DNA of 64,000 nucleotides, from the NCBI GenBank assembly GCA_037440225.1, contig JBBIUN010000013.1:10936-74935 (forward strand), read 5' to 3'. Shown here in pieces: positions 1 through 64,000 of this stretch (positions are counted from its first letter, which is position 1; each line of letters opens with the position of its first letter). The notes under the pieces were generated by a model. That model did not search any database. It was not told the origin of the DNA and was given only the letters and a program-made list of their open reading frames with translations. Source of the DNA: Gemmatimonadota bacterium. GTDB taxonomy: Bacteria > Gemmatimonadota > Gemmatimonadetes > Gemmatimonadales > GWC2-71-9. Made by a program: the position numbers and the translations under genes.

Positions 1-2
1 GG

Positions 3-110
3 GTCCGGGATGACGGCCAACTTGCCGAGGAGATCGTCTTCGAGACCAATGCGCGGGGCGAGGTGACCCGGTTCAAGCGGAACAGCAATTACGCGACCAA
101 GGTGCGCTAG
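3..110 (+). CDS. 3' end of a gene starting upstream of the window (35 codons; product not assignable)
   Basis: Frame is open from the window edge to TAG 108-110 with GC-rich third positions (...IVFETNARGEVTRFKRNSNYATKVR*). Too short for a family call. Confidence 0.4.
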   Translation, partial: VRDDGQLAEEIVFETNARGEVTRFKRNSNYATKVR

Positions 111-197
111 CTGGCGGGAAGCAGCCTGACTGGTGCGGTTCGGCTACCACGGCGCCGGCGGCGGGTCCCCCGCGGCCCGGGAGCGCACGGGGACGTC

Positions 198-755
198 CTA
201 CGGCTCCCCGGCAGGCCTCTCGAACCGCGCTTCGAGTTCGACGCCCAATCCCTGGGCCATCCGGTTCACGAAGGCGTAATACCCCGTGATGGCGCAGATG
301 TCGTGGATGGCCCGGTCATCGAATCCCGCCTCCCGGAGGCGCTCCACGTCCGCCGCGGTGACGCTGCTGGGGCGTTCGGTCACCAGGATCGCGTACTCCA
401 GCATGGCCCGGTCGGCGGGGCTCAGGTCCACGCTCCGGAAATCGGCCGCCAGCGCCGCCACGAACTCCCGCGCCGCGCCCGCTGAGCGGCCACTCGACTG
501 CAGCAGCTGACGGAGCCCCGCCCCGTGGTGCGCCACTCAGTAGTGGCAGTGGTTGGCGGCGGACACCACCACCGCGATCATTTCCCGCTGGACCCGCGAG
601 AGCGGGCCTGGCCCCCGCATCAGCTCCCGGTAGAACTCGTAGTGCTGCCGCATGATGCGGGGGTGCACGCCGTGGATGCGCACGATGTTGTCCCGGTCCG
701 GAACCCGATCTTCCGGCGGGATGTCTTGGTCCGGGACGTACCGGATGAACGCCAG
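198..755 (-). CDS. AhpD / carboxymuconolactone-decarboxylase-family peroxidase-related protein with in-frame TGA (537-539) at the second Cys of the CxxC motif (C-H-Y-U): candidate selenoprotein
   Basis: Listed ORF 198..536 is only the C-terminal half. My translation upstream in the same frame gives LAFIRYVPDQDIPPEDRVPDRDNIVRIHGVHPRIMRQHYEFYRELMRGPGPLSRVQREMIAVVVSAANHCHY-TGA-VAHHGAGLRQLL..., the AhpD-core NxCxYCxxHH signature. There is no ATG/GTG/TTG in frame upstream. The best start is CTG 753-755, 5 nt after an AGGAG SD that overlaps the TlpA stop, so the start is uncertain. Confidence 0.7.
510..526 (-). promoter_or_regulatory. Candidate bacterial SECIS hairpin for the AhpD-like UGA
   Basis: The mRNA is ACGGGG-CGGGG-CUCCGU (6 bp including one G-U, G-rich 5-nt loop). 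It begins 10 nt after UGA 537-539. Fold not computed. Confidence 0.45.
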
Positions 756-763
756 GCGCGCTC

Positions 764-1303
764 CTACTGGCCCAGGAGGTCCGCCACGAACATGCGGTTG
801 GCGGGCTCCGACCAGTCGGCCTCGAAGGTTTTCTTGCGGATCACGCCACCGCGGTCGATCACGAAACTCTGCGGGACCCCGATCAACTGATAAGCCTGCT
901 GGATGGCGCCGGTGGGATCGTGCCAGATCTCGAACGTGAGCCCGTACTCCTGAGCGAAGGCGTGGATGTCCGCTTCCGCGCCGGCGTCATCAACGCTCAC
1001 GGCCACCACGGCGAGACCCCGCGGGCCTAGCTCCTGGTACAGCCGCTCGATGCTGGGCATCTCACGCCGGCAGGGATCGCACCACGTGGCCCAGATGTTG
1101 AGCAACACGACCCGGCCCCGGTATTCGCTCAGCCGGACGGTCCGCCCCGGCTCGCCCGGTCCCACCCGGCGAGCCACCACCTCCGGTGCCGGGCCGCCCA
1201 CGTCCACCGCGGCCGGCACCTGAAGCCGCGCCAGGCCCAGCACCGCCCCCACGCCGCCCCCCACGCACAAGGCAGCCACGAGGTACCACCGGGAACGGCT
1301 CAC
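764..1303 (-). CDS. TlpA/ResA-like membrane-anchored thiol:disulfide oxidoreductase
   Basis: 179-aa ORF with an N-terminal TM helix and thioredoxin-fold active site NIWATWCDPCRREMP. GTG start overlaps the upstream TGA stop (GTGA). Confidence 0.9.
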   Translation of the reverse strand: MSRSRWYLVAALCVGGGVGAVLGLARLQVPAAVDVGGPAPEVVARRVGPGEPGRTVRLSEYRGRVVLLNIWATWCDPCRREMPSIERLYQELGPRGLAVVAVSVDDAGAEADIHAFAQEYGLTFEIWHDPTGAIQQAYQLIGVPQSFVIDRGGVIRKKTFEADWSEPANRMFVADLLGQ

Positions 1304-1908
1304 CGGATAGCCTCCAGCGCTTCCAAGATCATGGCGTTCGACGGCCGGATCTTATAGTTCACCTCCGTAAACTTCCAGCGCACCACGCCTTGCCGGTCTA
1401 TCACATAGGTCGTGGGATGGGGAATCCCCCGCGGGTCGTCCGGATTGAGCAGCCCGTAGCGGTTGATCACGCGATGCCCCGGATCCGACAGAAAGACGAA
1501 CTCCGGCCGCCGGCCGTCCTCCTGGGCAATCCGATCCGCCATCTTCTGCAGATCGGCCTTGGGATCCACGGACACCGCGAGGATCTCGGTTTCCCGTTTT
1601 TGGGCCGGGGTCAACAGGTCCCTCAGCTCGCCGAGCTGACGCGCGCAATAGGGTCACCAGTGGCCCCGGTAAAACACCAGCACCACGTTCTTGTGGCCCC
1701 GGTAACTCGATAGGGTCACCACGCTGCGATCCAGCGCTTCCAGCGTGAAATCCGGAGCCACATCACCGACCTTGACGCGGTTCAGATCGCTAGGCGGATC
1801 CGTGGGGCCGTCCTTGGGCCCGAGCGCCGGCACCCCCTGGGACCAAAGCTCACCACTCCCCGCCAGGACCAGCACCAGCGCCACCCTCGTCGCCATCGCC
1901 AGAGACAT
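1300..1908 (-). CDS. Secreted peroxiredoxin (AhpC/TSA-redoxin family) with in-frame TGA (1654-1656) at the peroxidatic Cys position (W-U-P-Y-C): candidate selenoprotein
   Basis: ORF 1300..1614 and the tail of ORF 1654..2559 share one frame and are separated only by TGA. The joined sequence is MSLAMATRVALVLVLAGSGELWSQ...[69 protein letters not shown]... ATG 1906-1908 is preceded by GGAGGGAGG. A signal peptide is present. Confidence 0.75.
1623..1639 (-). promoter_or_regulatory. Candidate bacterial SECIS hairpin for the peroxiredoxin UGA
   Basis: The mRNA is UCAGCUC-GGC-GAGCUGA (perfect 7-bp stem, G-rich apex). It begins 14 nt after UGA 1654-1656. Fold not computed. Confidence 0.45.
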
Positions 1909-1928
1909 GGGGCTACCTCCCTCCGCGC

Positions 1929-2156
1929 CTAGGCCACCACCAGCTCCCGCAGGCGCTCCAGCAGTTCCTTCGGCGGCTTCGGCGCCGCCTCTCGCTGCCG
2001 AGCCAGCGCTTCGAGAAAGGCGAACTCGTAGCGGTACTGCGGGTAGCAGCGCGCACACTCGGCCAGATGGGCGGCGATCTCCTCGGTCCAGACGGGATCC
2101 AATTCGCCGTCCAGGTAGTCCCACAAGCGCTCGATCACTTCCCGGCACGATACCAT
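1929..2156 (-). CDS. Zinc-binding anti-sigma factor (ZAS, RsrA-like)
   Basis: 75 aa with the H-x3-C-x2-C motif (HLAECARC) plus N-terminal Cys4. ATG directly abuts the sigma-factor TAG (TAGATG). Confidence 0.85.
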   Translation of the reverse strand: MVSCREVIERLWDYLDGELDPVWTEEIAAHLAECARCYPQYRYEFAFLEALARQREAAPKPPKELLERLRELVVA

Positions 2157-2738
2157 CTAGCCCACCTCCTCCCGCGACCGCAGCAGGCCAGCGTCCTCGG
2201 CGTAGGCCAAGAGGTCCTGCTGCAACAGCCTCCGGCCCCGGAACAAGCGCGAGCGGACCGTTCCAATGGGAACGCCCAGCACGCGCGCTGCCTCCGCGTA
2301 CGATTGGTCCTCGATGTCCACCAACATCACCGCCGTCCGATACTCCTCCGGCAGCTTGGCCAAGGCGCGCTGAATCGCCTCCGCCAAGTCGCTCCGCTCG
2401 AAGAGCGCCCCTTCCGGATCCGCCCCCAGCACGCTGGCGTGGATGCCTGCCGCCGCCAGGGCTTCCAATGCGGCATCCTCCGTGACGACCTCCCGCTCCG
2501 CGCGGTGCATCCCCTTGAGGAAGGCGTTGCGGCAAATCGTAAAGAGCCAAGCCCGGCAATCGGTCCCCATCTCGAACTGATCCCGGTGGGCCAGCGCCCG
2601 GACGTAGGTCTCCTGGACCAGATCCTCGGCGCGAACCGGGTCCCGCGTGAGCGCCAAGGCAAACCGATAGACCGCATCGGCCGCTGCCAACAGTTGGCTT
2701 TCGAACGTGGGACCCGGGGTCTCAGCCATCGTCTCCAC
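2157..2738 (-). CDS. ECF-type RNA polymerase sigma-70 family factor
   Basis: 193 aa with sigma region 2 (DLVQETYVRAL...) and region 4 (EEYRTAVMLVDIEDQSYAEAARVLGVPIGTVRSRLFRGR). Start is GTG 2738 or ATG 2729. Confidence 0.9.
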   Translation of the reverse strand: METMAETPGPTFESQLLAAADAVYRFALALTRDPVRAEDLVQETYVRALAHRDQFEMGTDCRAWLFTICRNAFLKGMHRAEREVVTEDAALEALAAAGIHASVLGADPEGALFERSDLAEAIQRALAKLPEEYRTAVMLVDIEDQSYAEAARVLGVPIGTVRSRLFRGRRLLQQDLLAYAEDAGLLRSREEVG

Positions 2739-2798
2739 CGACTACCAGGAAAATCGCTCCCTCCCTCCGAAGTTCCCGCGGATACGCGGCGTGTCGCC

Positions 2799-4151
2799 TC
2801 AGAGCAGGTACGGCACGTCCGATCCGGTCGTGGGGTAGGCATACAGCTGGTGCTTGAGATCCGAGGCCAGCACTCGGGATCGGATGGCCAGCGCGAAGAG
2901 GTTGATGACCTCTTCAGCGTGCGGCCCGAGCAGGTGCGCCCCCAGAATCCGGTCCTCCCCCTCCGCCAGGACCACCTTGGCCATGGCACAGGTCTCTGCC
3001 ACCCGCCGTGCCGAGTACCAGCCGGAGGTGTCTTGCTGCTTCACGCGAAGGGGAATCCCCTGGGCCCGGGCCTCGGCCTCGGAGAGCCCCACCGCCGCCA
3101 GCGGCGGGATGGTAAAGGCCACGCTCGGCACCCCGCGATAGTCCGGTGTGTGGTTGTTGCCCTCGAGGAGATTGGAGGCCACGATAGTGCCCTGATAGCC
3201 GGCCACCGGGGTGAGCGGCGCGGCCCCGGGCGAAGCCGCCACGTCGCCTGCCGCGTACACCCTCGGGTTGGTGGTGCTTTGCAGGAACGCGTTGACGCGG
3301 ACCCCGCCGCCGGGCTCCACCGCGACCTCCGCAGCGGCCAGGTCGAGGTGTTGGGTGTTGGGCACTCGCCCGCCACCATGAACCACCGCATCGGCCTCGA
3401 TCGCCGCCTTCCCATCCAGCCCGGCGAGTTCGACCCTGAAGCCGCTCCCTCGCCGCTCCACCGCCGTCACGGCCATCCCCAGCGCAAGCTCGACGCCCAA
3501 ACCCCGGGTGTGCTCCACCAGCCGCGCCACCAAGTCCGCATCGAAGCGCTTCAGCGGCTGGCCGCGGCCGATCACGATCGCCTGGGCACCGGCCCGCTGA
3601 GCCACGTGAGCAAACTCGAAGGAGATGTATCCGGCGCCCAGGAACGCCACCCGAGCGGGCAGTTGGTCCAACTCGAGGAACTGCGTGCTGGTCAGCAGGT
3701 GCTCCTCGCCCGGAATACCGAGACGCCGCGGTCTCGCTCCGGCAGCGATCACGAAATGGCGCGCGGTGAGCGTCTGGCCGTCCACCGCCAGCTGATCCGG
3801 CGCCACGAAGCGAGCCGGCCCGCGGTAGCACTCGATCCCGGCCCGCCGGAAGGCCGCGACGCGGTTCTCGGGCACGGGGTCGGTGAAGGTACGCTTGAAC
3901 CGCATCAGCTCCGCCCACGAGATCCGGGTCTCACCGGTGATGCCGCGGCCCTTCAGGCGGCGTGCCCAGTCGGCAACTTCCGCGGCCCCCACCAGCACCT
4001 TCTTGGGATCGCAGCCCCGCAAGGCGCAGGTGCCCCCGAACGGCAATTCGTCTACCACGGCCACCCGCCAGCCGGCCCGCCGGCAGCGGTATGCCGGCGC
4101 CGACCCCCCTGAGCCGGTGCCGATCACGACCAGATCGAAGCTCGCCGTCAC
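2799..4151 (-). CDS. Pyridine nucleotide-disulfide oxidoreductase (glutathione-reductase / dihydrolipoamide-dehydrogenase superfamily flavoprotein)
   Basis: FAD fold DLVVIGTGSGG and redox-active GGTCALRGCDPKK. A second dinucleotide fold is VAFLGAGYISFEFA. GTG 4149-4151 is preceded by AAGGAGA. The longer listed ORF start (4274) lacks support. Confidence 0.9.
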   Translation of the reverse strand: MTASFDLVVIGTGSGGSAPAYRCRRAGWRVAVVDELPFGGTCALRGCDPKKVLVGAAEVADWARRLKGRGITGETRISWAELMRFKRTFTDPVPENRVAAFRRAGIECYRGPARFVAPDQLAVDGQTLTARHFVIAAGARPRRLGIPGEEHLLTSTQFLELDQLPARVAFLGAGYISFEFAHVAQRAGAQAIVIGRGQPLKRFDADLVARLVEHTRGLGVELALGMAVTAVERRGSGFRVELAGLDGKAAIEADAVVHGGGRVPNTQHLDLAAAEVAVEPGGGVRVNAFLQSTTNPRVYAAGDVAASPGAAPLTPVAGYQGTIVASNLLEGNNHTPDYRGVPSVAFTIPPLAAVGLSEAEARAQGIPLRVKQQDTSGWYSARRVAETCAMAKVVLAEGEDRILGAHLLGPHAEEVINLFALAIRSRVLASDLKHQLYAYPTTGSDVPYLL

Positions 4152-4194
4152 TCGCTCTCCTTGGCGTCGCAGGTTTTCTGGCGCGGACGCGGGC

Positions 4195-4533
4195 TCAGCC
4201 GCCCTGCCGCAGCACATGGGCCAAGGCGCCCTTGAGGCTGGCCAGGGCTTTGACCCCCTGCCCCTTGGCCACACTCTCGGCGACGCACGTATCCATGTGC
4301 CCCTGCAACAATTCCACGGCCACGCCGTTGATCGCCTGCTTGACGGCGCCGATCTGGATCAGGATGTCGTCGCAGGAATGGTGCTCGGCGATCAAGCGCT
4401 GAATCCCGCGAATCTGCCCTTCGATGCGCCGCAGGCGATTTTGGATCCGGCGTTCCACCGCCGGCTTCAAGTACACGCTGGGCAAGCAAGTGCGGGCCAT
4501 ACTCTCTGCCGTCGCGTCTGGGGACGCGCCCAT
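4195..4533 (-). CDS. csoR: CsoR/RcnR-family metal- or persulfide-sensing transcriptional repressor (C-H-C type)
   Basis: Carries RRIEGQIRGIQRLI...HHSCDDILIQIGAV...LQGHMDTC (Cys, then His-x3-Cys). An alternative start is ATG 4500 (MARTCLP...). Confidence 0.85.
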   Translation of the reverse strand: MGASPDATAESMARTCLPSVYLKPAVERRIQNRLRRIEGQIRGIQRLIAEHHSCDDILIQIGAVKQAINGVAVELLQGHMDTCVAESVAKGQGVKALASLKGALAHVLRQGG

Positions 4534-4534
4534 T

Positions 4535-4550
4535 ATACCCGGCCAGGTAT
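4535..4550 (-). promoter_or_regulatory. Candidate CsoR operator (near-palindrome ATACC-N6-GGTAT)
   Basis: ATACCCGGCCAGGTAT lies immediately upstream of the csoR ORF. It resembles the GC-rich TACCC...GGGTA type of CsoR/RicR operators. Confidence 0.4.
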
Positions 4551-4569
4551 GGCCTGCGAAAGAGCCGGG

Positions 4570-6444
4570 TCAGCGGGCGGACCCAGCGGGCTCGGCAGCG
4601 TGGTCGAACTGCCGGATGGCGTCCACGAGTTCGGTCAATTCGAACGGCTTGCTCAATTGGCGGGCACCGGTCCGTTCGAGAAACTCCCGGACCTCGTGGC
4701 TCAAGACGTCGCCCGTCACAAAGAGGAACCGGCTGGCCAGCTCCGGCCGCCGGCGGACCGCTGCGTCGTATAGCTCGAGGCCACTTCGCCCTCCGAGGTG
4801 TACGTCACACACCACCAAGTCAAACCGCTCGGATGCCAGCCGGGCCAGCGCCGCCTCCGCCTCCCCAACACCGGCAACCCGCCACCCCCGGGCCTCGAGC
4901 AACCGGCTCACCGACTGCCGCAGGGCCGGTTCATCCTCCACCACCAACAGCCGCATAGCGCCACCGGTCCCGTTCCGCTCCGGCCGGGGCCGGGCCGCTG
5001 CCGGCGGTGCCGCGGGAGCCGGCTCGGAAGCTGCCGCCGGCAGCCTCAGCGTAAAGGTGGCCCCGCGACCGAGTTCAGACTCGGCCGAGAGTTCGCCGCC
5101 GTGATCCCGGGCGATGCGGCGGGCGATCGCCAGCCCCAAGCCAGTGCCTACCCCCACCGGCTTGGTGGTAAAGAACGACTCGAAGAGCTGCGGCAGATGC
5201 TCCGGCTTGATGCCCGGCCCGTCGTCCTTGACCACCACCTCGACTCCCTGCCCCGCCGGACGCGTGAAGACCTCGAGCCTACCCCGCCCCCGGGCCTCGT
5301 GCATCGCCTGCTCCGCGTTGGCCAGCAGGTTGACCAGCACCTGCTCGATCTCACCGGGCACCGCGGAGACCAGCGGCAGGCCTGGCTGCGGGTGGAACGA
5401 CACCTGAATGCCATGGGCCGCAAAACTCGCCGCTCGCGCCCGCAGCGTCCGTTCGACCAGCTCGTTCACCTCCACCGGCTTGCGAGGCTGTTCCCCCCTT
5501 CTCACCAGGTTGAGGAGCTGGCGCGCAATCCCCGCCGCCCGCCGGGCCTCGTGCGCAATGGTTCGCAGGTCGCTCGCAGCCTGCTCGCTCAGTCCCGATG
5601 CCTCCTGCAGGAGCTCGGCATAGGCCACCACCGAGGCCAGGGGATTGTTGAGTTCGTGCGCGATCGAAGCAATGGTGGCACCTAACTCGCTCAAGGTCTC
5701 CGTGCGGCGCCGGGCCTGCTCGTTCCGCACGCGGTCCGACTGATCGCGCACGGTGACCAGGTACGCGATCGGCTGCTCAGCCTCGTCGCGGACCGGCGAG
5801 ACGGCCAGTTCGGCCGCGAACGGCCGGCCGTTGATGGTGCGAGCCACGACGGGTACGGCTTGCTGGCGGTCGGCGGCGGAGGCTGCCACGGGCTCCCCCT
5901 CGCCGCTCAGGGCCAAGAGCCGGCGGAAGGGCGAACCGGCCAGTTCCCCTGGCTGCGTACCAAAGAGCCGGCGGGCGGCACCGTTGGCGTACTGAATGAC
6001 CTCGTCCGCATCCAGCAGCAACATCGCCTCCGGGAAGGTGCTCAGCGCAGCGGTCACCACTTGCGCCTGGTCTCGCCGCCGGGCCTGCTCCTGGCGCACC
6101 GCCAGCGCGAACCCTCCAACCAGGGAGTCGGTCAACCCGACGGCCGTGCTCAGGGCCAACACGGTCGCTTCGTCCGCGCCTATCCCATACCCCGCGCCGA
6201 AGAGTCGCTCCCCTCCGGCCACGCAGATCACGCTGGCCAGCGTGGCCAGCACTGCTCCTCGCAACCCGAACGTGTAGGCCAGCATGGCCACGGGCAGAAT
6301 GTGGGCGAACCACAGCAAGTGCGACGGTACGCCCACCACCGGCCGCAACAGCGGGTGCAGGGCGGGGAGCGCCGCGATCAGCGCCGCCGATCCCAGAACG
6401 AACAGCCGACGGTTGGAAGCCGGCAGGGAAGTCCATTCGGGCAC
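4570..6444 (-). CDS. Hybrid sensor histidine kinase (membrane N-terminus, PAS, HisKA/HATPase, C-terminal receiver)
   Basis: H-box IAHELNNPLASV, G-boxes DDGPGI and GTGLGLAI, and receiver MRLLVVEDEP...DLVVCDVHL. GTG 6442-6444 is preceded by GAGGAGGAAACAGC. The listed ATG 6660 adds an Arg-rich, low-GC3 extension. Confidence 0.85.
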   Translation of the reverse strand: MPEWTSLPASNRRLFVLGSAALIAALPALHPLLRPVVGVPSHLLWFAHILPVAMLAYTFGLRGAVLATLASVICVAGGERLFGAGYGIGADEATVLALSTAVGLTDSLVGGFALAVRQEQARRRDQAQVVTAALSTFPEAMLLLDADEVIQYANGAARRLFGTQPGELAGSPFRRLLALSGEGEPVAASAADRQQAVPVVARTINGRPFAAELAVSPVRDEAEQPIAYLVTVRDQSDRVRNEQARRRTETLSELGATIASIAHELNNPLASVVAYAELLQEASGLSEQAASDLRTIAHEARRAAGIARQLLNLVRRGEQPRKPVEVNELVERTLRARAASFAAHGIQVSFHPQPGLPLVSAVPGEIEQVLVNLLANAEQAMHEARGRGRLEVFTRPAGQGVEVVVKDDGPGIKPEHLPQLFESFFTTKPVGVGTGLGLAIARRIARDHGGELSAESELGRGATFTLRLPAAASEPAPAAPPAAARPRPERNGTGGAMRLLVVEDEPALRQSVSRLLEARGWRVAGVGEAEAALARLASERFDLVVCDVHLGGRSGLELYDAAVRRRPELASRFLFVTGDVLSHEVREFLERTGARQLSKPFELTELVDAIRQFDHAAEPAGSAR

Positions 6445-6533
6445 GCTGTTTCCTCCTCGACGCTGAGCGCGATGGGCGACGCCGGCGGCCTGAACCCGGC
6501 CCCCAGGCTCAACCGCCCGGCACTGACTACCCA

Positions 6534-6563
6534 GGGAACCCGAACCCATCCCCAAGGGTTCCC
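6534..6563. repeat. Inverted repeat GGGAACCC-N14-GGGTTCCC
   Basis: Read directly. It shares the GGAACC/GGTTCC core with the two units downstream. Confidence 0.6.
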
Positions 6564-6604
6564 GCTCCCGCCTAGCGATGAGCAGGCGAGGCGTCCGAGC
6601 CGCC

Positions 6605-6706
6605 TGTGGACAGGTTCCCGCCCGGGAACCAATCCGAAGCGCGCTATCGAGGCGTACCAACCGAGAGGAGGCGTGTGGAGAGGTTCCTGCCCGGGAACCA
6701 ATCCGA
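6605..6706. repeat. Two ~33-nt direct repeat units (6605-6637 and 6674-6706), each containing a GGTTCC(C/T)-GCCC-GGGAACC hairpin
   Basis: TGTGGACAGGTTCCCGCCCGGGAACCAATCCGA versus TGTGGAGAGGTTCCTGCCCGGGAACCAATCCGA (2 mismatches). They lie in the 317-nt divergent intergenic region. Confidence 0.75.
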
Positions 6707-6761
6707 GAGCCCCGGGATTGGTTGGCAGAGACAGGAACCCCTTTCTACCACAGAGGATACG

Positions 6762-7187
6762 GTGAATAGCAGAAGAATCATACTCGCGGGACTTGCCGGG
6801 ACCTTCGTGATGACCCTGCTCATGTTGATGGCGCCTCTCATGGGTATGCCGAAAATGCCCATCGGGGACATGCTGGGGCAGTTCCTGCACATCGGCCCGG
6901 TGGCCGGGTGGGTCATGCATTTCGTGATCGGCATCGTGCTGGCCGCCATCTACGCGGCGCTCTTTGCCGCTCGCCTGCCTGGGTCCGCTCCGGTGCGAGG
7001 CGCCCTGTACGGCGCCGGCGTCTTCGTGGTGGCCCAGGTCGCGGTCACGCCCATGATGGGAGGCGGCGTGTTTTCGGGCGGCAACATGCCGGTCATCGCC
7101 GGCAGCCTCATCGGGCATCTCGTCTATGGCGGCATCGTGGGCGGGCTGTACGGTCGCCCCGAAGAGCGCCGGCCGGCGTTAGCCTAG
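6762..7187 (+). CDS. Small integral membrane protein (about 4 TM helices), family not recognised
   Basis: GTG 6762 follows AGAGGATACG. Sequence runs VNSRRIILAGLAGTFVMTLLML...GWVMHFVIGIVLAAIYAALF...VFVVAQVAVTPMMGGG...AGSLIGHLVYGGIVGGLYG. The 5' part of listed ORF 6606.. is the repeat region and is not considered coding. Confidence 0.7.
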   Translation: MNSRRIILAGLAGTFVMTLLMLMAPLMGMPKMPIGDMLGQFLHIGPVAGWVMHFVIGIVLAAIYAALFAARLPGSAPVRGALYGAGVFVVAQVAVTPMMGGGVFSGGNMPVIAGSLIGHLVYGGIVGGLYGRPEERRPALA

Positions 7188-7263
7188 CGCCGAGTCGGGC
7201 GGCGTTGCTGGTTCCGTGTACCTTGTTACTCCTTTCTTACTCTTTACTCTCCAAGGAGGAAGC

Positions 7264-7659
7264 ATGTTGAAGCGCATTCTTTCCATCGCCGGCACCGGGG
7301 CGTTGATGGCCCTGGCGATGCCGGTCACCGCGCGGGCGCAGCAGATGGCCATGGGCAAGGAGCCCAAGGGCGTCGAAAAGACGATCACGGGCACCGTGAT
7401 TGACGTCTCCTGCAAGTTTCGGCACGGTCTCTCCGGCGCGGATCATGCCATGTGTGCCCAGGTGTGCGCCGACAAGGGCATCCCGCTCGCCATTCTCGGT
7501 ACCGACGGCAAACTCTACGTCCCGGTCAGTGCCGGCATGCCTGGTGAGGGCTCCAACGCCCAGTTGAAGCCGCACGCGGAACACAAGGTGACCGTCAAGG
7601 GCACGGTGTTCGAGGCCGGCGGCGCGAACGCCATTCAGATCGCCAGCATCAGCATGTAG
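7264..7659 (+). CDS. Small secreted protein with three Cys, unknown function
   Basis: ATG 7264 follows CCAAGGAGGAAGC. Signal peptide is MLKRILSIAGTGALMALAMPVTARAQQ. The mature part carries C-x11-C-x3-C (VSCKFRHGLSGADHAMCAQVC). Confidence 0.75.
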   Translation: MLKRILSIAGTGALMALAMPVTARAQQMAMGKEPKGVEKTITGTVIDVSCKFRHGLSGADHAMCAQVCADKGIPLAILGTDGKLYVPVSAGMPGEGSNAQLKPHAEHKVTVKGTVFEAGGANAIQIASISM

Positions 7660-7737
7660 CTCGAGGGGCAGCCGGTCGCGCTCCCGGCGTGGGGTCGCGA
7701 CCGGCCGGCTCGAACCCGGGCGCAACCTGCCGACGTC

Positions 7738-9360
7738 ATGCTCCCTCAACCTGGTACCGTCACCAACCGGCAACGCGGCCTTCGGCCCGTGGTTCGGGCC
7801 GTGCTGCTCCTGGGAGGGGCCGGTGTCGCCTGGGCGCTGTTCGGTCCCAGCGCCGGGCCACCCCGCCGAGGGCCGATCGCCATCCGGGTCGCCCGCAGCA
7901 AGCCCGTCACCGAGTTCCAATCCGGTGGAGTGCGGCACGTATTGGCGCCCGGAGCGCCGGAAGAGTTGGTACTGGACACAGTCTTCCCCACGCGGCCGGT
8001 CCGGCTCTTGTGGTTCCAAGGCCGCGCCGCTGCCCCCTTGCCGGATGGCGGCTCGGCGGTGCTGGACGGGGCAGGTGGCGTTATCCTGTTCACCCCCCGG
8101 CTGGGGCAGAGCCGGCCGCCGCTCGACGAAGGGCGGGACGTCGTGAGCGTCGCGGCCACCAGGCACGACCTGTGGTTCAGTGACGCCGATGGCATGCTCC
8201 TCCGATGGGACGGAGGAGGTCGGATGGCGCCCGCGCCACCTTCAGCCATTCGGTACCCGGCCGTGGCGGCCGACCCGCGGCGCGACGACCTCTGGCTGGT
8301 GCGCCGGCCAGGGTACTGGGAGTACCGGTTGCCCGACGCCGGGGCCCGGCTCTTGGCTCGCCTGCACGGAGCAGGCGCCCCGCTCGGAGGCGTGGGAGCC
8401 ATGATCGTCCCGCAGGAGATGCTGCTTTTCGAGTTCGCCAACGCGGGCCATATTGCCGTCGCCGGAGACACGGTGTACTTCGCCCCGTTCCTGCGCGATC
8501 AGATCATCGCCTACTCGGCCGCGGGGGACACCCTGTGGGTCACCAGGAGGGAGCTGGCTCAGGACACTCCCCAGCCGCGCTTCGTGCTCGCCGGCCGCAC
8601 GGCGCAGCTGGACTATCACCCGGTCAACCTGGGCATCGTCGTGGGACCGGACGATCGGCTCTACGTACTGAGTACCCCCGGGTTCACTACGACGGAGGCC
8701 CGCCTCGATGTCCTGGATCGGTTCAGCGGGCACCCGCTCCGATCGGTCCACCTGACCGACGCCTTGCCGACGCTTGCGGCCGATCAAACGGGCCGGGTCT
8801 ACGAGCTGAACCCGTTCCGGTTGCTCACCGGTACCGATCCCGCACACCGGCTGCCGTTTGCCGCATTCGACCTCGAGCAGCGTTCCGGCGGCCGCATGAC
8901 ACTCGACTCGTTGAACGGGTCGGTCACGCTCATCAACTTCTGGGCCAGTTGGTGCGGTCCCTGCCGCAGCGAAATGCCCGCCCTCGACAGCTTGCGCCGA
9001 GAGGTGTCTCATCCGGACTTTCGCTTCGTCACCATGAATGAAGATGTGAGCCGCGAAGCCGCCGAGGCCTTCCTGCGAGAGTTCGGCTTCGATTTCCCCG
9101 TCTTGTGGGGCGGCGGGCGCCTGCGGGCCACGTATCACTATACCGGGCTTCCCTTCACCGTCTTGCTCGATCGCCGGGGACGCGTGGTCCAGCGCTGGCT
9201 GGGCTTTGCCGGACCCCGGCAAATCCAGGCCGTGCGGGCCCTGATCCGTGCCGAACTGGAGCGCCTCCCATCGGCCGCGGACCCATCACCTCACGCCGGA
9301 CATCAGGCGGCGTCCCCGGGCCCGTCGTCGCCCGCCGAACCGCACCGCCACCAGCACTAG
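7738..9360 (+). CDS. Membrane-anchored protein with a large N-terminal (propeller-like?) domain fused to a C-terminal TlpA-type thioredoxin domain
   Basis: TM helix VVRAVLLLGGAGVAWALFG. The C-terminus carries LINFWASWCGPCRSEMPALDSL...GLPFTVLLDRRGRVV. Confidence 0.85.
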   Translation: MLPQPGTVTNRQRGLRPVVRAVLLLGGAGVAWALFGPSAGPPRRGPIAIRVARSKPVTEFQSGGVRHVLAPGAPEELVLDTVFPTRPVRLLWFQGRAAAPLPDGGSAVLDGAGGVILFTPRLGQSRPPLDEGRDVVSVAATRHDLWFSDADGMLLRWDGGGRMAPAPPSAIRYPAVAADPRRDDLWLVRRPGYWEYRLPDAGARLLARLHGAGAPLGGVGAMIVPQEMLLFEFANAGHIAVAGDTVYFAPFLRDQIIAYSAAGDTLWVTRRELAQDTPQPRFVLAGRTAQLDYHPVNLGIVVGPDDRLYVLSTPGFTTTEARLDVLDRFSGHPLRSVHLTDALPTLAADQTGRVYELNPFRLLTGTDPAHRLPFAAFDLEQRSGGRMTLDSLNGSVTLINFWASWCGPCRSEMPALDSLRREVSHPDFRFVTMNEDVSREAAEAFLREFGFDFPVLWGGGRLRATYHYTGLPFTVLLDRRGRVVQRWLGFAGPRQIQAVRALIRAELERLPSAADPSPHAGHQAASPGPSSPAEPHRHQH

Positions 9361-9485
9361 CCGCCCGCGCCACGCGGGCCTTCGCGAGCGCCCTCTTGAC
9401 GAGCGCGGGGCGGGCGCGCTTGATATCCAGCAGCCTGCGGAACGTCCCGACTGTCCGGTCTCACATTCAGTGACGAGGTGCCGAC

Positions 9486-12308
9486 ATGACGCAGTCCATC
9501 CGACGGCGGAACGCGGCGACCGTGCTGGCGGCCGCCATGCTGTTCGCCGGGTCCCCGGCGCTCGCCCAGGGGGCCAAGATCACCACACCGAAGGAAGCCC
9601 TGGGCTTCGACCTCGGTGATGACTACCACATGGCTAGTTACCGGCAGCTCGAGACCTACTGGAAAACGCTCGATGCCGAATCCGATCGCATGACCCTGGT
9701 GGACATCGGCCCCACCGCCGAGGGGCGGCGGCAATACATGGCCGTGATCACCTCGCCGGAAAACCAGCGCAAGCTGGATCGCTACCGCGAGATTGCCCGT
9801 CGCCTGGCGCTGGGTGAAGGGCTGACGGACGACGAGGCTCGGGCGTTGGCCCGGGAAGGCCGAGCCGTGGTGTGGATTGACGGCGGGCTTCATGCCAGCG
9901 AGACCGTCGGGTCCCAGCAGCTCATGGAGACGGTCTATCAGATGGTGAGTCGCTCCGATCCAGAGACGTTGCGCTTCCTCAATGACGACATCCTGCTCGC
10001 CGTTCAAGCCAACCCGGACGGCCAGGATCTCGTGGCGGACTGGTACATGCGCGAACCCGACCCCGCCAAGCGCTCCCTGCTCAACCTGCCGCGGCTCTAT
10101 CACAAGTACATCGGGCATGACAACAATCGCGACTTCTTCATCGCCAACATGCCCGAAACCCAGAACATGAACCGCATCATGTTCCGGGAGTGGTTTCCCC
10201 AAATCGTCTACAACCACCACCAGCCGGGGTTCAACGCCACCGGTGGGGTGATCTTCATGCCGCCGTTCCGCGATCCCTTCAATTACCGCTTCGACCCGCT
10301 GATTCCCCTGGAAATCGAGCAGGTCGGCGCCGCCATGCACGCGCGGCTGGTAGCCCACGGCATGCCGGGCTCCGGCATGCGCAGCTTCTCGAGCTATTCG
10401 ACCTGGTGGAACGGCGGCCTGCGCACCATCGGCTACTTCCACAACGTGATCGGGCTGCTCACCGAGATCATCGGCAATCCCACCCCGATCGAGATTCCCC
10501 TGATCCCCGAGCGCCAGTTGCCGAGCGGCGACTTGCCCTACCCGGTGCCGCCGCAGCTGTGGCATTACCGCCAATCCATTGACTACGACGTGGAAAACAA
10601 TCGGGCCGTCTTGGATTGGGCCTCGCGCAACCGCGAGACCTTGCTGTACAACATGTACGTCAAAGCCAAGCGCGCGATCGAGGCGGGAAGCCGCGACTCC
10701 TGGACCATTACGCCCCGGCGCATCGAGGCCTTGCGGCGAGCGGGCCAGGAGGCGTCGGGACAGCGCGCCGGTTCCCGGCAGCTCCCCGCCGAACTCTACC
10801 AGCGCGTCCTGCACGATCCCCGGTATCGGGACCCGCGGGGCTATATCCTGCCCGCGGACCAGCCCGACTTCGCCACCGCCACCAAGTTCGTGAACGCGCT
10901 GTTCAAGGCCGGCGTCACCGTGCTCCGGGCCACGGCACCGTTCGAGGTGGGCGGCAAGCGCTATCCGGCCGGCTCCTATGTGGTGAAGACGGCGCAGGCC
11001 TATCGGGCTCATGTCCTGGACATGTTCGAACCCCAGGACCACCCCCACGACTTCCGCTATCCCGGCGGTCCGCCCATCCCGCCGTACGACATCACCGGCT
11101 GGACCCTGGCGATGCAAATGGGGGTCCGTTACGACCGGATCCTCGACGGTTTTGACGGGCCCTTCGTCCCCCTGGTGTCTCCAGCGTCTCCGCCACCCGG
11201 CCGACTGACCGGCCCGGCGAACCCCGCAGGCTACCTGGTGAGCCATCGTACCAACGACCAATTCATCCTGGTCAACCGCCTGCTGGCGGCCAAGATCCCG
11301 GTCTACTGGCTGAGCGGCGAGCAAACGGCCGAGGGCGACTCGCTGGGGACGGGCGCCATCTGGATCCCCTCCGCCCCGGCCGCCCGCCCCATTCTGGAGC
11401 GCGCCGCCCGGGAACTGGGTCTCACGGTCCACGGCGTGGCGCAGGGGCCGGAAGCCGCGGCTCTGGCGCTCAAGGCGCCGCGCATCGGCGTGGTGGACCT
11501 GTACGGCGGCCTCATGCCCACGGGGTGGACCCGCTGGCTCTTCGAGCAGTACGAGTTTCCCCACGAGATCGTCTATCCTCAGACGCTGGACGCCGGCAAC
11601 CTCAACGCCAAGTACGACGTGCTGGTTTTCCCCGATGGGGCGTTTCGCCGCGCCCGGGCCGCGAGCGCGGCCGGAGAGATGCGCGGCGGCAGCGCCGAAG
11701 GCACCGGCGGCCCCGATCCGATGACCATCCCCGCCGAGTACCGCGGCTGGCTGGGCCGAGTGAGCGAAGAGAAGACGGTGCCTCAGCTCCGGCGCTTCGT
11801 CGAAGCGGGAGGCACCCTGCTCGCCATCGGCAGCTCGACCGACTTGGGGGAGTTGCTCGGCCTGCCGGTCGCGAACCATCTGACCGAAATGGGGCCCGAC
11901 GGCTCCGAGCGCCCCCTGCCGCCTGAAAAATTCTACATCCCGGGTTCGCTCCTGCGGGTGGAGGTCAATCCCAACCACCCGCTCGCCTACGGCATGGCGA
12001 AAGAAGCCACCGTGGTATTCGACAACAGCCCGGTCTTTCGCCTGCTCCCCGACGCCGCGCTACGACGCACCACCGCGGTAGCTTGGTTTGCCGGCACGCA
12101 CCTGCTGCAGAGCGGCTGGGCTTGGGGCGAGCCGTATCTGGACGGCGGCGCCGCCATCGTGGCATCTTCCCTCGGCGCCGGCAAGGTGATCCTGCTGGGA
12201 CCTGAGGTTGCCTTCCGCGGGCAACCGCACGGCACGTTCAAGTTGTTGTTCAACGGCGTGCTGTGGGGATCGGCCGGCGCAGCGCCTCCCGGGCCCGTGT
12301 CTCCTTGA
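9486..12308 (+). CDS. Secreted M14-family metallocarboxypeptidase-like protein (large, 940 aa)
   Basis: Signal peptide present. Zn-ligand HxxE in WIDGGLHASETVG, plus NPDGQDL and GHDNNRDFF motifs. Confidence 0.85.
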   Translation: MTQSIRRRNAATVLAAAMLFAGSPALAQGAKITTPKEALGFDLGDDYHMASYRQLETYWKTLDAESDRMTLVDIGPTAEGRRQYMAVITSPENQRKLDRYREIARRLALGEGLTDDEARALAREGRAVVWIDGGLHASETVGSQQLMETVYQMVSRSDPETLRFLNDDILLAVQANPDGQDLVADWYMREPDPAKRSLLNLPRLYHKYIGHDNNRDFFIANMPETQNMNRIMFREWFPQIVYNHHQPGFNATGGVIFMPPFRDPFNYRFDPLIPLEIEQVGAAMHARLVAHGMPGSGMRSFSSYSTWWNGGLRTIGYFHNVIGLLTEIIGNPTPIEIPLIPERQLPSGDLPYPVPPQLWHYRQSIDYDVENNRAVLDWASRNRETLLYNMYVKAKRAIEAGSRDSWTITPRRIEALRRAGQEASGQRAGSRQLPAELYQRVLHDPRYRDPRGYILPADQPDFATATKFVNALFKAGVTVLRATAPFEVGGKRYPAGSYVVKTAQAYRAHVLDMFEPQDHPHDFRYPGGPPIPPYDITGWTLAMQMGVRYDRILDGFDGPFVPLVSPASPPPGRLTGPANPAGYLVSHRTNDQFILVNRLLAAKIPVYWLSGEQTAEGDSLGTGAIWIPSAPAARPILERAARELGLTVHGVAQGPEAAALALKAPRIGVVDLYGGLMPTGWTRWLFEQYEFPHEIVYPQTLDAGNLNAKYDVLVFPDGAFRRARAASAAGEMRGGSAEGTGGPDPMTIPAEYRGWLGRVSEEKTVPQLRRFVEAGGTLLAIGSSTDLGELLGLPVANHLTEMGPDGSERPLPPEKFYIPGSLLRVEVNPNHPLAYGMAKEATVVFDNSPVFRLLPDAALRRTTAVAWFAGTHLLQSGWAWGEPYLDGGAAIVASSLGAGKVILLGPEVAFRGQPHGTFKLLFNGVLWGSAGAAPPGPVSP

Positions 12309-12377
12309 ACCGGTCACCAGCGGACCGGAAGCCTGGTCGAAGAAGCCCTGATGTGAACCTTTTCTCGGAGGCATAAC

Positions 12378-13196
12378 GTGAAGCGATCCCTCCTCGCATC
12401 CCCCGTGGCGCTTGCCGCGGTTGCCCTTGGCGCACTGCTCAACAGCCCGGCCAACGCGCAGGTGACCTCGTCCATTCCGGACGCCATCGTGGGCAAAGCC
12501 CCACCCCCTTCGGGCCAGCCGGTCCGATACCTCCCCGGCGACTCGCTCACCCGAGGCTACTTGGCGGTTCCCAAGGGCCAGGGCCCCTTCCCCGCACTGA
12601 TCCTCATTCACGAGTGGAACGGCTTGGTGGACCGGGTGCGGCAGGTGGCGGACGCCTTCGCGGCCCACGGTTACGTCGCCCTGGCCGCCGATCTCTACCA
12701 CGGTCGCACCGGGAGCAGCCCGGAGGAAAACCGCCGCTTGGCCACGGAAACGCGGAGCAACATGGCGGCCGTCATCGCCAACCTGGACGCGGCGCAGCGC
12801 TTCCTGCGGGCCCGCCCCGACGTGACCGGCAAAGTGGGCGTCATGGGATGGTGCTTTGGCGGCGGGGTGGCCTTGAGCTACGCCTTGGGCGGCGCCCGCC
12901 ACGACGCCACCGCCATGTTCTATGGCTCGCTCATCACGGACCCGGCCGAACTCCGCAGGCTGAGCCACCCGATCTACGGCACGTTCGCCGGCCAAGATCA
13001 GGGCATTCCCCCCGACCAAGTCAAGCGCTTCGCCGCCGTCTTGGACTCGCTGGGCATCTCCAACGACATCCACATCTACGACGGTGTAGGCCACGGCTTC
13101 TGGCTCTACGTGGACCAGGACCCTGCCGCTCGGCAACAGCCGGCGCAGGATGCTTGGGACCGACTGATGCGGTTTTTCGCGCGGGTACTGCGCTAG
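12378..13196 (+). CDS. Dienelactone hydrolase family protein (secreted)
   Basis: Signal peptide present. Carries LILIHEWNGL, nucleophile elbow MGWCFGGG, and HGF near the C-terminus. Confidence 0.85.
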   Translation: MKRSLLASPVALAAVALGALLNSPANAQVTSSIPDAIVGKAPPPSGQPVRYLPGDSLTRGYLAVPKGQGPFPALILIHEWNGLVDRVRQVADAFAAHGYVALAADLYHGRTGSSPEENRRLATETRSNMAAVIANLDAAQRFLRARPDVTGKVGVMGWCFGGGVALSYALGGARHDATAMFYGSLITDPAELRRLSHPIYGTFAGQDQGIPPDQVKRFAAVLDSLGISNDIHIYDGVGHGFWLYVDQDPAARQQPAQDAWDRLMRFFARVLR

Positions 13197-13262
13197 CGGC
13201 CCGCCGGGCGGCGGGGGGAGGCGGGCGCGGGGCGGTGCCCCGGCGCCGCGCCGGCCTCCCGC

Positions 13263-14579
13263 TCACATCTGATCGAGCCTGAGCACCGTTTGCAGCAGCA
13301 CGTTGGCTCCGTTGGTCACGTCCTCGGGCTTGGTGAACTCCGCGGGCGAGTGGCTGATGCCCTTGACCGACGGGACGAAGATCATGCCCATGGGGCAAAT
13401 CCGGGCCAAGTCCTGCGCATCGTGGCCCGCGCCGCTGGGCATGAGCTGGCTGGTCAAGCCCAGATCGCGCACCGCTTCGGCGATCGTTCGACGAATCCGG
13501 GGATCCGAGAGGGCGGCCTCGTTGGAGTGCTGCTTGAAGAAGGTGAACGTGGTCCCGTACTTGGCCGTGATGGCCTGGAGTTCGCCGTAGATCTCGTTCC
13601 AGAGCGACTCGATGGTCTCCATGGAGAGATCCCGGAGTTCCACCGTGAGCTGCACCTCGCCCGGGATCACGTTGGGCGCTCCGGGCTTCACGATGAGGCG
13701 GCCCACCGTGCCCACCTGGCGTCCGGGGCGGGCGCGCACGATCCGATCCACGGCGAGCACCAGTTCCGCCGCCGCGAGCAACGCGTTCCGGCGCTGATCC
13801 ATGGGGGTGGTGCCGGCGTGGTTGGCAAAGCCCGTGATGGTCACGTCGTAATGGTCGATGCCGACGATTCCTTCCACGATGCCGATCTGGATGCCCTCGC
13901 GATCCAAGATGCCACCCTGCTCGATGTGCAGCTCGAGGTAGGCGGCCACGCTGCCAGGAGCGTGCTTGGCCTCGGCTATCCGCGTCGGGTCTCCCCCGAT
14001 CCGCCTGATCTTCTCCATCAGGGGAACGCCGTCGCGGCCCGGCGCCCGCAACTCCTCGTCGCTCAAGTCGCCGATGAACCCCCGGCTCCCCGTCAGGCCG
14101 CTTTCCTCATCGGCCCAGATCACCACCTCCAGCGGATGGCGATTCCGGTAACCCCGCTCCCCCAAAGTCTGGGCCACCTCGATGGCCGAGAGCGATCCCA
14201 CGTCGCCGTCGTAGTTGCCTCCCTCGGGCACCGAGTCAATGTGCGAGCCGAAGAGCAAGGGCAAAGCGTCCGGCAGCGTGCCCTCCCGGCGGCCCAGGAT
14301 GTTGCCCGCCGGATCCACCCGCACCGAGAGGCCCGCCGCTCGCATCAGGTCCATCGCGTAGGCCCGGCCCTCGATGTCCGCCTGACTGTACGCCACGCGG
14401 GAGACCCCGCCTTGGGGGTTGCGCCCAAAGCGCGACAGCTCGGCCAAATGGCGGTTGACGCGCTCTCCGTTCACCCGCCAGGCCCGCCAGTCGGCCTGAG
14501 CGCCGACTGTCGGACCTCCCAGCAGGGCCACGGTGCCCCACGCTGCCCGCTCGACAAATTGCCGCCGGTCCATGTCCAC
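13263..14579 (-). CDS. M20-family amidase (allantoate amidohydrolase / N-carbamoyl-L-amino-acid hydrolase type) with Tat-like signal
   Basis: MDMDRRQFVERAAWGTVALLGG is a twin-arginine motif. Carries GSHIDSVPEGGNYDG and ELHIEQG motifs. Confidence 0.85.
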   Translation of the reverse strand: MDMDRRQFVERAAWGTVALLGGPTVGAQADWRAWRVNGERVNRHLAELSRFGRNPQGGVSRVAYSQADIEGRAYAMDLMRAAGLSVRVDPAGNILGRREGTLPDALPLLFGSHIDSVPEGGNYDGDVGSLSAIEVAQTLGERGYRNRHPLEVVIWADEESGLTGSRGFIGDLSDEELRAPGRDGVPLMEKIRRIGGDPTRIAEAKHAPGSVAAYLELHIEQGGILDREGIQIGIVEGIVGIDHYDVTITGFANHAGTTPMDQRRNALLAAAELVLAVDRIVRARPGRQVGTVGRLIVKPGAPNVIPGEVQLTVELRDLSMETIESLWNEIYGELQAITAKYGTTFTFFKQHSNEAALSDPRIRRTIAEAVRDLGLTSQLMPSGAGHDAQDLARICPMGMIFVPSVKGISHSPAEFTKPEDVTNGANVLLQTVLRLDQM

Positions 14580-14588
14580 CGATCCCTC

Positions 14589-16946
14589 CTAGGGCGCAGG
14601 CGGCGGCGCGATGCGATAATCCGCCGGCGGCCGCTGGCCCAACAAGTGCTCGACGAAATAGTCCCAGGTTCGCCGAATGACGTAGGGATGCTGCGTAAGA
14701 TCGTGGTTCGCGTCCGGAAGGATCAAGAAGTCGAACGTCTTGTTCGCCTTGATCAGGGCATCCACGAGCTGGATGGTGGTGGCCGGGTGGACGTTGTCGT
14801 CCATGTCTCCATGGATCAAGAACAGGTGCCCCGCAAGCTGAGGCGCGAGGCTCTTGTTCGCCTGGTTCTCGTAGTTGTCGCTCTGGCGCAGCGTGTCCCG
14901 GACCAGCAAGCCCTGGAAGCGCTCGCCCCAGCCATAGTAGTAGCTGCGATTGTCGTGGTTGCCGGAGGTGGAGACCGCCACCTTGTAAAAGTCCGGATAC
15001 CGCAGCAGCGCGTCCGTGGAGGCGAACCCGCCACCGGAGTGCCCGTAAATACCCACGCGGTCGAGGTCGAGTTGGGGCATGCGCGCCGCCAGTTGCTCGA
15101 GGGCCGCGATGTGGTCGGGGATGCCGTTATCGCCCATGTTGCCGTACCAGGTGGTCTCCACGGCCTTGGACCGCCCCACGTTGCCCAGCGCGTCGAGTTC
15201 CACCACCACGAACCCCAGCTCCGCGATCGCTTGGACCTGACCGAACGTCGAGTACGACAACCCCGGCCCACGGGTGGGATAGAACTCCTTGGCGGCGGGG
15301 CTGATCAAGGGACCGGGATAGATGTGGTCGAGCACGGGGTATTTCTTGGTCGAATCGAAATGACTCGGCTTCCAGAGCACCCCGGTGAGGTCCGTGACCC
15401 CGTCGCGCGCCTTGACCGTGAACGGCTCTCCGGGCCGCCAGCCCAAGGCTTCGAGCGCCGAGATGTCCGCTCGCTCCAGGGTGGCCGTCACCTGCCCCGC
15501 CGCCGGCCGCAGCACCGTAACGGGCGCCTGATTGACCCGCGAGTAGGTGTCCAGGAACACCCGGGCGCCGGGAATGCGCGTGATCCGATGGTAGGCATCC
15601 TCGGGACTGAGCAGCGCGAGGCCCGCACCGTCCAGGCCCACGCTGTAGAGGTGCAGATAGTCGGGGTGCCGTCCCGGCTCCCGGCCGTGGGCGGTGAAAA
15701 AGAGACGCCCCGTCGTCTCATCCACGCTGATCAGGTTCGCCACCACCCACGGGCCGCTGGTGAGCTGCCGCTGGAGCACGCCATCCCACCCGAAGCGGTA
15801 GAGATGCCCGAACCCGTCGCGCTGGGAGAACCAGATCACGTCGCCGTTGCGCAGGACCGCCCAATTCCGGTTTCCCCCGCTCAGCAGGTCCACGTTGCCG
15901 ATCACGTAGGTCTTGCTGCTGTCGGCCAGCACCAGCCGAGTCTGGCCGGTCGCGGCATCGGCTTCGAGCAGCCGGACCCGCTTGGGCCCCCGGTCCACGT
16001 GCGTGAAGTAGATCCGATCCGACGCCGCGCCCCAGACCAAGGGCGGGCTCGCCGCGTCGCGGAAGTCGTAATACGACTGCGCCGATTGCGGGGGCGCGTT
16101 CACCCGCACCACGCTCCGCGCCGCGACGTCCACCACGTACACCTCGGACCGCGGCACCGCCGAGTCGCCGGGCAGGGCGTAGGGATAGGCAAAGTGCTTG
16201 GGCCGCTGCGAGGTGAACGAAATCAAGTCTATGTCGGCCACCTGCCGCTCATCGAAGCGCAGCACCGCCAGCCGTTTGGCATCGGGCGACCAGACGATGG
16301 CGGGACGCGCAAACTGCTTCCGGATGATCTGGGTGGGACGAGGCGTGGGCTCGCCGTAACCGTAGCGCGGTGAGCCGTCCTGCGTGAGCTGGATGGAGTC
16401 GCCGCCGCCTGGAGGCCGAATCCAGACGTTGTAACCCGAGACGAACGCGTCCCAGCGGTCGTCAGGCGACCGGACCAGTCGCGTAGGATCCGGCAGCGTA
16501 TCCGTCACGCTGCATTGATAGGCCGTGATGTCGCACCGGAAGCCCCGCTTGCCTACCGTCACCCGAATCGCGGCCTCGTTGCGGCCATCCTCATCGAACG
16601 CGAAGGTCCGGAAGGGCAGCTTGACCGGATCGAAGGCGGTATCCCCGGCGAGCGATAGCGCCGCGGCCAGCTTGGCATTGTCCCACAGCAGCGCGCGGGT
16701 GCCCGCCAAGGGATTGACCGTGACGAACTCCTCGCCACGCGGCGTGTGCACCCGATACCAGAACCGCGTGCTGTCGCGGTAGAAGGTGGGCGCCACCTGA
16801 TCGTGATAGATCTGCCGCAGCAGGTTCCAGCTCAGGAACTGCTCGGCACGATGATAGTCGGGCTGTTGGGCCCCGGCGGCCCCCGTCCAGAGCCACCAGG
16901 CCGCCTGCCAGGCCCAAGCGAGACCCGTCCGTCTCCCCATGTGCAT
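14589..16946 (-). CDS. S9-family dipeptidyl-peptidase IV-like serine peptidase
   Basis: N-terminal DPP-IV propeller region followed by GIYGHSGGGF (GxSxGG). ATG 16944-16946 follows AAGGGGG. The listed start 17465 overlaps the neighbouring gene. Confidence 0.9.
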   Translation of the reverse strand: MHMGRRTGLAWAWQAAWWLWTGAAGAQQPDYHRAEQFLSWNLLRQIYHDQVAPTFYRDSTRFWYRVHTPRGEEFVTVNPLAGTRALLWDNAKLAAALSLAGDTAFDPVKLPFRTFAFDEDGRNEAAIRVTVGKRGFRCDITAYQCSVTDTLPDPTRLVRSPDDRWDAFVSGYNVWIRPPGGGDSIQLTQDGSPRYGYGEPTPRPTQIIRKQFARPAIVWSPDAKRLAVLRFDERQVADIDLISFTSQRPKHFAYPYALPGDSAVPRSEVYVVDVAARSVVRVNAPPQSAQSYYDFRDAASPPLVWGAASDRIYFTHVDRGPKRVRLLEADAATGQTRLVLADSSKTYVIGNVDLLSGGNRNWAVLRNGDVIWFSQRDGFGHLYRFGWDGVLQRQLTSGPWVVANLISVDETTGRLFFTAHGREPGRHPDYLHLYSVGLDGAGLALLSPEDAYHRITRIPGARVFLDTYSRVNQAPVTVLRPAAGQVTATLERADISALEALGWRPGEPFTVKARDGVTDLTGVLWKPSHFDSTKKYPVLDHIYPGPLISPAAKEFYPTRGPGLSYSTFGQVQAIAELGFVVVELDALGNVGRSKAVETTWYGNMGDNGIPDHIAALEQLAARMPQLDLDRVGIYGHSGGGFASTDALLRYPDFYKVAVSTSGNHDNRSYYYGWGERFQGLLVRDTLRQSDNYENQANKSLAPQLAGHLFLIHGDMDDNVHPATTIQLVDALIKANKTFDFLILPDANHDLTQHPYVIRRTWDYFVEHLLGQRPPADYRIAPPPAP

Positions 16947-16993
16947 GATGCCCCCTTGCGGGTTGCGGAGAACCGCTGCCGAGTCGCCGGACG

Positions 16994-18601
16994 CTACCGC
17001 CGCCGGCCCGGCCCGTAGAGCACCCGCCCCGGCCGCGCCGCCGTCATGCGTTCGCCGTCCAGGACGATCTCTCCGTTGACCACCACCAACGAGAAGCCTA
17101 TAGCGTACTGGTGCGGCTGCTCGAACGTTGCGAGATCCCGCACCCGCGCGGGATCGAAGACCACCAGATCCGCCTCGAGGCCCTCCCGAAGCACCCCGCG
17201 ATCCTGAAGCCCCAGCCGCGCGGCCGGAAACGACGTCATCTTCCGAATCGCATCTTCCAGCGTGAGCAGGTGCTGGTCGCGCACGTACACGCCCAGCACC
17301 CGCGCGAATGTCCCGTAGCTGCGCGGGTGCGGGCTGCCGCGGCCGAAGATCGGAATCTCGCCGTCCGTGGCCACCATGGTGGCGGGATGCCTCAAGATGC
17401 GCTCGAGGTCCTCCTCGCCGATGGCGTGGAAGATGCCCTGGCAGCCGCCCTGCTCCGTGATCCACAGCGCGGCCTCGGCCGCGTTTTCGACCGTGGGAGC
17501 CAAGCCCCTGAGCCGGGTCACGTCGGCCAGCGTCTTGCCCGCCAAGGTCGTGTCCCAGTCGCAGCGCGCCAGCGACACGTTCTTCGGATCGCCCCCGCCG
17601 CGCTCCATCCGGATGATCCGGGCACTTTCAGCCTTGATCCGCGCGCGCGTCTCGGGATCGCGCAGGCGCTGCAAGATCGCCTCCCGGCCGCCCTCCTGCG
17701 CCCAGCTCGGCAGCAGCGCCGCCGTCACACTGGTGCTCGAGGCGGTGTAGGGATATTGGTCTATGGTGACGTCCACCCCCCGAGAACGCGCCTCGTCCAC
17801 CAGGCGCAGGGTCTCGGCGCTTTTGCCCCAGTAGGCCGGCCCCACCACCTTGTGATGCGTGATCTGCGCCGGCAAGCCGCCTTCCTCGCCGATGCGGATG
17901 GCCTCCCGCACGCTCTCGACCACCTGCGAGGCCTCCTCCCGCAGGTGCGAGATGTAGATCCCGCCGTACCGGCCCGCCACCCGCGCCAGCTCGATCACTT
18001 CTTCGGTGGGCGTGAAGGTGCCCGGCACGTAGAACAAGCCCGAACTCAACCCGAACGCCCCCTCCCGCATGCCCTGTTCCACCAGCGCTTTCATGCGCTC
18101 GATCTCCTCCGGCGTGGCCTGGCGGTTCACCTCTCCGATCACCGCCGATCGAATCGAGCCCTGGCCGATGAAGCTCCCGATGTTGATGGACTTGGGCAGC
18201 GAATCCAGCCGCTCGAGGAACGGTCCCAGCGGCACGGGCGAGCTGCCGTCCGGGCCCTCGATCACGGTGGTCACACCCATGCGAACGTCGTTTTCCGCCG
18301 TGGGCACCTCGAAAATCCCCCGGCGCGCATGACTGTGAATATCAATGAACCCGGGCGCGATCACCTGATCCGCCACGTCCACCACGCGCCTGGCCGAACC
18401 GGAGATCTCCGGCGCAATGCGCGCGATCACGTCGCCCCGAATGGCCACGTCCGCCCGGTACCAGGGGCTCCCCGTGCCGTCCACCACCCGGCCGTGCTTC
18501 AAGAGGAGATCGTAGGGCTGCTCTTGAGCGGGAAGAGCCGGCGACCCGATGACGAGTCCGCCCCAGAACCACATCGCCAATCCGCGCATGCCTGCACTCA
18601 C
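16994..18601 (-). CDS. N-acyl-D-amino-acid deacylase (D-aminoacylase) family amidohydrolase
   Basis: Carries [33 protein letters not shown] and FIDIHSHA (HxH metal site). Signal peptide present. Confidence 0.85.
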
Positions 18602-18739
18602 CGTGAGGACGGGGGAGATTCTCTCCCGTCGGAGCCGGCGTCAAGGGTGGTGCCGGCCGCCACCTCGTGCCATCTTCCAAGCCGGCGTACGATGGACCAC
18701 GTTGGCCCCCAAGACGCTGGCTCCCCAAGGAGGACACCG

Positions 18740-20914
18740 ATGCGCCTCAGTCGCTTGGCCTGGATCGCTCCGCTCGCCGCCGTGCCGGCAGGCTGTAGCC
18801 GCGCAGCCGCTCCGCCGGTCGCTCCCGCTGTGGCTCCCGCTCCGCTTCCTGCCGCACCACCGATGGAGGCCGGCCCCGCCGGCTGGGTCAAGGAATTCGG
18901 CACCATGTGGACCTTCGACGCCCCGCCGTTCGACTACTGGCAGGCCGCCTACGGCTTCCGCCCCAGCCCCGGCTGGCTGGAGCACGTCCGCCTGTCCGCC
19001 GGCCGGCTGCCGGGGTGCTCGGCATCGTTCGTGTCGCCCAGCGGCTTGGTGATGACCAACCATCACTGCGCCCGCAGTTGCATCACGGCGGCCTCTACGC
19101 CGGACTCCAACTACCAGGAAATCGGCTTCGTGGCGCGGCGGCGGGAGGAGGAGAAGCCCTGTCCTGGGATGTGGGTGGACCAGCTTCAGTCCACCGAGGA
19201 CGTCACCGCCAGGATCCGCGCGGCCCTCACCGCGCCCGATGCGGCCGGCCAGGCGCGGCAGCGCGACTCGGCCATTGCCGCGCTGCAGGAGAACTGCGGG
19301 CGAGAGACCCGGCTGACCTGCCAGGTGGTGAGCTTGTACCAGGGCGGTCTCTACTCCCTCTACCGCTACCGGCGCTTCAGCGACGTGCGCCTGGTCATGG
19401 CCCCCGAGGGCCAGACCGCCTTCTTTGGAGGAGACCCGGACAACTTCACCTATCCCCGCTACGACCTGGATGTGACGTTCCTGCGGGTGTACGAGAACGG
19501 CGCGCCGCGCGCCACCGATCACTACCTCGCCTGGAGCGCGGCCGGCGCGGCCGAAGGGGAACTGGTCTTCGTGATCGGCAACCCGGGATCCACGGGCCGG
19601 CTGCTGACGCTGGCGCAGATGGAGTACTTGCGCGACGTCGCCTACCCCGCGCAACTGGCGGGCTACGAGCGCACCTTGTCCGTCCTGCGACGCATCGCCG
19701 CCCGCAGCGAGGCGGATCGCCGCCGAGTGGAAAACCAGATCTTTTCCCTGGAGAACTCCCACAAAGCGGTCACCGGCTATCGCCGCGGTCTCCTGGATCC
19801 CGCCATCATGGCGCGAAAGGCCGCCTTCGAACGCGACTTCCGCGCCCGCATCGCGCGCGACCCCGCACTCGCAGCCCGCTATGGCTCCGTCTGGGACGAT
19901 ATCGCTCGGGTCCAGGCCGAACTCGCCTCCTTCGCGGTCCAGGCCCGCTGGTATGGCTTTGGGGGCTCCCAACTCCTGAGTTTGGCAGGGGGGATCGTGC
20001 GCCTGGTCGAGCAGGGCGCGCTGCCCGATTCCCTGAGGCTCGCCGCGTACCGCGGCCAGGGGTTGGAGCGCTTGCGCGCCCAGCTCTTGCGCGAGGTTCC
20101 CCTCGACCTCGAAACTGAACGGCTCACCCTCAGCGGCCAGCTCGAGGCAGCGCAGCGCGAGCTGCCGCCGGGCGATCCCTTCCTCGAGGCGGTGCTGGCC
20201 GGGCGGACGCCCGAGGCCGCCGCCCAGGCCCTCGTGGGAGGAACCCGTCTGGCCGATCCCGCCGTGCGACGCGCCTTGATCGAAGGCGGCGCTGCCGCCG
20301 TGTCCGCCTCCACCGACCCCATGATCGTGCTGGCCTCCAAGATCGCGCCGCTGGCCACGCCCTACGCCCGGCGCGCGGAAGCCCTGAACGCCACCCTCGC
20401 AGCCAAGGGCGAGTTGCTGGGCCAGGCGATCTTCGCCGCCTACGGGAAGTCGCTGCCGCCCGATGCCACCTTCACGCTCCGCATCTCGGACGGCGTGGTG
20501 CGCCGCTACCCCATGAACGGCACCGTGGCGCCCTACAAGACCAGCTTCTACGGGCTCTACGCCCGGTCGGCGGAGTTCGACGGCCGGCCGCCCTGGAACT
20601 TGACCCCGCGCTGGCAGGCCGCCCGGGATCGGCTGGACCTCGCCACCCCGCTCAACTTCGTTTCGACCAACGACATCATCGGGGGAAACTCGGGAAGCCC
20701 GGTCATCAACCGCCAGGCGCAGGTCGTGGGCCTCATCTTCGACGGCAACATCGAGAGCCTGCCCAACCGCTTCATCTTCACCGACGAGGTGGCGCGTGCG
20801 GTGAGCGTCCACTCGGCGGGGATCCTCGAGGCCTTGCGCAAGGTGTACGGGGCCGACTGGCTGGCCGACGAGCTGGTAGGAGGCGCCGCACCGGCCGGAG
20901 CGCCTCCGAAGTGA
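18740..20914 (+). CDS. S46-family dipeptidyl-peptidase (DPP7/DPP11-like)
   Basis: ATG 18740 follows AAGGAGGA. Lipoprotein-like signal (LAAVPAGCS). Catalytic His is in VMTNHHCA and catalytic Ser in [12 protein letters not shown]. The 5' 1.6 kb of listed ORF 17111.. is antisense to the D-aminoacylase gene. Confidence 0.9.
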
Positions 20915-20932
20915 TCCGGCCTCGCGCCGCTC

Positions 20933-23900
20933 CTACTTCGGGTCCAGCTTCCGCCCCGCGTCCAAGTGGTCGAAATGGAGCAACGTGTTGAATACCAGCG
21001 CGTAGCTCCCGATGGTCTCGCCCCGGTAGATCGGATTATGGGCGAACAGGACCACATGGCCCCGGTCCACCGGCACATCCACCACCACGGCTCGCTCGGC
21101 GATGTCGCCGCCCCCGTCCAGGAGGCCCGACACCAGCAGGTCGCGCTGCTCGCTGAACCGCAGCACCACCCGCGGCCGCTGCTCCGGGGGAATCAGGTTG
21201 ATCGGGTTGCGAAGCTGTTCGTCGGTGGGCGGCGGAGCCTGCCACGGCTTCACCTCGGGCCGCGGCGGCGCTTCGAATCGAGGATCCAAGGACCGACCCT
21301 GGGGCACATCCGGATCCTCCGGCGTGCCGCGCCCCGTGGGTCGCCCGGTCGCCGGCCCCCCAGGCCCGCCGCCTCCGAACCCGAAGCCGCCGCCGCGGAA
21401 GTTGCTGACGGAAAAGCTCTCGCCGGCCGCGCTATAGACTGCGAGTCCGTCCTTGACGCCATAGGCAACGGGGCTGGCGTCATCTACCAGCCGGCTGCGG
21501 AGCAAGCTGCCTACCACCCGGCCCCGCGGGGGCTGATTCAAGCTCACGCCGTGGGCCAAGCCATACTGGATGGCGAACTCTGCGGTGTTGTCCGCCGTGA
21601 TCAACACCCCGCCCCGCTCGACAAAGGCCTCCAGATTGGCCAACCCCTGCCAGCCCAAGCCGGGCCGAATGTCGTCGGTCTGCGCCCAGGTCCCGATGTT
21701 GGGCGTCTCGGGCGTGTTCTTCCACGGCATCGGGTTGCGCCACATCGGAAGGCCGGCCACGATCCCGCTCACGCTGCCGCCGGCCGGCGGGAAGACGATC
21801 ACGTCGTAGCGGGCGTTCAAGTTGGCGGTGCGGGATACGTCCTGGACGCTGATGTACTCGTAGGGCAGGCCTACCTGATCGAACGCCTGGCGCCACCACC
21901 CTTCCGTTTGGGTGCCGGTCCAGGTATGGAGCAGTGCCACCCGCGGCGCCCGCACCGGATGGCGGGCGACGGCAGGAACCTCGCCTAGGGCCCTGATCTC
22001 GATACCGAGTTCCCGGCCCAGGGCATCGAGCTGCGCGGGCGACACGCGAAAGATCAACCACGACCCGCGGTTGAACCGCATGCCGCCGGCCTCGAACGGC
22101 TCCTCGGCGGCCTGGATGTCGGCGTCCTTGAGCCGGTACCGGAGCGCAATCAAAAGGGGATCGCCGTTGGCGTTGACCGCGAACACCGTTCCCGTGCCGC
22201 TGGCGCCGCCCCGCGCGCGGATGTCGCCGCTGACGCGCTCCATCGGGACGCTGAGCACCGTGGTATCCGTGATCCGCACCGCCTCCACGCCGAAGCCTTC
22301 GGGGAAGGTCCAGCCGGTATCGTCGTAGGGATTCTTTTGGGGATCGTTGGGGCTCCAGTATTGGTAGTCCAGCAGGGCGTCGGCGATGCGCGAGTAGGGC
22401 TGGTCCATGCGAATCACATAGCTCCCGGCCGGGAAGCTCCGGCGCTGCGGTCCTGCCGCCGAGTCTCCTCGCGTCCGACTGCTGTCGGGCCCCCGCCCCC
22501 GCGCACCGGCCCCGCGCGCCGGCAGCGAGACGCTGAAGGAGGCCGTGGCACGGGAGATCTCCACGTGCTGGCGCTGGAGCACCCGCAGCAACTCCGCCTG
22601 CGCGCCGGCACGGGGCTCGTCGGCCGGCAGCACGTAGGCCGCCGGCCCTTCCGTCCTGGCTTTGAGCACGGAGCGCTTGCTCTTCTGGTAGAAGTTCCAG
22701 AGGAACAGCTCCCGGTTCTCGGCCAGGTAGCTGAGCGACACCAAGAGGCCGGTCTGCTCGTAGTTGTTGTTGTTCCGGAGCGACCACTTGACCCGCGGCA
22801 GCGGGGGATTCTGCCGATACCAGGTACGGGCGGTCTGCTGCGGCGACAGCGTTCGCTCCACGGTTTCCGCGCTCCCGCCGTTGCCGAAGGTCTCGTACAG
22901 GCGGCTGATCCCGTTGTGGGTCGCGGCCATGAACATGAGGTAGCCCGGCGACCAGGTGTCGAACGTCCCGAAGGCGAAGACTCCCGGCATCCCGAAGCGG
23001 GTCATCTCCTGCACGTTGTTCCAGGCGATCATCTGCCACTCGTTGGTGACCAAGGGGTCCAGCCAGGCGTTGTAGGGGCCGTCGCCCACGGTGTTGTCGT
23101 AGAGGTAGGGCACCGACTCGTGGAGGTCGTGCAGCACCAGCGCCTTCCAGCCGATGAACGTGTTCAGCACGTTCTGCGACAGCTTGAGCGTCAAGCCCAT
23201 GGCGTCGCGATTGTTGTCGTGCGCCACGTAATGGCCCCAATAGACCAGGGCGGGCCAGGTGTCCTTGGGGTGCGCCAGATGCCAGCGAAACACATCCACC
23301 TGCCGGTCCCGCCCGTCCACTTCCACGATGGGCGTGATCAGGGTGATGACGCGGTCGCGGATGTTCTTGAGGTACGCACTCTCGTCCACCGCCAGCCGGT
23401 AGGCCAACTCCATGAGCGCCGTGGGAGCGCCCGCTTCCGGGGAATGAATGGTGCCCGTGATGTAGTACACCGGCGCCGCCTCCCGCACCAACTCGGCGGC
23501 CACGCTGTCATCCAGCCCGATGGTGCGCGGGTCCGCCAAGCGGGTCAGCCGATCCCGGTTCTCCTCCAGGCGCGCCATCAGCGACTCGGAGGCCACGGCC
23601 ACCGCGATCATCTCGCGACCCTCCTCCGTGGTGCCGATGGAATAGACCCGTACCCGGGGGCTCGCCTCCGCCAGCATCCGCATGTAGCGGTACACCTCGG
23701 CGGAGTAGGGAAGAATGTTCGGCGCGCCGGCAATGTCACCCAGCACCGCCTTGGGGGTGGGCACCGTGGGGGAGGCCGGTAGGTAGTCCACCAGCGGCGA
23801 AAGGAAAAACGGCTCCGTGGTGTACTCGCGGATCTTGCGGGTGTACTCCTCGTCAATCGGCTGCGCGGGCGCGCGACGGAAGCCCGTGACGGCGGGCGGG

Positions 23901-24085
23901 GCGGCCGGCGCCGCCTCTGCGCGCCGATCCGCACCCTGCTGGGCCTGGACCCCGGCCGGCGCGCCCCATACAAGCCATACCAAGACGCTCGACGCCACCG
24001 CCCGGCGCAGGGCAGCGGCCCCCACCAGAATCCGCTGCGGGGTCGGGCCCAAGCGAGACATCGGTCGCAACCACATGCCGTCCAT
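20933..24085 (-). CDS. Secreted M14-family metallocarboxypeptidase-like protein (about 1050 aa), paralog type of 9486-12308
   Basis: HxxE in ITGTIHSPEAG, plus GHYVAHDNNRD. ATG 24083-24085 follows a GAGGAG SD. Starts at 24076 or 24061 are also possible. Confidence 0.85.
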   Translation of the reverse strand: MDGMWLRPMSRLGPTPQRILVGAAALRRAVASSVLVWLVWGAPAGVQAQQGADRRAEAAPAAPPAVTGFRRAPAQPIDEEYTRKIREYTTEPFFLSPLVDYLPASPTVPTPKAVLGDIAGAPNILPYSAEVYRYMRMLAEASPRVRVYSIGTTEEGREMIAVAVASESLMARLEENRDRLTRLADPRTIGLDDSVAAELVREAAPVYYITGTIHSPEAGAPTALMELAYRLAVDESAYLKNIRDRVITLITPIVEVDGRDRQVDVFRWHLAHPKDTWPALVYWGHYVAHDNNRDAMGLTLKLSQNVLNTFIGWKALVLHDLHESVPYLYDNTVGDGPYNAWLDPLVTNEWQMIAWNNVQEMTRFGMPGVFAFGTFDTWSPGYLMFMAATHNGISRLYETFGNGGSAETVERTLSPQQTARTWYRQNPPLPRVKWSLRNNNNYEQTGLLVSLSYLAENRELFLWNFYQKSKRSVLKARTEGPAAYVLPADEPRAGAQAELLRVLQRQHVEISRATASFSVSLPARGAGARGRGPDSSRTRGDSAAGPQRRSFPAGSYVIRMDQPYSRIADALLDYQYWSPNDPQKNPYDDTGWTFPEGFGVEAVRITDTTVLSVPMERVSGDIRARGGASGTGTVFAVNANGDPLLIALRYRLKDADIQAAEEPFEAGGMRFNRGSWLIFRVSPAQLDALGRELGIEIRALGEVPAVARHPVRAPRVALLHTWTGTQTEGWWRQAFDQVGLPYEYISVQDVSRTANLNARYDVIVFPPAGGSVSGIVAGLPMWRNPMPWKNTPETPNIGTWAQTDDIRPGLGWQGLANLEAFVERGGVLITADNTAEFAIQYGLAHGVSLNQPPRGRVVGSLLRSRLVDDASPVAYGVKDGLAVYSAAGESFSVSNFRGGGFGFGGGGPGGPATGRPTGRGTPEDPDVPQGRSLDPRFEAPPRPEVKPWQAPPPTDEQLRNPINLIPPEQRPRVVLRFSEQRDLLVSGLLDGGGDIAERAVVVDVPVDRGHVVLFAHNPIYRGETIGSYALVFNTLLHFDHLDAGRKLDPK

Positions 24086-24193
24086 GATCCATCTCCTCGT
24101 CCCATGGCTCAAGCGAAACCGCCTCCCTCCATACCCCACCCCCACGTCACCCACCACCTCCGGCGTCCTTGCCGGTTCCCGGGTGCACGCGCC

Positions 24194-26404
24194 TCAGCGG
24201 GCTCCCGGATGGTATTCCCGCTCCGTGTGACCCAGAAGCTGCGAGCGGTAGAAGTACACCTCGCGCAAGTCACCGGTGCTGTATCGCAGCGCCTGATCGT
24301 TGAAATGGGGCGAAGCGGGGTCCCCGCTCTCGCCGCCGGCCGTGATCGCCCGGGCTTTCACGCTGTCGGCGAACTCGACCACCGCGACAAAGCTGTTCCC
24401 GCTGGTACCGTACCACCGCTTGGTGCCGGGATACGCCCGCGCCCCGAAGGCCGCCAGCGATCCCCAGCGCGCGGACGTAAAGCCCACCGGGATGCTGGGC
24501 CGCTCGTCGCTGAAGGGCTGTACCAGGTCACCCGTGAGGCGCTGGAAGCGGTTGATCTCGCCCCAGGGCGTCCGCCACGTGCCAAAATCGCGCTCCAGCT
24601 TGGCCACCGCGGCGGCCAGCGCCTCCAGGCGCTCGCCAGGCGAGGCCTGCGTGGCCAGGTAGTCGTACACCGTGCCCCCCGCGGTCCGTGCCGCGGCCCC
24701 GGCGCGCTGCCACAGTTCCTCGCCCCAGAAGATCGCCAGCGACGTCGGCACCGAACCCACCGACCACCGCAGGTCCCAGGAGCGGAGCGCGGCCACCGGC
24801 TGAGCCAGTCGCACCTTGAGCGGGCTGCCAGCCGGCAGCCGGTCGTAGGCCGCAAAGAGCGGCGGCAAGAGGGGTTCGAACGCCGGCAGGTAGCTGTCGA
24901 ACGCCGCCGCGGTCAGCGTGGCCATGGTGAAATCGTGCCGGTTCGCCAAAACTCGCAGCGCATGCAGTCCCCGCGGATTCTCGCCCCCGGTTTCCACGTA
25001 GGCAGGATACTGCTCCCGCTTGGGGCTGTACGGTCCCGCGGCGGACCAGGGCGCATTGTTGGTGTTCTGGACCCAGCCGTTCGGCGGGTTCAGCACGTTG
25101 GGACTCTCGTCCACCGACAAGAGCCCCTGCCACTCCGTGGCCGGGTCGCTGCCGTCCACCGGCTGGGTCCAATCGAAGCGCGGATCCCGCTTGGGGATGA
25201 AGTTGGCGTGAAAGTACGCGATGTTCCCGTCCGCGTCCGCATAGACGGTGTTGTTCGACGAGTTGGTGTGCAGCTCCAGGAGCTGCCGGAACTCGCGCAA
25301 GCTCTTGGCCTTGGTGCGCTGGTAGGACTGCGTCAGGGCCTTGATGGGCTCCTGCATCAGCCGCACCGTGATCCACTTGCCGCCGGCTTCCCGGACCACG
25401 GGCCCGTGGTGCGTCCGATAGACGGTGAAGGTGCGTTGGGCCATGCCGTTCGCGGTCTTGTAGGGCACGACGATGGTGCGCACCATGACCGGCCGCTCCT
25501 CGCCGCCGTAGCGGTAGTAGTAGCCGCCGGGTCTCCGGATCACGGTTTCCGCGTACTCGTCAATCGCATCCACCCCGCTCGACGTGTGCATCCAGCCCAA
25601 GCGCTCGTTGAAGCCCTGATAGACGAAGAACTGCCCCCAGGTCACCGCGCCGTAGGCGTTGAGTCCCTCCTCGCTCGCCATCTTCAGCTCGGCGCGGAAG
25701 AAGAACGTGGTGTGAGGATTGATCCAGAGCAGGGCATGATGCGAGGCCGTGTTGGCCGGCGCGACGGCGAAGCCGTTGGAGCCCGAAGGCTCCTCCGCGG
25801 CGCCTTCCCCCACGGGGAAAGCCTCCGCTGGGCGCGCCGCCTCCCCGCCGGATGCCGGCGGCCCACCAGGCGGCTTGCCGTAAAACGCTTCCAGGTCCTT
25901 CAACGAGATCCGCTCGATGTCTCCCCCGATGCTTCCCTCCGTGAACGTCAGCGCCATCCACGGTTCGAAGCGGGTGATGACCTTCGGCTTCACGTCGGGA
26001 TGGGTGGCCAAGTAGTAGTTCAGGCCGTCGGCAAAGGCGTCCATCAACGCCCGGAGCCACGCCGGGCTTTTCCGGTAAAGGGCGCGCATGGAGTCCGGGT
26101 CAATGAACAGCTTCATCCGCAGGTCGCGGTACACCTCCCCCTCGCCCTCGGCTTCGGCCAGGCGCCCCATGGCGTTGAGGTAGTTGATCTCGATCCGGTT
26201 GAAATCGTCCTCCGCCTGGGCGTAGAGCGCTCCGAACACCGCATCGGCGTCGCTCTTGCCGTAGATGTGGGGGATCCCCCAGTCGTCGCGAATGATGGTC
26301 ACGTTGCGCGCCCGCCGTTCCCACCGGGCCTGCTCGGCTTGCCGGTCGCCCTGAGGCGAACAGGCGGCGCACGCCGCCAGCACCATCCATACCAGACGCT
26401 TCAT
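24194..26404 (-). CDS. Penicillin acylase / Ntn-hydrolase (S45) family protein, lipoprotein-like
   Basis: MKRLVWMVLAACAAC signal. The autoprocessing nucleophile context is GSNGFAVAP. Confidence 0.85.
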   Translation of the reverse strand: MKRLVWMVLAACAACSPQGDRQAEQARWERRARNVTIIRDDWGIPHIYGKSDADAVFGALYAQAEDDFNRIEINYLNAMGRLAEAEGEGEVYRDLRMKLFIDPDSMRALYRKSPAWLRALMDAFADGLNYYLATHPDVKPKVITRFEPWMALTFTEGSIGGDIERISLKDLEAFYGKPPGGPPASGGEAARPAEAFPVGEGAAEEPSGSNGFAVAPANTASHHALLWINPHTTFFFRAELKMASEEGLNAYGAVTWGQFFVYQGFNERLGWMHTSSGVDAIDEYAETVIRRPGGYYYRYGGEERPVMVRTIVVPYKTANGMAQRTFTVYRTHHGPVVREAGGKWITVRLMQEPIKALTQSYQRTKAKSLREFRQLLELHTNSSNNTVYADADGNIAYFHANFIPKRDPRFDWTQPVDGSDPATEWQGLLSVDESPNVLNPPNGWVQNTNNAPWSAAGPYSPKREQYPAYVETGGENPRGLHALRVLANRHDFTMATLTAAAFDSYLPAFEPLLPPLFAAYDRLPAGSPLKVRLAQPVAALRSWDLRWSVGSVPTSLAIFWGEELWQRAGAAARTAGGTVYDYLATQASPGERLEALAAAVAKLERDFGTWRTPWGEINRFQRLTGDLVQPFSDERPSIPVGFTSARWGSLAAFGARAYPGTKRWYGTSGNSFVAVVEFADSVKARAITAGGESGDPASPHFNDQALRYSTGDLREVYFYRSQLLGHTEREYHPGAR

Positions 26405-26423
26405 CGCTTCCGCCTCCGCTGGG

Positions 26424-27734
26424 TCACCTGATGTTCCATCCGTTGACCGGCCCGCCGTGGAAAAACTGGGCCGGCGTCATCACCCCGTCCCGCTTGAACA
26501 CCAACCCGTCTTTCATCACGAACCGCACGTCGCGCAACGCATCAATGTCCTGCAGGGGGTTGCCCGGCACCGCGATCAGGTCCGCGGCATACCCCACCTT
26601 GATCGGTCCCCGGGTGTCATAGGTTTCGCTCACCTTGTAGCCGTTCACCGTCATGGCGCGCAGAATGTCCACCGGGGGGATCCCCGCCGCCTTCCAGGTC
26701 TCGAGGAACTCGATCGCCACCTCGCCCCGCGTCTTGCCCGGCACGTAGTAGTCCGCGTCGGTCGAGAAGGTCAGGGGCACTTTGTTCTGGTACGCGTTCC
26801 TGAGCCCGGCCACCGTCGCCTGGTACCGCGCCGGCGTGGTGTGGCCGGCCAGCGAGATGGGCGTCTCCGTGCCCGCCCGCCAAATGCCTTTCTGCGCCAT
26901 CAGCTTGTGCATCTCGTCGGTGAGGCCCCGGTCATGGGCAATGGACCAGACGCCGGCCTCGATCGCCCGGCGCGCTCCATCCACCGTCTGCACATGGCCT
27001 TCCACCTTGAGCCCCGCCTTGGCCGCCTCGGCGATCACCAGCTTGATCTCGTCCACCGTGTAACCCCAGGGCTTACAGTCCACGCAGATCTTGATCACCT
27101 TGGCGCCAAAGAGGGCGTTCTGCCGCACCGCCTTGACGATCTCCTCCGGCGTGTCCGCCTCGAGATACTCGGGATACACGATGCCCTTGCCTATCGCCAT
27201 CTCCGGCGTGGGCCAGAACTGGCCCCCCAAACCGCCGATGATGATCCCCGAATTGATGATGGTCGGCCCCGGAATCCACCCTTGCTCGATCGCCACCCGG
27301 AGCGCGGCATCGGCATAGTTGCCGTTGTTGCCCATGTCCCGCACGATCGTGAAGCCCGCGTTCAGCATCTGGATGGCGTTGGAGACCGCCTGAATCGCGC
27401 GGATCGGCGTCCCATCCAGTACGTACGTCAGGTAATAGACGTTGCTCTCCGGCTCCTCCTTGTAGGTCAGCGCCAGGTGGTTGTGCGCATCCACCAGCCC
27501 CGGCAGCGCCGTGAGCCGCGAGAGATCGATCACCTCGGCGCCGGGAGGAATGGCCACGTTCGGGCCGATAGCGCGGAATTTTCCCCCTTCCACCACGATG
27601 ATCTGATCGGCCGCCGCCGTGCCCGCCTCCGGGTCCACCAACCGCCCGGCCTTGATCACCGTCACCTGGGCTGCGGCCCCGGAGGCGCTCGCGCTCATCA
27701 GCCCCAACATCAATCCCAAGCTCGCGATCCGCAT
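26424..27734 (-). CDS. Metal-dependent amidohydrolase family protein (secreted)
   Basis: Signal peptide present. Carries LPGLVDAHNHL (HxH). Confidence 0.85.
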   Translation of the reverse strand: MRIASLGLMLGLMSASASGAAAQVTVIKAGRLVDPEAGTAAADQIIVVEGGKFRAIGPNVAIPPGAEVIDLSRLTALPGLVDAHNHLALTYKEEPESNVYYLTYVLDGTPIRAIQAVSNAIQMLNAGFTIVRDMGNNGNYADAALRVAIEQGWIPGPTIINSGIIIGGLGGQFWPTPEMAIGKGIVYPEYLEADTPEEIVKAVRQNALFGAKVIKICVDCKPWGYTVDEIKLVIAEAAKAGLKVEGHVQTVDGARRAIEAGVWSIAHDRGLTDEMHKLMAQKGIWRAGTETPISLAGHTTPARYQATVAGLRNAYQNKVPLTFSTDADYYVPGKTRGEVAIEFLETWKAAGIPPVDILRAMTVNGYKVSETYDTRGPIKVGYAADLIAVPGNPLQDIDALRDVRFVMKDGLVFKRDGVMTPAQFFHGGPVNGWNIR

Positions 27735-27839
27735 AACGTCCGTTCTCCTTCGTTCTCCTTGCCTGAAGACCTCAGAATGCCTAAGGGTTACCGCCGGCTT
27801 CGCTCGTGCCCCATACGGTGCTCATCGCGATCCGCCCCC

Positions 27840-28358
27840 TCAGGCGGGATAGATCACCTGAGCGCCCTCCAGCACGCGCGCTGCCGGATCCAGCCGGTGC
27901 TCCTCCATCCGCCCCGCCGCCATCAGGTGGCAGACCCGGACACCGCGCACCACTAACGCATCGGCGATGAGCCGCCGGTGACACCGCCACGGAAGCGCCT
28001 CGGCGCACATGACCGCGGTGGCGCTGCGCGCGGCCGTGGCGATGAGCCGGTCCAGCGCCGCGCGAAAAGGCGCACTGGCCATGTGGTCCGCGTACCCCCG
28101 AAACCCCTTCACCCGCCAGGCGGTATTGGGCGAGTCGCGCCGGGGCGTCCTCCGCCCTCCCAGATCCCGCTCGTGCAGGTATGCCATGCCCGCACGCCTC
28201 AGCGCCTCCGCCAGCGCCGGCCCGGCGAAGTGCGGATGGCGTTGCGACCCCGGAAACCGGCGGACGTCCACCAGCGTCAACACGCCGCCCTCGCCCAGCA
28301 GGGCGAGGAACTCTTCCAGCGTCCGCGTCGAGTGCCCAACCGTATAGACCAGCGCCAA
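27840..28358 (-). CDS. DUF488 family protein
   Basis: (M)ALVYTVGHSTRTLEEFLALLGEGGVLTLVDVRRFPGS. TTG 28356-28358 lies 7 nt after GGGAG and gives the canonical N-terminus. The listed ATG 28535 would run into the arsR promoter. Confidence 0.7.
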   Translation of the reverse strand: MALVYTVGHSTRTLEEFLALLGEGGVLTLVDVRRFPGSQRHPHFAGPALAEALRRAGMAYLHERDLGGRRTPRRDSPNTAWRVKGFRGYADHMASAPFRAALDRLIATAARSATAVMCAEALPWRCHRRLIADALVVRGVRVCHLMAAGRMEEHRLDPAARVLEGAQVIYPA

Positions 28359-28528
28359 GGCTATGCTCCCGGCCAACCGCCTCCCCGGCCTTAGGCTCCG
28401 GCAAGCCCGCCTGGTGGCCGCGCCAGGCACCCTGCGATCGCGGCGGCGCCCCGCTCCGGCCATCACCTCCGGCGCCCGCAACCCGGCCCCAGGCCAAAGA
28501 TGCGCTCCCCGCGTTGCCCTGCCAAGGC

Positions 28529-28558
28529 TTGACACTCATCAAGTATCATTGATATATA
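28529..28558 (+). promoter_or_regulatory. Candidate sigma-70 promoter (TTGACA-N18-TATATA) with embedded inverted repeat ATCAA-N6-TTGAT (28538-28553); near-leaderless arsR transcript
   Basis: This is the only strongly AT-rich patch in the region. The -10 ends about 10 nt before ATG 28569. The palindrome sits between -35 and -10, as expected for an ArsR operator. Confidence 0.5.
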
Positions 28559-28568
28559 TCGCGGTACC

Positions 28569-28886
28569 ATGGTTCGGCTGAGCACCGCCGAGCGCCGCCG
28601 CCTGACCCGGGTGGCCCGCGCCCTGGGGGACGAAACCCGCCTCCGGATCCTAGAACGGCTTTCGGCCGGCGAGCGCTGCGTGTGCGAACTCACCGGCGCC
28701 TTGGCAGCCGGCCAGTCGCGGCTCTCCTTCCACCTCAGGGTGCTGGGGGAGGCCGGCTTGGTCACCGCGCGCCGCGAAGGCCGTTGGATGTATTACGCCC
28801 TGAATTCTCAGCCGCTGGCCGCCCATGCGGCGCTGGTGGAACGCCTGGCGGCGCCGGCGCCCGCAACCCTGCCGGTGCTGGCGTAG
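28569..28886 (+). CDS. arsR: ArsR/SmtB-family metalloregulator
   Basis: LGDETRLRILERLSAGERCVCELTGALAAGQSRLSFHLRVL, with the CVC metal site in the HTH. Confidence 0.9.
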   Translation: MVRLSTAERRRLTRVARALGDETRLRILERLSAGERCVCELTGALAAGQSRLSFHLRVLGEAGLVTARREGRWMYYALNSQPLAAHAALVERLAAPAPATLPVLA

Positions 28887-28964
28887 GGGCGGAGCCTGAC
28901 GAGCCGAGGAGCGGACTCATCTATCAGCAATTCTTGATGCAATCGCTCTCGCCATGAGGACCTC

Positions 28965-29819
28965 ATGAGCCCCGATGACCTCAGGGAACTGATCCGCCAG
29001 CGGTACGCGGACCAAGCTCGCCGCGCGGCCCGCGGAAACGACGAGCCAGGCAGCACCTCCTCTGGCTGTTGCGCCTCGTCCGGGTGCTGCGGCTCCAGCG
29101 GTTGCAACGACCCGGTCACGGGAGAGCTGTACGCCGCGGATCAAGTCGCCGTGCTGCCGGAGGAAGCGGTGCGAGCCTCGTTGGGTTGCGGCAATCCCAC
29201 GGCACTGGCCGACCTGCGCCCCGGGGACGTGGTGCTCGATCTGGGCTCGGGAGGCGGCGCGGACGTCCTGCTGTCGGCCCGGCGGGTGGGGCCGAGCGGC
29301 AAGGCCTACGGCCTGGACATGACCGACGAGATGCTGGAGCTGGCTCGAGCCAGTGCCCGGAAGGCCGGGATCGAGAACGTGGAGTTCTTGAAGGGGGAGA
29401 TCGAACACATCCCGCTGCCCGACGAGTCGGTGGACGTCGTCATTTCCAACTGCGTGATCAACCTCTCGGCGGACAAGCGGCAGGTCTTGCACGAGGCTTA
29501 CCGAGTGCTGCGGCCTGGCGGCCGCTTCGCCGTCTCGGACGTGGTGGTGCAGGGGCCCTTGCCCGCACCGGTGCGCAGGAGCCTGGAACTGTGGGTAGGA
29601 TGCGTGGCGGGGGCCCTCGAAGTCGCCGAGTTCGAGAAGTTGCTCGCAGCGGCAGGATTCGAGGAGATCTCGATCGATCCGACCCGCATCTACCGTACCG
29701 AGGACGCCCGTAGCTTCCTCGCGAAGGCGGGACTGGCCGTGCTCTCGGGTGTCGAGGGGCGCCTCATGGCCGCCTTCGTGCGGGCCCGCAAGCCGGCCAC
29801 CGTGTCATCTCCCGCCTGA
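28965..29819 (+). CDS. arsM: Arsenite S-adenosylmethionine methyltransferase
   Basis: SAM motif VLDLGSGGG. Conserved Cys residues lie in [15 protein letters not shown] and WVGCVAGA. The N-terminal Cys cluster is [15 protein letters not shown]. Confidence 0.85.
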
Positions 29820-29855
29820 GCCGCCCTGCCGGATGGCAACCTTGCCAGCCGCCGG

Positions 29856-30581
29856 TCAGCGCTGCCGCCGCGCCAGGATCACCTCGAACAGGGCCGGCTG
29901 GACCGCAGCTTCGGTGAGCCCATGCGCCAGGATGACGGGCAGGAGGCTGCGGCCGGCCTCCACATAGAGCAGCGCGTACAGCCCGCCGAACGCGGTCGCC
30001 GTGCCGGCAATCGCCGCCGCCGCCTTGAAGGAGGCCGGCCGTGCCCCCGCTCCCCAGCCCAGCCGCGCCAGCCCGAAGAGCAGCGCCGAAGCCGCGATCT
30101 GCGGCGTCAGTCCCCACCCGCCCCAGGCCAACGCTGAAATCACGAACCCGCGAAAGACGATCTCTTCGCCGAAGCCGGCTCCCACCGCCGCCAGCAGGGC
30201 TCCGCTCGCCCGATAGGCGCTCCACTCGCGAAGCGTGGCGCTCCGGCGCAGGGGACCCGCCATCAGCGCGCCCCCGCCGGCCAGGCCGAGCGCCAAGGCG
30301 GCGCCCCACGCCTGCCAAGTGACCGGCCGGACCAGTCCCAGGTCCCGGAGGCTCAGCCCGGCGCGGAGCAGCAACGTGGCGATCAGCGTGACCGAGAGGG
30401 CCTGCCCGATGGCCGACCCCAACAAGTGGCGCGAGGCCCGGCCTCGGGTCGAGGGTTGTTCCACCGCGGGGGTAAGCCAGGCGGTTACCCGATCGCCGAT
30501 CCGCACCAGGAGCACGTAGGCGGCGGTGGCGCCCAACGCTAGCACCACGGCATTCAGGCCGCTCAATCCCAAGACCGCCAA
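29856..30581 (-). CDS. CPBP (CAAX) family intramembrane metalloprotease
   Basis: Carries GFGEEIVFRGF and a C-terminal H motif (VILAHGL). The proposed TTG 30579-30581 follows GAGGAA. The listed start 30764 overlaps the upstream gene. Confidence 0.7.
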   Translation of the reverse strand: MAVLGLSGLNAVVLALGATAAYVLLVRIGDRVTAWLTPAVEQPSTRGRASRHLLGSAIGQALSVTLIATLLLRAGLSLRDLGLVRPVTWQAWGAALALGLAGGGALMAGPLRRSATLREWSAYRASGALLAAVGAGFGEEIVFRGFVISALAWGGWGLTPQIAASALLFGLARLGWGAGARPASFKAAAAIAGTATAFGGLYALLYVEAGRSLLPVILAHGLTEAAVQPALFEVILARRQR

Positions 30582-30610
30582 TGGAGGGTTCCTCGTGCCG
30601 CCGGCCGGCC

Positions 30611-31213
30611 CTACCGCGGCCCCCCGAGCGCCACCCGCACCGAAATCGCCCCACGCAAATCCCCCACCGCATAGCCCGTCGCCCGATCCTCCGGATAGCG
30701 CTGCGCCAGCGCCTGCCGCACGTCCGGGCTGAAGGTCTCGGGATCGCCGTGACAGGGAAGACAACGCGGTTCCACCAGAATGGGGCGCAGGTACTGGAGC
30801 TGGTAACTGCCGTCCGCCCCTCGGACCACCTCCACTACCTCCGCCGGGAGTCGGCCCGCTCGGTGGGCGGCGGCCAGGCGCTCGAGTAGCTGCCGCTCGA
30901 TGGCATCCGGCGTGTCATCCACGTTCCGCACGCGATCGCTCACCCGCCGGACATACACCCCCGCACGCCAGTGGCGCAGGGTGCGCTGCTGCGCCGAGTC
31001 CGCACAGAAGCGAATCGCCAGGGCGGGACCTCCGCGATCCATCGCAGCACGCAAAAGCTCCCAGAGTTCGTCCCCTACCGAGTCCGCGACCGCTCGGGCC
31101 ACCGCCACGGCCTGCGAATCCGCCGGGGGGATCGCAGGAAGGTTCTCCCTGGCTCGCCGCCCGCACGACGTCCCCGCCAGGGCCAGGCCGAGCGCGAAGG
31201 CCCAACACCGCAT
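30611..31213 (-). CDS. DUF3365 haem-motif (CXXCH) periplasmic protein, lipoprotein-like
   Basis: MRCWAFALGLALAGTSCG signal. Carries YLRPILVEPRCLPCHG. Confidence 0.8.
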   Translation of the reverse strand: MRCWAFALGLALAGTSCGRRARENLPAIPPADSQAVAVARAVADSVGDELWELLRAAMDRGGPALAIRFCADSAQQRTLRHWRAGVYVRRVSDRVRNVDDTPDAIERQLLERLAAAHRAGRLPAEVVEVVRGADGSYQLQYLRPILVEPRCLPCHGDPETFSPDVRQALAQRYPEDRATGYAVGDLRGAISVRVALGGPR

Positions 31214-31285
31214 ACCGGCCCCCAACGTATCTCGGCGCTCTTTGGCGAAACCGTGAGACGCGGATGAAGCGCCCCACAAGCGTCT

Positions 31286-34200
31286 TCATGGAACCGCGAT
31301 GGCCTCGAGCTTGCCCGCCACGGCCCGGTTAAAGGCGGGCACCTCGCGCTCGACCAGCACCGCAAAGGCGGCCTGGGCCGCGGCCAGCTCGCGTTCCAGC
31401 CGATCCAAGGTGGCAAGCTCGGCGTCCGTGGGACGGTAGTCCGCTCCCCCGGCGACATCGGAGGCCCCGGTTCCCACCTCGCCCGCGAGCCACACTAGGT
31501 TGAGATACACCCGGTAGGCCTCCACGTACCACTTGTCGTCGCTGTGGAGTTCGGTGCGGGAAAGCAGCTTGAGTTCCACGTCCAGCATCTTCTGATCCAG
31601 CTCCCGCAGCGGCCGCACCAGCTCGCTCCGATCGGCGTGCGCTTTGAGCTGATCTTCGATCTGCTTGCGCATCCGCTCCAGCCGGTTGATGAGATCCACC
31701 GTGGCATTGATGTCGTCCCGGATCCGGATCTGGGTGGCGGTGGACAAGGCCAGGTCCGCGTCCGCCGAAGGAATGGTGGGATCCTTCAACACCACGAAGG
31801 CCTCCGTTGGAGAGTCTTCGCCCACCTTCAGGCGCACCGCGTACCGCCCGGGCAGGGCGAGCGGGCCCAGCCGCTGGGGACCCTGAATGCCCCAGTGCAC
31901 GACCGGCCTCGTCTCCTTCCCCTTGAAGCGGGCTTCCTCCCAAATGTGAGGGTTGTCGGGCGGGGTGGTCCGGAGTTCCACTTGGCGCGGGCCGTCGTAG
32001 CGCAGGTCCCAGACGACCCGATTCATCCCTGCGCGAGCGCGCGCCCGCAGGGTGCGGATCACGGCCCCGGTCGAATCCAACACCTCGAGCGTCACCGAGT
32101 CCGCAGGCTGCGCGCCGAGTTCGAAGGTGAAGAGCGCCTGGCCGCTCCGGGCCTCGCGGTAGCCCGCCGCGGGAGCGAAAAGCCGGTGGCCGCCGGCACC
32201 CGCCGCGCGATCGCGCTGCTCCAGCGGGGTGATATCGCGCAAGACGTACAGGCCCCGCCCGTAGGTCGAGACCACCACATCGTGGAACGGCTTGGACACC
32301 TCGATCCAGGTGACCGGTGCGGCGGGCAGCCCCTCCGCAAAGCGGGTCCAATGGGTACCATCGTCCAGCGAGTAGTAGAACCCCCGCCCGGTGCCGGCCA
32401 ACAACATCCCCCGCCGGTTGGGATTCTCGGCCACGGTGAGGACGTAGTCCAAAGGATGGCCGGACGGCAGATCCCCGCTGACCCGCGTCCAAGTGCGACC
32501 CAAATCCGCGGTCTTGTAAATGAACGGATCCCGCTGGTCCATCAGGTGGTAGTCCACCGCGACGTAGGCCGTGTTGGGATCGAAGCGCGAGGGTTCGATC
32601 CGCCGAATGGTACCCCAGGGGGGAAGATCCTTGAGATTGGCGGTCACATCGTTCCAGGTGGCACCCCCGTCGGCGGTGTACCAGACCTTGCCGTCGTTGG
32701 TCCCGGCCCAGATGAGCCCGCGCTGGATTTCCGACGGGGCGATGGCGAAGACCACCTCCCCATAGAACTGGCCCAGGTTGTCGCCGATGATCCCGCCCGA
32801 CGACACGATCCGCGACGGGTCCCGGGTGGAAAGGTCCGGGCTGATCACGCTCCAGCTCTGGCCGCCGTTGATGGTCTTGAAGATGACCTGGCAGCCGTAG
32901 TACACCGTGTTGAAATCGAAGGGATCGAGCGCGAGCGGCGGCGTCCAGTGACAGCGATACTGGAGCACGTCGGGCGGGGAGTCCAAGGTATGCATCCACG
33001 GACTCACCGACCGGGCGTGCCCCAGCCGGGCATCGTACCGCGTCACCTTGTTCCCATAGCAGGTGGCCCAAACGATGTCCGGATTCGAGGGGTCGGGCAG
33101 GGTGAAGCCCGATTCACAGCCGCCCAAGCCTGCCTCCCATCGGCTCCCGCCGCCCTCGCCGAAGCCGCCGAAGCCCCCAAACCCTCCGCCCGGCCCGCGG
33201 TAGCGGGGCACATTGGGCACGGGAACCGGCGCATTGGTGGGACCTCGCATGGTCCCGTCGTCCTGGCGATTGCTGTAGATCCAATAGGGAATGCGGCGAT
33301 CGATCGCCACGTGATACATCTGCCCGATGGGCAGCGTGAACTGGGTGAACGTCTTGCCGTGGTCGCGGGTGAAGCCGGCTCCGCCGTCCCCGGTGACCGC
33401 CCACCGGTCGGGATTGGTGGGATCCATCCAGATGTCGTGACAATCCCCGCAGCCGCGGTCCTGATTGGGGAAGGTGAGACCGCCGTCGGTGGACCGGTGA
33501 AACGTGCTGTTGGCCACCAGCACCTCGTCGGCGTTCGCGGGGTTCACCTCGACCCGGATGTAATAGCCGGCCCGGCCGATCAGCCGGCGATCCCAACTGA
33601 CCACTCTCCACGACGCCCCGCCGTCGTCCGAGCGCCAGAGCGAGCCCTGATTGGCCGTCTGGATCAAGGCATACACCCGCTTGGGATCGGACCGGGCGAC
33701 CGCGACGTCAACCTTGCCCACCGGCGGCCGCGGCAGGCCGTTCTCCAGCCGCCGCCAGGTGGTGCCGCCGTCGCGCGAGACGTAGACCCCGCTTCCCGGC
33801 CCCCCGCTGAACATGGCCCAGGTGTGCATCACCACTTCCCAGGTTCCGGCGAACAGCACCTTGGGGTCGCTGGGATCCAGGGCGAGGCCGGAGCAGCCGG
33901 TATTGGGATTGACGAACAGCACCCGCTCCCAGGTGCGCCCGCCATCCCGCGTCCGATAGACCCCGCGCTCCTGCTGCGGCCCGGTGGTGCGCCCCAGCGC
34001 GCACACGAAGACGATGTCGGGGTCGGTGGGGTGGATCACGATGCGCCCGATGCGCCCCGTCTCCCTGAGCCCCATGTTGGTCCACGTGGCTCCCCCGTCG
34101 GTGGACTTGTACACGCCGTCGCCCATGACATCCGAGTCTCGGATGGCCCAGGCCTCGCCCGTCCCCGCCCACACGATCTTGGGGTCGGAGGGAGCCACGG

Positions 34201-34477
34201 CCAGGGCGCCGATCGCCTGCACCGGCTGGTCGTCGAACACGGGCGTCCAGGTGCGCGCGGCGTCGGTGCTCTTCCAGACGCCGCCGGACGCGGCGCCCAC
34301 GTAGTAGGTCGAGGGATCTCCCGGCACACCGGCGATGGCGGCGATCCGCCCCCCGCTCGGCGGGCCCACGTACTCGAAGCGGAAGGGATTGCGAGGTGGG
34401 GGCGTGGTGTCGCTGCGCTGCTGCGCCGCGAGCGGCGCACTCCAGCACCAGACCGCGATCAACAGGGCGATGCGCAT
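31286..34477 (-). CDS. Secreted BNR/Asp-box repeat (sortilin/VPS10-like) protein, 1063 aa
   Basis: Repeated SxDxGxTW boxes (KSTDAARTW, KSTDGGATW, RTRDGGRTW, VSRDGGTTW, RSDDGGASW). ATG 34475-34477 follows GGAGAG. Signal peptide is MRIALLIAVWCWSAPLAAQQ. Confidence 0.9.
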   Translation of the reverse strand: MRIALLIAVWCWSAPLAAQQRSDTTPPPRNPFRFEYVGPPSGGRIAAIAGVPGDPSTYYVGAASGGVWKSTDAARTWTPVFDDQPVQAIGALAVAPSDPKIVWAGTGEAWAIRDSDVMGDGVYKSTDGGATWTNMGLRETGRIGRIVIHPTDPDIVFVCALGRTTGPQQERGVYRTRDGGRTWERVLFVNPNTGCSGLALDPSDPKVLFAGTWEVVMHTWAMFSGGPGSGVYVSRDGGTTWRRLENGLPRPPVGKVDVAVARSDPKRVYALIQTANQGSLWRSDDGGASWRVVSWDRRLIGRAGYYIRVEVNPANADEVLVANSTFHRSTDGGLTFPNQDRGCGDCHDIWMDPTNPDRWAVTGDGGAGFTRDHGKTFTQFTLPIGQMYHVAIDRRIPYWIYSNRQDDGTMRGPTNAPVPVPNVPRYRGPGGGFGGFGGFGEGGGSRWEAGLGGCESGFTLPDPSNPDIVWATCYGNKVTRYDARLGHARSVSPWMHTLDSPPDVLQYRCHWTPPLALDPFDFNTVYYGCQVIFKTINGGQSWSVISPDLSTRDPSRIVSSGGIIGDNLGQFYGEVVFAIAPSEIQRGLIWAGTNDGKVWYTADGGATWNDVTANLKDLPPWGTIRRIEPSRFDPNTAYVAVDYHLMDQRDPFIYKTADLGRTWTRVSGDLPSGHPLDYVLTVAENPNRRGMLLAGTGRGFYYSLDDGTHWTRFAEGLPAAPVTWIEVSKPFHDVVVSTYGRGLYVLRDITPLEQRDRAAGAGGHRLFAPAAGYREARSGQALFTFELGAQPADSVTLEVLDSTGAVIRTLRARARAGMNRVVWDLRYDGPRQVELRTTPPDNPHIWEEARFKGKETRPVVHWGIQGPQRLGPLALPGRYAVRLKVGEDSPTEAFVVLKDPTIPSADADLALSTATQIRIRDDINATVDLINRLERMRKQIEDQLKAHADRSELVRPLRELDQKMLDVELKLLSRTELHSDDKWYVEAYRVYLNLVWLAGEVGTGASDVAGGADYRPTDAELATLDRLERELAAAQAAFAVLVEREVPAFNRAVAGKLEAIAVP

Positions 34478-34639
34478 CGGCGGTTGCTCTCCGTGCTCAG
34501 GAACAGGATGCGGGTACGTACGCGCGTACCGGCGTCGGCCCCCGCTGGCCGACGCCGTCGCTCCCGAATGGTCCGATACGGCACGACGGGCAGCAAGGCC
34601 AAAGTCCCAACGAAGCATAGGCTGGCAGCACTGCGGCAG

Positions 34640-35530
34640 CTAGTCGGGCCGCGCTCCAGCCCTGAGCGGTGCCTCGGCGAACCCGCGCAGCGCCTTGAGC
34701 CACTGGCGAGTCATGATCTCGAGCGCCCGCCTCCCCTTGGCCGCGCTGGCCAAGGTGGGATCCCCCGACACCCCGCTTCGGGAAAAGGCGGGGTCCGCCG
34801 CATCGCGGGAAAACTGGCCCGGCTGATAGCCGGGGTAGTCTTTTCGCACCGCGCCGCCGTAATCGGCCGCGGCTCGCTCCAAGTGCACCAGCTCGGGCTG
34901 CAAGTACAGACTGATCGAGGTTTCGATCTCGTCGGCGTGGCCGCCAGCTCGCTGCTGCTGGAGCGCCCGGTATTCCGGCGTCTCCAGGTCGTCCCAAGAA
35001 ACCACCAGTGTCGGCGTCCCGGTCGCTGCGCGAATCTCCCGCGCCACGATGGACAGCGGCAGTCCGGTGGCCGTCGCAATCCCGGTATTGAGAAACACCA
35101 ATCGCTTGGCCCCTTGCCGCACCAAGGACTGGGAGATCTCCCGCACGTACTCGATGAACACGCTGGGGTCCGCCACCTCCGTCCCCGGAAAGTCCCGGAA
35201 CGCAGGGAACCAGCCGTGGAGGATGGGCGGCGCCGCGATCACCGGCAGTGAGTCCACCGCCACGCGCACCAGGTACTCCAGCACCTTGGCATCGGCGTTC
35301 ATGGGTAGGTGGGGCCCGTGCTCCTTCGCCCCGGCGCCAAAGGGCACGATCACGAGCGGCGCCTGCCGGAGCCGCTGTTCCGCCTCCGGCCAGGCAAGGT
35401 CGCCCAGGTAGGCCCCGCGCACTTGGGCGACAAGCGACCAGGGCAGAGCGCTGTCCAGCACCAGCACCGCCAGCGCTATGCGCCAACGGCGGCATCCAGC
35501 GAGTGCGAGCCTAGGCCTTCGCGACGGCAT
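34640..35530 (-). CDS. Creatininase (creatinine amidohydrolase) family protein
   Basis: ATG 35528-35530 follows GAGGAGG. Carries PLVIVPFGAGAKEHGPHLPMNAD...HADEIETS. Confidence 0.85.
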   Translation of the reverse strand: MPSRRPRLALAGCRRWRIALAVLVLDSALPWSLVAQVRGAYLGDLAWPEAEQRLRQAPLVIVPFGAGAKEHGPHLPMNADAKVLEYLVRVAVDSLPVIAAPPILHGWFPAFRDFPGTEVADPSVFIEYVREISQSLVRQGAKRLVFLNTGIATATGLPLSIVAREIRAATGTPTLVVSWDDLETPEYRALQQQRAGGHADEIETSISLYLQPELVHLERAAADYGGAVRKDYPGYQPGQFSRDAADPAFSRSGVSGDPTLASAAKGRRALEIMTRQWLKALRGFAEAPLRAGARPD

Positions 35531-35541
35531 CTGGGGCCTCC

Positions 35542-35982
35542 TCAACGCAGGGGATCTTCCGCCCGCAGCACCCAGGCGCTCTCGTGCTTGGTGAACCCCA
35601 AGCGCGGGTAATATCCCACAGCCTTGGGTGCCGCGAGCAGCACGATCTTGGCATGCGGGCTCATCTGCTCCCGCGTCCGGCGAATCAGCTCCCGGCCGAT
35701 CCCCCGCGACCAATGCGATTGGCGCACCGCCAAGTCGGAGAGGTAGCCCACGTAGGTGAAGTCCGTGAGCGTCCGCGCAATCCCCACCAGCACATCGCCA
35801 TCCCACGCCGTGACCACCAAGTTGGCGTGCGCCAGCATCCGGGCCATGCGCGCGCGATCGTCCACCGGCCGCCGCTCTCCCAGCGTCGAGGCGCGATACA
35901 GCTCGATCAGTTGATCTACGTCCAGGTCGTTGCCCACGCGATACGCGATCGAGCCCGCCAGCGCCGGCATCCCCGGTTTCAT
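35542..35982 (-). CDS. GNAT family N-acetyltransferase
   Basis: Acetyl-CoA motif VRQSHWSRGIGRELI. The start is uncertain. Listed TTG 36018 lies inside a strong hairpin. Confidence 0.75.
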   Translation of the reverse strand: MKPGMPALAGSIAYRVGNDLDVDQLIELYRASTLGERRPVDDRARMARMLAHANLVVTAWDGDVLVGIARTLTDFTYVGYLSDLAVRQSHWSRGIGRELIRRTREQMSPHAKIVLLAAPKAVGYYPRLGFTKHESAWVLRAEDPLR

Positions 35983-36012
35983 GGCTGCGATATTGCGAGT
36001 CGGGCCGCGCCG

Positions 36013-36037
36013 CCGCAAGCGCCCCTTCCGCTTGCGG
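36013..36037 (-). terminator. Strong hairpin (9-bp stem CCGCAAGCG / CGCTTGCGG, 7-nt loop) downstream of the MFS gene
   Basis: Read directly. There is no U-tract, so this is a terminator-like structure only. Confidence 0.35.
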
Positions 36038-36126
36038 GTCCGGTGCGCAGCCGGCGCCGTCGTCCTCGCAGACCAGCGCTCCGGCGAAGCGCTCGACCCC
36101 GCGGCGCAAACGCCGCGGCACCGCCT

Positions 36127-37416
36127 TCAAGAGCCGCTGCCGGCTGCCGCGATGCCCCGCCGCTCGTTCACCCAGAGGAGCAGCAAGCCGCCCGCCACGA
36201 AAAACCCGATCACAGTCGCCATGCCCGCCCGCTGCGAATCCGCCATTTGGGCCACCGCGCCTAACGCCGCCGGCCCGAGAAACGAGGTGATCTTGCCGGA
36301 AAGCTGAAAGAACCCGAAGAACTCGCTGCGATGCGCGGGCGGGGCGAACCGGCCCATGAGCGACCGGCTGGCCGCCTGGTTGGGGCCTCCGAACAAGCCG
36401 ATCAACACGCCTGCCGCCCACAACCAGCCCTTGCTGGGCGCCCACACGCCCAGGCCCGCGGCCGCGGCCAGCGCCACCAGCGAGACCAGCACGGTCTTCT
36501 TGCCGCCGATCTTGTCGTCCACGAACCCGAAGGCCAGGGCACCGAGCCCCGCCACCACGTTGAGCACGATGCCGAAGACGATGATCTCGGAAAACGCCAT
36601 GTGGAACGTGCCGGCCGCGTAGATGCCGCCGAAGGCAAAGACGGTGATCAACCCGTCGTTGTACACCAGATGCGCCATCAGGAACTTGACCACTTCCCCA
36701 TAGCGCCGGAGGTGACTCAGCGTCTGCCGCAGTTCATCGAGCGTCCCGGCCAAGTCGAAGTGCCTCCCGGGCACGGGCCGCTCCGCCACGAACAGGAACA
36801 ACGGCACGCTGAACAGCCCGAACCAACCGGCCACCAGGAGATTGGTGGCCCGGACGTTGGACCCGTCCGCCTTGGAGATACCGAACCACGGCGCCTCCGG
36901 CTGGACGAAGCCGACCAAGGCCAGCACCAGGCACACCAGGCCGCCCACGTACCCCAGCCCCCAGCCGTAGCCCGACACGCGGCCGATGCGTTCCGGAGAC
37001 GCGATGGTGGGCAAGAACGAGTTGTAGAACACCATGCCCAGCTCGAAACCCACGTTGCCCACCACGAAGATCGCGAGCGCCAGCCCCACGGCGTGCGGCA
37101 TCCCAGGCTTGACGAACGCCAGCGCCGCACTGGCTGCGACACCCAGCAGGGTGGTCGCCGCGAGGTAGCGCTTGCGCCGGTTTCCCCGATCCGCGGCGGC
37201 CCCGAGCACCGGCGACAGCAAGCCGACCAGCACCGCCGAGGCCGCTACCGCCCGCGACCACAGCGCGGTGCCGGTGACTGGGTCGGGGGCAATGGCTTGG
37301 GTGAAATAGGTGGAGTAAACGAACGTGACCACCAGCGTGGTGAACGCCGAGTTGGCCCAATCGAACAAACACCAGGAAAAGATCGTCCTGGGATCGTCCC
37401 GCCCCGGCCCGCTCAT
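36127..37416 (-). CDS. MFS transporter (UMF1 / Atg22-like family)
   Basis: 429 aa with about 12 TM helices. The N-terminus IFSWCLFDWANSAFTTLVVTFVYSTYF is typical of this family. Confidence 0.85.
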   Translation of the reverse strand: MSGPGRDDPRTIFSWCLFDWANSAFTTLVVTFVYSTYFTQAIAPDPVTGTALWSRAVAASAVLVGLLSPVLGAAADRGNRRKRYLAATTLLGVAASAALAFVKPGMPHAVGLALAIFVVGNVGFELGMVFYNSFLPTIASPERIGRVSGYGWGLGYVGGLVCLVLALVGFVQPEAPWFGISKADGSNVRATNLLVAGWFGLFSVPLFLFVAERPVPGRHFDLAGTLDELRQTLSHLRRYGEVVKFLMAHLVYNDGLITVFAFGGIYAAGTFHMAFSEIIVFGIVLNVVAGLGALAFGFVDDKIGGKKTVLVSLVALAAAAGLGVWAPSKGWLWAAGVLIGLFGGPNQAASRSLMGRFAPPAHRSEFFGFFQLSGKITSFLGPAALGAVAQMADSQRAGMATVIGFFVAGGLLLLWVNERRGIAAAGSGS

Positions 37417-37480
37417 GGGCCGGCTCCACCTCCCCGAGCCCGCGCGCGCTCCGGAACCCCCCGGTCCCCCGGCCGGGCGC

Positions 37481-38449
37481 TCACTTCGCGGCCAGCTCGC
37501 GGGCCCAGGCCTGGAACGCCACCCGGAAGTACTGAGGAGAGAACATCACCCAGTCGCTCAACGCCGCGGGGAGCCGGTAGGCATCCGCCGCTTGCTCGAC
37601 CGGCATTCCCGCGGCCAGCGCAGCCCGGGCCTTGGATTCGACGTCGTCCAACAGGGCGAGGCAGCGCTCCACCGCCCGGCGATCGGCCAGCTCGCCGTGA
37701 CCGGGCACGTAGATCGCCTCCCCCGCGCCGAGCAAGTCCCGGACGCTCGCGGCTTGCTTGGAGGGCGTGGCGTCCCGGTAGTTGGGGAACATGCCGTTCC
37801 ACACCAGGTCGCCGCAAAAGACCACGTGGGGCTCGACCACTTCCAAGGTGACGTCGCTCGGCGTGTGCCCCGAACGCGGCGTCAGGCGGACTTCGCGCCC
37901 GCCTAAATCCAGGCGCGTGGCTTCCCCCTCCGCAATCGTGGCCTCCGGCAACGATCCCTGGCTTTGGAGAAGCGCGCGGGTAGTTGGCGTCGAACGCACC
38001 GCCATCCGCTCCGTCGCGCTCGCGTAGGCGGGAATGCCCGTGGTGTGGTCGCCGTGAAAGTGCGTGACCACGGCAAGGGTAGGTGGCCGGCCGGTCAACT
38101 GCTTGGCCGCCTGCGCCAGCCAGCTCGCTCCCTCGGGGGTGGCGAAGGCTTCGAGCACCAGCACCTCCGAGCGGCCGGCGATGATCCCGCCGTTGCACAC
38201 CGTGCGCCACGTCTCGCTTCCCCGCGGGCCGGCGAGCGGCGTGGAGATCACCGCCCACACGCCGGGACCCAGCTCTTCGATGCGAGCCCAGGGTTCGATC
38301 AGAACCACGCGACCCAAGGCCGGAGCGGCGAACAACCGCCGCGCTACCCCGTAGCCGGCCGACATCCAGAGCAGGTGCGCCGCACACCCGCCGACGCTCC
38401 CTAAGAAGCTGCGCCGGCTGAGGCCGGCCGGCGAACCGCTTCGTCGCAT
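37481..38449 (-). CDS. MBL-fold metallo-hydrolase with Tat-like signal
   Basis: ATG 38447-38449 follows AGGAGG. Carries SRRSFLGSVGG and the HxHxDH motif (THFHGDHTTG). Confidence 0.85.
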   Translation of the reverse strand: MRRSGSPAGLSRRSFLGSVGGCAAHLLWMSAGYGVARRLFAAPALGRVVLIEPWARIEELGPGVWAVISTPLAGPRGSETWRTVCNGGIIAGRSEVLVLEAFATPEGASWLAQAAKQLTGRPPTLAVVTHFHGDHTTGIPAYASATERMAVRSTPTTRALLQSQGSLPEATIAEGEATRLDLGGREVRLTPRSGHTPSDVTLEVVEPHVVFCGDLVWNGMFPNYRDATPSKQAASVRDLLGAGEAIYVPGHGELADRRAVERCLALLDDVESKARAALAAGMPVEQAADAYRLPAALSDWVMFSPQYFRVAFQAWARELAAK

Positions 38450-38952
38450 ACCGCCTCCTGGTTCATCGCGAGGGGGGCAGTTAGGCTCGGCTGAGCCGCA
38501 GCTACGCTCACCCGCCCGAACCCGCCCAAGCTGCTCCATCGCATCCTCGGCGTCAACCCGATTGGTGTCGCCCGCAATTTCACCACCGCGCCAGGGACGC
38601 TGCTCAGCCTCGCGTCTGCAGCCCGCGCTTCCGTGGGGCCTGGGTTTGGCGTACCTGGCCACCCCGGAGCGCGGCTCCACCTGCAACGCGCCGCCCTGCG
38701 GCGACCCCAACCAGCACCGCGAACTGTACCTGACGGCAGCGCGGCGCCTTGTCCATCCGCTTCGAGTCAGTCATGCGCCAGGCGCGGTGCGGCTGACGGT
38801 TGGTGCTCCCCCGGTGCTCCAGCCGCAGCAGCTGACCGCCGGTGCTCACGCCCCCTCCGGAGTCACGCCGCGCCGGGACCTGACGAGCCGCGGTTGCGAC
38901 GCCGCAGTTGCGCCGCATAATTGAACGTCCTGTCTCGGTCTGGATGCCGACC

Positions 38953-41244
38953 ATGAGAACCGCTTCCTGGTTGCTGGCCGCAGCCCTGGTGCGGGGCGCG
39001 CTGGCTCAAGCGCCCCCCGCCCTCACCCCCGACGACTACGCCCGTGCCGAACGCTTCATGGGGTACAACACCGCTCCCCTCGTCTCCGGCGCCACCGTGC
39101 GACCCACCTGGCTTTCCGGCGACCGCTTCTGGTATCGCAACACCATCCCCGGCGGCGCCGAGTTCATCCTGGTGGATCCCGCGCGGCGCACCCGGGTGCG
39201 GGCCTTCGACCACGAAGGAGTCGCGGCGGCGCTCTCCCGCGCGGCGGATACCGCCTACTCCGCCTTCCAGCTCCCCTTTACCCAGTTCACCTTCACCGCC
39301 GATGAACGCTCCATCGCGTTCGACGCCCGGCAACGGAACTGGATCTGCGACCGCGAAGGCAGCCGGTGCACCGCCGCCGAGGCCCCGCCGGAGCGCCCGG
39401 CCAACGCCGTGGTCTCGCCCGACGGCAGGCGCGCCGCCTTCATCCGCGATCACAACCTGTGGCTCCGCGATCTCGCTACCGGCGCCGAGACCCAGCTCAC
39501 CACCGACGGCGCACCGGACTTCGGTTACGCTACCGACAACGCCGGCTGGACCAAGAGCGACCGGCCTGTCCTGCTCTGGTCTCCCGACTCCCGCCGCATC
39601 GCCACCTTCCAGCACGACGGCCGCGCGGTGGGCGAGATGTACCTCGTGGAAACGCGGGTGGGACACCCGAGGCTCGAGCGCTGGAAGTATCCGCTGCCCG
39701 GCGACAGCGCCATCTTCACCATCCACCGGGTGGTGATTGACGTGGACCGCGCCCGGGTGGTCCGCCTGCACATGCCGCCCGACCCCCATCGCTCCAGCTT
39801 GTGCGATCACGTGGTCTGCCGCGGCGAGTGGGTGGACGTCGAATGGAGCCCTGACGGCACCCGCCTGTTTTTCCTCTCCACCTCCCGTGATCACAAGATC
39901 GAACAGCTGCGGGAAGCGGACCCCAACACCGGCATGGTCCGCGAGATCCTGGCCGAGTCGGTGGCTACCTTCTTCGAGTCGGGATTCGGACGGGTGAACT
40001 GGCACGTCCTGCCCGGCTCGAACGAGGTCTTGTGGTTCTCACAACGAGACGATTGGGGGCATCTCTACCTCTACGACCTGGGCAGCGGGCAACTCAAACA
40101 GCAGATCACCCGCGGCGCCTGGAATGTCCTCCAAGTGCTGAGGGTGGACCCGGAGACGCGGACCCTGTATTTCACCGCCGCCGGCCGAGAGCCCGGGGAC
40201 CCGTACTTCCGCAAGTTCTATAGCGTCCGCTTCGACGGCACCCGGCTGGCCCTGCTCACCCCGGAAGACGCCGATCACGAGATCACGCTGTCGCCTTCGG
40301 GCCGGTACTTCGTGGACAGCTACTCCCGGCCCGACGTGCCGCCGGTCACGGTGCTGCGCGATCTCGAGGGCCGCACCATCCTCGCTCTGGAACGCGCCGA
40401 CATCTCGCGGCTGCTGGCCACCGGCTGGACTCCGCCTCTGCCCTTTACGGTCAAGGCCCGCGACGGCAAGACCGACCTCTACGGCCTGATGTTTCGCCCC
40501 ACCAACTTCGACTCCACGCGGAAGTACCCCATCATCGCCAACGTGTACCCGGGACCCCAGACCGGCAGCGTGGGCAGCCGGAGCTTCTCCGCCGCCCGCG
40601 GAGACGCCCGGGCCTTGGCGGAGTTGGGGTTCATCGTGATCCAGCTCGACGCCATGGGCACCCCCATGCGCTCGAAGTCCTTCCATGCCGCCTACTACGG
40701 CAACATGGGCGACAACGGCCTGCCCGACCAGATCGCCGGCATGCGGGAACTGGCCCGCCGCTATCCCTGGATTGACCTGGATCGGGCCGGCATTTACGGC
40801 CATTCCGGCGGCGGCTACGCCGCGGCCGATGCCATTCTCCGGTATCCCGAGTTCTTCAAGGTTGCCGTCGCCCAGGCAGGCAATCACGACAACCGCGAAT
40901 ACGAAGATGACTGGGGCGAGAAGTGGCAGGGCTTGCTCGAACGCCTGCCGGACGGCACCACCAACTACGACAACCAGGCCAACCAGCTGCTGGCGGGGAA
41001 CCTCAAGGGAAAACTCCTCATCGCGCACGGCACCTTGGACGACAACGTGCCGCCGTACAACACCCTCCTCCTGGTGGACGCCCTCATCCGCCACAACCAG
41101 GATTTCGATCTGATCCTCTTTCCCAATCGCCGGCACGGCTTCGGCAACGAAGCCTACATGGTGCGGCGGAGATGGGATTACTTCGTGCGCTGGCTCATGG
41201 GCGCCGAGCCGCCGCAGGGTTACCAGATGCATCCCCGTCCCTGA
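38953..41244 (+). CDS. S9-family dipeptidyl-peptidase IV-like serine peptidase (second copy)
   Basis: Signal peptide MRTASWLLAAALVRGALAQ. Carries GIYGHSGGGY. Architecture matches 14589-16946. Confidence 0.9.
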   Translation: MRTASWLLAAALVRGALAQAPPALTPDDYARAERFMGYNTAPLVSGATVRPTWLSGDRFWYRNTIPGGAEFILVDPARRTRVRAFDHEGVAAALSRAADTAYSAFQLPFTQFTFTADERSIAFDARQRNWICDREGSRCTAAEAPPERPANAVVSPDGRRAAFIRDHNLWLRDLATGAETQLTTDGAPDFGYATDNAGWTKSDRPVLLWSPDSRRIATFQHDGRAVGEMYLVETRVGHPRLERWKYPLPGDSAIFTIHRVVIDVDRARVVRLHMPPDPHRSSLCDHVVCRGEWVDVEWSPDGTRLFFLSTSRDHKIEQLREADPNTGMVREILAESVATFFESGFGRVNWHVLPGSNEVLWFSQRDDWGHLYLYDLGSGQLKQQITRGAWNVLQVLRVDPETRTLYFTAAGREPGDPYFRKFYSVRFDGTRLALLTPEDADHEITLSPSGRYFVDSYSRPDVPPVTVLRDLEGRTILALERADISRLLATGWTPPLPFTVKARDGKTDLYGLMFRPTNFDSTRKYPIIANVYPGPQTGSVGSRSFSAARGDARALAELGFIVIQLDAMGTPMRSKSFHAAYYGNMGDNGLPDQIAGMRELARRYPWIDLDRAGIYGHSGGGYAAADAILRYPEFFKVAVAQAGNHDNREYEDDWGEKWQGLLERLPDGTTNYDNQANQLLAGNLKGKLLIAHGTLDDNVPPYNTLLLVDALIRHNQDFDLILFPNRRHGFGNEAYMVRRRWDYFVRWLMGAEPPQGYQMHPRP

Positions 41245-41262
41245 CGGCAGCCGCCAAGGATC

Positions 41263-42636
41263 CTAGCGGATCCAGACCGTCTTGATGTTCACGAATTCCC
41301 GGATCCCGAAGCTCGACAGCTCGCGCCCGTAGCCCGAGTCCTTGATCCCGCCAAAGGGGAGCCGGGGATCCGACCGCACCAGGGCGTTGACGAAACAGGA
41401 GCCCGCCGCCAGCTCTTCTCGGGCGATCCGCTCGCCCCGCGCCACGTCCCGGGTGAACACGCAGGCGCCCAAGCCGAAGGCGGTATGGTTGGCGATGCGG
41501 ATCGCGTCGCGCTCATCTTCGGCCTCGATGATCGCCGCCACCGGGCCGAACAGTTCCTCGTCGTAGGCCGGCATGCCCGGCTTCACCTGGTCCAGCACCG
41601 TGGGCGGGTAAAACGCACCCATGCCCCCCGGGACGCTGCCCCCCACGAGCAGCCGCGCCCCTTGGGCCACTGATCGCTGGACCTGTTCCTGCAGTTGGTC
41701 CCGGAGATCCTGCCGGGCCAGCGGGCCCAAGTCAATGCCGGGCTCCAGCGGCGGGCCGGCCTTCTTGGTCCGGATCAGCGCCACGTACCGGTCGGTAAAT
41801 TCGGCAATCAGCGGCCGCACCACGATGAACCGCTTCGCCGCAATGCAGCTCTGGCCGGCGTTGATGAGCCGCGAGTTCACGCAGGTCTCCACCGCCAGAT
41901 CCAGGTCTGCATCCTCCAAGACCACGTAGGGGTCGCTGCCGCCCAGTTCCAGCACCGTCTTCTTGACCACCGCCCCCGCTTGGGAAGCGACCGCCCGGCC
42001 TGCGGGCGTGCTCCCCGTGAGCGTCACGGCCCGGATCACCGGATGCTGGATGATCTTTTTCACCCGCTTGGAGCCGACCAGCAGAGCGCGGAACAAACCG
42101 GTCGGAACCCCCGCTTCCCGGAAGATCTCCTCGATAGCCAGGGCGCAGCCGAACACGTTGCTGGCATGCTTCAAGACCGCCGCGTTCCCCGCCATCAGCG
42201 CCGGCGCGGCAAAACGAAAGACCTGCCAGAACGGGAAGTTCCAGGGCATCACGGCGAGGATCACGCCCAAGGGTTCGAAGGCCACGTAGCTCCGCGAGGC
42301 ATCCGTGGCCACCCCTTCCGGGCTCAGAAAGCGTTCCCCGTTTTCGGCGTAATACTCGCAGGCCCAAGCGCATTTTTCGGCCTCCGCCCGGCCTTGAGCC
42401 AAGGGCTTGCCCATCTCCTTCGCCATCAGCTCGCCATAGCCCTCCGCATTGCGGCGCAGCATCTCCGCCGCCCGCCGCAAGCACGCCGCGCGCTCGGCAA
42501 AGCTCGAGCGCCGCCACTCCTCCTGCGCCACCGCCGCACGTTCCAAGGCCCGTTCCACCTTCTTCCAGCTCCACTCCCGGTACTCGGCGATGACCTCGCC
42601 GTCCACCGGGCTGATGCTGCGGATCACATTGGTCAC
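41263..42636 (-). CDS. NAD(P)-dependent aldehyde dehydrogenase (succinate-semialdehyde dehydrogenase-like)
   Basis: Carries VLELGGSDP and NAGQSCIAAKRF (catalytic Cys). GTG 42634-42636 follows GGAGAG. Listed ATG 42708 is also possible. Confidence 0.85.
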   Translation of the reverse strand: MTNVIRSISPVDGEVIAEYREWSWKKVERALERAAVAQEEWRRSSFAERAACLRRAAEMLRRNAEGYGELMAKEMGKPLAQGRAEAEKCAWACEYYAENGERFLSPEGVATDASRSYVAFEPLGVILAVMPWNFPFWQVFRFAAPALMAGNAAVLKHASNVFGCALAIEEIFREAGVPTGLFRALLVGSKRVKKIIQHPVIRAVTLTGSTPAGRAVASQAGAVVKKTVLELGGSDPYVVLEDADLDLAVETCVNSRLINAGQSCIAAKRFIVVRPLIAEFTDRYVALIRTKKAGPPLEPGIDLGPLARQDLRDQLQEQVQRSVAQGARLLVGGSVPGGMGAFYPPTVLDQVKPGMPAYDEELFGPVAAIIEAEDERDAIRIANHTAFGLGACVFTRDVARGERIAREELAAGSCFVNALVRSDPRLPFGGIKDSGYGRELSSFGIREFVNIKTVWIR

Positions 42637-42709
42637 GTCCGTCTCTCCGGCTGAGGCTCCTTGCTCCGTCACCGAACCGCCGGCATCCGCCGACGGCAAC
42701 CGCCCCATG

Positions 42710-43967
42710 CTAGCCGCCTCGGGGGGCAGCCGGGCTCCCGCTCGCTTCGTGCTCGAGAGCGGGCGGCTCGCGCGCCCGCTCGATCAGCCGCACCGGCCGG
42801 TCGTAGCGAAAGTAATCCCACGCCCACTCCAGCAGCACCGCGACGCGGTTCCGAAAGCCGATGATGTAGTAGAGGTGCACGAAAAGCCAGGTGAGCCACC
42901 CCATCAACCCCTTGAGCGCCCAGCGACCCAGTTGCGCCACCGCATCGTGCCGGCCGATGGTCGCCATGATTCCTTTATCCATATACCGGAAGGCTTCCAG
43001 CTCCTCGCCCCGGACCGCGCGGAGGATGTTCCGCGCCGCCCAGCGCCCTTCCTGTTACGCGCTCGTGCCCCTCGACTCGCAAGTACGGATCCACCCGCAC
43101 CCGCCCGCTCCGCGTGGTGCGAAGTCCGAGGCGGGCCACCAGATCGTTGGGCTTGACCCCCGCAGCCCACACCACGGTCCGCGCTTGAAGGCTCCGGCCG
43201 CCGGAAAACGTGACCAGACCGCCCGTTACCTGTTCCACCCGAGTGCCTAGCCATACTTCGATGCCCCGCTTCCGGAGTCTCGCCTCCGCGTCGTCGCCCA
43301 AGGCCTTGGGAAACGTGGGCAGTACCTGCTCGCGGGCTTCGGCCAGCACGATCCGCACCCGCCCGAGATCCAGCTCCGGGAAGTCCTTGACCAGCACCAA
43401 CCGCACCAGCTCCCACAAAGCCCCCGCGTACTCCACGCCCGTGGGCCCGCCGCCCACGATCACGAAGTTCAACCAGGGCTGCCGCCGGGCTGCGTCCCGC
43501 TCGCGCGCCGCCGCCTCGAAACAGCGCAACACATGGTTGCGCAGCGCCAGCGCCTCGCCCAAGTCCTTGAGCCCGTGCGCGGCCGCGGCCAGCGACGCGT
43601 TGCCGAAGTAGTTCGACGTGCTGCCCATCGCCAGCACCACGTAGTCATAGCCCAACGCTCCGGGCTCCTCCGCTTGCGGAACGCCGCCAACCGGCGCCAC
43701 GTGCACCAGACGGCGCTCCCAGTCCACACCGGTCACTTCGCCCGCCCACACGCGCACGTTGCGCGCCCTCCGAAAGACCGCTCGGATCGGATAGGCGATG
43801 TCGCTGGGGTTGAGCAGCGAGCTGGCCACCTGATACAAGAGCGGCGTAAAGAGGTGGTAGTTGTGCCGGTCCACCAGCACCACTTCGACCGGCCGCCCGG
43901 CGAGCGTGCGGGCGCACGCCAGGCCCCCAAAGCCGGCACCGACGATCACCACCCGCGGAAGCGGCAT
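42710..43967 (-). pseudogene. ndh: Type II NADH dehydrogenase (NDH-2) disrupted by an internal deletion plus frameshift
   Basis: ORF 42975..43967 (RVVIVGAGFGGLACA...VDPYLRVEGHERV) and ORF 42710..42982 (QEGRWAARNILRAV... then FRYMDKGIMATIGR...GFRNR) are the N- and C-parts in different frames. The segment that normally holds the (Y/F)AIGD motif is absent at about 43055. Confidence 0.65.
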
Positions 43968-44095
43968 GCTGTTGCTAACCTAATCGGCCCGGCGCCGTGC
44001 GCTACGCCGGTATGCCGGCCCAGCTTGACCACGCCCGCCGGCAGCGCGATACTGGCCGCCGGTGGCGGGCCGATTCGGGGCCCAGGAGCCGCAAC

Positions 44096-44890
44096 ATGAT
44101 CTTCCAAGCAAACCTCTTGCAGGGCCGCGTGGCCCTGGTGACCGGCGGCGGCACCGGCATCGGCTTCGGGATCGCCACCGAACTCGCCCGCTACGGCGCC
44201 GACGTCGCCATCGCCAGCCGCAAGCCGCAACACCTCGAGCCCGCCCGCGAGCGTCTGGCAGGCTTCGGCCGGCGCGTCCTGGCCATCGAAGCCAACGTGC
44301 GCGATCCGGAGTCGGTGCGCGCCATGGTGGGACGGGTGGAGGTGGAGCTGGGCCGGCTGGACATCCTGGTCAACAACGCGGCGGGCAACTTCTACGCGCC
44401 AGCAGCCCAGCTCACACCCAATGGCTGGCGCGCCGTGGTGGAAACCGATCTGTACGGCACCTTCTACTGCTCCCAGGCAGCCCACGCCGCCATGCAGCGC
44501 CAAGGCGGAGGGCGCATCATTTCCATCTCGATGACCCTGCACTACCGGGGCTGGCCCCTCATGGCCCACGCCACCGCCGCCAAGGCCGGCGTGGACGCGC
44601 TCACCCGTACCCTGGCCTTGGAATGGGCCTCCGACCACATCACCGTGAACGCCATCGCCCCCGGACCGATCCCGACCGAGGGTGCGACCGCTGCCTTCCA
44701 GCCGCCGCTTGGCGAGCCCGCCGACGCGGCCCAGCCCCTGGACGAAAATCTGCTGCGCCGCATCCCGTTGGGCCGCTGGGGCAGGCCCGAAGACGTGGCC
44801 AACTTGGTAGTTTACCTGGCCAGCCCGGCGGGCGATTGGATCACAGGAGCCATCTTCGTGGTGGATGGGGGCTCCTGGCTGGCCCGCTGA
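44096..44890 (+). CDS. SDR-family oxidoreductase (2,4-dienoyl-CoA-reductase-like)
   Basis: ATG 44096 follows AGGAG. Carries VALVTGGGTGIG and NNAAGNF. Confidence 0.85.
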   Translation: MIFQANLLQGRVALVTGGGTGIGFGIATELARYGADVAIASRKPQHLEPARERLAGFGRRVLAIEANVRDPESVRAMVGRVEVELGRLDILVNNAAGNFYAPAAQLTPNGWRAVVETDLYGTFYCSQAAHAAMQRQGGGRIISISMTLHYRGWPLMAHATAAKAGVDALTRTLALEWASDHITVNAIAPGPIPTEGATAAFQPPLGEPADAAQPLDENLLRRIPLGRWGRPEDVANLVVYLASPAGDWITGAIFVVDGGSWLAR

Positions 44891-44906
44891 CACCCTCTAC
44901 CTGAGA

Positions 44907-45392
44907 ATGGACGGGAGGATGGACCCGACGCCTGTTGACGCACTCTCGGCGGCGCAACGTGCCGAACTCGAAGAGCGCTGGAACAGCCATCCGGGCATGC
45001 AGCACTTGGGCGCCCGCGTAGACCTCTCCACTCCCGGATTGGTGCGGGCCACGATCGACCCCGTCCAGCCCTACCACCGCGGCGGCCTCGGCACCGAGGC
45101 TGTCAACGGCGCCGTCATCGCCGGCATGTTCGATCTGGTCATCGGCCTGGCGGGCTATCTGCACACTCTGGGGCGCCGGGCCGGCGTCGCGGAACTCAGC
45201 ATCCACTTCCTCCGCCCTGTCGAGGGCGATCGCTTTCAAGTGACCGGCTGGCCGACCCGCGTGGGACACAACCTGGTTTTCGCCCGCGCCGAACTGCGCG
45301 ACCAACGGGGCGTGGTGTGCGCCGAATCCAGCGGCGTGGTCGCCGTGTCCGGGCGAGCGCACGGCGAACCGCCCAGCGCGGTGGCCCTGTGA
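44907..45392 (+). CDS. PaaI/hotdog-fold thioesterase
   Basis: Carries HPGMQHLGARV...HRGGLGTEAVNGAVIAGMFDLVIG. Start is ambiguous (44907 or 44919). Confidence 0.7.
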   Translation: MDGRMDPTPVDALSAAQRAELEERWNSHPGMQHLGARVDLSTPGLVRATIDPVQPYHRGGLGTEAVNGAVIAGMFDLVIGLAGYLHTLGRRAGVAELSIHFLRPVEGDRFQVTGWPTRVGHNLVFARAELRDQRGVVCAESSGVVAVSGRAHGEPPSAVAL

Positions 45393-45477
45393 CGCCCTCA
45401 ACACCCCGGGCGGCCCTCGCGTAGCTAGATAGATCCCCCCGAAGCGTATGGCGACCATTCCCAGCCAGGAGGCCCAG

Positions 45478-45927
45478 ATGCCAATTGCGCTCATGCAGCA
45501 GCTCAGGGACATCACCTTCAACGCCCTGCGAATCGTGGCGGGGGTGGCTTTCATGACCCACGGCGGCCAGAAGCTCTTCGGCTGGTTCGGGGCCGAGCAG
45601 GCGGCCGCGCCGCTCTTGTCCTTCGGTACCTTCCTCGAACGCTTCTGGCCCGTGGGCCTGGCGGGCGTGCTGGAGTTCTTCGGGGGCCTGCTCGTAGCCG
45701 TCGGCCTGTTCACCCCCCAAGTGGCCTTCGTGATCGCGGGCGAGATGGCCGTCACCTACTTCTGGCGCCACTGGGGGTTCGGGGAGCGATCCTTCTGGTG
45801 GTGGGCCAATCGAGGCGAATTGGCGCTGCTCTATTGCTACCTCTGGCTCTTTTTCTGGAGCCACGGCTCGGGAAGCTTCAGCCTGGACGCCTGGCTGAAG
45901 CGGGCCAAGGCTCCTCGCGCCGGATAG
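45478..45927 (+). CDS. DoxX family membrane protein
   Basis: ATG 45478 follows AGGAGGCCCAG. Carries RIVAGVAFMTHGGQKLFGWFG. Confidence 0.8.
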   Translation: MPIALMQQLRDITFNALRIVAGVAFMTHGGQKLFGWFGAEQAAAPLLSFGTFLERFWPVGLAGVLEFFGGLLVAVGLFTPQVAFVIAGEMAVTYFWRHWGFGERSFWWWANRGELALLYCYLWLFFWSHGSGSFSLDAWLKRAKAPRAG

Positions 45928-45955
45928 GCCGCCCGCCGGCCCTCCCGCTCCGCCC

Positions 45956-47077
45956 CTAGGCTCCGAGCCGGAAGACGTCCTCCACCCGGCCTCGCGCCAC
46001 TGCCTGCTGGAAGGCCGAGTTGATCATCATCAGCTCGCCCACGTTCTCCAGCGTCACCAGCCCCACCAGCCGGCCGCCCCGCACCACCGGCAGGGTCGGG
46101 CAGCCGGCCGCCCGCATCCGCTGAAACGCCCCTTCCAGCATCTCGGTATCCTCGGCTATGGCGCAGTCGCGGCGCATGACGTCACCCACCCGGGCATGCT
46201 GCCCCTTCTCGGCCAGGGCCTTGACCAGGTCTTGGCGCGGCAACACCCCGATGACCTCGCGGTCACGCACCACGGGGAAATCCTGCTGGGAGCCCGCCAA
46301 GAGTTCGCGCACCGCGGTCGCCAGCGTGTCGTCTTCTCCCAGCACTACGAATCGCGTGATCATGGCGTCCCGTACCGGAATCCCCCGCAGCACCGATCGC
46401 ACCTGCACATGGTGCGCCTCTTCCTGCGCCCCGAGGTACACGAACAGCGCGATGAACATCAGCATCGGGTTGGAGAGCAGCCCCACCACGCCGAACAGAA
46501 TCGCCATCCCCTGCCCCACGTTGGCCGCGATCTGCGTGGCCCGTACATACTCCATGCGCTGCGCCAAGAGCGCCCGGAGCACTCGCCCTCCATCCATGGG
46601 GAACGCGGGCAGCAGGTTGAATCCCACCAGCACCAGGTTGATCCACATGAGCTGGCCCGCGAACCCGCCGCCCACCCGCGCCGCCTCGGATAACGACCTG
46701 AGGCCCGCCGTCAGTTCGAGCGACACGAACAGCGCGCCGGCAATCACCACGTTCACGGCCGGCCCCGCCAGCGCCACCCACAGCTCCTGGCGAGGATCGT
46801 CCGGCATGCGCTCCAACCGCGCTACCCCGCCGATCGGCAACAGCGTGATGTCGCGTGTCCGAATCCCATACCGGCGCGCCGTCAGGGCGTGCCCCAGCTC
46901 GTGCAGCACGACGCAGGCGAACACCGCCAGCACCAACGCGACCCCGGCGGCGGCCGCCGCCAGACTCGCGCCCCGCTGGACGTGTACCAAGACAATCCAG
47001 CCCACCAACAGCAGGAAGGTCCAGTGGACGAAGATCCCGATCCCCGCAACCGAGCCCAGTTTCCAGGACCACCTCAT
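45956..47077 (-). CDS. Site-2 protease (M50) with CBS domain pair
   Basis: Carries HELGHAL (HExxH) and a second motif [14 protein letters not shown]. The C-terminus holds a CBS pair. Confidence 0.9.
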
Positions 47078-47120
47078 ACGCTAGAATGTACCCTGACCGG
47101 AGCACGGAGAGGAGACGCCA

Positions 47121-48515
47121 GTGTCCACATCCACGACCGTAACCTTCCTGGGAGGAGCGGGCACGGTTACCGGCTCGATGCACCTCGTCAGCAGCCGCGG
47201 ACGGCGCGTGCTCCTGGACTGCGGCCTCTTCCAAGGCCTCAAACCGCTCCGCCAGCGCAACTGGACCGACCGCGTCCCCCAAGCCGCTAGCCTGGACGCG
47301 GTGGTGCTGAGCCACGCGCACCTGGACCACACCGGCTACCTGCCCCGCCTCTTCCGCACCGGATTCCAGGGGCCCGTCCACTGCACGCCGGCAACCGGCG
47401 ACTTGCTGCGCATCATGCTGCCCGACGCGGCCCACCTGGAGGAAGAACAGGCCGAGCACGCCAACTTCAAAGGCTTCACCAAGCACCGGCCTGCGTTGCC
47501 CCTGTACACCGCGGCGGATGCTCGCCAGGCGCTGGATCACTTGGTCGTTCACCCTTACGAGCACGACTTTCCCGTGGGCGATGGCTTGATCGCTCGATTT
47601 CGCCGCGCCGGCCACATCCTGGGCTCGGCCACCGTGGAACTGCGGGCCCACGGCGCCACGCCCGCGACCCTGATGTTCTCCGGGGACCTCGGGCGCCCCC
47701 ACCAACCCATCCTCAGGGGCCCCGAACCCACCCCGCCCGCAGACCTCCTGCTGCTCGAATCCACCTACGGCGATCGCCACCACCCGAGCGACGCCGCCGC
47801 CTGCCTGGCGCGGATCGTCACGGAAACCGCCCACCGCGGCGGCGCCCTCGTGATCCCCGCGTTCGCGGTGGGCCGCACCCAACTGTTGCTCTGGTGGCTC
47901 CGCCAACTGGAGGAAGCCGGCCGCATCCCCACCCTGCCTACGTACGTGGACAGCCCCCTCGCCATAGACGCCTCCGCCATCTACCTCCGCCACCCCGAGG
48001 ACCACGACCTCGCCATGGAAACCCTCCTCGACCAGGGGCGGAACCCCCTGAGAACCCGTCACTTCCAACTGGCCCGCACCCGCGAGGAATCGCGCGCCTT
48101 GAACGACCTCAAAGGCCCCGTGATCATCATCTCCGCCAGCGGCATGGCCACCGGAGGCCGCGTCCTCCACCACCTCAAGCTCCGCCTGCCGGATCCCAGG
48201 ACCACGGTCCTCCTGGTCGGATTCCAAGCGGCCGGCACCAGAGGCCGGGCCCTTCAGCAGGGCGCCAAACAGGTGCGCCTGCTTGGCGCCGACGTGGCGG
48301 TGCGCGCCCGCATCGAGACGCTGGATGGACTCTCGGCCCATGCCGACCAATCCGAGCTGGTGGCCTGGCTCGAGGGCGCCACGGCCAAACCCCGCCGCAT
48401 TTGCCTGGTGCATGGCGAGCCCGAGAGCGCTAGGACGCTGGCCCGCGCCATTCGCGATCGGTTGAACGTTCCCACCGAGGTGGCGGAGGACGGATCGGCG
48501 GTGCCGGTGCGCTGA
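47121..48515 (+). CDS. MBL-fold / beta-CASP hydrolase (RNA-metabolising type)
   Basis: HxHxDH motif (LSHAHLDHTG). The C-terminus LDGLSAHADQSEL is typical of beta-CASP. Confidence 0.85.
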   Translation: MSTSTTVTFLGGAGTVTGSMHLVSSRGRRVLLDCGLFQGLKPLRQRNWTDRVPQAASLDAVVLSHAHLDHTGYLPRLFRTGFQGPVHCTPATGDLLRIMLPDAAHLEEEQAEHANFKGFTKHRPALPLYTAADARQALDHLVVHPYEHDFPVGDGLIARFRRAGHILGSATVELRAHGATPATLMFSGDLGRPHQPILRGPEPTPPADLLLLESTYGDRHHPSDAAACLARIVTETAHRGGALVIPAFAVGRTQLLLWWLRQLEEAGRIPTLPTYVDSPLAIDASAIYLRHPEDHDLAMETLLDQGRNPLRTRHFQLARTREESRALNDLKGPVIIISASGMATGGRVLHHLKLRLPDPRTTVLLVGFQAAGTRGRALQQGAKQVRLLGADVAVRARIETLDGLSAHADQSELVAWLEGATAKPRRICLVHGEPESARTLARAIRDRLNVPTEVAEDGSAVPVR

Positions 48516-48519
48516 GTCG

Positions 48520-48535
48520 GCGCGGCATACCGCGC
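48520..48535 (+). terminator. Hairpin GCGCGG-CATA-CCGCGC 5 nt after the stop codon
   Basis: Read directly. There is no U-tract. Confidence 0.3.
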
Positions 48536-49066
48536 GCACCACGCTACGGCGTGACCGCGAGGCCGCGAGCGCAAGCCGGCACCGCAGGCACCGGCAACTC
48601 GCTCCATCGGCCCGCGGGACAACACGGCCCCCTGAGCGGTGCGACTGCCCCGGGGGCCGCGGGGGGAAGGACTCCGACGGCTTGGCACCCTGGAGGGCGC
48701 CGGATGGCCCGGTCGTAGGACCCCATGCCCGCGTCCCCACAACCGGCTCACCCTGGTGCGCGGGAGTTTCTCGCGGGATGGGCGGCGGCTCGCGCCACGT
48801 TCTCCCGCCTGCGGCCCCCGCTCCGGAACCAGATGGCTCCGGCGGCGCTCGGAGAACGCCGGCCTCTCCCCCGAAAGGCGTTACCCGCAGTGAGTCGCCA
48901 CATCCGTGGCGGCTAGCCCCAACCCTGCGGCGGAGCCCCTGAAGCCATGCTGAACCCGGCGTGAATCCCGCCTCTCAAGGCCCGTTCACCTGGGCTTCAC
49001 CGGAGCTTTAGCCAACACCGGTCACTATCGGGGCACGACGCTGGGCTCCTGCAAGCGAGGCCGCCG

Positions 49067-49996
49067 ATGAGCTGGACCCCTATCGTGGTGGGCGTGGACC
49101 AGTCGCCCCAAGCCGCGGCAGCGGCGGCCTTCGCCTGGGAGCTGGCCCAGATCGCCAAAGCGGAGTGCTACTTCGTGCACGGCACGCGCCCGATGTTCAC
49201 CTCCACGGCGGCGGTCGAGTTCGTGGCGGATGTGGACGCGTTGCTGGAGCAGCAGGTGGACGCCGCCCGGATGGGCGTGGCGGCGGCGCTGGAGCGCGCC
49301 CTGCCTGCCGAAGCGCTTAGCCGGCTCGAGGTCCGGCTGGGTCGCGGCGCCGCGGTCATCACGGAGGTCGCCCGCGAACGCGGGGCGGCGCTGATCGTGC
49401 TGGGGGGCAAGCACCACTCCGCCTTGGGGCGCTGGATGGGGGGCAGCACCGCTCATCATGTGGTGCGCGCCACCGACGTCCCGCTGCTGGTCACGGGCGA
49501 GCATCCCGGCCCGATGCGCCGGGTCCTGGTGGCGGCCGATCTGTCGTACGCGGTGAAGCCCACGTGCGAGGCGGCGCTCCGGCTGGCAGAGGTACTGGGG
49601 GCCCAAGTCCGCGTGCTCCACGCCATCGAGCCGGTGCCCATTTTGGCGGAGATGCCGCTGGTGTTCGACGAGGAAGCCTTCTACCGGGACTCCGAGGAGC
49701 AGTTCGGCAGGTACGTCGAGCCCATCGTCGCCGGCTCGCCGGCGGAGACCGTTGCCCGCCGCGGGCCGGCAGCCGAGGTCATCGCGCAGGAAGTGCGCGA
49801 GTGGGGAGCGGACCTCGTGGCCGTGGGCTCCCACGGGAAGGGCTGGATGGACCGACTGCTGCTGGGGAGCACCACCGAGCGCCTGCTCGATCAGCTCCCC
49901 TCGTCGCTGCTGGTGGTGCCGGTGCGGGCTCCTCCCGGCGAGACCGGGCGCAGGTACCGCGGCGCGCCGGCGCTGCAGCGCTCGCCGGTGAGCTGA
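49067..49996 (+). CDS. Tandem-domain universal stress protein
   Basis: Two UspA-like halves (IVVGVDQSPQ...LIVLGGKHH and VLVAADLSYA...LVAVGSHGKG...SSLLVVP). Confidence 0.85.
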   Translation: MSWTPIVVGVDQSPQAAAAAAFAWELAQIAKAECYFVHGTRPMFTSTAAVEFVADVDALLEQQVDAARMGVAAALERALPAEALSRLEVRLGRGAAVITEVARERGAALIVLGGKHHSALGRWMGGSTAHHVVRATDVPLLVTGEHPGPMRRVLVAADLSYAVKPTCEAALRLAEVLGAQVRVLHAIEPVPILAEMPLVFDEEAFYRDSEEQFGRYVEPIVAGSPAETVARRGPAAEVIAQEVREWGADLVAVGSHGKGWMDRLLLGSTTERLLDQLPSSLLVVPVRAPPGETGRRYRGAPALQRSPVS

Positions 49997-50074
49997 TGGG
50001 GAACGAGCGGCGGCCCTGCCCGCTTCCGGGGCCGCGGCTCCAACGTTCGCCGACGGGCGGATTGGGGGGTCGTC

Positions 50075-50476
50075 GTGAAGGTTCGGGATCTCATGCAAAC
50101 CGATCTCAAAACCGTGACCCCGGACACCACGGTGGCCGAGGCGGTGCTCCTGCTCTCGGAAAACCACGTGTCCGGGGTGCCGGTGGTAGACGCTCGGAGC
50201 CGGGTCGTTGGCGTCCTGACGACCACCGATGTGCTCAACGCCGCCGCCGAGACGGCGGGATCCGAGGATCGCGAGCGCCTGTTCGAAGCCACCCGGGTCG
50301 AGGAGATCATGACGCCGCGGCCGATCACCATCAGCCCGGACAGCGACGTCAAGGAAGCCGCACAGCAAATGCTGTATCTTGAAGTGCATCGCCTGTTCGT
50401 GGAAGCGGACGGGCGGCTGGTGGGCGTGATTTCGCAAAGCGATATTGTTCGAGCCGTGGCCTTAGCGAGGATCTGA
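50075..50476 (+). CDS. CBS domain pair protein
   Basis: 133 aa with two CBS repeats (VSGVPVVD... and HRLFVEADGRLVGVISQSDIV). Its TGA overlaps the next ATG (ATGA). Confidence 0.85.
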   Translation: MKVRDLMQTDLKTVTPDTTVAEAVLLLSENHVSGVPVVDARSRVVGVLTTTDVLNAAAETAGSEDRERLFEATRVEEIMTPRPITISPDSDVKEAAQQMLYLEVHRLFVEADGRLVGVISQSDIVRAVALARI

Positions 50477-50616
50477 TGAGCCACCAAGACCCGAGCCTCG
50501 GCAATCATCCCCGGGGCACCCTAGCCATCGTCGGCCTGTACGGTCTCCTGTTCGCCATAGGCTGGCTGGCGTTTTTCTTCTTCATCTATCTCCCGCGCGG
50601 GGCCGTGACCCCGTAG
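50476..50616 (+). CDS. cbaD: ba3-type cytochrome c oxidase subunit IIa (46 aa; below the ORF-track length cutoff)
   Basis: My translation is MSHQDPSLGNHPRGTLAIVGLYGLLFAIGWLAFFFFIYLPRGAVTP*. It forms a single TM helix with the PxG(A/T)LA...RG pattern of Thermus subunit IIa. Position is directly 5' of subunit II. Confidence 0.7.
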   Translation: MSHQDPSLGNHPRGTLAIVGLYGLLFAIGWLAFFFFIYLPRGAVTP

Positions 50617-50623
50617 GACTGCC

Positions 50624-51100
50624 ATGTACATCGATCGCTACGAGCGTTTCTGGATGTGGAGCGCAGGCGTCATCTGCGCCGCCTTCTTCGGCGCCATCGT
50701 GATGGGTTTGGTCACCCAGGGCACCCGCCCGCCCAGCCACGTGGAAACCATTGACCCCAAGGGCGTTTGGACCGACGCCCGGTTCGCCGAGCGCGGCGTG
50801 CGCGTGAACTCCGACGGCAGCGTCACGGTGACCGCCGTCGCCATGATGTTCGCCTTCCAGCCCAACGAGATCCGCGTACCCGCCGGACGCCCCGTTACCT
50901 TCCGGCTGGCCAGTCCGGACGTGGTGCACGGGTTCGAGATCGTGGGTAGCAACGCCAACACCATGGTCATCCCCGGTTACGTGAGCCAGTTCACCACCAC
51001 CTTCACCACCCCGGGCGAGTATCTCATCGTCTGCAACGAGTACTGCGGCCTGGGCCATCACTCGATGATGGGCAAGCTCATCGTGGAGGAGGTGCCATGA
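50624..51100 (+). CDS. cbaB: ba3-type cytochrome c oxidase subunit II (CuA cupredoxin)
   Basis: CuA site HGF...CNEYCGLGHHSM. One N-terminal TM helix. Confidence 0.9.
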   Translation: MYIDRYERFWMWSAGVICAAFFGAIVMGLVTQGTRPPSHVETIDPKGVWTDARFAERGVRVNSDGSVTVTAVAMMFAFQPNEIRVPAGRPVTFRLASPDVVHGFEIVGSNANTMVIPGYVSQFTTTFTTPGEYLIVCNEYCGLGHHSMMGKLIVEEVP

Positions 51101-52719
51101 ACACCGAACGCCGCTTGGCCACCGCCAACATCGGGATCGCCGTCGCCGCCTTCGGGGTGGCAGCGGCCATGGCCCTGATGCAGGCGGTCTCCCGCGCCAA
51201 TCTCGACCTGCCCTGGCGGTCTCCCAAGATGTACTACCTCTCGGTGACCGCCCACGGCGTCCTGATGGCGCTGGTGTTCACCACCTTCTTCATCATGGGC
51301 CTGGGGATCGCACTCACTACCCACGGCCTCGGCCGGCCGCTCCGCTGGCCGCGGATCGGCTGGGCCTCGTTCTGGGTGGCCGTGGCCGGGACGCTGGCTG
51401 CGCTCTGGGCGATTTTCTGGGGCAAGGCCACGGTACTCTACACCTTCTACCCCCCACTCCAGGCCCACCCCGCGTTCTACATCGGCTTGACGCTCCTGGT
51501 GGTGGGCTCGTGGGTGTGGAGCGCAGTGATCGTCGCGACCTACCGCGCCTGGCGGGCCGAGCATCGCGAGCAACCCGTCCCGCTGGCGGTCTTCGGGATG
51601 CTCGCCACGATCATCGTCTGGCTGCTGGCCACGATCGGCGTGGCGGCGGAGATGTTGTTCCAGCTCATCCCGTGGTCCTTAGGGCTCACCCGCACCGTAG
51701 ACCCGTTGCTGGCACGCATGCTGTTTTGGTTTTTCGGCCACCCGCTGGTCTATTTCTGGTTGCTGCCGGCCTACGTGATCTGGTACACCGTGCTCCCCAA
51801 GGCCGCGGGCGGCAAGCTCTTCAGCGACCCGCTGGGCCGCATGGTGTTCGCCTTGTTCATCATCCTGTCCACGCCGGTAGGGTTCCATCACCAGTTCATG
51901 GACCCTGGCATCGCTTCGGGCTGGAAGCTGTTGCACACCTTCAACACGCTGGGCATCCTGTTTCCCAGCTTCGTGACCGCGTTCACGGTGGTGGCCTCGC
52001 TGGAGATCGCCGGCCGTGCTCGCGGCGCCACCGGCTGGTTCGATTGGCTCGGTAAGCTCCCCTGGGGCGATCCCTTGGTCGCTTCCGTCCTGCTGAGCAT
52101 GCTGTTGTTCGCGGTGGGCGGCTTCGGCGGCGCGATCAACGCCGCCTACGGCATGAACTCCATGGTTCATAACACCGCCTGGGTCCAGGGTCACTTCCAC
52201 CTTACCGTGGGAAGCGCCGTCGCGCTCACCTTCATGGGCACGGCTTACTGGCTGGTGCCCAAGCTGGTGGGCCGGGAGCTGGAACTGGCCCTCCTCGCCA
52301 AGGTGCAGCCCTATCTCTGGTTCGCAGGCATGATGCTCTTTTCGATCGCCAACCACGTGACCGGCTTGATGGGCATGCCCCGGCGCATCTACGACCCGAC
52401 CTACCTCGGCAGCACGGTCGCGGAGCGATGGGGCGGCCTCACCGCGCTCTCCGCGCTGGGGGGCGTCTTTCTCTTCGCCAGCGCCACCTTTTTCCTCTTG
52501 GTGATGCTGGGAACGGTGCTCGCCGGGCGCCCCACCACGGATACCGCCATCAGCTTCGCCGAGCCGCTGGAGGGTGAGCCGGCCAAGCGCCTGGTCTTCG
52601 ACCGGCTGGGACTCTGGATCACGGTGGCTGTCGTGCTGGTCTTGATCGCCTACGCCTATCCCCTAGCCGACCACCTCAGCATGACGACCTACGGCTCCCC
52701 CGGCTTCAAGCCGTTCTGA
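51097..52719 (+). CDS. cbaA: ba3-type (B-family) cytochrome c oxidase subunit I
   Basis: 540 aa and polytopic, with FFGHPLVYFWLLP and HHQF motifs. Overlaps subunit II by ATGA. Confidence 0.9.
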   Translation: MNTERRLATANIGIAVAAFGVAAAMALMQAVSRANLDLPWRSPKMYYLSVTAHGVLMALVFTTFFIMGLGIALTTHGLGRPLRWPRIGWASFWVAVAGTLAALWAIFWGKATVLYTFYPPLQAHPAFYIGLTLLVVGSWVWSAVIVATYRAWRAEHREQPVPLAVFGMLATIIVWLLATIGVAAEMLFQLIPWSLGLTRTVDPLLARMLFWFFGHPLVYFWLLPAYVIWYTVLPKAAGGKLFSDPLGRMVFALFIILSTPVGFHHQFMDPGIASGWKLLHTFNTLGILFPSFVTAFTVVASLEIAGRARGATGWFDWLGKLPWGDPLVASVLLSMLLFAVGGFGGAINAAYGMNSMVHNTAWVQGHFHLTVGSAVALTFMGTAYWLVPKLVGRELELALLAKVQPYLWFAGMMLFSIANHVTGLMGMPRRIYDPTYLGSTVAERWGGLTALSALGGVFLFASATFFLLVMLGTVLAGRPTTDTAISFAEPLEGEPAKRLVFDRLGLWITVAVVLVLIAYAYPLADHLSMTTYGSPGFKPF

Positions 52720-52819
52720 GTTGGGCGCCGCGTGGCGGGAGCCGGCGCGACCGACCGGCCTCGCGCGGAGCGTGGCGCGGAAAACCTCCGCCGCCGCGCT
52801 CTCGCTATCTGCGCCCTGA

Positions 52820-53554
52820 TCAGCGGCCGAGATACTGCTGAAACACCACCATGCCCACCAGCGTCAAGCACACCGCCAGTGCTACGCCCGCGCGACGCGC
52901 CTGGTCGTACGCTTCCGGCAGCAACTCCACCAGCACCATGAAGACCATGGCCCCGGCCGCGAAGCCGATGCCGTAGGGCAAGGCCGGAGCCACAGCTTCC
53001 ACGAAGAGGAACGCCGGCACCGCCATCAGCGGCTGCGGCAGGGACGAAACCACGCTCCAGGCCGCGCACCCGGCGACCCCCACGCCCCGCGGGTAGAGCA
53101 CCGCACTGATCGCCAAGCCCTCCGGCACGTTGTGCACCGCGATGGCGATAGCGATGGCCGCGGCCAGCGAAACGCTCCCGCCGAAGGCCACGCCGACCGC
53201 GACGCCTTCCGAGAAGGAGTGCACCGTCATCACGACCATCATGAGCAGCACCCGCCGGGCGCCTCCGCGCCCGGCGGCGGCCCACCGCAACTGGCATGTC
53301 GCCAGGAGCCGCTGCGTCGCCAGAATGAACAGCACGCCTGCCGTGGCCCCGACGACGGTCTCCCCGGCGCCGTGCCGCGTCCCCTCGGCCACGAGCCCAA
53401 AACTTGCGCCGAGCATGAGACCCGACGCCACGGCGTTGGCCCACGCCACCCCCGCCGGCGAGACGGTACGGACCAAAGCGAAGGGCAAAGCGCCCAAGCC
53501 CGTCGCGGCCGCGGTGAGCAGGGCGTACCAGAACACCAGCGCCGCGTCGGGCAC
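52820..53554 (-). CDS. ZIP-family divalent metal transporter
   Basis: Carries HSFSEGVAVG and AIAVHNVPEGLA. GTG start directly follows the upstream TGA. Confidence 0.85.
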   Translation of the reverse strand: MPDAALVFWYALLTAAATGLGALPFALVRTVSPAGVAWANAVASGLMLGASFGLVAEGTRHGAGETVVGATAGVLFILATQRLLATCQLRWAAAGRGGARRVLLMMVVMTVHSFSEGVAVGVAFGGSVSLAAAIAIAIAVHNVPEGLAISAVLYPRGVGVAGCAAWSVVSSLPQPLMAVPAFLFVEAVAPALPYGIGFAAGAMVFMVLVELLPEAYDQARRAGVALAVCLTLVGMVVFQQYLGR

Positions 53555-54283
53555 TCAGCGAACTCCGCTCGCCAGCACCACGATCCCCATAGCCAGAATC
53601 GCCACCAGGGCGACGCTGGTGGGCCCCGCCTGCCGATAACAGTGCGGCAGCAGCTCAGCCATCACCAAGTAGACCAGGGCCCCTACCGCCACGCCCAACA
53701 CCCACCCGACCAGCGCCGGAGCGGCGGACAGCACAGCGAACGTGGTGACGGCCAGCAGCACCTGGCTGACCCGCGTCGCGCCGGCCGCCGCCACGGCCCC
53801 GCCCAAACCTAGCCCCCGGCTGTGCAGCACCGTCGCAAGGACCGCCACTTCGGCCACGTTGTGGACTGCGATCGCCGAGGCCATGAGCAACCCCAACGCG
53901 GGCGCCAACACCATGGCCACCCCGATCGCGATCCCTTCGGGCGCCGTGTGCAGCATGTTGACCAACAGCAACTGGTAGCCGTAGTCCGGGGCCGTCTCGC
54001 CCAAGCGATTCAAATCCAGCTCCTGCATACCCGCCGCCCGGTGCACCCAGTACAGGAACCCGATGCCCGCCGCTGCCCCCACGGCCGCCCGAGCAGGCGC
54101 CGGCCCGAGACCTGCGGCCATCAGGAGATACGCCCCGCCCAACATCAACCCAGCCGCCACCCCGTTGGCCCAGCCCAGCCAGGACGCCGGCAATCGGCGC
54201 CGGAACGCCACCGGTATGGCGGCCAAGCCCGCAGCAGCCATGGCAACACTCGCATAGGCCAGCACCGCCAGCGTGGGGTGCAC
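53555..54283 (-). CDS. ZIP-family divalent metal transporter (divergent paralog)
   Basis: Carries HTAPEGIAIG and AIAVHNVAEVAV. The second metal motif is degenerate. Confidence 0.8.
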   Translation of the reverse strand: MHPTLAVLAYASVAMAAAGLAAIPVAFRRRLPASWLGWANGVAAGLMLGGAYLLMAAGLGPAPARAAVGAAAGIGFLYWVHRAAGMQELDLNRLGETAPDYGYQLLLVNMLHTAPEGIAIGVAMVLAPALGLLMASAIAVHNVAEVAVLATVLHSRGLGLGGAVAAAGATRVSQVLLAVTTFAVLSAAPALVGWVLGVAVGALVYLVMAELLPHCYRQAGPTSVALVAILAMGIVVLASGVR

Positions 54284-54402
54284 GGCTCGCCTCCTGGACG
54301 CCCCGGCTGCCAGTATACCACGCGCGCGGCCAAGCCGTCACCCACGCGGCGTCCCAGGGACTGGCAAGCCGGCTTGACCGGCTGGGCGGCACCCCTGGGC
54401 TC

Positions 54403-55716
54403 GTGCCTGCACCCATCCGCCCTAGCGGCGCCGGCGGATGGCGCGCTACGTTTGAGCTGGGAAGCCCTCCCGAGACCGCGACCGTGGCCGAACCGTGTAA
54501 CCCGCCAGACCGGCTCCAGCAGCGCCTGGAGCGCTTGGTTCGCGCCGGCATCCGTATCTACGCCGAGCGGGAGCTGCCAGCCGTGCTCCAACAGGTGGTG
54601 GATTCCGCGCGCGAGGTGATCGGCGCGCGGTACGCGGCACTGGGGGTGTTGAACCCGGCGGGCACCGGCTTAGGGACCTTTGTGACCAGCGGCATCAGCG
54701 CCGAGGAGCACGCCCGCATCGGCCAACCGCCTCAGGGGCACGGCATCCTGGGCCTGCTCATCCGCGATCCCAAGCCCTTGCGGCTCGCCAATCTCACCTG
54801 CCACCCGAGCTTTCACGGGTTTCCTCCCCACCATCCCCGCATGCGCTCGTTCCTGGGCGTCCCCGTGGTGGGGCGCCAAGGGCCCATCGGCAACCTCTAC
54901 CTCGCAGAGAAGCTGGGTGCGGAGGAATTCAGCGCTGAAGACGAGAGCATCGCGGTGATGCTGGCGGCCCAGGCGGCGGTGGCGGTGGAAAACGTGCGGC
55001 TTATCGAAGAGACCCAGCGCCTGCTGGGGGACCTCCGCTCCATGCAGCGGGCGCGGGATCGCTTCTACGCCATGATCAACCACGAGTTGCGCAATGCGCT
55101 CACCGCGGTGTACGGGTGGGCCGATCTGCTCATCCGGCGCGGAACCGAGGGCCTGCCCCGCGCCGCCATCGAAGTGTACGAATCGGCCGAACGCACCCTG
55201 ACGCTGCTCAACGACCTCCTCGACTTGAGCCGCCTCGATGCCGCGCAGCTGGTGCCCGTAGTTCGAGAAACCAACGCCCGCGACGTCATCGGCGAAGCCA
55301 TCCGAGCGGTGCTGCCCGCCGCCGAAGCCCGCCAGGTCCGCATCGAGACCGTGGCCAAAGACGGCGAGCTGCTCTGCCGCACCGACCCGGTCCGGGTCCG
55401 GCAAATCATGATCAACCTGCTCTCCAACGCCGTCCGACACAGCCCCACGGGCGAGACCGTCCGCGTCGAGGTCAAGGACAGCGAGTCCCGGCTCCGCATT
55501 GACGTGGTGGACTGCGGCGAAGGCTTGAGCCCCGAGGAGCAGGCCATCATCTTCGATGCCTTCGTGCGAGCCGGCTCCGAACACGAACGGGGCACCGGCT
55601 TGGGGCTCACCCTGTCCCGCCAGCTCGCCCGACTGCTGGGCGGGGACCTCAAGGTCGAGAGCCAGAAGGGAGCCGGCGCTCGCTTCATCCTGGATGTCGC
55701 CCGGTTTCTGAGCTAG
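54403..55716 (+). CDS. GAF-domain sensor histidine kinase (cytoplasmic)
   Basis: GAF region (ARYAALGVLN...FLGVPV...GNLYLAEK), H-box INHELRNALTAV and GTGLGL. Start uncertain (alternative GTG 54484). Confidence 0.85.
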   Translation: MPAPIRPSGAGGWRATFELGSPPETATVAEPCNPPDRLQQRLERLVRAGIRIYAERELPAVLQQVVDSAREVIGARYAALGVLNPAGTGLGTFVTSGISAEEHARIGQPPQGHGILGLLIRDPKPLRLANLTCHPSFHGFPPHHPRMRSFLGVPVVGRQGPIGNLYLAEKLGAEEFSAEDESIAVMLAAQAAVAVENVRLIEETQRLLGDLRSMQRARDRFYAMINHELRNALTAVYGWADLLIRRGTEGLPRAAIEVYESAERTLTLLNDLLDLSRLDAAQLVPVVRETNARDVIGEAIRAVLPAAEARQVRIETVAKDGELLCRTDPVRVRQIMINLLSNAVRHSPTGETVRVEVKDSESRLRIDVVDCGEGLSPEEQAIIFDAFVRAGSEHERGTGLGLTLSRQLARLLGGDLKVESQKGAGARFILDVARFLS

Positions 55717-55779
55717 ACTTAAAGAAGCCTTCATTCGAAGTTCAGGCACCAGTCACCAAAACGGCGATACGGTTCGGCC

Positions 55780-56466
55780 ATGAAGATCCTGGTAGTCGAG
55801 GACGACCGCAAAGTCGCCGGATTCATCGAACAAGGCCTGCGGGAGGAAGGCTACGCCGTGGACGTCGCCCGTGACGGGGACGAGGCGACCACCTTGGCCC
55901 ACGTCAACGACTACGACGCCATCCTGCTGGACCTGATGCTCCCCAAGAAAAACGGCCTCCAGGTCGCCTCCGAATTGCGGCGGGAGGGCCGCCGCACGCC
56001 GATCCTCATGCTCACCGCCCGGGACTCCACCGAAGACGTGGTCCGGGGACTGGATGCCGGTGCGGACGACTACCTTGCCAAACCGTTCAAGTTCGACGAA
56101 CTGCTAGCCCGCTTGCGGGCTTTGACCCGCCGGGGCGGGGCCGCCAGACTCGACCGCCTGTCCTACGGGCCTCTCGAGCTCGACCGCCTGCGCCACAAAG
56201 CCCGCGCCGCCGGGCACGTGCTCGATCTCACCCCCCGGGAGTTCCAACTCCTGGAACACTTCATGCTGCACCCGGAAGAGGTCATCCGCCGGACCGAACT
56301 CCTGGAAAAGGTCTGGGACATGCACTTCGACCCCGAAAGCAACGTGGTGGACGTCCACGTCGGCAACCTGCGGCGCAAGCTCCGGGAAGCCGGCTGCGAT
56401 GGACTGATCCAAACGGTGCGGGGGGTCGGCTTCTGCCTCAAGAGCCCTGAGGCCGCTGACGCCTGA
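55780..56466 (+). CDS. OmpR-family response regulator (CusR/CopR-like)
   Basis: Carries MKILVVEDD...ILLDLMLP and a winged-helix C-terminus (LTPREFQLLEHFM...VRGVGF). Confidence 0.9.
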   Translation: MKILVVEDDRKVAGFIEQGLREEGYAVDVARDGDEATTLAHVNDYDAILLDLMLPKKNGLQVASELRREGRRTPILMLTARDSTEDVVRGLDAGADDYLAKPFKFDELLARLRALTRRGGAARLDRLSYGPLELDRLRHKARAAGHVLDLTPREFQLLEHFMLHPEEVIRRTELLEKVWDMHFDPESNVVDVHVGNLRRKLREAGCDGLIQTVRGVGFCLKSPEAADA

Positions 56467-57854
56467 TGTTTTCGCTGCGCCGCACCCTGGCGGTGCGGTT
56501 CTCCCTTACCATCTTTGCTGCCCTGCTGCTGATCGCGCTCTGGGCGTTCTTGGGCGCCCAGCACACCTTGCGCCAGCAGCTCGATAACGGCCTCAACAGC
56601 GCTCTCAACCTGGAACGCGACGTGCTGGCCTCCGGCAGCTCCCTGCCCCCCCACCCCGGCCCGGTGGATTTCGAGAGCTTTGTCCAACACCTGAACCGCT
56701 TCGTTGTGGTGCGGGACACCCACGGCAACATCCTGGACATGAACACCGCCCTGGCCGGCGATCTCCCCTTGGACTCGAGCGCCTTCGCCGCCGCCCTGGC
56801 CGGCCGTACCGTTTGGGCGACCCATCGCTGGGGCGATCAGTGGATCCGCTCCGTCTATGCCCCCGCGCCAGCCGCCAGCCCCCCCGGCATGCGCGTGGTG
56901 CAGGTCACCGCCTCGCTCAGCCAGCTCGAACGCGAAAACCGCGAGGTCTTGTTCTTGCTGTTGGGCACCGTCCTGTTGAGCACCGTGGCCACCGCCTTCG
57001 GCGCCCTGTGGCTGGCCGGCTCGGCCGTGCGCCCCGTCACCGAGATCACCGAGCAGGCCCAGCGGATCGGCCCGCGCGTGGCGGGCCAGCGCATCACCGC
57101 GCATGCCGACGTCGCCGAGTTCCAGGGCCTGGTCAAGGTGCTCAACTCGATGCTGGAACGCCTGGATCGCGCCTTCGAAACGCAACGCCGCATCATCGCC
57201 GACGTGGCCCACGACCTGCGCACGCCGATCACGGCCGTTCAGGGCGAACTGGAGGTCGCCCTGCGCGGGCAGCGAAGTCCGGAACAGTACCGGGTCGCCC
57301 TGACCAGCATCCTGGAAAGTGTCGAGCACTTGAGCAGCATCAACGAGGCGCTTATCCTTCTCGCCCGAATCGAGGCCGGCGAGCTTCGGCCCCAGCCCGC
57401 CCGGGTGGACCTTGCCCTGCTCGCGGCCGCCGCCGTCCAGCGGGTGCATCCCCGTGCCGGGGGCCGCCCGCTTCACTTCCAGCGCGTAGGCGACGGAGAC
57501 ACCACCGTATGGGCCGATCCCGCGATGATCGGAGTCATGCTGGATCAACTGCTCGATAACGCCGTACGCCATACGCCGCCCGAGACCCGGGTCGAAACCC
57601 TGGTCACCGGCAATCACGGCCAGGTCACCGTCGCCGTGCGGGACAACGGGCCTGGGATCCCGCCCGAAGTCCTGCCCTATCTGTTCGAGCGCTTCTACCG
57701 AGCCGATCCGGCCCGCTCCCGTACCGCCGGGCCCGGCCTGGGCCTCACCGTTGCGGCCGCCATCGCAGACGCTCATCACGGCGCCATCCGCGCGCACAAT
57801 CTGCCCTCGGGCGGGCTCGAGGTCGCCGTGACCCTCCCCACCGGATCCGCCTGA
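56466..57854 (+). CDS. Membrane sensor histidine kinase (CusS-like: 2 TM, HAMP, HisKA, HATPase)
   Basis: H-box VAHDLRTPITAV, plus DNGPGI and GPGLGL. ATG overlaps the regulator stop (TGATG). Confidence 0.9.
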   Translation: MFSLRRTLAVRFSLTIFAALLLIALWAFLGAQHTLRQQLDNGLNSALNLERDVLASGSSLPPHPGPVDFESFVQHLNRFVVVRDTHGNILDMNTALAGDLPLDSSAFAAALAGRTVWATHRWGDQWIRSVYAPAPAASPPGMRVVQVTASLSQLERENREVLFLLLGTVLLSTVATAFGALWLAGSAVRPVTEITEQAQRIGPRVAGQRITAHADVAEFQGLVKVLNSMLERLDRAFETQRRIIADVAHDLRTPITAVQGELEVALRGQRSPEQYRVALTSILESVEHLSSINEALILLARIEAGELRPQPARVDLALLAAAAVQRVHPRAGGRPLHFQRVGDGDTTVWADPAMIGVMLDQLLDNAVRHTPPETRVETLVTGNHGQVTVAVRDNGPGIPPEVLPYLFERFYRADPARSRTAGPGLGLTVAAAIADAHHGAIRAHNLPSGGLEVAVTLPTGSA

Positions 57855-58091
57855 GTGGACCTTCACCGCCTGTTCCGATCGCTTTCATCGCTTTGCCGCG
57901 AGCTTGTTCCCCCGCATACGGACACCGGAAATTCGCATGCCGGCCAACGTGGGAAGGACGGACGCGGCGGTGATCTTGGCGGGAACCGCCGTGACCCGCG
58001 TCTGCCCGCTGTGGTCCCTGCTCCACGTCAATACCTCTCGCACTTCGTCTAGACAACCCGGAGATCGAACGAAAGGAACGCAACGCGCTTT

Positions 58092-59306
58092 ATGACGATG
58101 AACACGCTGCGCTCCGGTCTGGCTGCGCTCGCCGGCGCCCTGGCCCTCGCGGTCTCGAACGTACGGCCCGCCCCGGCCATCCCGGCCTTCGCCCGGCGCT
58201 ACCACGTCAGTTGCCAGTTGTGCCACAACCCCATCCCCAAGCTCACCGCCTTCGGGGAACGGTTCGCCGCCAACGGGTATCGCTTCGCTCCTGGAGAACA
58301 ACCCCGGGACTCCGCCGGCACCGGGGACTCGCTCCTGGTGCTGCTGGGCCAGCTTCCCCTGGCCGTCCGCCTGGACGCCTACGCCCAGGCCTACGCCAAC
58401 GGCCGAGCGGCGACGGACCTCGAGCTTCCCTACAGCCTCAAGCTGTTGAGTGGGGGCTCGATCTCCGGCGACCTGTCGTACTACCTCTACTTCTTCTTGT
58501 TCGAACGCGGCGAGGTGGGAGGCATCGAGGACGCGTTCGTGTACCTGAACGATGTGGCCGGCACGCCGGTGGACGTCGCGGTGGGTCAGTTCCAGGTGTC
58601 GGACCCGCTCTTCAAGCGGGAACTGCGGCTCGAGTACCAAGATTATGCCGTCTACCGCACCCGCGTGGGCAGCCAGCCCGCCGACTTCACCTACGATCGC
58701 GGCATCCTGGTGAGCGCCGACGTGGCCGGATTCACCGCCTCCGCCCTCGTGGTCAACGGCAACGGCCGGGGTCCTGCCGGAGGCAACCGCCGGCTCGATG
58801 ACGACCCCAACAAGAACTTCATGGGTTACCTCACCCGCGACCTGGCCAAGGGACTGCGCCTGGGTGCACTAGGGTACTACGGGCGCCAACAAGGTGCTGC
58901 AGCCGCCGGCCCTCTGGTCACTAACCGGATCCGGATGTGGGGAGCCGACGCTACCCTAGAGGCCGGACCCGTTGAACTGAACGGCCAGTTCATTTGGCGA
59001 GAAGACGACAAACCCACCTTCAACCCCGGCGAGCCTAAGACCATTACGAAGGGAGGCTTTGGCGAACTCATCTTCCGGCCTCGCGGCAACCGCTGGTACG
59101 CCGTGGGCCTCTACAACCTCGTCAAGGCCGACCGCCCGCTCCTCGACCCGAGGCTGGGCGGGCCCGCCAACATCGCCCGCTACGAAACCGTGACCGCGGG
59201 CTTGGGATACCTGCTGCGACGCAACGCTCGTGTCTTCGCCGAAGGCACCTGGGATCGCCAAGCGCAAAGTACCGCTTGGACGGTCGGCCTGGTGACGGCC
59301 TTCTAG
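58092..59306 (+). CDS. Outer-membrane beta-barrel protein with one N-terminal CXXCH haem motif (Cyc2-like fused cytochrome-porin candidate)
   Basis: Signal peptide, then FARRYHVSCQLCHNPIPKLTAFGERFAANGY (CXXCH at 58212-58226). About 350 aa follow with alternating beta-strand-like pattern, ending in the aromatic terminus ...WTVGLVTAF. Confidence 0.75.
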   Translation: MTMNTLRSGLAALAGALALAVSNVRPAPAIPAFARRYHVSCQLCHNPIPKLTAFGERFAANGYRFAPGEQPRDSAGTGDSLLVLLGQLPLAVRLDAYAQAYANGRAATDLELPYSLKLLSGGSISGDLSYYLYFFLFERGEVGGIEDAFVYLNDVAGTPVDVAVGQFQVSDPLFKRELRLEYQDYAVYRTRVGSQPADFTYDRGILVSADVAGFTASALVVNGNGRGPAGGNRRLDDDPNKNFMGYLTRDLAKGLRLGALGYYGRQQGAAAAGPLVTNRIRMWGADATLEAGPVELNGQFIWREDDKPTFNPGEPKTITKGGFGELIFRPRGNRWYAVGLYNLVKADRPLLDPRLGGPANIARYETVTAGLGYLLRRNARVFAEGTWDRQAQSTAWTVGLVTAF

Positions 59307-59446
59307 CGCGCCCCAGATGAGCCCAAAGAAACGGGCCAACCGCCCCTGGGGCCCTGGCCGCGCCGTCGCCCGCCCGGCACACCGTCGCCTGGTGCCGGCC
59401 TACCGGTTAACTTCCAGCCGACTACCAGACTCTTCGTGGGGGACGT

Positions 59447-59848
59447 ATGGCCGGTCGGACATCGGGCACACTAACCGTAGCAGTCCTCGCCCTGGGAGCA
59501 GGCACGTTGGCGGCACAGCAGCAAACCAGCTCGCTGCCGCCAGGAGTGACGGCCCAGATGGTCAAAGAAGGAGAGACCCTCTTCAAGGGCGCCGGGCTCT
59601 GCGCGGCATGCCACGGTCCGGACGGCAAGGGCGTACCTAACCTCGGGGCCAACCTCACCGACCAGCAATGGCTCCACAGCAAGGGCACCTACGACGACAT
59701 CGTCAAGCAGATCATGACCGGGGTCACGGCGGATAAGTCCACCACCGGAACGGTCATGCCACCCAAGGGCGGCTCCAACCTCACCGACGCCCAGGTGAAG
59801 GCCGTGGCGGCCTACGTGTGGACCTTGAGCCACCCGCCCAAAAAATAA
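59447..59848 (+). CDS. Periplasmic class I c-type cytochrome
   Basis: Signal peptide present. Haem site GAGLCAACHG, with distal Met in GTVMPPKG. Confidence 0.9.
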   Translation: MAGRTSGTLTVAVLALGAGTLAAQQQTSSLPPGVTAQMVKEGETLFKGAGLCAACHGPDGKGVPNLGANLTDQQWLHSKGTYDDIVKQIMTGVTADKSTTGTVMPPKGGSNLTDAQVKAVAAYVWTLSHPPKK

Positions 59849-59866
59849 CCGGACCGAGGGCTCGGG

Positions 59867-60493
59867 TTACCGCCAAGGCCGGGGGCCCATGTGTCCCCGC
59901 GGCACCCAGAAACGCATCCCCTGCCCGGGACGGCCGAACCACCGCTGGCGCATCGCCATCCGCCTGGCGTCCGCCCAACCCTCCAGCCGACCGCGCTGCT
60001 CGGGCGTGAGCACCGCCTTCGCTTGGGCTGCCGCGACCAGGTGCGCCAGCCTCGCGGCCTGCATCGCTTGCATCGCCGCCTGCGCGTGGCTGCGCACTTG
60101 GTTGGCGTCGGGCGCGGGCTGCTTCCAGATCTCGGCTAACTGATCCCAATGGGTCCGGGCCTCGGCGGTGGCCTTGTCAGCCGCCTGCCGGGCCTCCTGG
60201 GCCAATGCCTCCAGCCGGGAGACTTGCTCGGCGCTCAAGCCCAGCGCCTGGCGCCGAGCAATGAGCAACCGGGGAGCGTAAAACCCCGCCGCGCGGAACT
60301 CCCGCCCCGGTCCCTGCATGCCCATCATCCCGGGCATACCCATCATGCCTCCCATGCCCCTCATCCCCATGCGGGGCCCCTGGGCTGGTGCCGGCTGCGG
60401 GGGCGGAGGCTGCTGTTGCTGCTGCTGTTGCGCCGCCAGTGGCCCGGCCATCAGAACCAACGGTACCGACAACGCCAAGATCTTCGAGCCCAT
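59867..60493 (-). CDS. Spy/CpxP-family periplasmic protein with poly-Gln and Met-rich N-terminal region
   Basis: Signal peptide present. Q7 run (60410-60430) and MGMRGMGGMMGMPGMMGM (60317-60370). LTxxQ-type motifs are LSAEQ and LTPEQ. Confidence 0.8.
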   Translation of the reverse strand: MGSKILALSVPLVLMAGPLAAQQQQQQQPPPPQPAPAQGPRMGMRGMGGMMGMPGMMGMQGPGREFRAAGFYAPRLLIARRQALGLSAEQVSRLEALAQEARQAADKATAEARTHWDQLAEIWKQPAPDANQVRSHAQAAMQAMQAARLAHLVAAAQAKAVLTPEQRGRLEGWADARRMAMRQRWFGRPGQGMRFWVPRGHMGPRPWR

Positions 60494-60643
60494 AGTACCT
60501 CCCTAAGAGTGAACCTGTGCTTCGATCACGATAGACGCCGCCGGGCGCCCGGTGTTAGCCCCGGGGGATTGCCCGGCGCCAGAGGTGTGAACACATTTCC
60601 CGCCCGCCGATACCCTCACCATCCCCAAAGGAAACCACGAACC

Positions 60644-61720
60644 ATGCGCACCTTGCTAGGGACCTCCACTGCTCTTGCGTGCTTGGGCCTGGCGGGCCTC
60701 GTGACCCCCGGGTCCGCCCAGACCACGCTGCACACCCAGGCGGCCGAAATCACCCTCTCCGGCCGCATCCATACGCAGTTCAACACCACCTCGGTCGCCG
60801 CCGAGCCGGGCTCCGAGTTTCTCATCCGCCGGGCACGCCTGGATGCCACGGTCCGGGTGAACGATTTCGTGAGCGGGTTCGTGCAGCCGGAATACGGGCA
60901 GGGCAAGGTCCTGCTGCGCTTGGGATACCTGCGCCTCAACTTCCACCGGGCGCTCCATGCCACCCTGGGCCAGTTCCGCCGGCCGTTCGACGTGTTCCAG
61001 ATCACCAGCTCCACCGACATCCTGGTGGTCGAGCGCACCGGCGACCTACGCGGCGTGGATAGCTGCACCGGCATCGGGGGCTTGTGCTCCTTCAGCCGGT
61101 TCACCGAACAGCTCCAATACGGCGGGCCGGACATCGGGATCGTGCTCGACGGGACGGACGCCAAGGGCAAAGTGGCCTACTTCGTCTCCGTGGCCAACGG
61201 GACCGGGGGGAACGTAGCGGATGAAAATGGCGCCAAGTCCTTTGCCGCCCGCCTGGTCGTCTCTCCCTCACCGAGCGTGCACCTGGCAGGCAACATGGCG
61301 GTGCACGATTACCCCAACGCGATTACCCGAAAGACGGCGTACGCCACGGTGCTGGGCGCCGACGCGGAGGTCGGATCCTTCGCGCGCGGTTTTCACCTGC
61401 AAGCAGGCGCCATGACGGGCGCCAACTGGCGGTATATCTCTGGCGGCACGCCGGCCAGGTTCGCCGCCGCCCAAGTGATCGCCACCTACAGGTTCCCCAT
61501 CCACCGCGCTCCCTATGCCGAGGCCGTGGAGCCCCTGGTCCGGATCAGCTGGGGCGATCCCGACCACTCCGCCCCGCAGGACGGCGGCTGGCTGCTGACG
61601 CCAGGGCTGGTCTGGCACATTACCGGCCGCAACAAGCTCGGAGCCAACCTCGACGCGTGGCGCCCCCAGCGGGGCCCCGGTGCGTGGGGCCTCAAGCTGC
61701 AGTCGTATCTCTTCTTCTAG
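60644..61720 (+). CDS. Phosphate-selective porin O/P-like outer-membrane porin
   Basis: ATG 60644 with a signal peptide. Carries LSGRIHTQF...FLIRRARLD...LGQFRRPF and the C-terminal ...LQSYLFF. The 5' part of listed ORF 60149.. is antisense to the CpxP-like gene. Confidence 0.8.
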   Translation: MRTLLGTSTALACLGLAGLVTPGSAQTTLHTQAAEITLSGRIHTQFNTTSVAAEPGSEFLIRRARLDATVRVNDFVSGFVQPEYGQGKVLLRLGYLRLNFHRALHATLGQFRRPFDVFQITSSTDILVVERTGDLRGVDSCTGIGGLCSFSRFTEQLQYGGPDIGIVLDGTDAKGKVAYFVSVANGTGGNVADENGAKSFAARLVVSPSPSVHLAGNMAVHDYPNAITRKTAYATVLGADAEVGSFARGFHLQAGAMTGANWRYISGGTPARFAAAQVIATYRFPIHRAPYAEAVEPLVRISWGDPDHSAPQDGGWLLTPGLVWHITGRNKLGANLDAWRPQRGPGAWGLKLQSYLFF

Positions 61721-61891
61721 GTCTTGGTACGGTCTACCGGGTGGGGGTTCTCGCGATCTCTGGTAGCCGGGTTCATGGCGCACGCCAGCATGTGGCCATC
61801 GGTGATCGGCCGGGCGTCCTGGGCTGGGAGTAAAGATTTCTTACACCACTGCTCACAGCCGGTTCACCGCGCCGCGGCATGTTTGGGGCCC

Positions 61892-62359
61892 ATGAAAGCT
61901 CATATGCGTATGCGGAAATCCGAATTCGGTGCCCTGGCCCTTTGGGTAGGGGTCGCCGCCCTGTCGGCCTGCGGCGGCGAGCGGGAAGCCCGCGAACGTG
62001 AAGGCGAGGTCCCGTCGGCTGCCCGTCCACCGTCCGCGACAGCCGCCGCCCCGGCCCCGGCAGGTCCAGTGGACGAGGCCCTCGCGGAACGAGGCGAGCG
62101 CGTCTTCCAGACCAAGGGTTGTGTGGGCTGCCACACGATCGGCAAGGGGAGGCTGACCGGGCCCGACTTGAAGGGCGTCACCGAACGCCGGCCCTACGAA
62201 TGGTTCGCTCCCTGGGTCATGAATCCCGATTCCATGCTCAAGGTGGATCCGATCGCCAAGCAGCTCCTGGCCGAGTACATGACGCCCATGCTGGGCATGG
62301 GGGTCACGGCCGACGAAGCGCGGGCACTCTGGGAGTACCTGCGGCACGAATCACACTAA
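61892..62359 (+). CDS. Lipoprotein-type monohaem c-type cytochrome immediately upstream of nosZ
   Basis: MKAHMRMRKSEFGALALWVGVAALSACGG (lipobox). Haem site KGCVGCHTIG and distal Met region YMTPMLGMG. Start may be 61892, 61904 or 61910. Confidence 0.85.
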   Translation: MKAHMRMRKSEFGALALWVGVAALSACGGEREAREREGEVPSAARPPSATAAAPAPAGPVDEALAERGERVFQTKGCVGCHTIGKGRLTGPDLKGVTERRPYEWFAPWVMNPDSMLKVDPIAKQLLAEYMTPMLGMGVTADEARALWEYLRHESH

Positions 62360-62376
62360 GCATCACGGAGTCAGTC

Positions 62377-64000
62377 ATGCTCACTCGACGACGCGTACGT
62401 TGGCTGTCGCTGGCGGCCTTGGGTGCCGTGTTCGCGGCAGCCGGGCTCGAGTCCTGTGGCGGGCGAGGCGGAGCCGACATCGGCAGCATCGCCCGCGAGC
62501 GCGGCCTCACCGACGCGGATGTCGTGGCGGCGGTCAAGACCTACCAGCCCACCGGCAAGATGGACGAGTATCTCATGTTCGCCTCGGGCGGGCATTCGGG
62601 GCAGGTCTTGGTGATCGGGATCCCCTCCATGCGCCTGCTCAAGGTCATTGCCGCGTTCACGCCGGAGCCCTGGCAGGGCTATGCCACCGGCGCCGACGAG
62701 CACAAGGCCCTGATGCGCAGCGCGCGCATGGCCAACCACGATATCACGTGGGGCGACACCCACCACCCGGCGCTGTCGGAAACGGACGCCGACTACGATG
62801 GGCAGTTCCTGTTCATCAACGACAAGGCCAACCCCCGCATCGCGGTGATCGATCTGCGGGACTTCGAAACCAAGCAGATCGTCACCAACCCCAACATCGG
62901 CACGGATCATGGAGGCGCCTTTGTCACGCCCAACACCGAGTACGTGATCGAGCCGTCCCAGTACTCGGTACCGCTGTGGAAGGAGTACGCCGGGCTGGAC
63001 AGTTACCAGCAGGACTACCGTGGCCTAGTGACGTTCTGGAAGTTCGACCGCCAGCGGGGGCGCATCGCCGAGGACCAGTCGTTCTCCATCGAGCTGCCGC
63101 CCTACTGGCATGACCTTTCCGACGCCGGCAAGGGACCCTCGGCGGGCTGGGCGTTCCTCAACTCCTTCAACACCGAGATGGCCACCGGCGGCATCGAGGA
63201 GGGCAAGCCTCCCTTCGAGGCCGGCGCGTCGCAGAATGACATGGACTATCTCCATATCATCAACTGGCAGAAGGCAGCCCAGGTCGCGGCGCAACCGGGC
63301 AAGGCTCGGGCCCTGCGCGGCATGAAGGTCATTCCCTTGCAGACCGCCATTGACGAGGGGCTGGTGTACTTGGTCCCCGAGCCCAAGAGCCCGCACGGGG
63401 CGGACGTGACGCCCGACGGTGCCCGCATCGTGGTTTCCGGCAAGCTCGACCCCCACGTGACGGTCTATTCGTGGTCCAAGATCAAGGCGGCCATAGACCA
63501 GAAGCAGTTCAGCGGCAAAGACCGCTACGGCATCCCCCTGTTGGACTTCGCCTCCGTGATTGACGGGCAACTGGAACTCGGCCTGGGACCGCTCCACACC
63601 CAGTTCGACAACAACGGGAACGCCTACACCAGCCTCTTCCTCGAGACCAAGGTTGCCAAGTGGCGGCTCGACCCGCTTCAGCTGCTGGAGAAAATTGACG
63701 TGCATTACAACGTGGGGCACATTGCCGCGGCCGAAGGCGATACCAAGTCTCCGGACGGCAAGTACCTGGTCTCCCTCAACAAGTGGTCGCTGGACCGGTT
63801 CAACAACGTGGGTCCGCTGCTCCCCCAGAACTTCCAGCTCATTGACATCTCCGGCGAGCACATGCAGCGGCTCTACGACATGCCCATCGGCATCGGCGAG
63901 CCCCACTACGCCCAGATCATCAAGGCCGACAAGCTCAAGCCCTTTACCGTCTATCCCCAGATCGGCTACGACCCCGGCACCATGGGTCCCGCCCGCGACG
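62377..64000 (+). CDS. nosZ: Nitrous-oxide reductase, clade II (atypical, Sec-type); 5' 541 codons, runs off the window
   Basis: Not in the ORF track because there is no stop. My translation from ATG 62377 (GGAG SD) gives MLTRRRVRWLSLAALGAVFAAAGLESCGG...KMDEYLMFASGGHSGQVLVIGIPSMRLLKVI...WGDTHHPALSETDADYDGQFLFINDKANPRIAVIDL...PKSPHGADVTPDG...GPLHTQFD...HYNVGHIAAAEGDT...GEPHYAQI. This is the NosZ propeller with the CuZ His ligand contexts. Confidence 0.9.
   Translation, partial: MLTRRRVRWLSLAALGAVFAAAGLESCGGRGGADIGSIARERGLTDADVVAAVKTYQPTGKMDEYLMFASGGHSGQVLVIGIPSMRLLKVIAAFTPEPWQGYATGADEHKALMRSARMANHDITWGDTHHPALSETDADYDGQFLFINDKANPRIAVIDLRDFETKQIVTNPNIGTDHGGAFVTPNTEYVIEPSQYSVPLWKEYAGLDSYQQDYRGLVTFWKFDRQRGRIAEDQSFSIELPPYWHDLSDAGKGPSAGWAFLNSFNTEMATGGIEEGKPPFEAGASQNDMDYLHIINWQKAAQVAAQPGKARALRGMKVIPLQTAIDEGLVYLVPEPKSPHGADVTPDGARIVVSGKLDPHVTVYSWSKIKAAIDQKQFSGKDRYGIPLLDFASVIDGQLELGLGPLHTQFDNNGNAYTSLFLETKVAKWRLDPLQLLEKIDVHYNVGHIAAAEGDTKSPDGKYLVSLNKWSLDRFNNVGPLLPQNFQLIDISGEHMQRLYDMPIGIGEPHYAQIIKADKLKPFTVYPQIGYDPGTMGPARD

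Follow-up and report, generated by a model that had tools for sequence, protein, structure and literature searches.

The Cyc2-family cytochrome-porin and the clade II nosZ gene encoded towards the end of the window, as we call the whole 64,000-nucleotide stretch of Gemmatimonadota DNA analysed, rather probably belong to two separately inherited, individually known modules that lie side by side in this lineage. Module A, at 54.4-61.7 kb, would comprise a GAF kinase, an OmpR-type regulator, a membrane kinase, Cyc2, a 133-aa cytochrome c, an LTXXQ protein and a porin, and module B, from 61.9 kb onwards, would be a clade II nos operon of the usual type that includes a lipoprotein cytochrome c donor of its own. 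Module A without nos genes and module B without Cyc2 were both seen in relatives. Between positions 55780 and 64000, all eight genes listed in the preliminary description were found in the order and on the strands first read, namely the regulator, a kinase, the barrel, a cytochrome c, a Met-rich protein on the minus strand, a porin, a lipoprotein cytochrome and nosZ.

The barrel gene (58092-59306, plus strand) codes for a fused monohaem cytochrome-porin of 404 aa with a signal peptide and a C-terminal Phe, for which no match was obtained in Pfam or NCBIfam. After the signal peptide its N-terminus reads AIPAFARRY-HVS-CQLCH-NPI-PKL, with the only CXXCH (CQLCH) at residues 41-45. This corresponds to the motif definition of Cyc2 (AXPXFAR[Q/K][T/Y], CXXCH, PXL; Keffer et al., 2021), which bears out the earlier label of a Cyc2-like barrel. 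The [Q/K] position is occupied by Arg, a difference from the known Cyc2 pathway, and by Lys in the relatives P0096 and P0116. The CXXCH and the residues of P-x-F-x-R were invariant in 24 barrel homologues. An AF2 model of the barrel has about 16-17 strands, and its best matches were 16-strand porins, OprO among them. Homologues numbered more than 4,243, and all those named by organism in a source were from Gemmatimonadota, except bacterium HR33. We regard the barrel as a putative outer-membrane Fe(II) oxidase on the strength of its sequence; for divergent Cyc2 homologues, the literature explicitly calls the function uncertain.

Like the Cyc2 pathways of iron oxidisers both neutrophilic and acidophilic, such as Mariprofundus (Cyc2PV-1) and Acidithiobacillus ferrooxidans (rus operon), the locus combines a signal peptide, an N-terminal single CXXCH, P-x-F-A-R and PXL with a porin of about 16 strands that resembles OprO/P, an adjacent c-type cytochrome gene and a haem-copper oxidase nearby. 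However, the A. ferrooxidans rus operon has the order cyc2-cyc1-cup-coxBACD-rus, whereas the window locus contains neither rusticyanin nor Cup; its oxidase, of the ba3 type, shares no operon with Cyc2, transporters and regulators lying in between, and its Cyc2 genes come right after a two-component system and right before a nos operon. To our knowledge, Gemmatimonadota are not known for iron oxidation, unlike the hosts of the known pathway. With MtrCAB and MtoAB/PioAB the locus has in common an outer-membrane barrel accompanied by c-type cytochromes and a proposed electron transfer across the outer membrane. In contrast to those multihaem systems, every cytochrome at the locus carries a single CXXCH, the barrel has about 16 strands instead of 26, and monohaem Cyc2 is predicted to oxidise dissolved Fe2+ only, not solids or electrodes, a published view with which the humics or electrode suggested earlier as electron donors do not fit.

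The OmpR-family response regulator (55780-56466, plus strand; Response_reg and Trans_reg_C) is followed by a membrane sensor histidine kinase whose sensor domain is periplasmic (56466-57854, plus strand; HAMP, HisKA and HATPase_c); the two genes overlap by 1 nt. Orthologues of the regulator were 84-90% identical and always located upstream of Cyc2. This pair had been called CusR/CusS-like, and like CusRS/CopRS it consists of an OmpR-type regulator and a HAMP-HisKA-HATPase kinase whose top NCBIfam models are those of heavy-metal subfamilies. However, both scores are under the respective cut-offs (cztR_silR_copR, 227.5 bits versus 279, for the regulator; TIGR01386, 230 bits versus 292, for the kinase), and unlike in CusRS/CopRS, there is a second kinase, with a GAF domain, before the regulator. 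No His, Cys or Met residue was conserved in the sensor domain across 13 orthologues, and the domain gave no match in the PDB, the solved CusS sensor included, which leaves the copper-responsive control proposed in the preliminary description unsupported. The GAF-domain histidine kinase (54403-55716, plus strand; GAF_2/GAF, HisKA and HATPase_c) is apparently cytoplasmic, and orthologues with 58-67% identity hold the same position in at least 13 loci. The single regulator gene is flanked by two kinases, the GAF kinase being the first. These kinases and the regulator most likely control the adjacent Cyc2, 133-aa cytochrome c, LTXXQ protein and OprO/P-type porin; both these target genes and the signal of the kinase are assignments that we infer. 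Between kinase and Cyc2, relatives encode a small YgaP-like (DUF2892) membrane protein, of which the window retains a shortened remnant (57937-58095, plus strand) detected by tblastn: the 73-aa proteins of relatives match 57967-58041 with 60% identity (E 6e-7), but the remnant lacks a transmembrane hairpin some 30 aa long.

Further upstream, a ba3-type (B-family) haem-copper oxidase is encoded on the plus strand (subunit II, 50624-51100, Pfam COX2; subunit I, 51097-52719, Pfam COX1). Its top solved relative was the Thermus thermophilus ba3 oxidase with 405 bits, compared to at most 76 bits for aa3-type oxidases, and L004, L009, L020, L082 and L084 all keep the oxidase block together with Cyc2. 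The oxidase might serve as another outlet for electrons from the same cytochrome c pool. Two ZIP-family divalent-metal transporters follow on the minus strand (52820-53554 and 53555-54283; PF02535 Zip, with weak ZupT matches in NCBIfam) and are conserved beside the kinase-regulator-Cyc2 block. In both L004 and L009, FeoB is encoded beside the Cyc2 module. In L001, Cyc2 is found amid universal stress proteins (Usp), CBS proteins and a 343-aa protein that is nitroreductase-like by inspection only and has no Pfam family listed. The conservation of Usp, CBS, ba3 oxidase and GAF kinase upstream could indicate a low-oxygen- or NO-responsive respiratory island, in which these genes, together with Cyc2 and NosZ, would be grouped by hypoxia co-regulation and not by electron exchange, the ba3 oxidase acting as a high-affinity enzyme. 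The L001 neighbourhood would be in line with such an island, as would an Rrf2-type regulator, which L015 and L020 encode between lipoprotein cytochrome and nosZ. We nevertheless consider this explanation very improbable, as many Cyc2 loci possess none of Usp, CBS, ba3 oxidase and GAF kinase; it concerns regulation only and is compatible with two adjacent modules.

Downstream of Cyc2, on the plus strand, lies the gene for a periplasmic monohaem class I cytochrome c of 133 aa (59447-59848; PF00034 and PF13442), which resembles CcoP's C-terminal haem domain and is the commonest neighbour of Cyc2, adjoining it in 32 of 82 loci. The next gene, on the minus strand (59867-60493), encodes a periplasmic Met/Gly-rich LTXXQ (CpxP/Spy/ZraP-like) protein that scored above the cut-off with both PF07813 (32.2 bits) and PF13801 Metal_resist (30.7 bits) and contains the tract MGMRGMGGMMGMPGMMGMQG. 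Homologues occur beside Cyc2 in L002, L084 and L014, the last of these lacking nosZ. An LTXXQ protein encoded near a two-component system is also known from CpxAR-CpxP and ZraSR-ZraP. Because this minus-strand gene lies between the Cyc2-cytochrome c genes and the nos genes, the two sets do not form one operon and co-transcription is excluded. The OprO/OprP-type outer-membrane porin that follows (60644-61720, plus strand) has no haem motif, and no homology between it and the Cyc2 barrel was detectable. Its PF07396 Porin_O_P score of 21.3 bits is close to the cut-off of 20.9, and five of five homologues matched this family, with a best E-value of 1.3e-12. L026 has a compact run in which Cyc2 is directly followed by two cytochrome c genes with the porin between them, and no nosZ, and therefore the porin is part of the Cyc2 module and not of the nos genes; L014 likewise has both the Met-rich protein and the porin and lacks nosZ.

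An island for metal homeostasis or envelope stress would account for part of this inventory. In such an island, the two-component system would sense periplasmic metal or envelope stress, the Met-rich chaperone, the porins and ZIP would manage the Cu/Zn/Fe supply for ba3 oxidase and NosZ, and the Cyc2-like protein would serve in metal redox handling or detoxification and not in energy conservation. The heavy-metal subfamilies among the top regulator and kinase models agree with this, and so do the LTXXQ and Metal_resist domains, a Met-rich tract such as is typical for segments that bind Cu(I), the two ZIP transporters kept in the block, the copper requirement of both neighbouring terminal enzymes next to a nos operon without nosL, and Met/His-rich tails on some orthologues of the lipoprotein cytochrome. 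However, the regulator and kinase scores stay under their family cut-offs, the sensor domain is devoid of conserved metal-ligand residues and of similarity to CusS, and the invariant CXXCH and Cyc2-specific motif argue for a haem protein and not a metal channel. As most loci that keep regulator, kinase and Cyc2 also lack Met-rich protein and porin, we judge a metal or stress island to be distinctly improbable.

The gene for the membrane-tethered lipoprotein monohaem cytochrome c (about 61892-62359, plus strand; lipobox LSAC, haem motif CVGCH, PF00034) precedes nosZ. Its product has the Rhodothermus marinus cytochrome c 3cp5 as top solved relative (68 bits) and is the likely immediate, NosC-like donor of NosZ. 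The GGAG noted earlier is present in the spacer before nosZ, which measures 17 nt and not 18. The first 541 codons of nosZ (62377-64000, plus strand; TIGR04246 and PF18764 nos_propeller) lie in the window, from which the gene runs off. A score of 683.6 bits with the 'Sec-dependent' model TIGR04246 (cut-off 625), versus 298 with the TAT-type model, confirmed the clade II, Sec-type assignment. The same-species contig L082 (97.5% nucleotide identity) was used to read past the window end. There, the nos operon is complete: the NosZ orthologue is 651 aa long with a cupredoxin/CuA domain, and the genes for a NosB-like protein, NosD, NosF and NosY follow, the last three as had been predicted; nosL, also predicted, was not found, and within 4 kb after nosZ neither L082 nor L084 contains nosL, nosG, nosH or nosC1/C2. 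The order of c-type cytochrome, nosZ, membrane protein at the nosB position, nosD, nosF and nosY is thus that of canonical clade II clusters, from which the locus differs in those missing genes, in a donor cytochrome that is a lipoprotein of the R. marinus type, and in the Cyc2 module immediately upstream.

In order to compare the distribution of both modules, we considered 58 Cyc2 loci of Gemmatimonadota, counted at species level, for which 5 kb or more of downstream sequence was available, and 35 contigs with the nearest nosZ relatives and at least 4.5 kb upstream. Judged by adjacency only, nosZ was near Cyc2 in 3 of the 58 loci and absent from 55, and Cyc2 occurred in none of the 35 contigs; a haem-porin beside nosZ is indeed, as had been stated earlier, foreign to the canonical clade II cluster. 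Among the nine nearest nosZ contigs (71-79% identity), a NosB-like gene follows nosZ in all nine, the lipoprotein cytochrome lies upstream in eight, Cyc2 is found in none, and the longer contigs run on to NosD, F and Y. Conversely, the sister loci L004, L008, L009 and L016 have kept kinases, regulator, Cyc2, cytochrome c and lipoprotein cytochrome without nosZ. Kinases, regulator and Cyc2 occur together in about 16 loci, and the conserved unit, extended by cytochrome c and sometimes by porin and Met-rich protein, is independent of nos.

The preliminary description had favoured a dedicated chain, a coupled unit in which Cyc2 would oxidise Fe(II) as an extracellular donor and pass the electrons specifically to NosZ by way of the 133-aa and the lipoprotein cytochrome c, and had named missing synteny of barrel and nosZ in relatives as the finding that would speak against it; synteny is indeed largely missing, as seen from the counts above and the sister genomes that retain the Cyc2 module without nosZ. 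Separate transcription units for the Cyc2-cytochrome c and nos genes, a search in which no shared promoter motif was found, the inclusion of nosZ-less L014 and L026 among the five loci grouped with the Cyc2-side porin, and the near-universal presence of Cyc2 homologues in the phylum, mostly in housekeeping contexts, also argue against such a chain. In its favour, the barrel is a Cyc2 family member, and an uninterrupted neighbourhood that runs from Cyc2 and cytochrome c to the lipoprotein cytochrome and nosZ is present in L084, L002, L015 and L020 as well as in the window species (with L082), five genomes at species level from three subclades of the Cyc2 tree, with mutual Cyc2 identities of 59-74%. 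This juxtaposition outlasts what random adjacency would lead one to expect, and linkage could have been under selection. The FeoB neighbours hint at an Fe(II) theme, and the path would be thermodynamically easy, the potential of the Cyc2 haem being about +208 mV and the N2O/N2 couple far more positive. The lipoprotein cytochrome was seen with both partners: with nosZ and without Cyc2 in L087-L095, and with Cyc2 and without nosZ in the four sisters. Its occurrence with either module alone fits a general carrier, although, where nos appears to have been lost, it has stayed with Cyc2 and could be a purpose-built link. Altogether, we consider a dedicated chain unlikely.

For two adjacent modules, we infer the following electron transfer steps. 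The Cyc2 pore would admit dissolved Fe2+, which the single haem would oxidise; the electron would pass to the soluble cytochrome c and on to a general pool of high-potential periplasmic c-type cytochromes. This pool would feed any cytochrome c-fed terminal enzyme, either the ba3-type oxidase (O2) or, via the lipoprotein cytochrome, NosZ (N2O). As a shared pool would supply NosZ, electron flow from Fe(II) to N2O is physically plausible in this organism, and since most relatives have each module without the other, a dedicated iron-to-N2O pathway is possible rather than indicated. Such a flow would follow incidentally from the shared pool and from the genes being neighbours in one sublineage, and not from a dedicated pathway inherited as a unit. 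In summary, we read the locus as two known modules that are adjacent in one sublineage of Gemmatimonadota and may share a periplasmic cytochrome c pool.

Open reading frame listing, codon-position GC analysis and protein family scans of the region, where GC content lies between 65 and 72% as throughout the window, confirmed the named genes, the order and the orientation given in the preliminary description. On the plus strand, a response regulator gene (55780-56466; Response_reg and Trans_reg_C domains) overlaps by 1 nt with the gene for a sensor kinase (56466-57854; HAMP, HisKA and HATPase_c domains), and these are followed by genes for a Cyc2-like barrel protein of 404 amino acid residues (58092-59306), with a single CQLCH motif at residues 41-45 and a C-terminal phenylalanine, and for a class I cytochrome c of 133 residues (59447-59848). 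The next gene, on the minus strand (59867-60493), codes for a Met/Gly-rich protein with LTXXQ and Metal_resist domains, in which a run of seven glutamines and then a proline-rich stretch directly precede the Met/Gly-rich tract. Back on the plus strand are the genes for a porin (60644-61720; PF07396 Porin_O_P, 21.3 bits with a cut-off of 20.9) and for a lipoprotein cytochrome c (about 61892-62359) with the lipobox LSAC and the haem motif CVGCH, and finally nosZ, which extends from 62377 to the end of the window. The spacer between the last two genes contains the GGAG sequence described earlier and amounts to 17 nt rather than 18 nt. At 57937-58095, a shortened remnant of a YgaP-like (DUF2892) protein that lacks a transmembrane hairpin of about 30 residues overlaps the start codon of the barrel gene; in relatives, a YgaP-like (DUF2892) membrane protein of 73 residues sits between kinase and Cyc2. 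Elsewhere in the window (30611-34618, minus strand), two adjoining genes carry one CXXCH apiece, one of them encoding a product of 1110 residues that scores 129 bits, below the cut-off, with the F510_1955 glycosylhydrolase family; they are seemingly unrelated to the genes discussed here.

Scans against Pfam and NCBIfam gave no match for the barrel protein. Cyc2 fused cytochrome-porins are defined by a signal peptide, a single CXXCH, the motif AXPXFAR[Q/K][T/Y] just upstream of it and PXL four residues downstream, a length of at least 365 residues and a 16-strand C-terminal porin resembling OprO/P (Keffer et al., 2021; PMC8406198). The barrel protein begins with MTMNTLRSGLAALAGALALAVSNVRPAPA, in which a signal peptide is recognized by inspection, and CQLCH is its sole CXXCH. 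The motif region reads A-I-P-A-F-A-R-R-Y-HVS-CQLCH-NPI-P-K-L and matches the Cyc2 motif except for an arginine at the [Q/K] position, and two of its database relatives (P0096 and P0116) carry FARKY and match strictly. When the protein was aligned with 24 homologues that are 57-98% identical to it, residues C41, C44, H45, P31, F33, R35 and the terminal phenylalanine were among those invariant. More than 4,243 relatives were recovered in a homology search, nearly all of them labelled as hypothetical proteins, and wherever a source names the organism it belongs to the Gemmatimonadota, save for bacterium HR33. An AF2 model shows about 16-17 strands at a mean pLDDT of 61.5, being confident for residues 240-400 and unreliable in the N-terminal half, and a Foldseek search matched it best to 16-strand porins, OprO being at rank 24, with TM-scores of only about 0.4. 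By these sequence features, the barrel protein is a member of the known Cyc2 family. Fe(II) oxidation has been verified for few Cyc2 members, and the function of divergent homologues is uncertain (PMC8406198). A Cyc2 of the Gemmatimonadota type (58% identity) was also encountered on contig DATIYI010000023.1 (L032), binned as Streptosporangiaceae (Actinomycetota); a binning error is the most likely reason for finding an outer-membrane barrel assigned to an actinomycete.

The Sec-type assignment of NosZ was upheld by the sequence models, as the 'Sec-dependent' model TIGR04246 scored 683.6 bits (cut-off 625) even with the gene cut short by the window end, whereas the TAT-type model TIGR04244 scored 298 bits. 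Inspection of the N-terminus MLTRRRVRWLSLAALGAVFAAAGLESCGG (62377-62465) revealed RRR without the S/T-R-R-x-F-L-K consensus and a lipobox-like LESC, through which NosZ might be lipid-anchored. An exact-sequence look-up of the lipoprotein cytochrome, the barrel and a 100%-identical database protein (P0001) returned no record that extends the contig. Through a further protein, P0002, at 98% identity, we found a locus (L082, GCA_037441545.1) that runs collinearly with positions 48101-64000 of the window (97.5% nucleotide identity) and therefore stems from the same species. There, nosZ encodes 651 residues including a cupredoxin/CuA domain and is followed by a hydrophobic protein of 206 residues without a family model at the nosB position, by NosD (PF05048, 138 bits), an ABC ATPase (NosF) and an ABC-2 permease (NosY). 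The order nosZ, NosB-like gene and nosDFY recurs in L084/L085, whose Cyc2 is 74% identical, and in the loci or contigs L002, L015, L020 and L087-L095. Hence, among the accessory genes expected beyond the window, nosD, nosF and nosY were found in L082 and L084/L085, but nosL was not; neither nosL nor nosG/nosH/nosC was called within 4 kb after nosZ in L082 and L084. All of these genes are variable among clade II clusters, and for this reason their lack does not exclude membership of a group whose adjacent c-type cytochrome, protein at the nosB position and NosDFY are all present here. Downstream of nosY, L082 has glnA on the other strand, and L084 has a PIN/RHH toxin-antitoxin pair. L015 and L020 carry a gene for an Rrf2-family regulator, possibly of the NsrR type, between lipoprotein cytochrome and nosZ (12391-12834, minus strand, in L020), that is, in the position held by the Met-rich protein and the porin in the window lineage.

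Synteny between Cyc2 and nosZ was studied from both sides. On the Cyc2 side, window proteins were mapped to 80 Gemmatimonadota loci from one-genome-per-species representatives, in which genes were called and clustered. A nosZ gene within 10 kb of Cyc2 was detected in L002, L015 and L020 only, that is, in 3 of the 58 loci whose downstream sequence extends for 5 kb or more, and the juxtaposition is found in five species-level genomes when the window species and L084 are included. The commonest neighbour of Cyc2 is the cytochrome c of 133 residues (32 of 82 loci). A block of GAF kinase (54403-55716 in the window), regulator, kinase and Cyc2 is common to about 16 loci, with regulators 84-90% identical, and is often preceded by genes for Usp, CBS, coxII, coxI and two ZIP transporters. 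At other Cyc2 loci the neighbours look like housekeeping genes by sequence inspection (RidA-like protein, dienelactone hydrolase, peptidase, tRNA methyltransferase, thioredoxin, Cys-tRNA synthetase). A neighbour-joining tree of Cyc2 groups the loci that have regulator and kinases into one broad clade, and nosZ-bearing loci occur in three subclades of it, mixed with loci lacking nosZ. L004, L008, L009 and L016, which are sister to L015 and L020, have kept the kinases, the regulator, Cyc2 and both cytochromes and have no nosZ downstream.

On the nosZ side, 80 metagenome contigs with the nearest NosZ relatives (58-79% identical) were searched at E-values up to 1e-3, and no Cyc2 homologue was present in the contig sequence examined, at least 4.5 kb of upstream sequence being available in 35 of the 80 and NosZ being at least 70% identical in four of these 35. 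In each of the nine closest contigs (71-79% identity), the NosB-like gene comes after nosZ; eight of the nine carry the lipoprotein cytochrome ahead of nosZ, and NosD, F and Y come next in the longer contigs. Synteny of the barrel gene with nosZ in relatives, the check proposed for a joint cluster, was thus seen in few loci from the Cyc2 side and in none from the nosZ side, and the comparison of gene neighbourhoods indicates independent inheritance of Cyc2 module and nos operon.

In the window, the minus-strand gene for the Met-rich protein separates Cyc2 and its cytochrome c from porin, lipoprotein cytochrome and nosZ, so that one transcript cannot span both sets. With its start at 60644, the porin reaches the gathering score of PF07396, and five of five homologues match the same family (best E-value 1.3e-12). 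The porin is present in L014 in the absence of nosZ, and in L026 (6281-9556), again without nosZ, Cyc2, a cytochrome c of 143 residues, an OprO/P-type porin and a cytochrome c of 150 residues follow one another with gaps of 17-23 nt. From such loci we assign the predicted OprO/P-type porin to Cyc2 and not to nos; the haem-less porin between small cytochromes in L026 could be an unfused porin-cytochrome pair. The Met-rich LTXXQ protein, too, adjoins Cyc2 in the nosZ-less L014; comparison of this protein with solved structures gave nothing relevant. Two further proposals were discarded. One was that the second porin might be a paralogue of the Cyc2 barrel without haem, but the two show no detectable homology (BLASTP E-value 0.47, hhalign probability 0.6%). 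The other was a conserved triad of barrel, cytochrome c and porin in L001, where the neighbour of 343 residues has no Pfam family and, by inspection, looks more like a nitroreductase than a porin.

The lipoprotein cytochrome is the sole gene seen with each module separately, accompanying Cyc2 without nosZ in four genomes and nosZ without Cyc2 in at least eight contigs. All of its orthologues have kept lipobox and CXXCH, and its nearest solved relative is cytochrome c from Rhodothermus marinus (3cp5). Because of its place upstream of nosZ in nearly all of the closest contigs, we regard it as the nos operon's own cytochrome. This cytochrome, which is of the Rhodothermus type, is the likely electron donor to NosZ. 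It is also a possible carrier shared by both modules. The lipoprotein cytochromes upstream of nosZ in L091, L093, L094 and L095 extend at the C-terminus into long tails in which Met, His and Gly abound (GGGQMGAMHQRMHDTMHDTT is one example); these tails look like metal-binding segments, and the window protein lacks them. In L004 (12164-14407, minus strand) and L009 (12319-14562, minus strand), which have no nosZ there, the lipoprotein cytochrome is directly followed by a protein of about 747 residues that, by inspection, looks like the ferrous-iron transporter FeoB, a weak hint at an Fe(II) theme of the module.

Regulator and kinase had been labelled CusR/CusS-like, and copper-responsive control had been proposed. 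The label holds insofar as the best NCBIfam models are heavy-metal subfamilies, but the scores of both proteins are below the cut-offs (TIGR01387, 227.5 versus 279.2 for the regulator; TIGR01386, 230.2 versus 292.55 for the kinase), and both stay far below those of the Cu/Ag models PRK09835/PRK09836. No conserved His, Cys or Met was found in the periplasmic sensor domain of the kinase across 13 orthologues, and a phmmer search of the PDB with this domain at E-values up to 10 gave no relevant match, CusS included. In contrast to CusRS/CopRS, then, the two-component system of the window combines scores below the cut-offs with a sensor domain devoid of conserved metal ligands, and copper-responsive control is not sustained; what speaks for copper comes from transmitter and receiver domains only. 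RExxE is the motif of the Fe(II) sensor BqsS. A similar RENRE occurs in the window kinase just before the second transmembrane helix and was dismissed as an iron-sensing motif, as it is not conserved in orthologues. A search for a common regulator-binding motif in seven intergenic regions (those upstream of coxII, the regulator, Cyc2 and the lipoprotein cytochrome, and those that separate the ZIP from the GAF kinase genes, Cyc2 from cytochrome c, and the Met-rich gene from the porin) yielded only chance-type GC-rich matches. Scans of 57700-62500, uninformative at 68% GC, gave no promoter-like site and one terminator-like site where 2.9 are expected from shuffled sequences. The linkage of regulator and kinase to Cyc2 is tight and exclusive, which suggests that they would control the Cyc2 module rather than nos. 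Partial alternatives, according to which the region would be a metal-homeostasis island or a hypoxia island, concern mainly this regulation.

Upstream of the Cyc2 module (49067-49996 and 50075-52719) lie genes for Usp, CBS, a small ORF (46 residues in L082) and a ba3-type (B-family) oxidase, which travel with the block of kinase, regulator and Cyc2 in L004, L009, L020, L082 and L084. The oxidase of this conserved block aligns with 405 bits to Thermus ba3 and with at most 76 bits to aa3 types, and its GHPLVY motif is kept. The locus differs from the MtrAB/MtoAB/PioAB conduits, which combine a multihaem cytochrome (about 10 CXXCH) with a 26-strand barrel, since every cytochrome in 55780-64000 has exactly one CXXCH and the barrels of this region have 358-404 residues and, by prediction, about 16 strands. 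If the Cyc2 homologue acts like its characterized relatives, it would oxidize Fe2+ and feed electrons into a periplasmic pool of cytochrome c, from which they could pass to O2 via the ba3 oxidase or to N2O via lipoprotein cytochrome and NosZ. On these grounds, electrons could plausibly travel from Fe(II) to N2O, but the comparative data do not make it a dedicated, co-inherited pathway.

The reading best supported by the data has two known modules, a Cyc2 module under regulation and a clade II nos operon of ordinary type that has a lipoprotein cytochrome of its own, lying side by side in one sublineage of the Gemmatimonadota. The preliminary description had instead suggested that an extracellular donor is coupled to N2O reduction. 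That coupling draws on the persistence of the juxtaposition in three Cyc2 subclades, on the lipoprotein cytochrome staying with Cyc2 after apparent loss of nos, and on the FeoB-like gene adjoining the Cyc2 module in L004 and L009, and we nevertheless consider it unlikely. A narrower version, in which dissolved Fe(II) would in one sublineage deliver electrons through Cyc2 and the soluble and lipoprotein cytochromes c to clade II NosZ, with the lipoprotein cytochrome as a selectable link kept with either partner, appears to us a little less likely still.

Cyc2 homologues in Gemmatimonadota MAGs, as well as clade II nosZ in this phylum, had been published earlier, and one paper suggested at the genome level that iron oxidation via sulfocyanin is linked to NosZ in Gemmatimonadota. 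Within the papers searched, we found no report of Cyc2-nos synteny or of Fe(II)-dependent N2O reduction via Cyc2, and no description of a module of regulator, kinases, Cyc2, cytochrome c and porin. The Cyc2-nos arrangement consists of known kinds of modules in a lineage-restricted arrangement. What is gained is a clear architecture for the Gemmatimonadota Cyc2 module, namely two kinases, a regulator, Cyc2 and a cytochrome c, with the OprO/P-type porin and the LTXXQ protein as optional parts. Named genomes with Cyc2 only, with nos only or with both make the coupling hypothesis testable by direct comparison.

Gemmatimonadota and other organisms with clade II NosZ are considered important sinks for N2O in soil and sediment, and to our knowledge the source of electrons for their enzyme is poorly known. 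If the path from Fe(II) to NosZ were true, widespread bacteria of soils and sediments could use iron as a lithotrophic electron donor for the consumption of N2O. A phylum that is very abundant and for the most part uncultured would then connect the cycles of iron and nitrogen, and the connection could be traced by a marker at the gene level.

Follow-up and report, generated by a model that had tools for sequence, protein, structure and literature searches.

A Cyc2-family fused monohaem cytochrome-porin beside a periplasmic cytochrome c gene in an apparently heterotrophic Gemmatimonadota genome

Introduction

Among the candidate markers of microbial Fe(II) oxidation, the gene for Cyc2 is the principal one; iron-oxidising bacteria use the protein to take electrons from dissolved iron. 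Its meaning outside the classical iron oxidisers is debated. The present case is a 404-residue protein encoded in a 64,000-nucleotide stretch of a Gemmatimonadota genome (hereafter the window; contig JBBIUN010000013.1, all positions counted from the first letter of the stretch), which an initial annotation, made from the letters alone, had described as a Cyc2-like fused monohaem cytochrome-porin followed by a periplasmic cytochrome c. Here we ask whether the protein is a true member of the Cyc2 family and what it may do in such a host.

In the current definition, Cyc2 combines a signal peptide, one CXXCH, the motif AXPXFAR[Q/K][T/Y], a PXL motif, and a length above 365 aa with a porin part of 16 strands for which OprO/OprP served as models (McAllister 2020; Keffer 2021, PMC8406198; FeGenie). 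Fe(II) oxidation has been shown experimentally for three homologs from different parts of the family (Keffer 2021, PMC8406198; 'Ca. Mariimomonas ferrooxydans'), and the function of divergent homologs is considered uncertain by Keffer et al. (PMC8406198). Cyc2-like genes have been reported previously in Gemmatimonadota MAGs, and two published Cyc2 phylogenies make no mention of this phylum.

Architecture and haem motif

The features of the locus are collected in Table 1. The protein opens with the segment MTMNTLRSGLAALAGALALAVSNVRPAPA, directly followed by IPAF, in which a basic n-region, a hydrophobic core, and PAPA ahead of the conserved IPAF give the n/h/c layout of an export signal, and residues 3-19 form a helix in the AlphaFold model of the 404-aa protein, both in agreement with the signal peptide assigned by the initial annotation. 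Following the predicted cleavage, the mature N-terminus would begin at the conserved IPAFAR motif, as in the alignment with Acidithiobacillus Cyc2. At the other end, the terminus ...TVGLVTAF is present as described, its F404 being invariant in a 40-sequence alignment and a C-terminal F occurring in 119/120 homologs. The length of 404 aa lies above the minimum of 365 aa set for Cyc2.

Table 1. Features of the cyc2-like gene and its surroundings, in window coordinates
Feature	Position	Strand	Basis and remarks
Divergent two-subunit haem-copper oxidase (158-aa CuA-type subunit II, 540-aa subunit I)	50624..52719	+	NCBIfam CoxB, CtaD, far below cut-offs
Two tandem ZupT-like ZIP divalent-metal transporter genes	52823..54283	-	NCBIfam ZupT below cut-off; Pfam Zip on orthologs
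GAF-domain histidine kinase	54403..55716	+	First of conserved upstream regulatory triad; Pfam GAF/HisKA/HATPase_c on orthologs
OmpR-type response regulator	55780..56466	+	Best model heavy-metal response regulator TIGR01387, below curated cut-off
Membrane sensor histidine kinase	56466..57854	+	Best model heavy-metal sensor kinase TIGR01386, full length, below cut-off; conserved immediately upstream of cyc2
cyc2-like gene, 404 aa	58092..59306	+	ORF, stop codon included; fused monohaem cytochrome c and predicted 16-strand outer-membrane porin
Sec signal peptide, residues 1-29	58092..58178	+	Read from sequence; predicted cleavage after PAPA, from the AxA rule
Cyc2 signature motif A-I-P-A-F-A-R-R-Y	58176..58202	+	Published consensus AXPXFAR[Q/K][T/Y]; P31, F33, R35 invariant
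CXXCH haem c attachment site CQLCH, residues 41-45	58212..58226	+	Predicted attachment; C41, C44, H45 invariant
PXL motif P-K-L	58236..58244	+	Proline four residues past the CXXCH histidine
Beta-barrel domain, residues 90-404	58359..59303	+	AlphaFold2 model, 16 strands; ends in OMP-type C-terminal Phe
Most conserved segment, residues 165-205 (GQFQVSDPLFKRELRLEYQDYAVYRTRVG...TYDRG)	58584..58706	+	Mean pairwise identity; between strands 5 and 6, with little strand of its own
Periplasmic monohaem class I cytochrome c, 133 aa, CAACH, signal peptide	59447..59848	+	Pfam PF00034, PF13442
Haem-less porin	60644-61720		Weak PF07396 match
Second class I cytochrome c, lipobox-like LSAC	61892..62359	+	Directly upstream of nosZ; Pfam PF00034 E = 2.4e-10; start codon approximate
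Sec-dependent (clade II) nitrous-oxide reductase NosZ	62377..64000	+	Runs off window end; TIGR04246 683.5 bits vs 625 cut-off

The haem region reads AIPAFARRY-HVS-CQLCH-NPI-PKL. The single CQLCH that had been located at 58212-58226 is found there, C41 to H45 lying inside FARRYHVSCQLCHNPIPKLTAFGERFAANGY, and its conservation, on which the initial annotation had made its reading depend, extends to all of the 120 closest homologs, each of which has exactly one CXXCH at the identical position. In the 40-sequence alignment, C41, C44, and H45 are invariant together with P31, F33, R35, and P49, and three residues separate the CXXCH from the PXL motif in 119/119 matched homologs, with Leu retained in 117. 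This pattern bears directly on the possibility that the protein is an ordinary porin with a chance CXXCH and no haem. A cytochrome domain is not picked up by any Pfam or NCBIfam model, as this possibility would have it, and searches of Pfam (up to E = 1), NCBIfam, and PDB sequences with the 404-aa protein gave no match; such empty family and structure searches are nevertheless uninformative because bona fide Cyc2 likewise has no Pfam match. As the CXXCH and its flanking motif are moreover invariant across the family and common to Acidithiobacillus Cyc2, we give the chance explanation practically no credence, and haem c attachment at C41/C44 is the expected outcome.

The signature AIPAFARRY fits every specified position of the published consensus except [Q/K], at which Arg is a conservative change, such that the protein passes when the motif is read as a consensus and fails when it is applied as a strict pattern. 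This departure is typical of the clade, where the position is R in 85 sequences, K in 22, L in 10, Q in 1, and T in 1, Arg thus accounting for about 71%. The strict published filter PXFAR[Q/K][T/Y] would reject approximately 80% of the clade, and motif-filtered surveys may therefore undercount it; the Arg of the window protein would likewise have failed the filter used in building the tree of Keffer 2021 (PMC8406198).

Homology to Cyc2

Reference Cyc2 sequences were taken from Acidithiobacillus rus operons, which were retrieved with a rusticyanin sequence that had been verified against PDB 1CUR, the reference gene being the first of the verified operon (cyc2, dihaem cytochrome c, orf, COX2, COX1, orf, rusticyanin). 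Against this reference, hmmsearch returned an E value of about 1e-9 and BLASTP an E value of 3e-9, the BLASTP alignment being confined to the first ~125 residues at approximately 25% identity; hhalign gave 96.5% probability. In a deep profile-profile comparison the probability rose to 99.45% (E = 3.9e-22), and the 352 aligned columns take in the haem motif together with nearly all of the barrel. The designation as a Cyc2-like fused monohaem cytochrome-porin, which had been proposed with homology left to be established, is thus borne out by a signature in register with one conservative substitution, a predicted 16-strand barrel, and homology to rus-operon Cyc2 in BLASTP, HMM, and profile-profile comparisons, and membership of the Cyc2 family is well supported.

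The correspondence with Cyc2 of Acidithiobacillus ferrooxidans and relatives extends to the order and spacing of the parts. In both, the signal peptide is followed by PxFAR..-3 residues-CXXCH-3 residues-PxL in identical register (LPSFARQT-GWS-CAACH-TSY-PQL in the rus operon), with a single haem site; both proteins end in a porin barrel whose last residue is aromatic, and in both cases the next gene encodes a class I c-type cytochrome. The two differ in length (~480-510 aa vs 404 aa), in the signature (FARQT vs FARRY), and in the partner, which is the dihaem Cyc1 (229 aa) in Acidithiobacillus and a monohaem protein of 133 aa in the window. Besides, the window has neither rusticyanin nor an aa3 oxidase operon, and its genes and the named homologs suggest a heterotrophic host within the Gemmatimonadota, in contrast to the acidophilic lithoautotroph Acidithiobacillus. 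The architecture is also that of Mariprofundus ferrooxydans Cyc2(PV-1) and of 'Cluster 1' of the neutrophilic iron oxidisers, a comparison made through the description in Keffer 2021 (PMC8406198). MtoAB, PioAB, and MtrCAB share the general task of linking iron outside the cell to carriers in the periplasm by electron transfer through the outer membrane, but accomplish it with a separate decahaem cytochrome (~10 CXXCH) threaded through a larger porin, whereas the window protein has one CXXCH, one polypeptide, and 16 predicted strands.

The family comprises at least 3109 representatives at 50% identity, and the named members of the close clade are all Gemmatimonadota or the unclassified "bacterium HR33". 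The find is, on good support, an unsurprising addition to a known family, situated in an apparently heterotrophic Gemmatimonadota genome beside a likely periplasmic partner. Its value is that a large, tightly conserved clade labelled 'hypothetical' in databases consists of true Cyc2 homologs.

Predicted structure

The AlphaFold2 model contains 16 DSSP strands between residues 90 and 403 (pTM 0.71), in keeping with the beta-strand character that had been noticed over about 350 residues and with the 16-strand barrel for which a structure prediction had been suggested. Its pLDDT is mostly 80-94 in the C-terminal half of the barrel and mostly 53-81 over the first strands (residues 90-240). Foldseek matches the barrel to the 16-strand porins OmpT/OmpU/OmpM1/OmpF, with OprP (2o4v) at rank 5 and OprO (4rjw) at rank 41, E values for OprP/OprO and the general 16-strand porins being about 1e-11 to 3e-10 at TM scores of about 0.5-0.57. 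The likeness to OprP/OprO (PDB 2O4V, 4RJW) and to general 16-strand porins is that of the predicted barrel fold; unlike the window protein, all of these porins lack a cytochrome domain, and the window protein has no PF07396 match (Pfam, E up to 1). An outer-membrane location is expected for the 404-aa protein. In the haem region (residues 22-86), the pLDDT falls below 50, so the model does not place the haem domain with respect to the pore.

The most conserved part of the protein is neither the haem region nor the bulk of the barrel. Mean pairwise identity reaches 82% at residues 165-205, vs 68% in the haem region and 62% in the barrel, and the invariant residues of this segment include G165, Q166, F167, Q168, S170, D171, R176, E177, L178, R179, L180, D184, Y188, R189, Y201, R203, and G204. 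Little DSSP strand is assigned at residues 169-200, and the pLDDT is below 50 at residues 176-182. The segment may be an inward-folding loop that lines the pore or contacts the haem domain.

Gene neighbourhood

The next gene on the + strand encodes, as had been noted, a class I cytochrome c with CAACH (Cytochrom_C E = 1.3e-13; Cytochrome_CBB3 E = 1.1e-12 in Pfam), and no terminator-like site was found between it and cyc2. The arrangement is kept in most homolog loci, a homolog of this cytochrome being immediately downstream of cyc2 in 37/65 judgeable loci, or in 43/65 when any CXXCH ORF is counted, and the initial pairing of porin-cytochrome and cytochrome c therefore holds beyond the window. 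The 133-aa cytochrome is the probable electron acceptor of the porin-cytochrome.

Upstream of cyc2, a regulatory triad ending in a heavy-metal-type two-component system is present in 14/39 loci, its response regulator being ~83-90% identical across loci whose Cyc2 proteins share only ~60% identity. Homologs of the ZIP genes occur in 9 other loci besides the window, and this recurrence of ZIP/ZupT-like metal importers beside the module counts for the explanation favoured below. A periplasmic protein of the LTXXQ/'Heavy-metal resistance' (Spy/CpxP-like) type with a Met/Gly-rich stretch adjoins the cytochrome c gene in the window and in locus L104, and Usp and CBS stress-type genes flank the module block. 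The remainder of the window holds many peptidase genes and no sign of lithoautotrophy, and with such heterotroph-like content there is no obvious need for energy-conserving Fe(II) oxidation.

These neighbours raise the question of whether the same molecule acts as a metal-stress device. In that role it would be induced through the neighbouring heavy-metal-type two-component system, and it would oxidise a reduced metal, Fe(II) or for instance Cu(I), at the cell surface so as to keep toxic uptake low, the electrons simply being discarded into the respiratory chain. The best scores of the response regulator and kinase against CzcRS/CusRS-type models, the two ZupT-like importers that travel with the module, the LTXXQ protein, the flanking stress-type genes, and the heterotrophic appearance of the host all point that way. 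The two-component matches are, however, below curated cut-offs, which leaves the heavy-metal signal putative; the system is found in only 14/39 loci, vs a much more widespread cytochrome c partner; and a dedicated periplasmic cytochrome with linkage to a terminal oxidase or reductase fits harvesting of electrons as well as dumping. We regard a stress role as unlikely, though it is the likeliest of the alternatives.

Two respiratory enzymes lie nearby. The haem-copper oxidase, a possible terminal electron sink, accompanies the module in the window and in loci L002, L025/L106, L036, and L104/105. On the other side, orthologs of the second cytochrome c occur in L002, L104, and L106, and orthologous nosZ loci go on with nosD, nosF, and nosY. 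FeoAB and an iron-dependent repressor are adjacent to the module in one genome only, L025 and L106 being the same locus; such linkage would count for an Fe(II) substrate and was set aside as an iron clue on account of this single occurrence. The porin gene at 60644-61720 was considered as a haem-less paralog of the Cyc2 barrel, which is unsupported (hhalign 19% probability).

The position of nosZ suggests a narrower role, in which the module would belong to the nos cluster and serve solely to feed electrons into the neighbouring clade II nitrous-oxide reductase. In the window, L104/L105 (74% identical Cyc2), and L002 (59%), cyc2 and the cytochrome c gene indeed stand a few kb upstream on the same strand of the order cytochrome c-nosZ-nosD-nosF-nosY. 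Against this, NosZ is linked only in the window and 2-3 other distinct loci (1/35 in one synteny census) and is absent from every metagenomic locus with at least 5 kb of flank; L106 retains the block COX-ZIP-TCS-cyc2-cyt c-cyt c, but Feo genes replace nos; and in the window itself a divergently transcribed LTXXQ gene and the porin gene separate the two units. A dedicated NosZ donor is rejected as a family feature by the synteny census, and for the window protein we consider such a role very improbable.

A broader role is suggested by two other loci, where the homolog stands beside several multihaem cytochromes and a molybdopterin oxidoreductase (L001) or beside multihaem cytochromes and a Rieske/cytochrome b complex (L003). 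The protein could then be a general outer-membrane electron conduit with iron not its physiological partner, serving soluble shuttles (humics, flavins), electron uptake from solid surfaces, or outward reduction, in line with a Gemmatimonadota survey stating that annotation cannot separate iron oxidation from reduction and with the acknowledged uncertainty of Cyc2 function in divergent clusters (Keffer 2021, PMC8406198). Multihaem neighbours are, however, present in only 2-3/88 loci, all Cyc2 homologs assayed so far oxidise Fe(II), and Keffer et al. (PMC8406198) argue that a small dissolved ion is a better fit than a bulky shuttle or a solid for one haem enclosed by a 16-strand pore. A general conduit seems unlikely, and less likely than a stress device, without being as remote as a dedicated NosZ donor.

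Discussion

The explanation we favour, and consider on balance probable, is that a Cyc2-family protein passes electrons, most probably from Fe2+, to a periplasmic cytochrome c and from there to a respiratory enzyme. The 404-aa protein would be exported by the Sec route, lose its signal peptide, and receive one haem c at C41/C44, after which the C-terminal ~315 residues would fold into a 16-strand barrel spanning the outer membrane, the short haem domain lying inside or against it, possibly as a plug. The haem would be reduced in the pore or at the cell surface by a soluble reductant, Fe2+ being the most probable one, and would hand the electron to the 133-aa class I cytochrome c of the periplasm, from which a respiratory terminal enzyme would receive it. 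Candidate sinks close by are the two-subunit haem-copper oxidase and the clade II N2O reductase, the latter potentially by way of the lipoprotein cytochrome c that accompanies it. The GAF kinase, response regulator, and heavy-metal-type sensor kinase encoded next door probably control expression. Of this scheme, the architecture, the conserved motif, the barrel prediction, the homology to Acidithiobacillus Cyc2, and the retention of the cytochrome c and regulator neighbours come from the present data, and haem attachment, outer-membrane location, Fe(II) as the substrate, the direction in which electrons flow, their sink, and the regulation are inferred.

Several observations count against the favoured explanation. 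The Arg at the [Q/K] position, here and in most of the clade, leads the strict published filter to exclude the protein; the regulators score best, below curated cut-offs, against Cu/Zn/Cd-type heavy-metal systems rather than a known iron sensor; the partner is a monohaem cytochrome c, unlike the dihaem Cyc1 of Acidithiobacillus; and the function of divergent Cyc2 homologs is uncertain according to Keffer et al. The role of Cyc2 in heterotrophs can be approached through the conserved neighbours: the periplasmic cytochrome c, the ZIP importers, the metal-type two-component system, and sometimes an oxidase and NosZ.

A more far-reaching reading, which we put forward with considerable doubt, is that the close Gemmatimonadota clade is a functionally distinct Cyc2 lineage, possibly within a metal-sensing regulon, in which Fe(II) would be an auxiliary donor for N2O or O2. 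The marks of such a lineage would be the Arg that turns the signature into FARRY, the unusual conservation of the barrel, and the 82%-identical loop between strands 5 and 6, and the regulon would consist of the ZIP importers, the GAF kinase, the heavy-metal-type two-component system, cyc2, and cytochrome c. If this were true, heterotrophs abundant in soil and sediment could draw additional electrons from dissolved Fe(II) to reduce N2O (or O2), and Fe(II) oxidation coupled to N2O reduction would bear on greenhouse-gas sinks. Such Fe(II)-N2O coupling is a minority, lineage-specific possibility, the putative regulon standing beside both the haem-copper oxidase and clade II NosZ in one sub-lineage.

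A Cyc2-type haem motif with an arginine variant

Translation of the ORF agrees with the initial annotation, which had described a 404-residue protein with a signal peptide and a single CQLCH motif. The N-terminus reads as a typical Sec signal peptide, MTMNTLRSGLAALAGALALAVSNVRPAPA followed by IPAF..., and the C-terminal residues are ...TVGLVTAF. A 40-sequence homolog alignment shows no variation at P31, F33, R35, C41, C44, H45, P49 or the C-terminal F404, and each of the 120 closest database homologs (120/120) carries exactly one CXXCH. The conservation that the initial annotation had proposed to check is thus present, and the motif is not accidental.

Cyc2 has been defined by a signal peptide and one CXXCH, by AXPXFAR[Q/K][T/Y] directly upstream of this motif and PXL four residues downstream, by a minimum length of 365 aa, and by a 16-strand porin structurally like OprO/OprP (Keffer et al. 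2021, PMC8406198). The haem region of the window protein reads A-I-P-A-F-A-R-R-Y, HVS, CQLCH, NPI, P-K-L, departing from the consensus only in having Arg where the latter has Gln/Lys. Among the 120 closest homologs, 85 have Arg at this position, 22 Lys, 10 Leu, one Gln and one Thr, and 109 have Tyr at the next; the distance between CXXCH and PXL is constant in 119, and a C-terminal Phe is found in 119. Most of the more distant family representatives have the canonical FARKY or FARQY. Since Keffer et al. dropped sequences without PXFAR[Q/K][T/Y] before tree building (PMC8406198), a filter that needs [Q/K], most of the window clade would have been excluded.

Homology to Acidithiobacillus Cyc2

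The window protein has no match in Pfam, NCBIfam or PDB sequences, and all its named homologs are annotated "hypothetical protein"; genuine Acidithiobacillus Cyc2 likewise has no Pfam match, so the missing library matches carry little weight. Reference Cyc2 was obtained through rus operons, fetched from genomes with a rusticyanin query checked to be identical to PDB 1CUR, a search that yielded 20 Acidithiobacillus-type loci. One of these (L006) encodes, in order, a 495-aa protein without a Pfam match, a dihaem cytochrome c, an orf, COX2, COX1, an orf and a cupredoxin, which is the known A. ferrooxidans cyc2-cyc1-orf-coxBACD-rus arrangement. As a side observation, records titled plasmids carry a complete rus-type operon, cyc2 included, in Acidithiobacillus ferruginosus CF3 (NZ_CP130948.1, 51 kb) and A. 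ferrianus MG (NZ_CP127524.1, 62 kb), the latter species having a chromosomal copy besides.

An HMM of the Gemmatimonadota alignment matches the first gene of the rus operon in six loci (E about 1e-9), with the haem motifs (LPSFARQT-GWS-CAACH-TSY-PQL) in register with those of the window protein. BLASTP against rus-operon Cyc2 gives E = 3e-9 and 25% identity over residues 10-134, and the two shallow alignments, when compared by hhalign, reach 96.5% probability. With deep alignments, comprising 35 diverse homologs on the Acidithiobacillus side (headed by "cytochrome C [Acidithiobacillus ferrooxidans]") and 39 diverse representatives together with the window protein on the other, hhalign aligns 352 columns at 99.45% probability (E = 3.9e-22), starting with signal peptide and haem motif and extending across nearly the whole barrel. 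This extent indicates that the window protein is genuinely homologous to Cyc2 from end to end, in line with the Cyc2-like identity first assigned to it, and we regard its membership of the family of outer-membrane cytochrome-porins as nearly certain.

A word-indexed search recovered at least 4243 homologs at E up to 1e-3, and exhaustive profile searching of 1.84 billion representatives clustered at 50% identity gave 3109 at the same threshold, 772 at 1e-10 and 151 at 1e-30. All named close homologs come from Gemmatimonadota/Gemmatimonadales MAGs or "bacterium HR33". Cyc2-like genes in Gemmatimonadota MAGs, perhaps of another clade, are already known from metagenome annotation (PMC9769843, PMC11316326), so the window protein represents a new member or sub-clade of a known family. 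New here are explicit evidence that homology to Acidithiobacillus Cyc2 spans the full length, the FARRY variant missed by a strict motif filter, a conserved module of cytochrome c, two-component system and ZIP transporter, and a hyper-conserved segment at residues 165-205.

Predicted structure

Modelling with AlphaFold2 from the 40-sequence alignment, without haem (mean pLDDT 68.6, pTM 0.71), yields exactly 16 strands of at least 3 residues between positions 90 and 403, with pLDDT of 80-94 across most of the C-terminal half and below 50 at residues 22-86, the haem region. Foldseek against the PDB retrieves the 16-strand porins OmpT/OmpU, OmpM1, OmpF and Omp32, with OprP (2o4v) ranked fifth and OprO (4rjw) forty-first (E about 1e-11 to 3e-10), both being templates reported for Cyc2 (PMC8406198). 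The strand count and these two matches thus support a 16-strand barrel, for which the initial annotation, having noted beta-strand character and an OMP-type terminus, had suggested a structure prediction.

Mean pairwise identity reaches 82% at residues 165-205, compared with 68% in the haem motif and 62% in the barrel, making this segment between strands 5 and 6 the most conserved of the protein, containing a series of charged and aromatic residues that never vary in the 40-sequence alignment. It may fold inward as a loop, shaping the pore or touching the haem domain.

Gene neighbourhood

Features of the cyc2 region in the window and in homologous long-contig loci (L002, L104, L106)
Feature	Position	Strand	Evidence
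Cyc2-like cytochrome-porin gene, 404 residues	58092-59306	+	ORF
Single CXXCH (CQLCH)	58212-58226	+	Translated ORF
Class I cytochrome c, 133 aa, CAACH	59447-59848	+	PF00034 E = 1.3e-13; PF13442 E = 1.1e-12
Two-subunit haem-copper oxidase (158-aa CuA-type subunit II, 540-aa subunit I)	50624-52719	+
Two tandem ZupT-like ZIP divalent-metal transporter genes, between oxidase and GAF kinase	52823-54283	-
LTXXQ/"Heavy-metal resistance" (Spy/CpxP-like) periplasmic protein, divergent from cytochrome c gene	59867-60493	-
Haem-less outer-membrane porin, between LTXXQ gene and nosZ-associated cytochrome c	60644-61720	+	Weak Porin_O_P E = 1.8e-4
Class I cytochrome c with lipobox-like LSAC, directly before nosZ	61892-62359	+
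Sec-dependent (clade II) NosZ, runs off window end	62377-64000	+	TIGR04246 683.5 bits (cut-off 625)
feoB and fused FeoA/iron-dependent-repressor gene (ferrous-iron uptake), after cyc2-cyt c-cyt c block	L106 12158-15437	-
YgaP-like gene	L104 9662-9883
YgaP-like gene	L106 9687-9908
YgaP-like gene	L002 7668-7889

The gene after cyc2, initially read as a class I cytochrome c, is confirmed as such by its Pfam matches, and no terminator-like site was found between the two in the window. The neighbourhood census covered 83 homolog loci, 80 of them metagenomic and the others long contigs, with more long contigs added later. Immediately downstream of cyc2, a homolog of the 133-aa cytochrome occurs in 37 of the 65 loci with enough flank, and any CXXCH ORF in 43 of the 65; seven of eight long-contig loci have the partner, the exception (L001) carrying multihaem cytochromes instead.

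A triad of GAF-kinase, response regulator and sensor kinase immediately precedes cyc2 in 14/39 loci, the best models for regulator and sensor being the heavy-metal families TIGR01387/TIGR01386, matched at full length but below curated cut-offs. Besides the window, 9 other loci have ZupT-like ZIP genes next to the module. The haem-copper oxidase, preceded by Usp and CBS-domain genes, scores far below the CtaD/CoxB cut-offs (145 vs 670 bits) and is therefore of a divergent type, which may be a B-type oxidase or NO-reductase-like; it adjoins the ZIP-TCS-cyc2 block in several genomes, a smaller set than for ZIP. Homologs of the haem-less porin lie downstream of cyc2 and cytochrome c in about 8 other loci, and this porin shows no detectable relation to the Cyc2 barrel (hhalign 19%). 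The LTXXQ protein, whose gene is also found in L104/L105, has a poly-Gln/Pro tract and then a Met/Gly-rich stretch, MGMRGMGGMMGMPGMMGMQG, resembling methionine-rich metal-binding segments.

Orthologous nosZ loci continue with a 200-aa unknown gene and then nosD, nosF and nosY, and the cyc2...nosZDFY arrangement recurs in L104/L105 (Cyc2 74% identical) and L002 (59% identical). NosZ is absent from all metagenomic homolog loci with at least 5 kb of flank, and L106 has an otherwise identical block but with feoB and feoA/dtxR where nos genes stand elsewhere, a Feo link seen in that genome only. We therefore rejected NosZ linkage as a family property; it is lineage-specific. That MAGs can carry Cyc2 together with denitrification genes is already an established theme.

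Proposed function

By analogy, the Cyc2 mechanism is the best-supported one for the window protein: its outer-membrane pore would hold one c-type haem, which would take an electron from a small dissolved reductant, most probably Fe2+, and hand it to the co-encoded periplasmic cytochrome c, from where it would move on to a terminal oxidase or reductase. Fe(II) oxidation has been shown for three homologs that represent different parts of the family and come from A. ferrooxidans, Leptospirillum and M. ferrooxydans PV-1 (PMC8406198), with a Nitrospirota homolog as a more recent addition.

A dense cluster of secreted peptidase and amidohydrolase genes occupies window positions 9474-41241, the enzymes of the window comprising S46, two M14, M20, S9/DPP-IV, penicillin amidase and an amidohydrolase; no autotrophy genes were found within the 64,000 nt, and the host looks like a protein-degrading heterotroph. 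The same stretch contains a gene for a BNR/sortilin-like 1117-aa protein, and neither tRNA nor Rfam RNA genes occur anywhere in the window. This apparently heterotrophic host, the resemblance of the linked regulators to Cu/Zn/Cd sensors and the caution that Keffer et al. urge on the function of divergent homologs (PMC8406198) all weigh against a simple transfer of Fe(II) oxidase function, so that a role in metal stress, or as a conduit for other redox partners, may apply. We consider a physiological Fe(II) oxidase about as likely as not.

Other arrangements of cyc2

At least 6 loci have an additional gene, encoding a YgaP-like 73-aa transmembrane protein, between cyc2 and the sensor kinase gene; the window lacks it and has a gap of only 237 bp there. 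In two long-contig loci (L001 9303-17212 and L003 10206-17194), cyc2 adjoins several multihaem cytochromes and a roughly 500-aa protein without a Pfam match, common to both, together with a molybdopterin oxidoreductase in L001 and a Rieske protein and fused cytochrome b/c complex in L003. Here the same porin-cytochrome seems to be wired differently, possibly for extracellular electron transfer.
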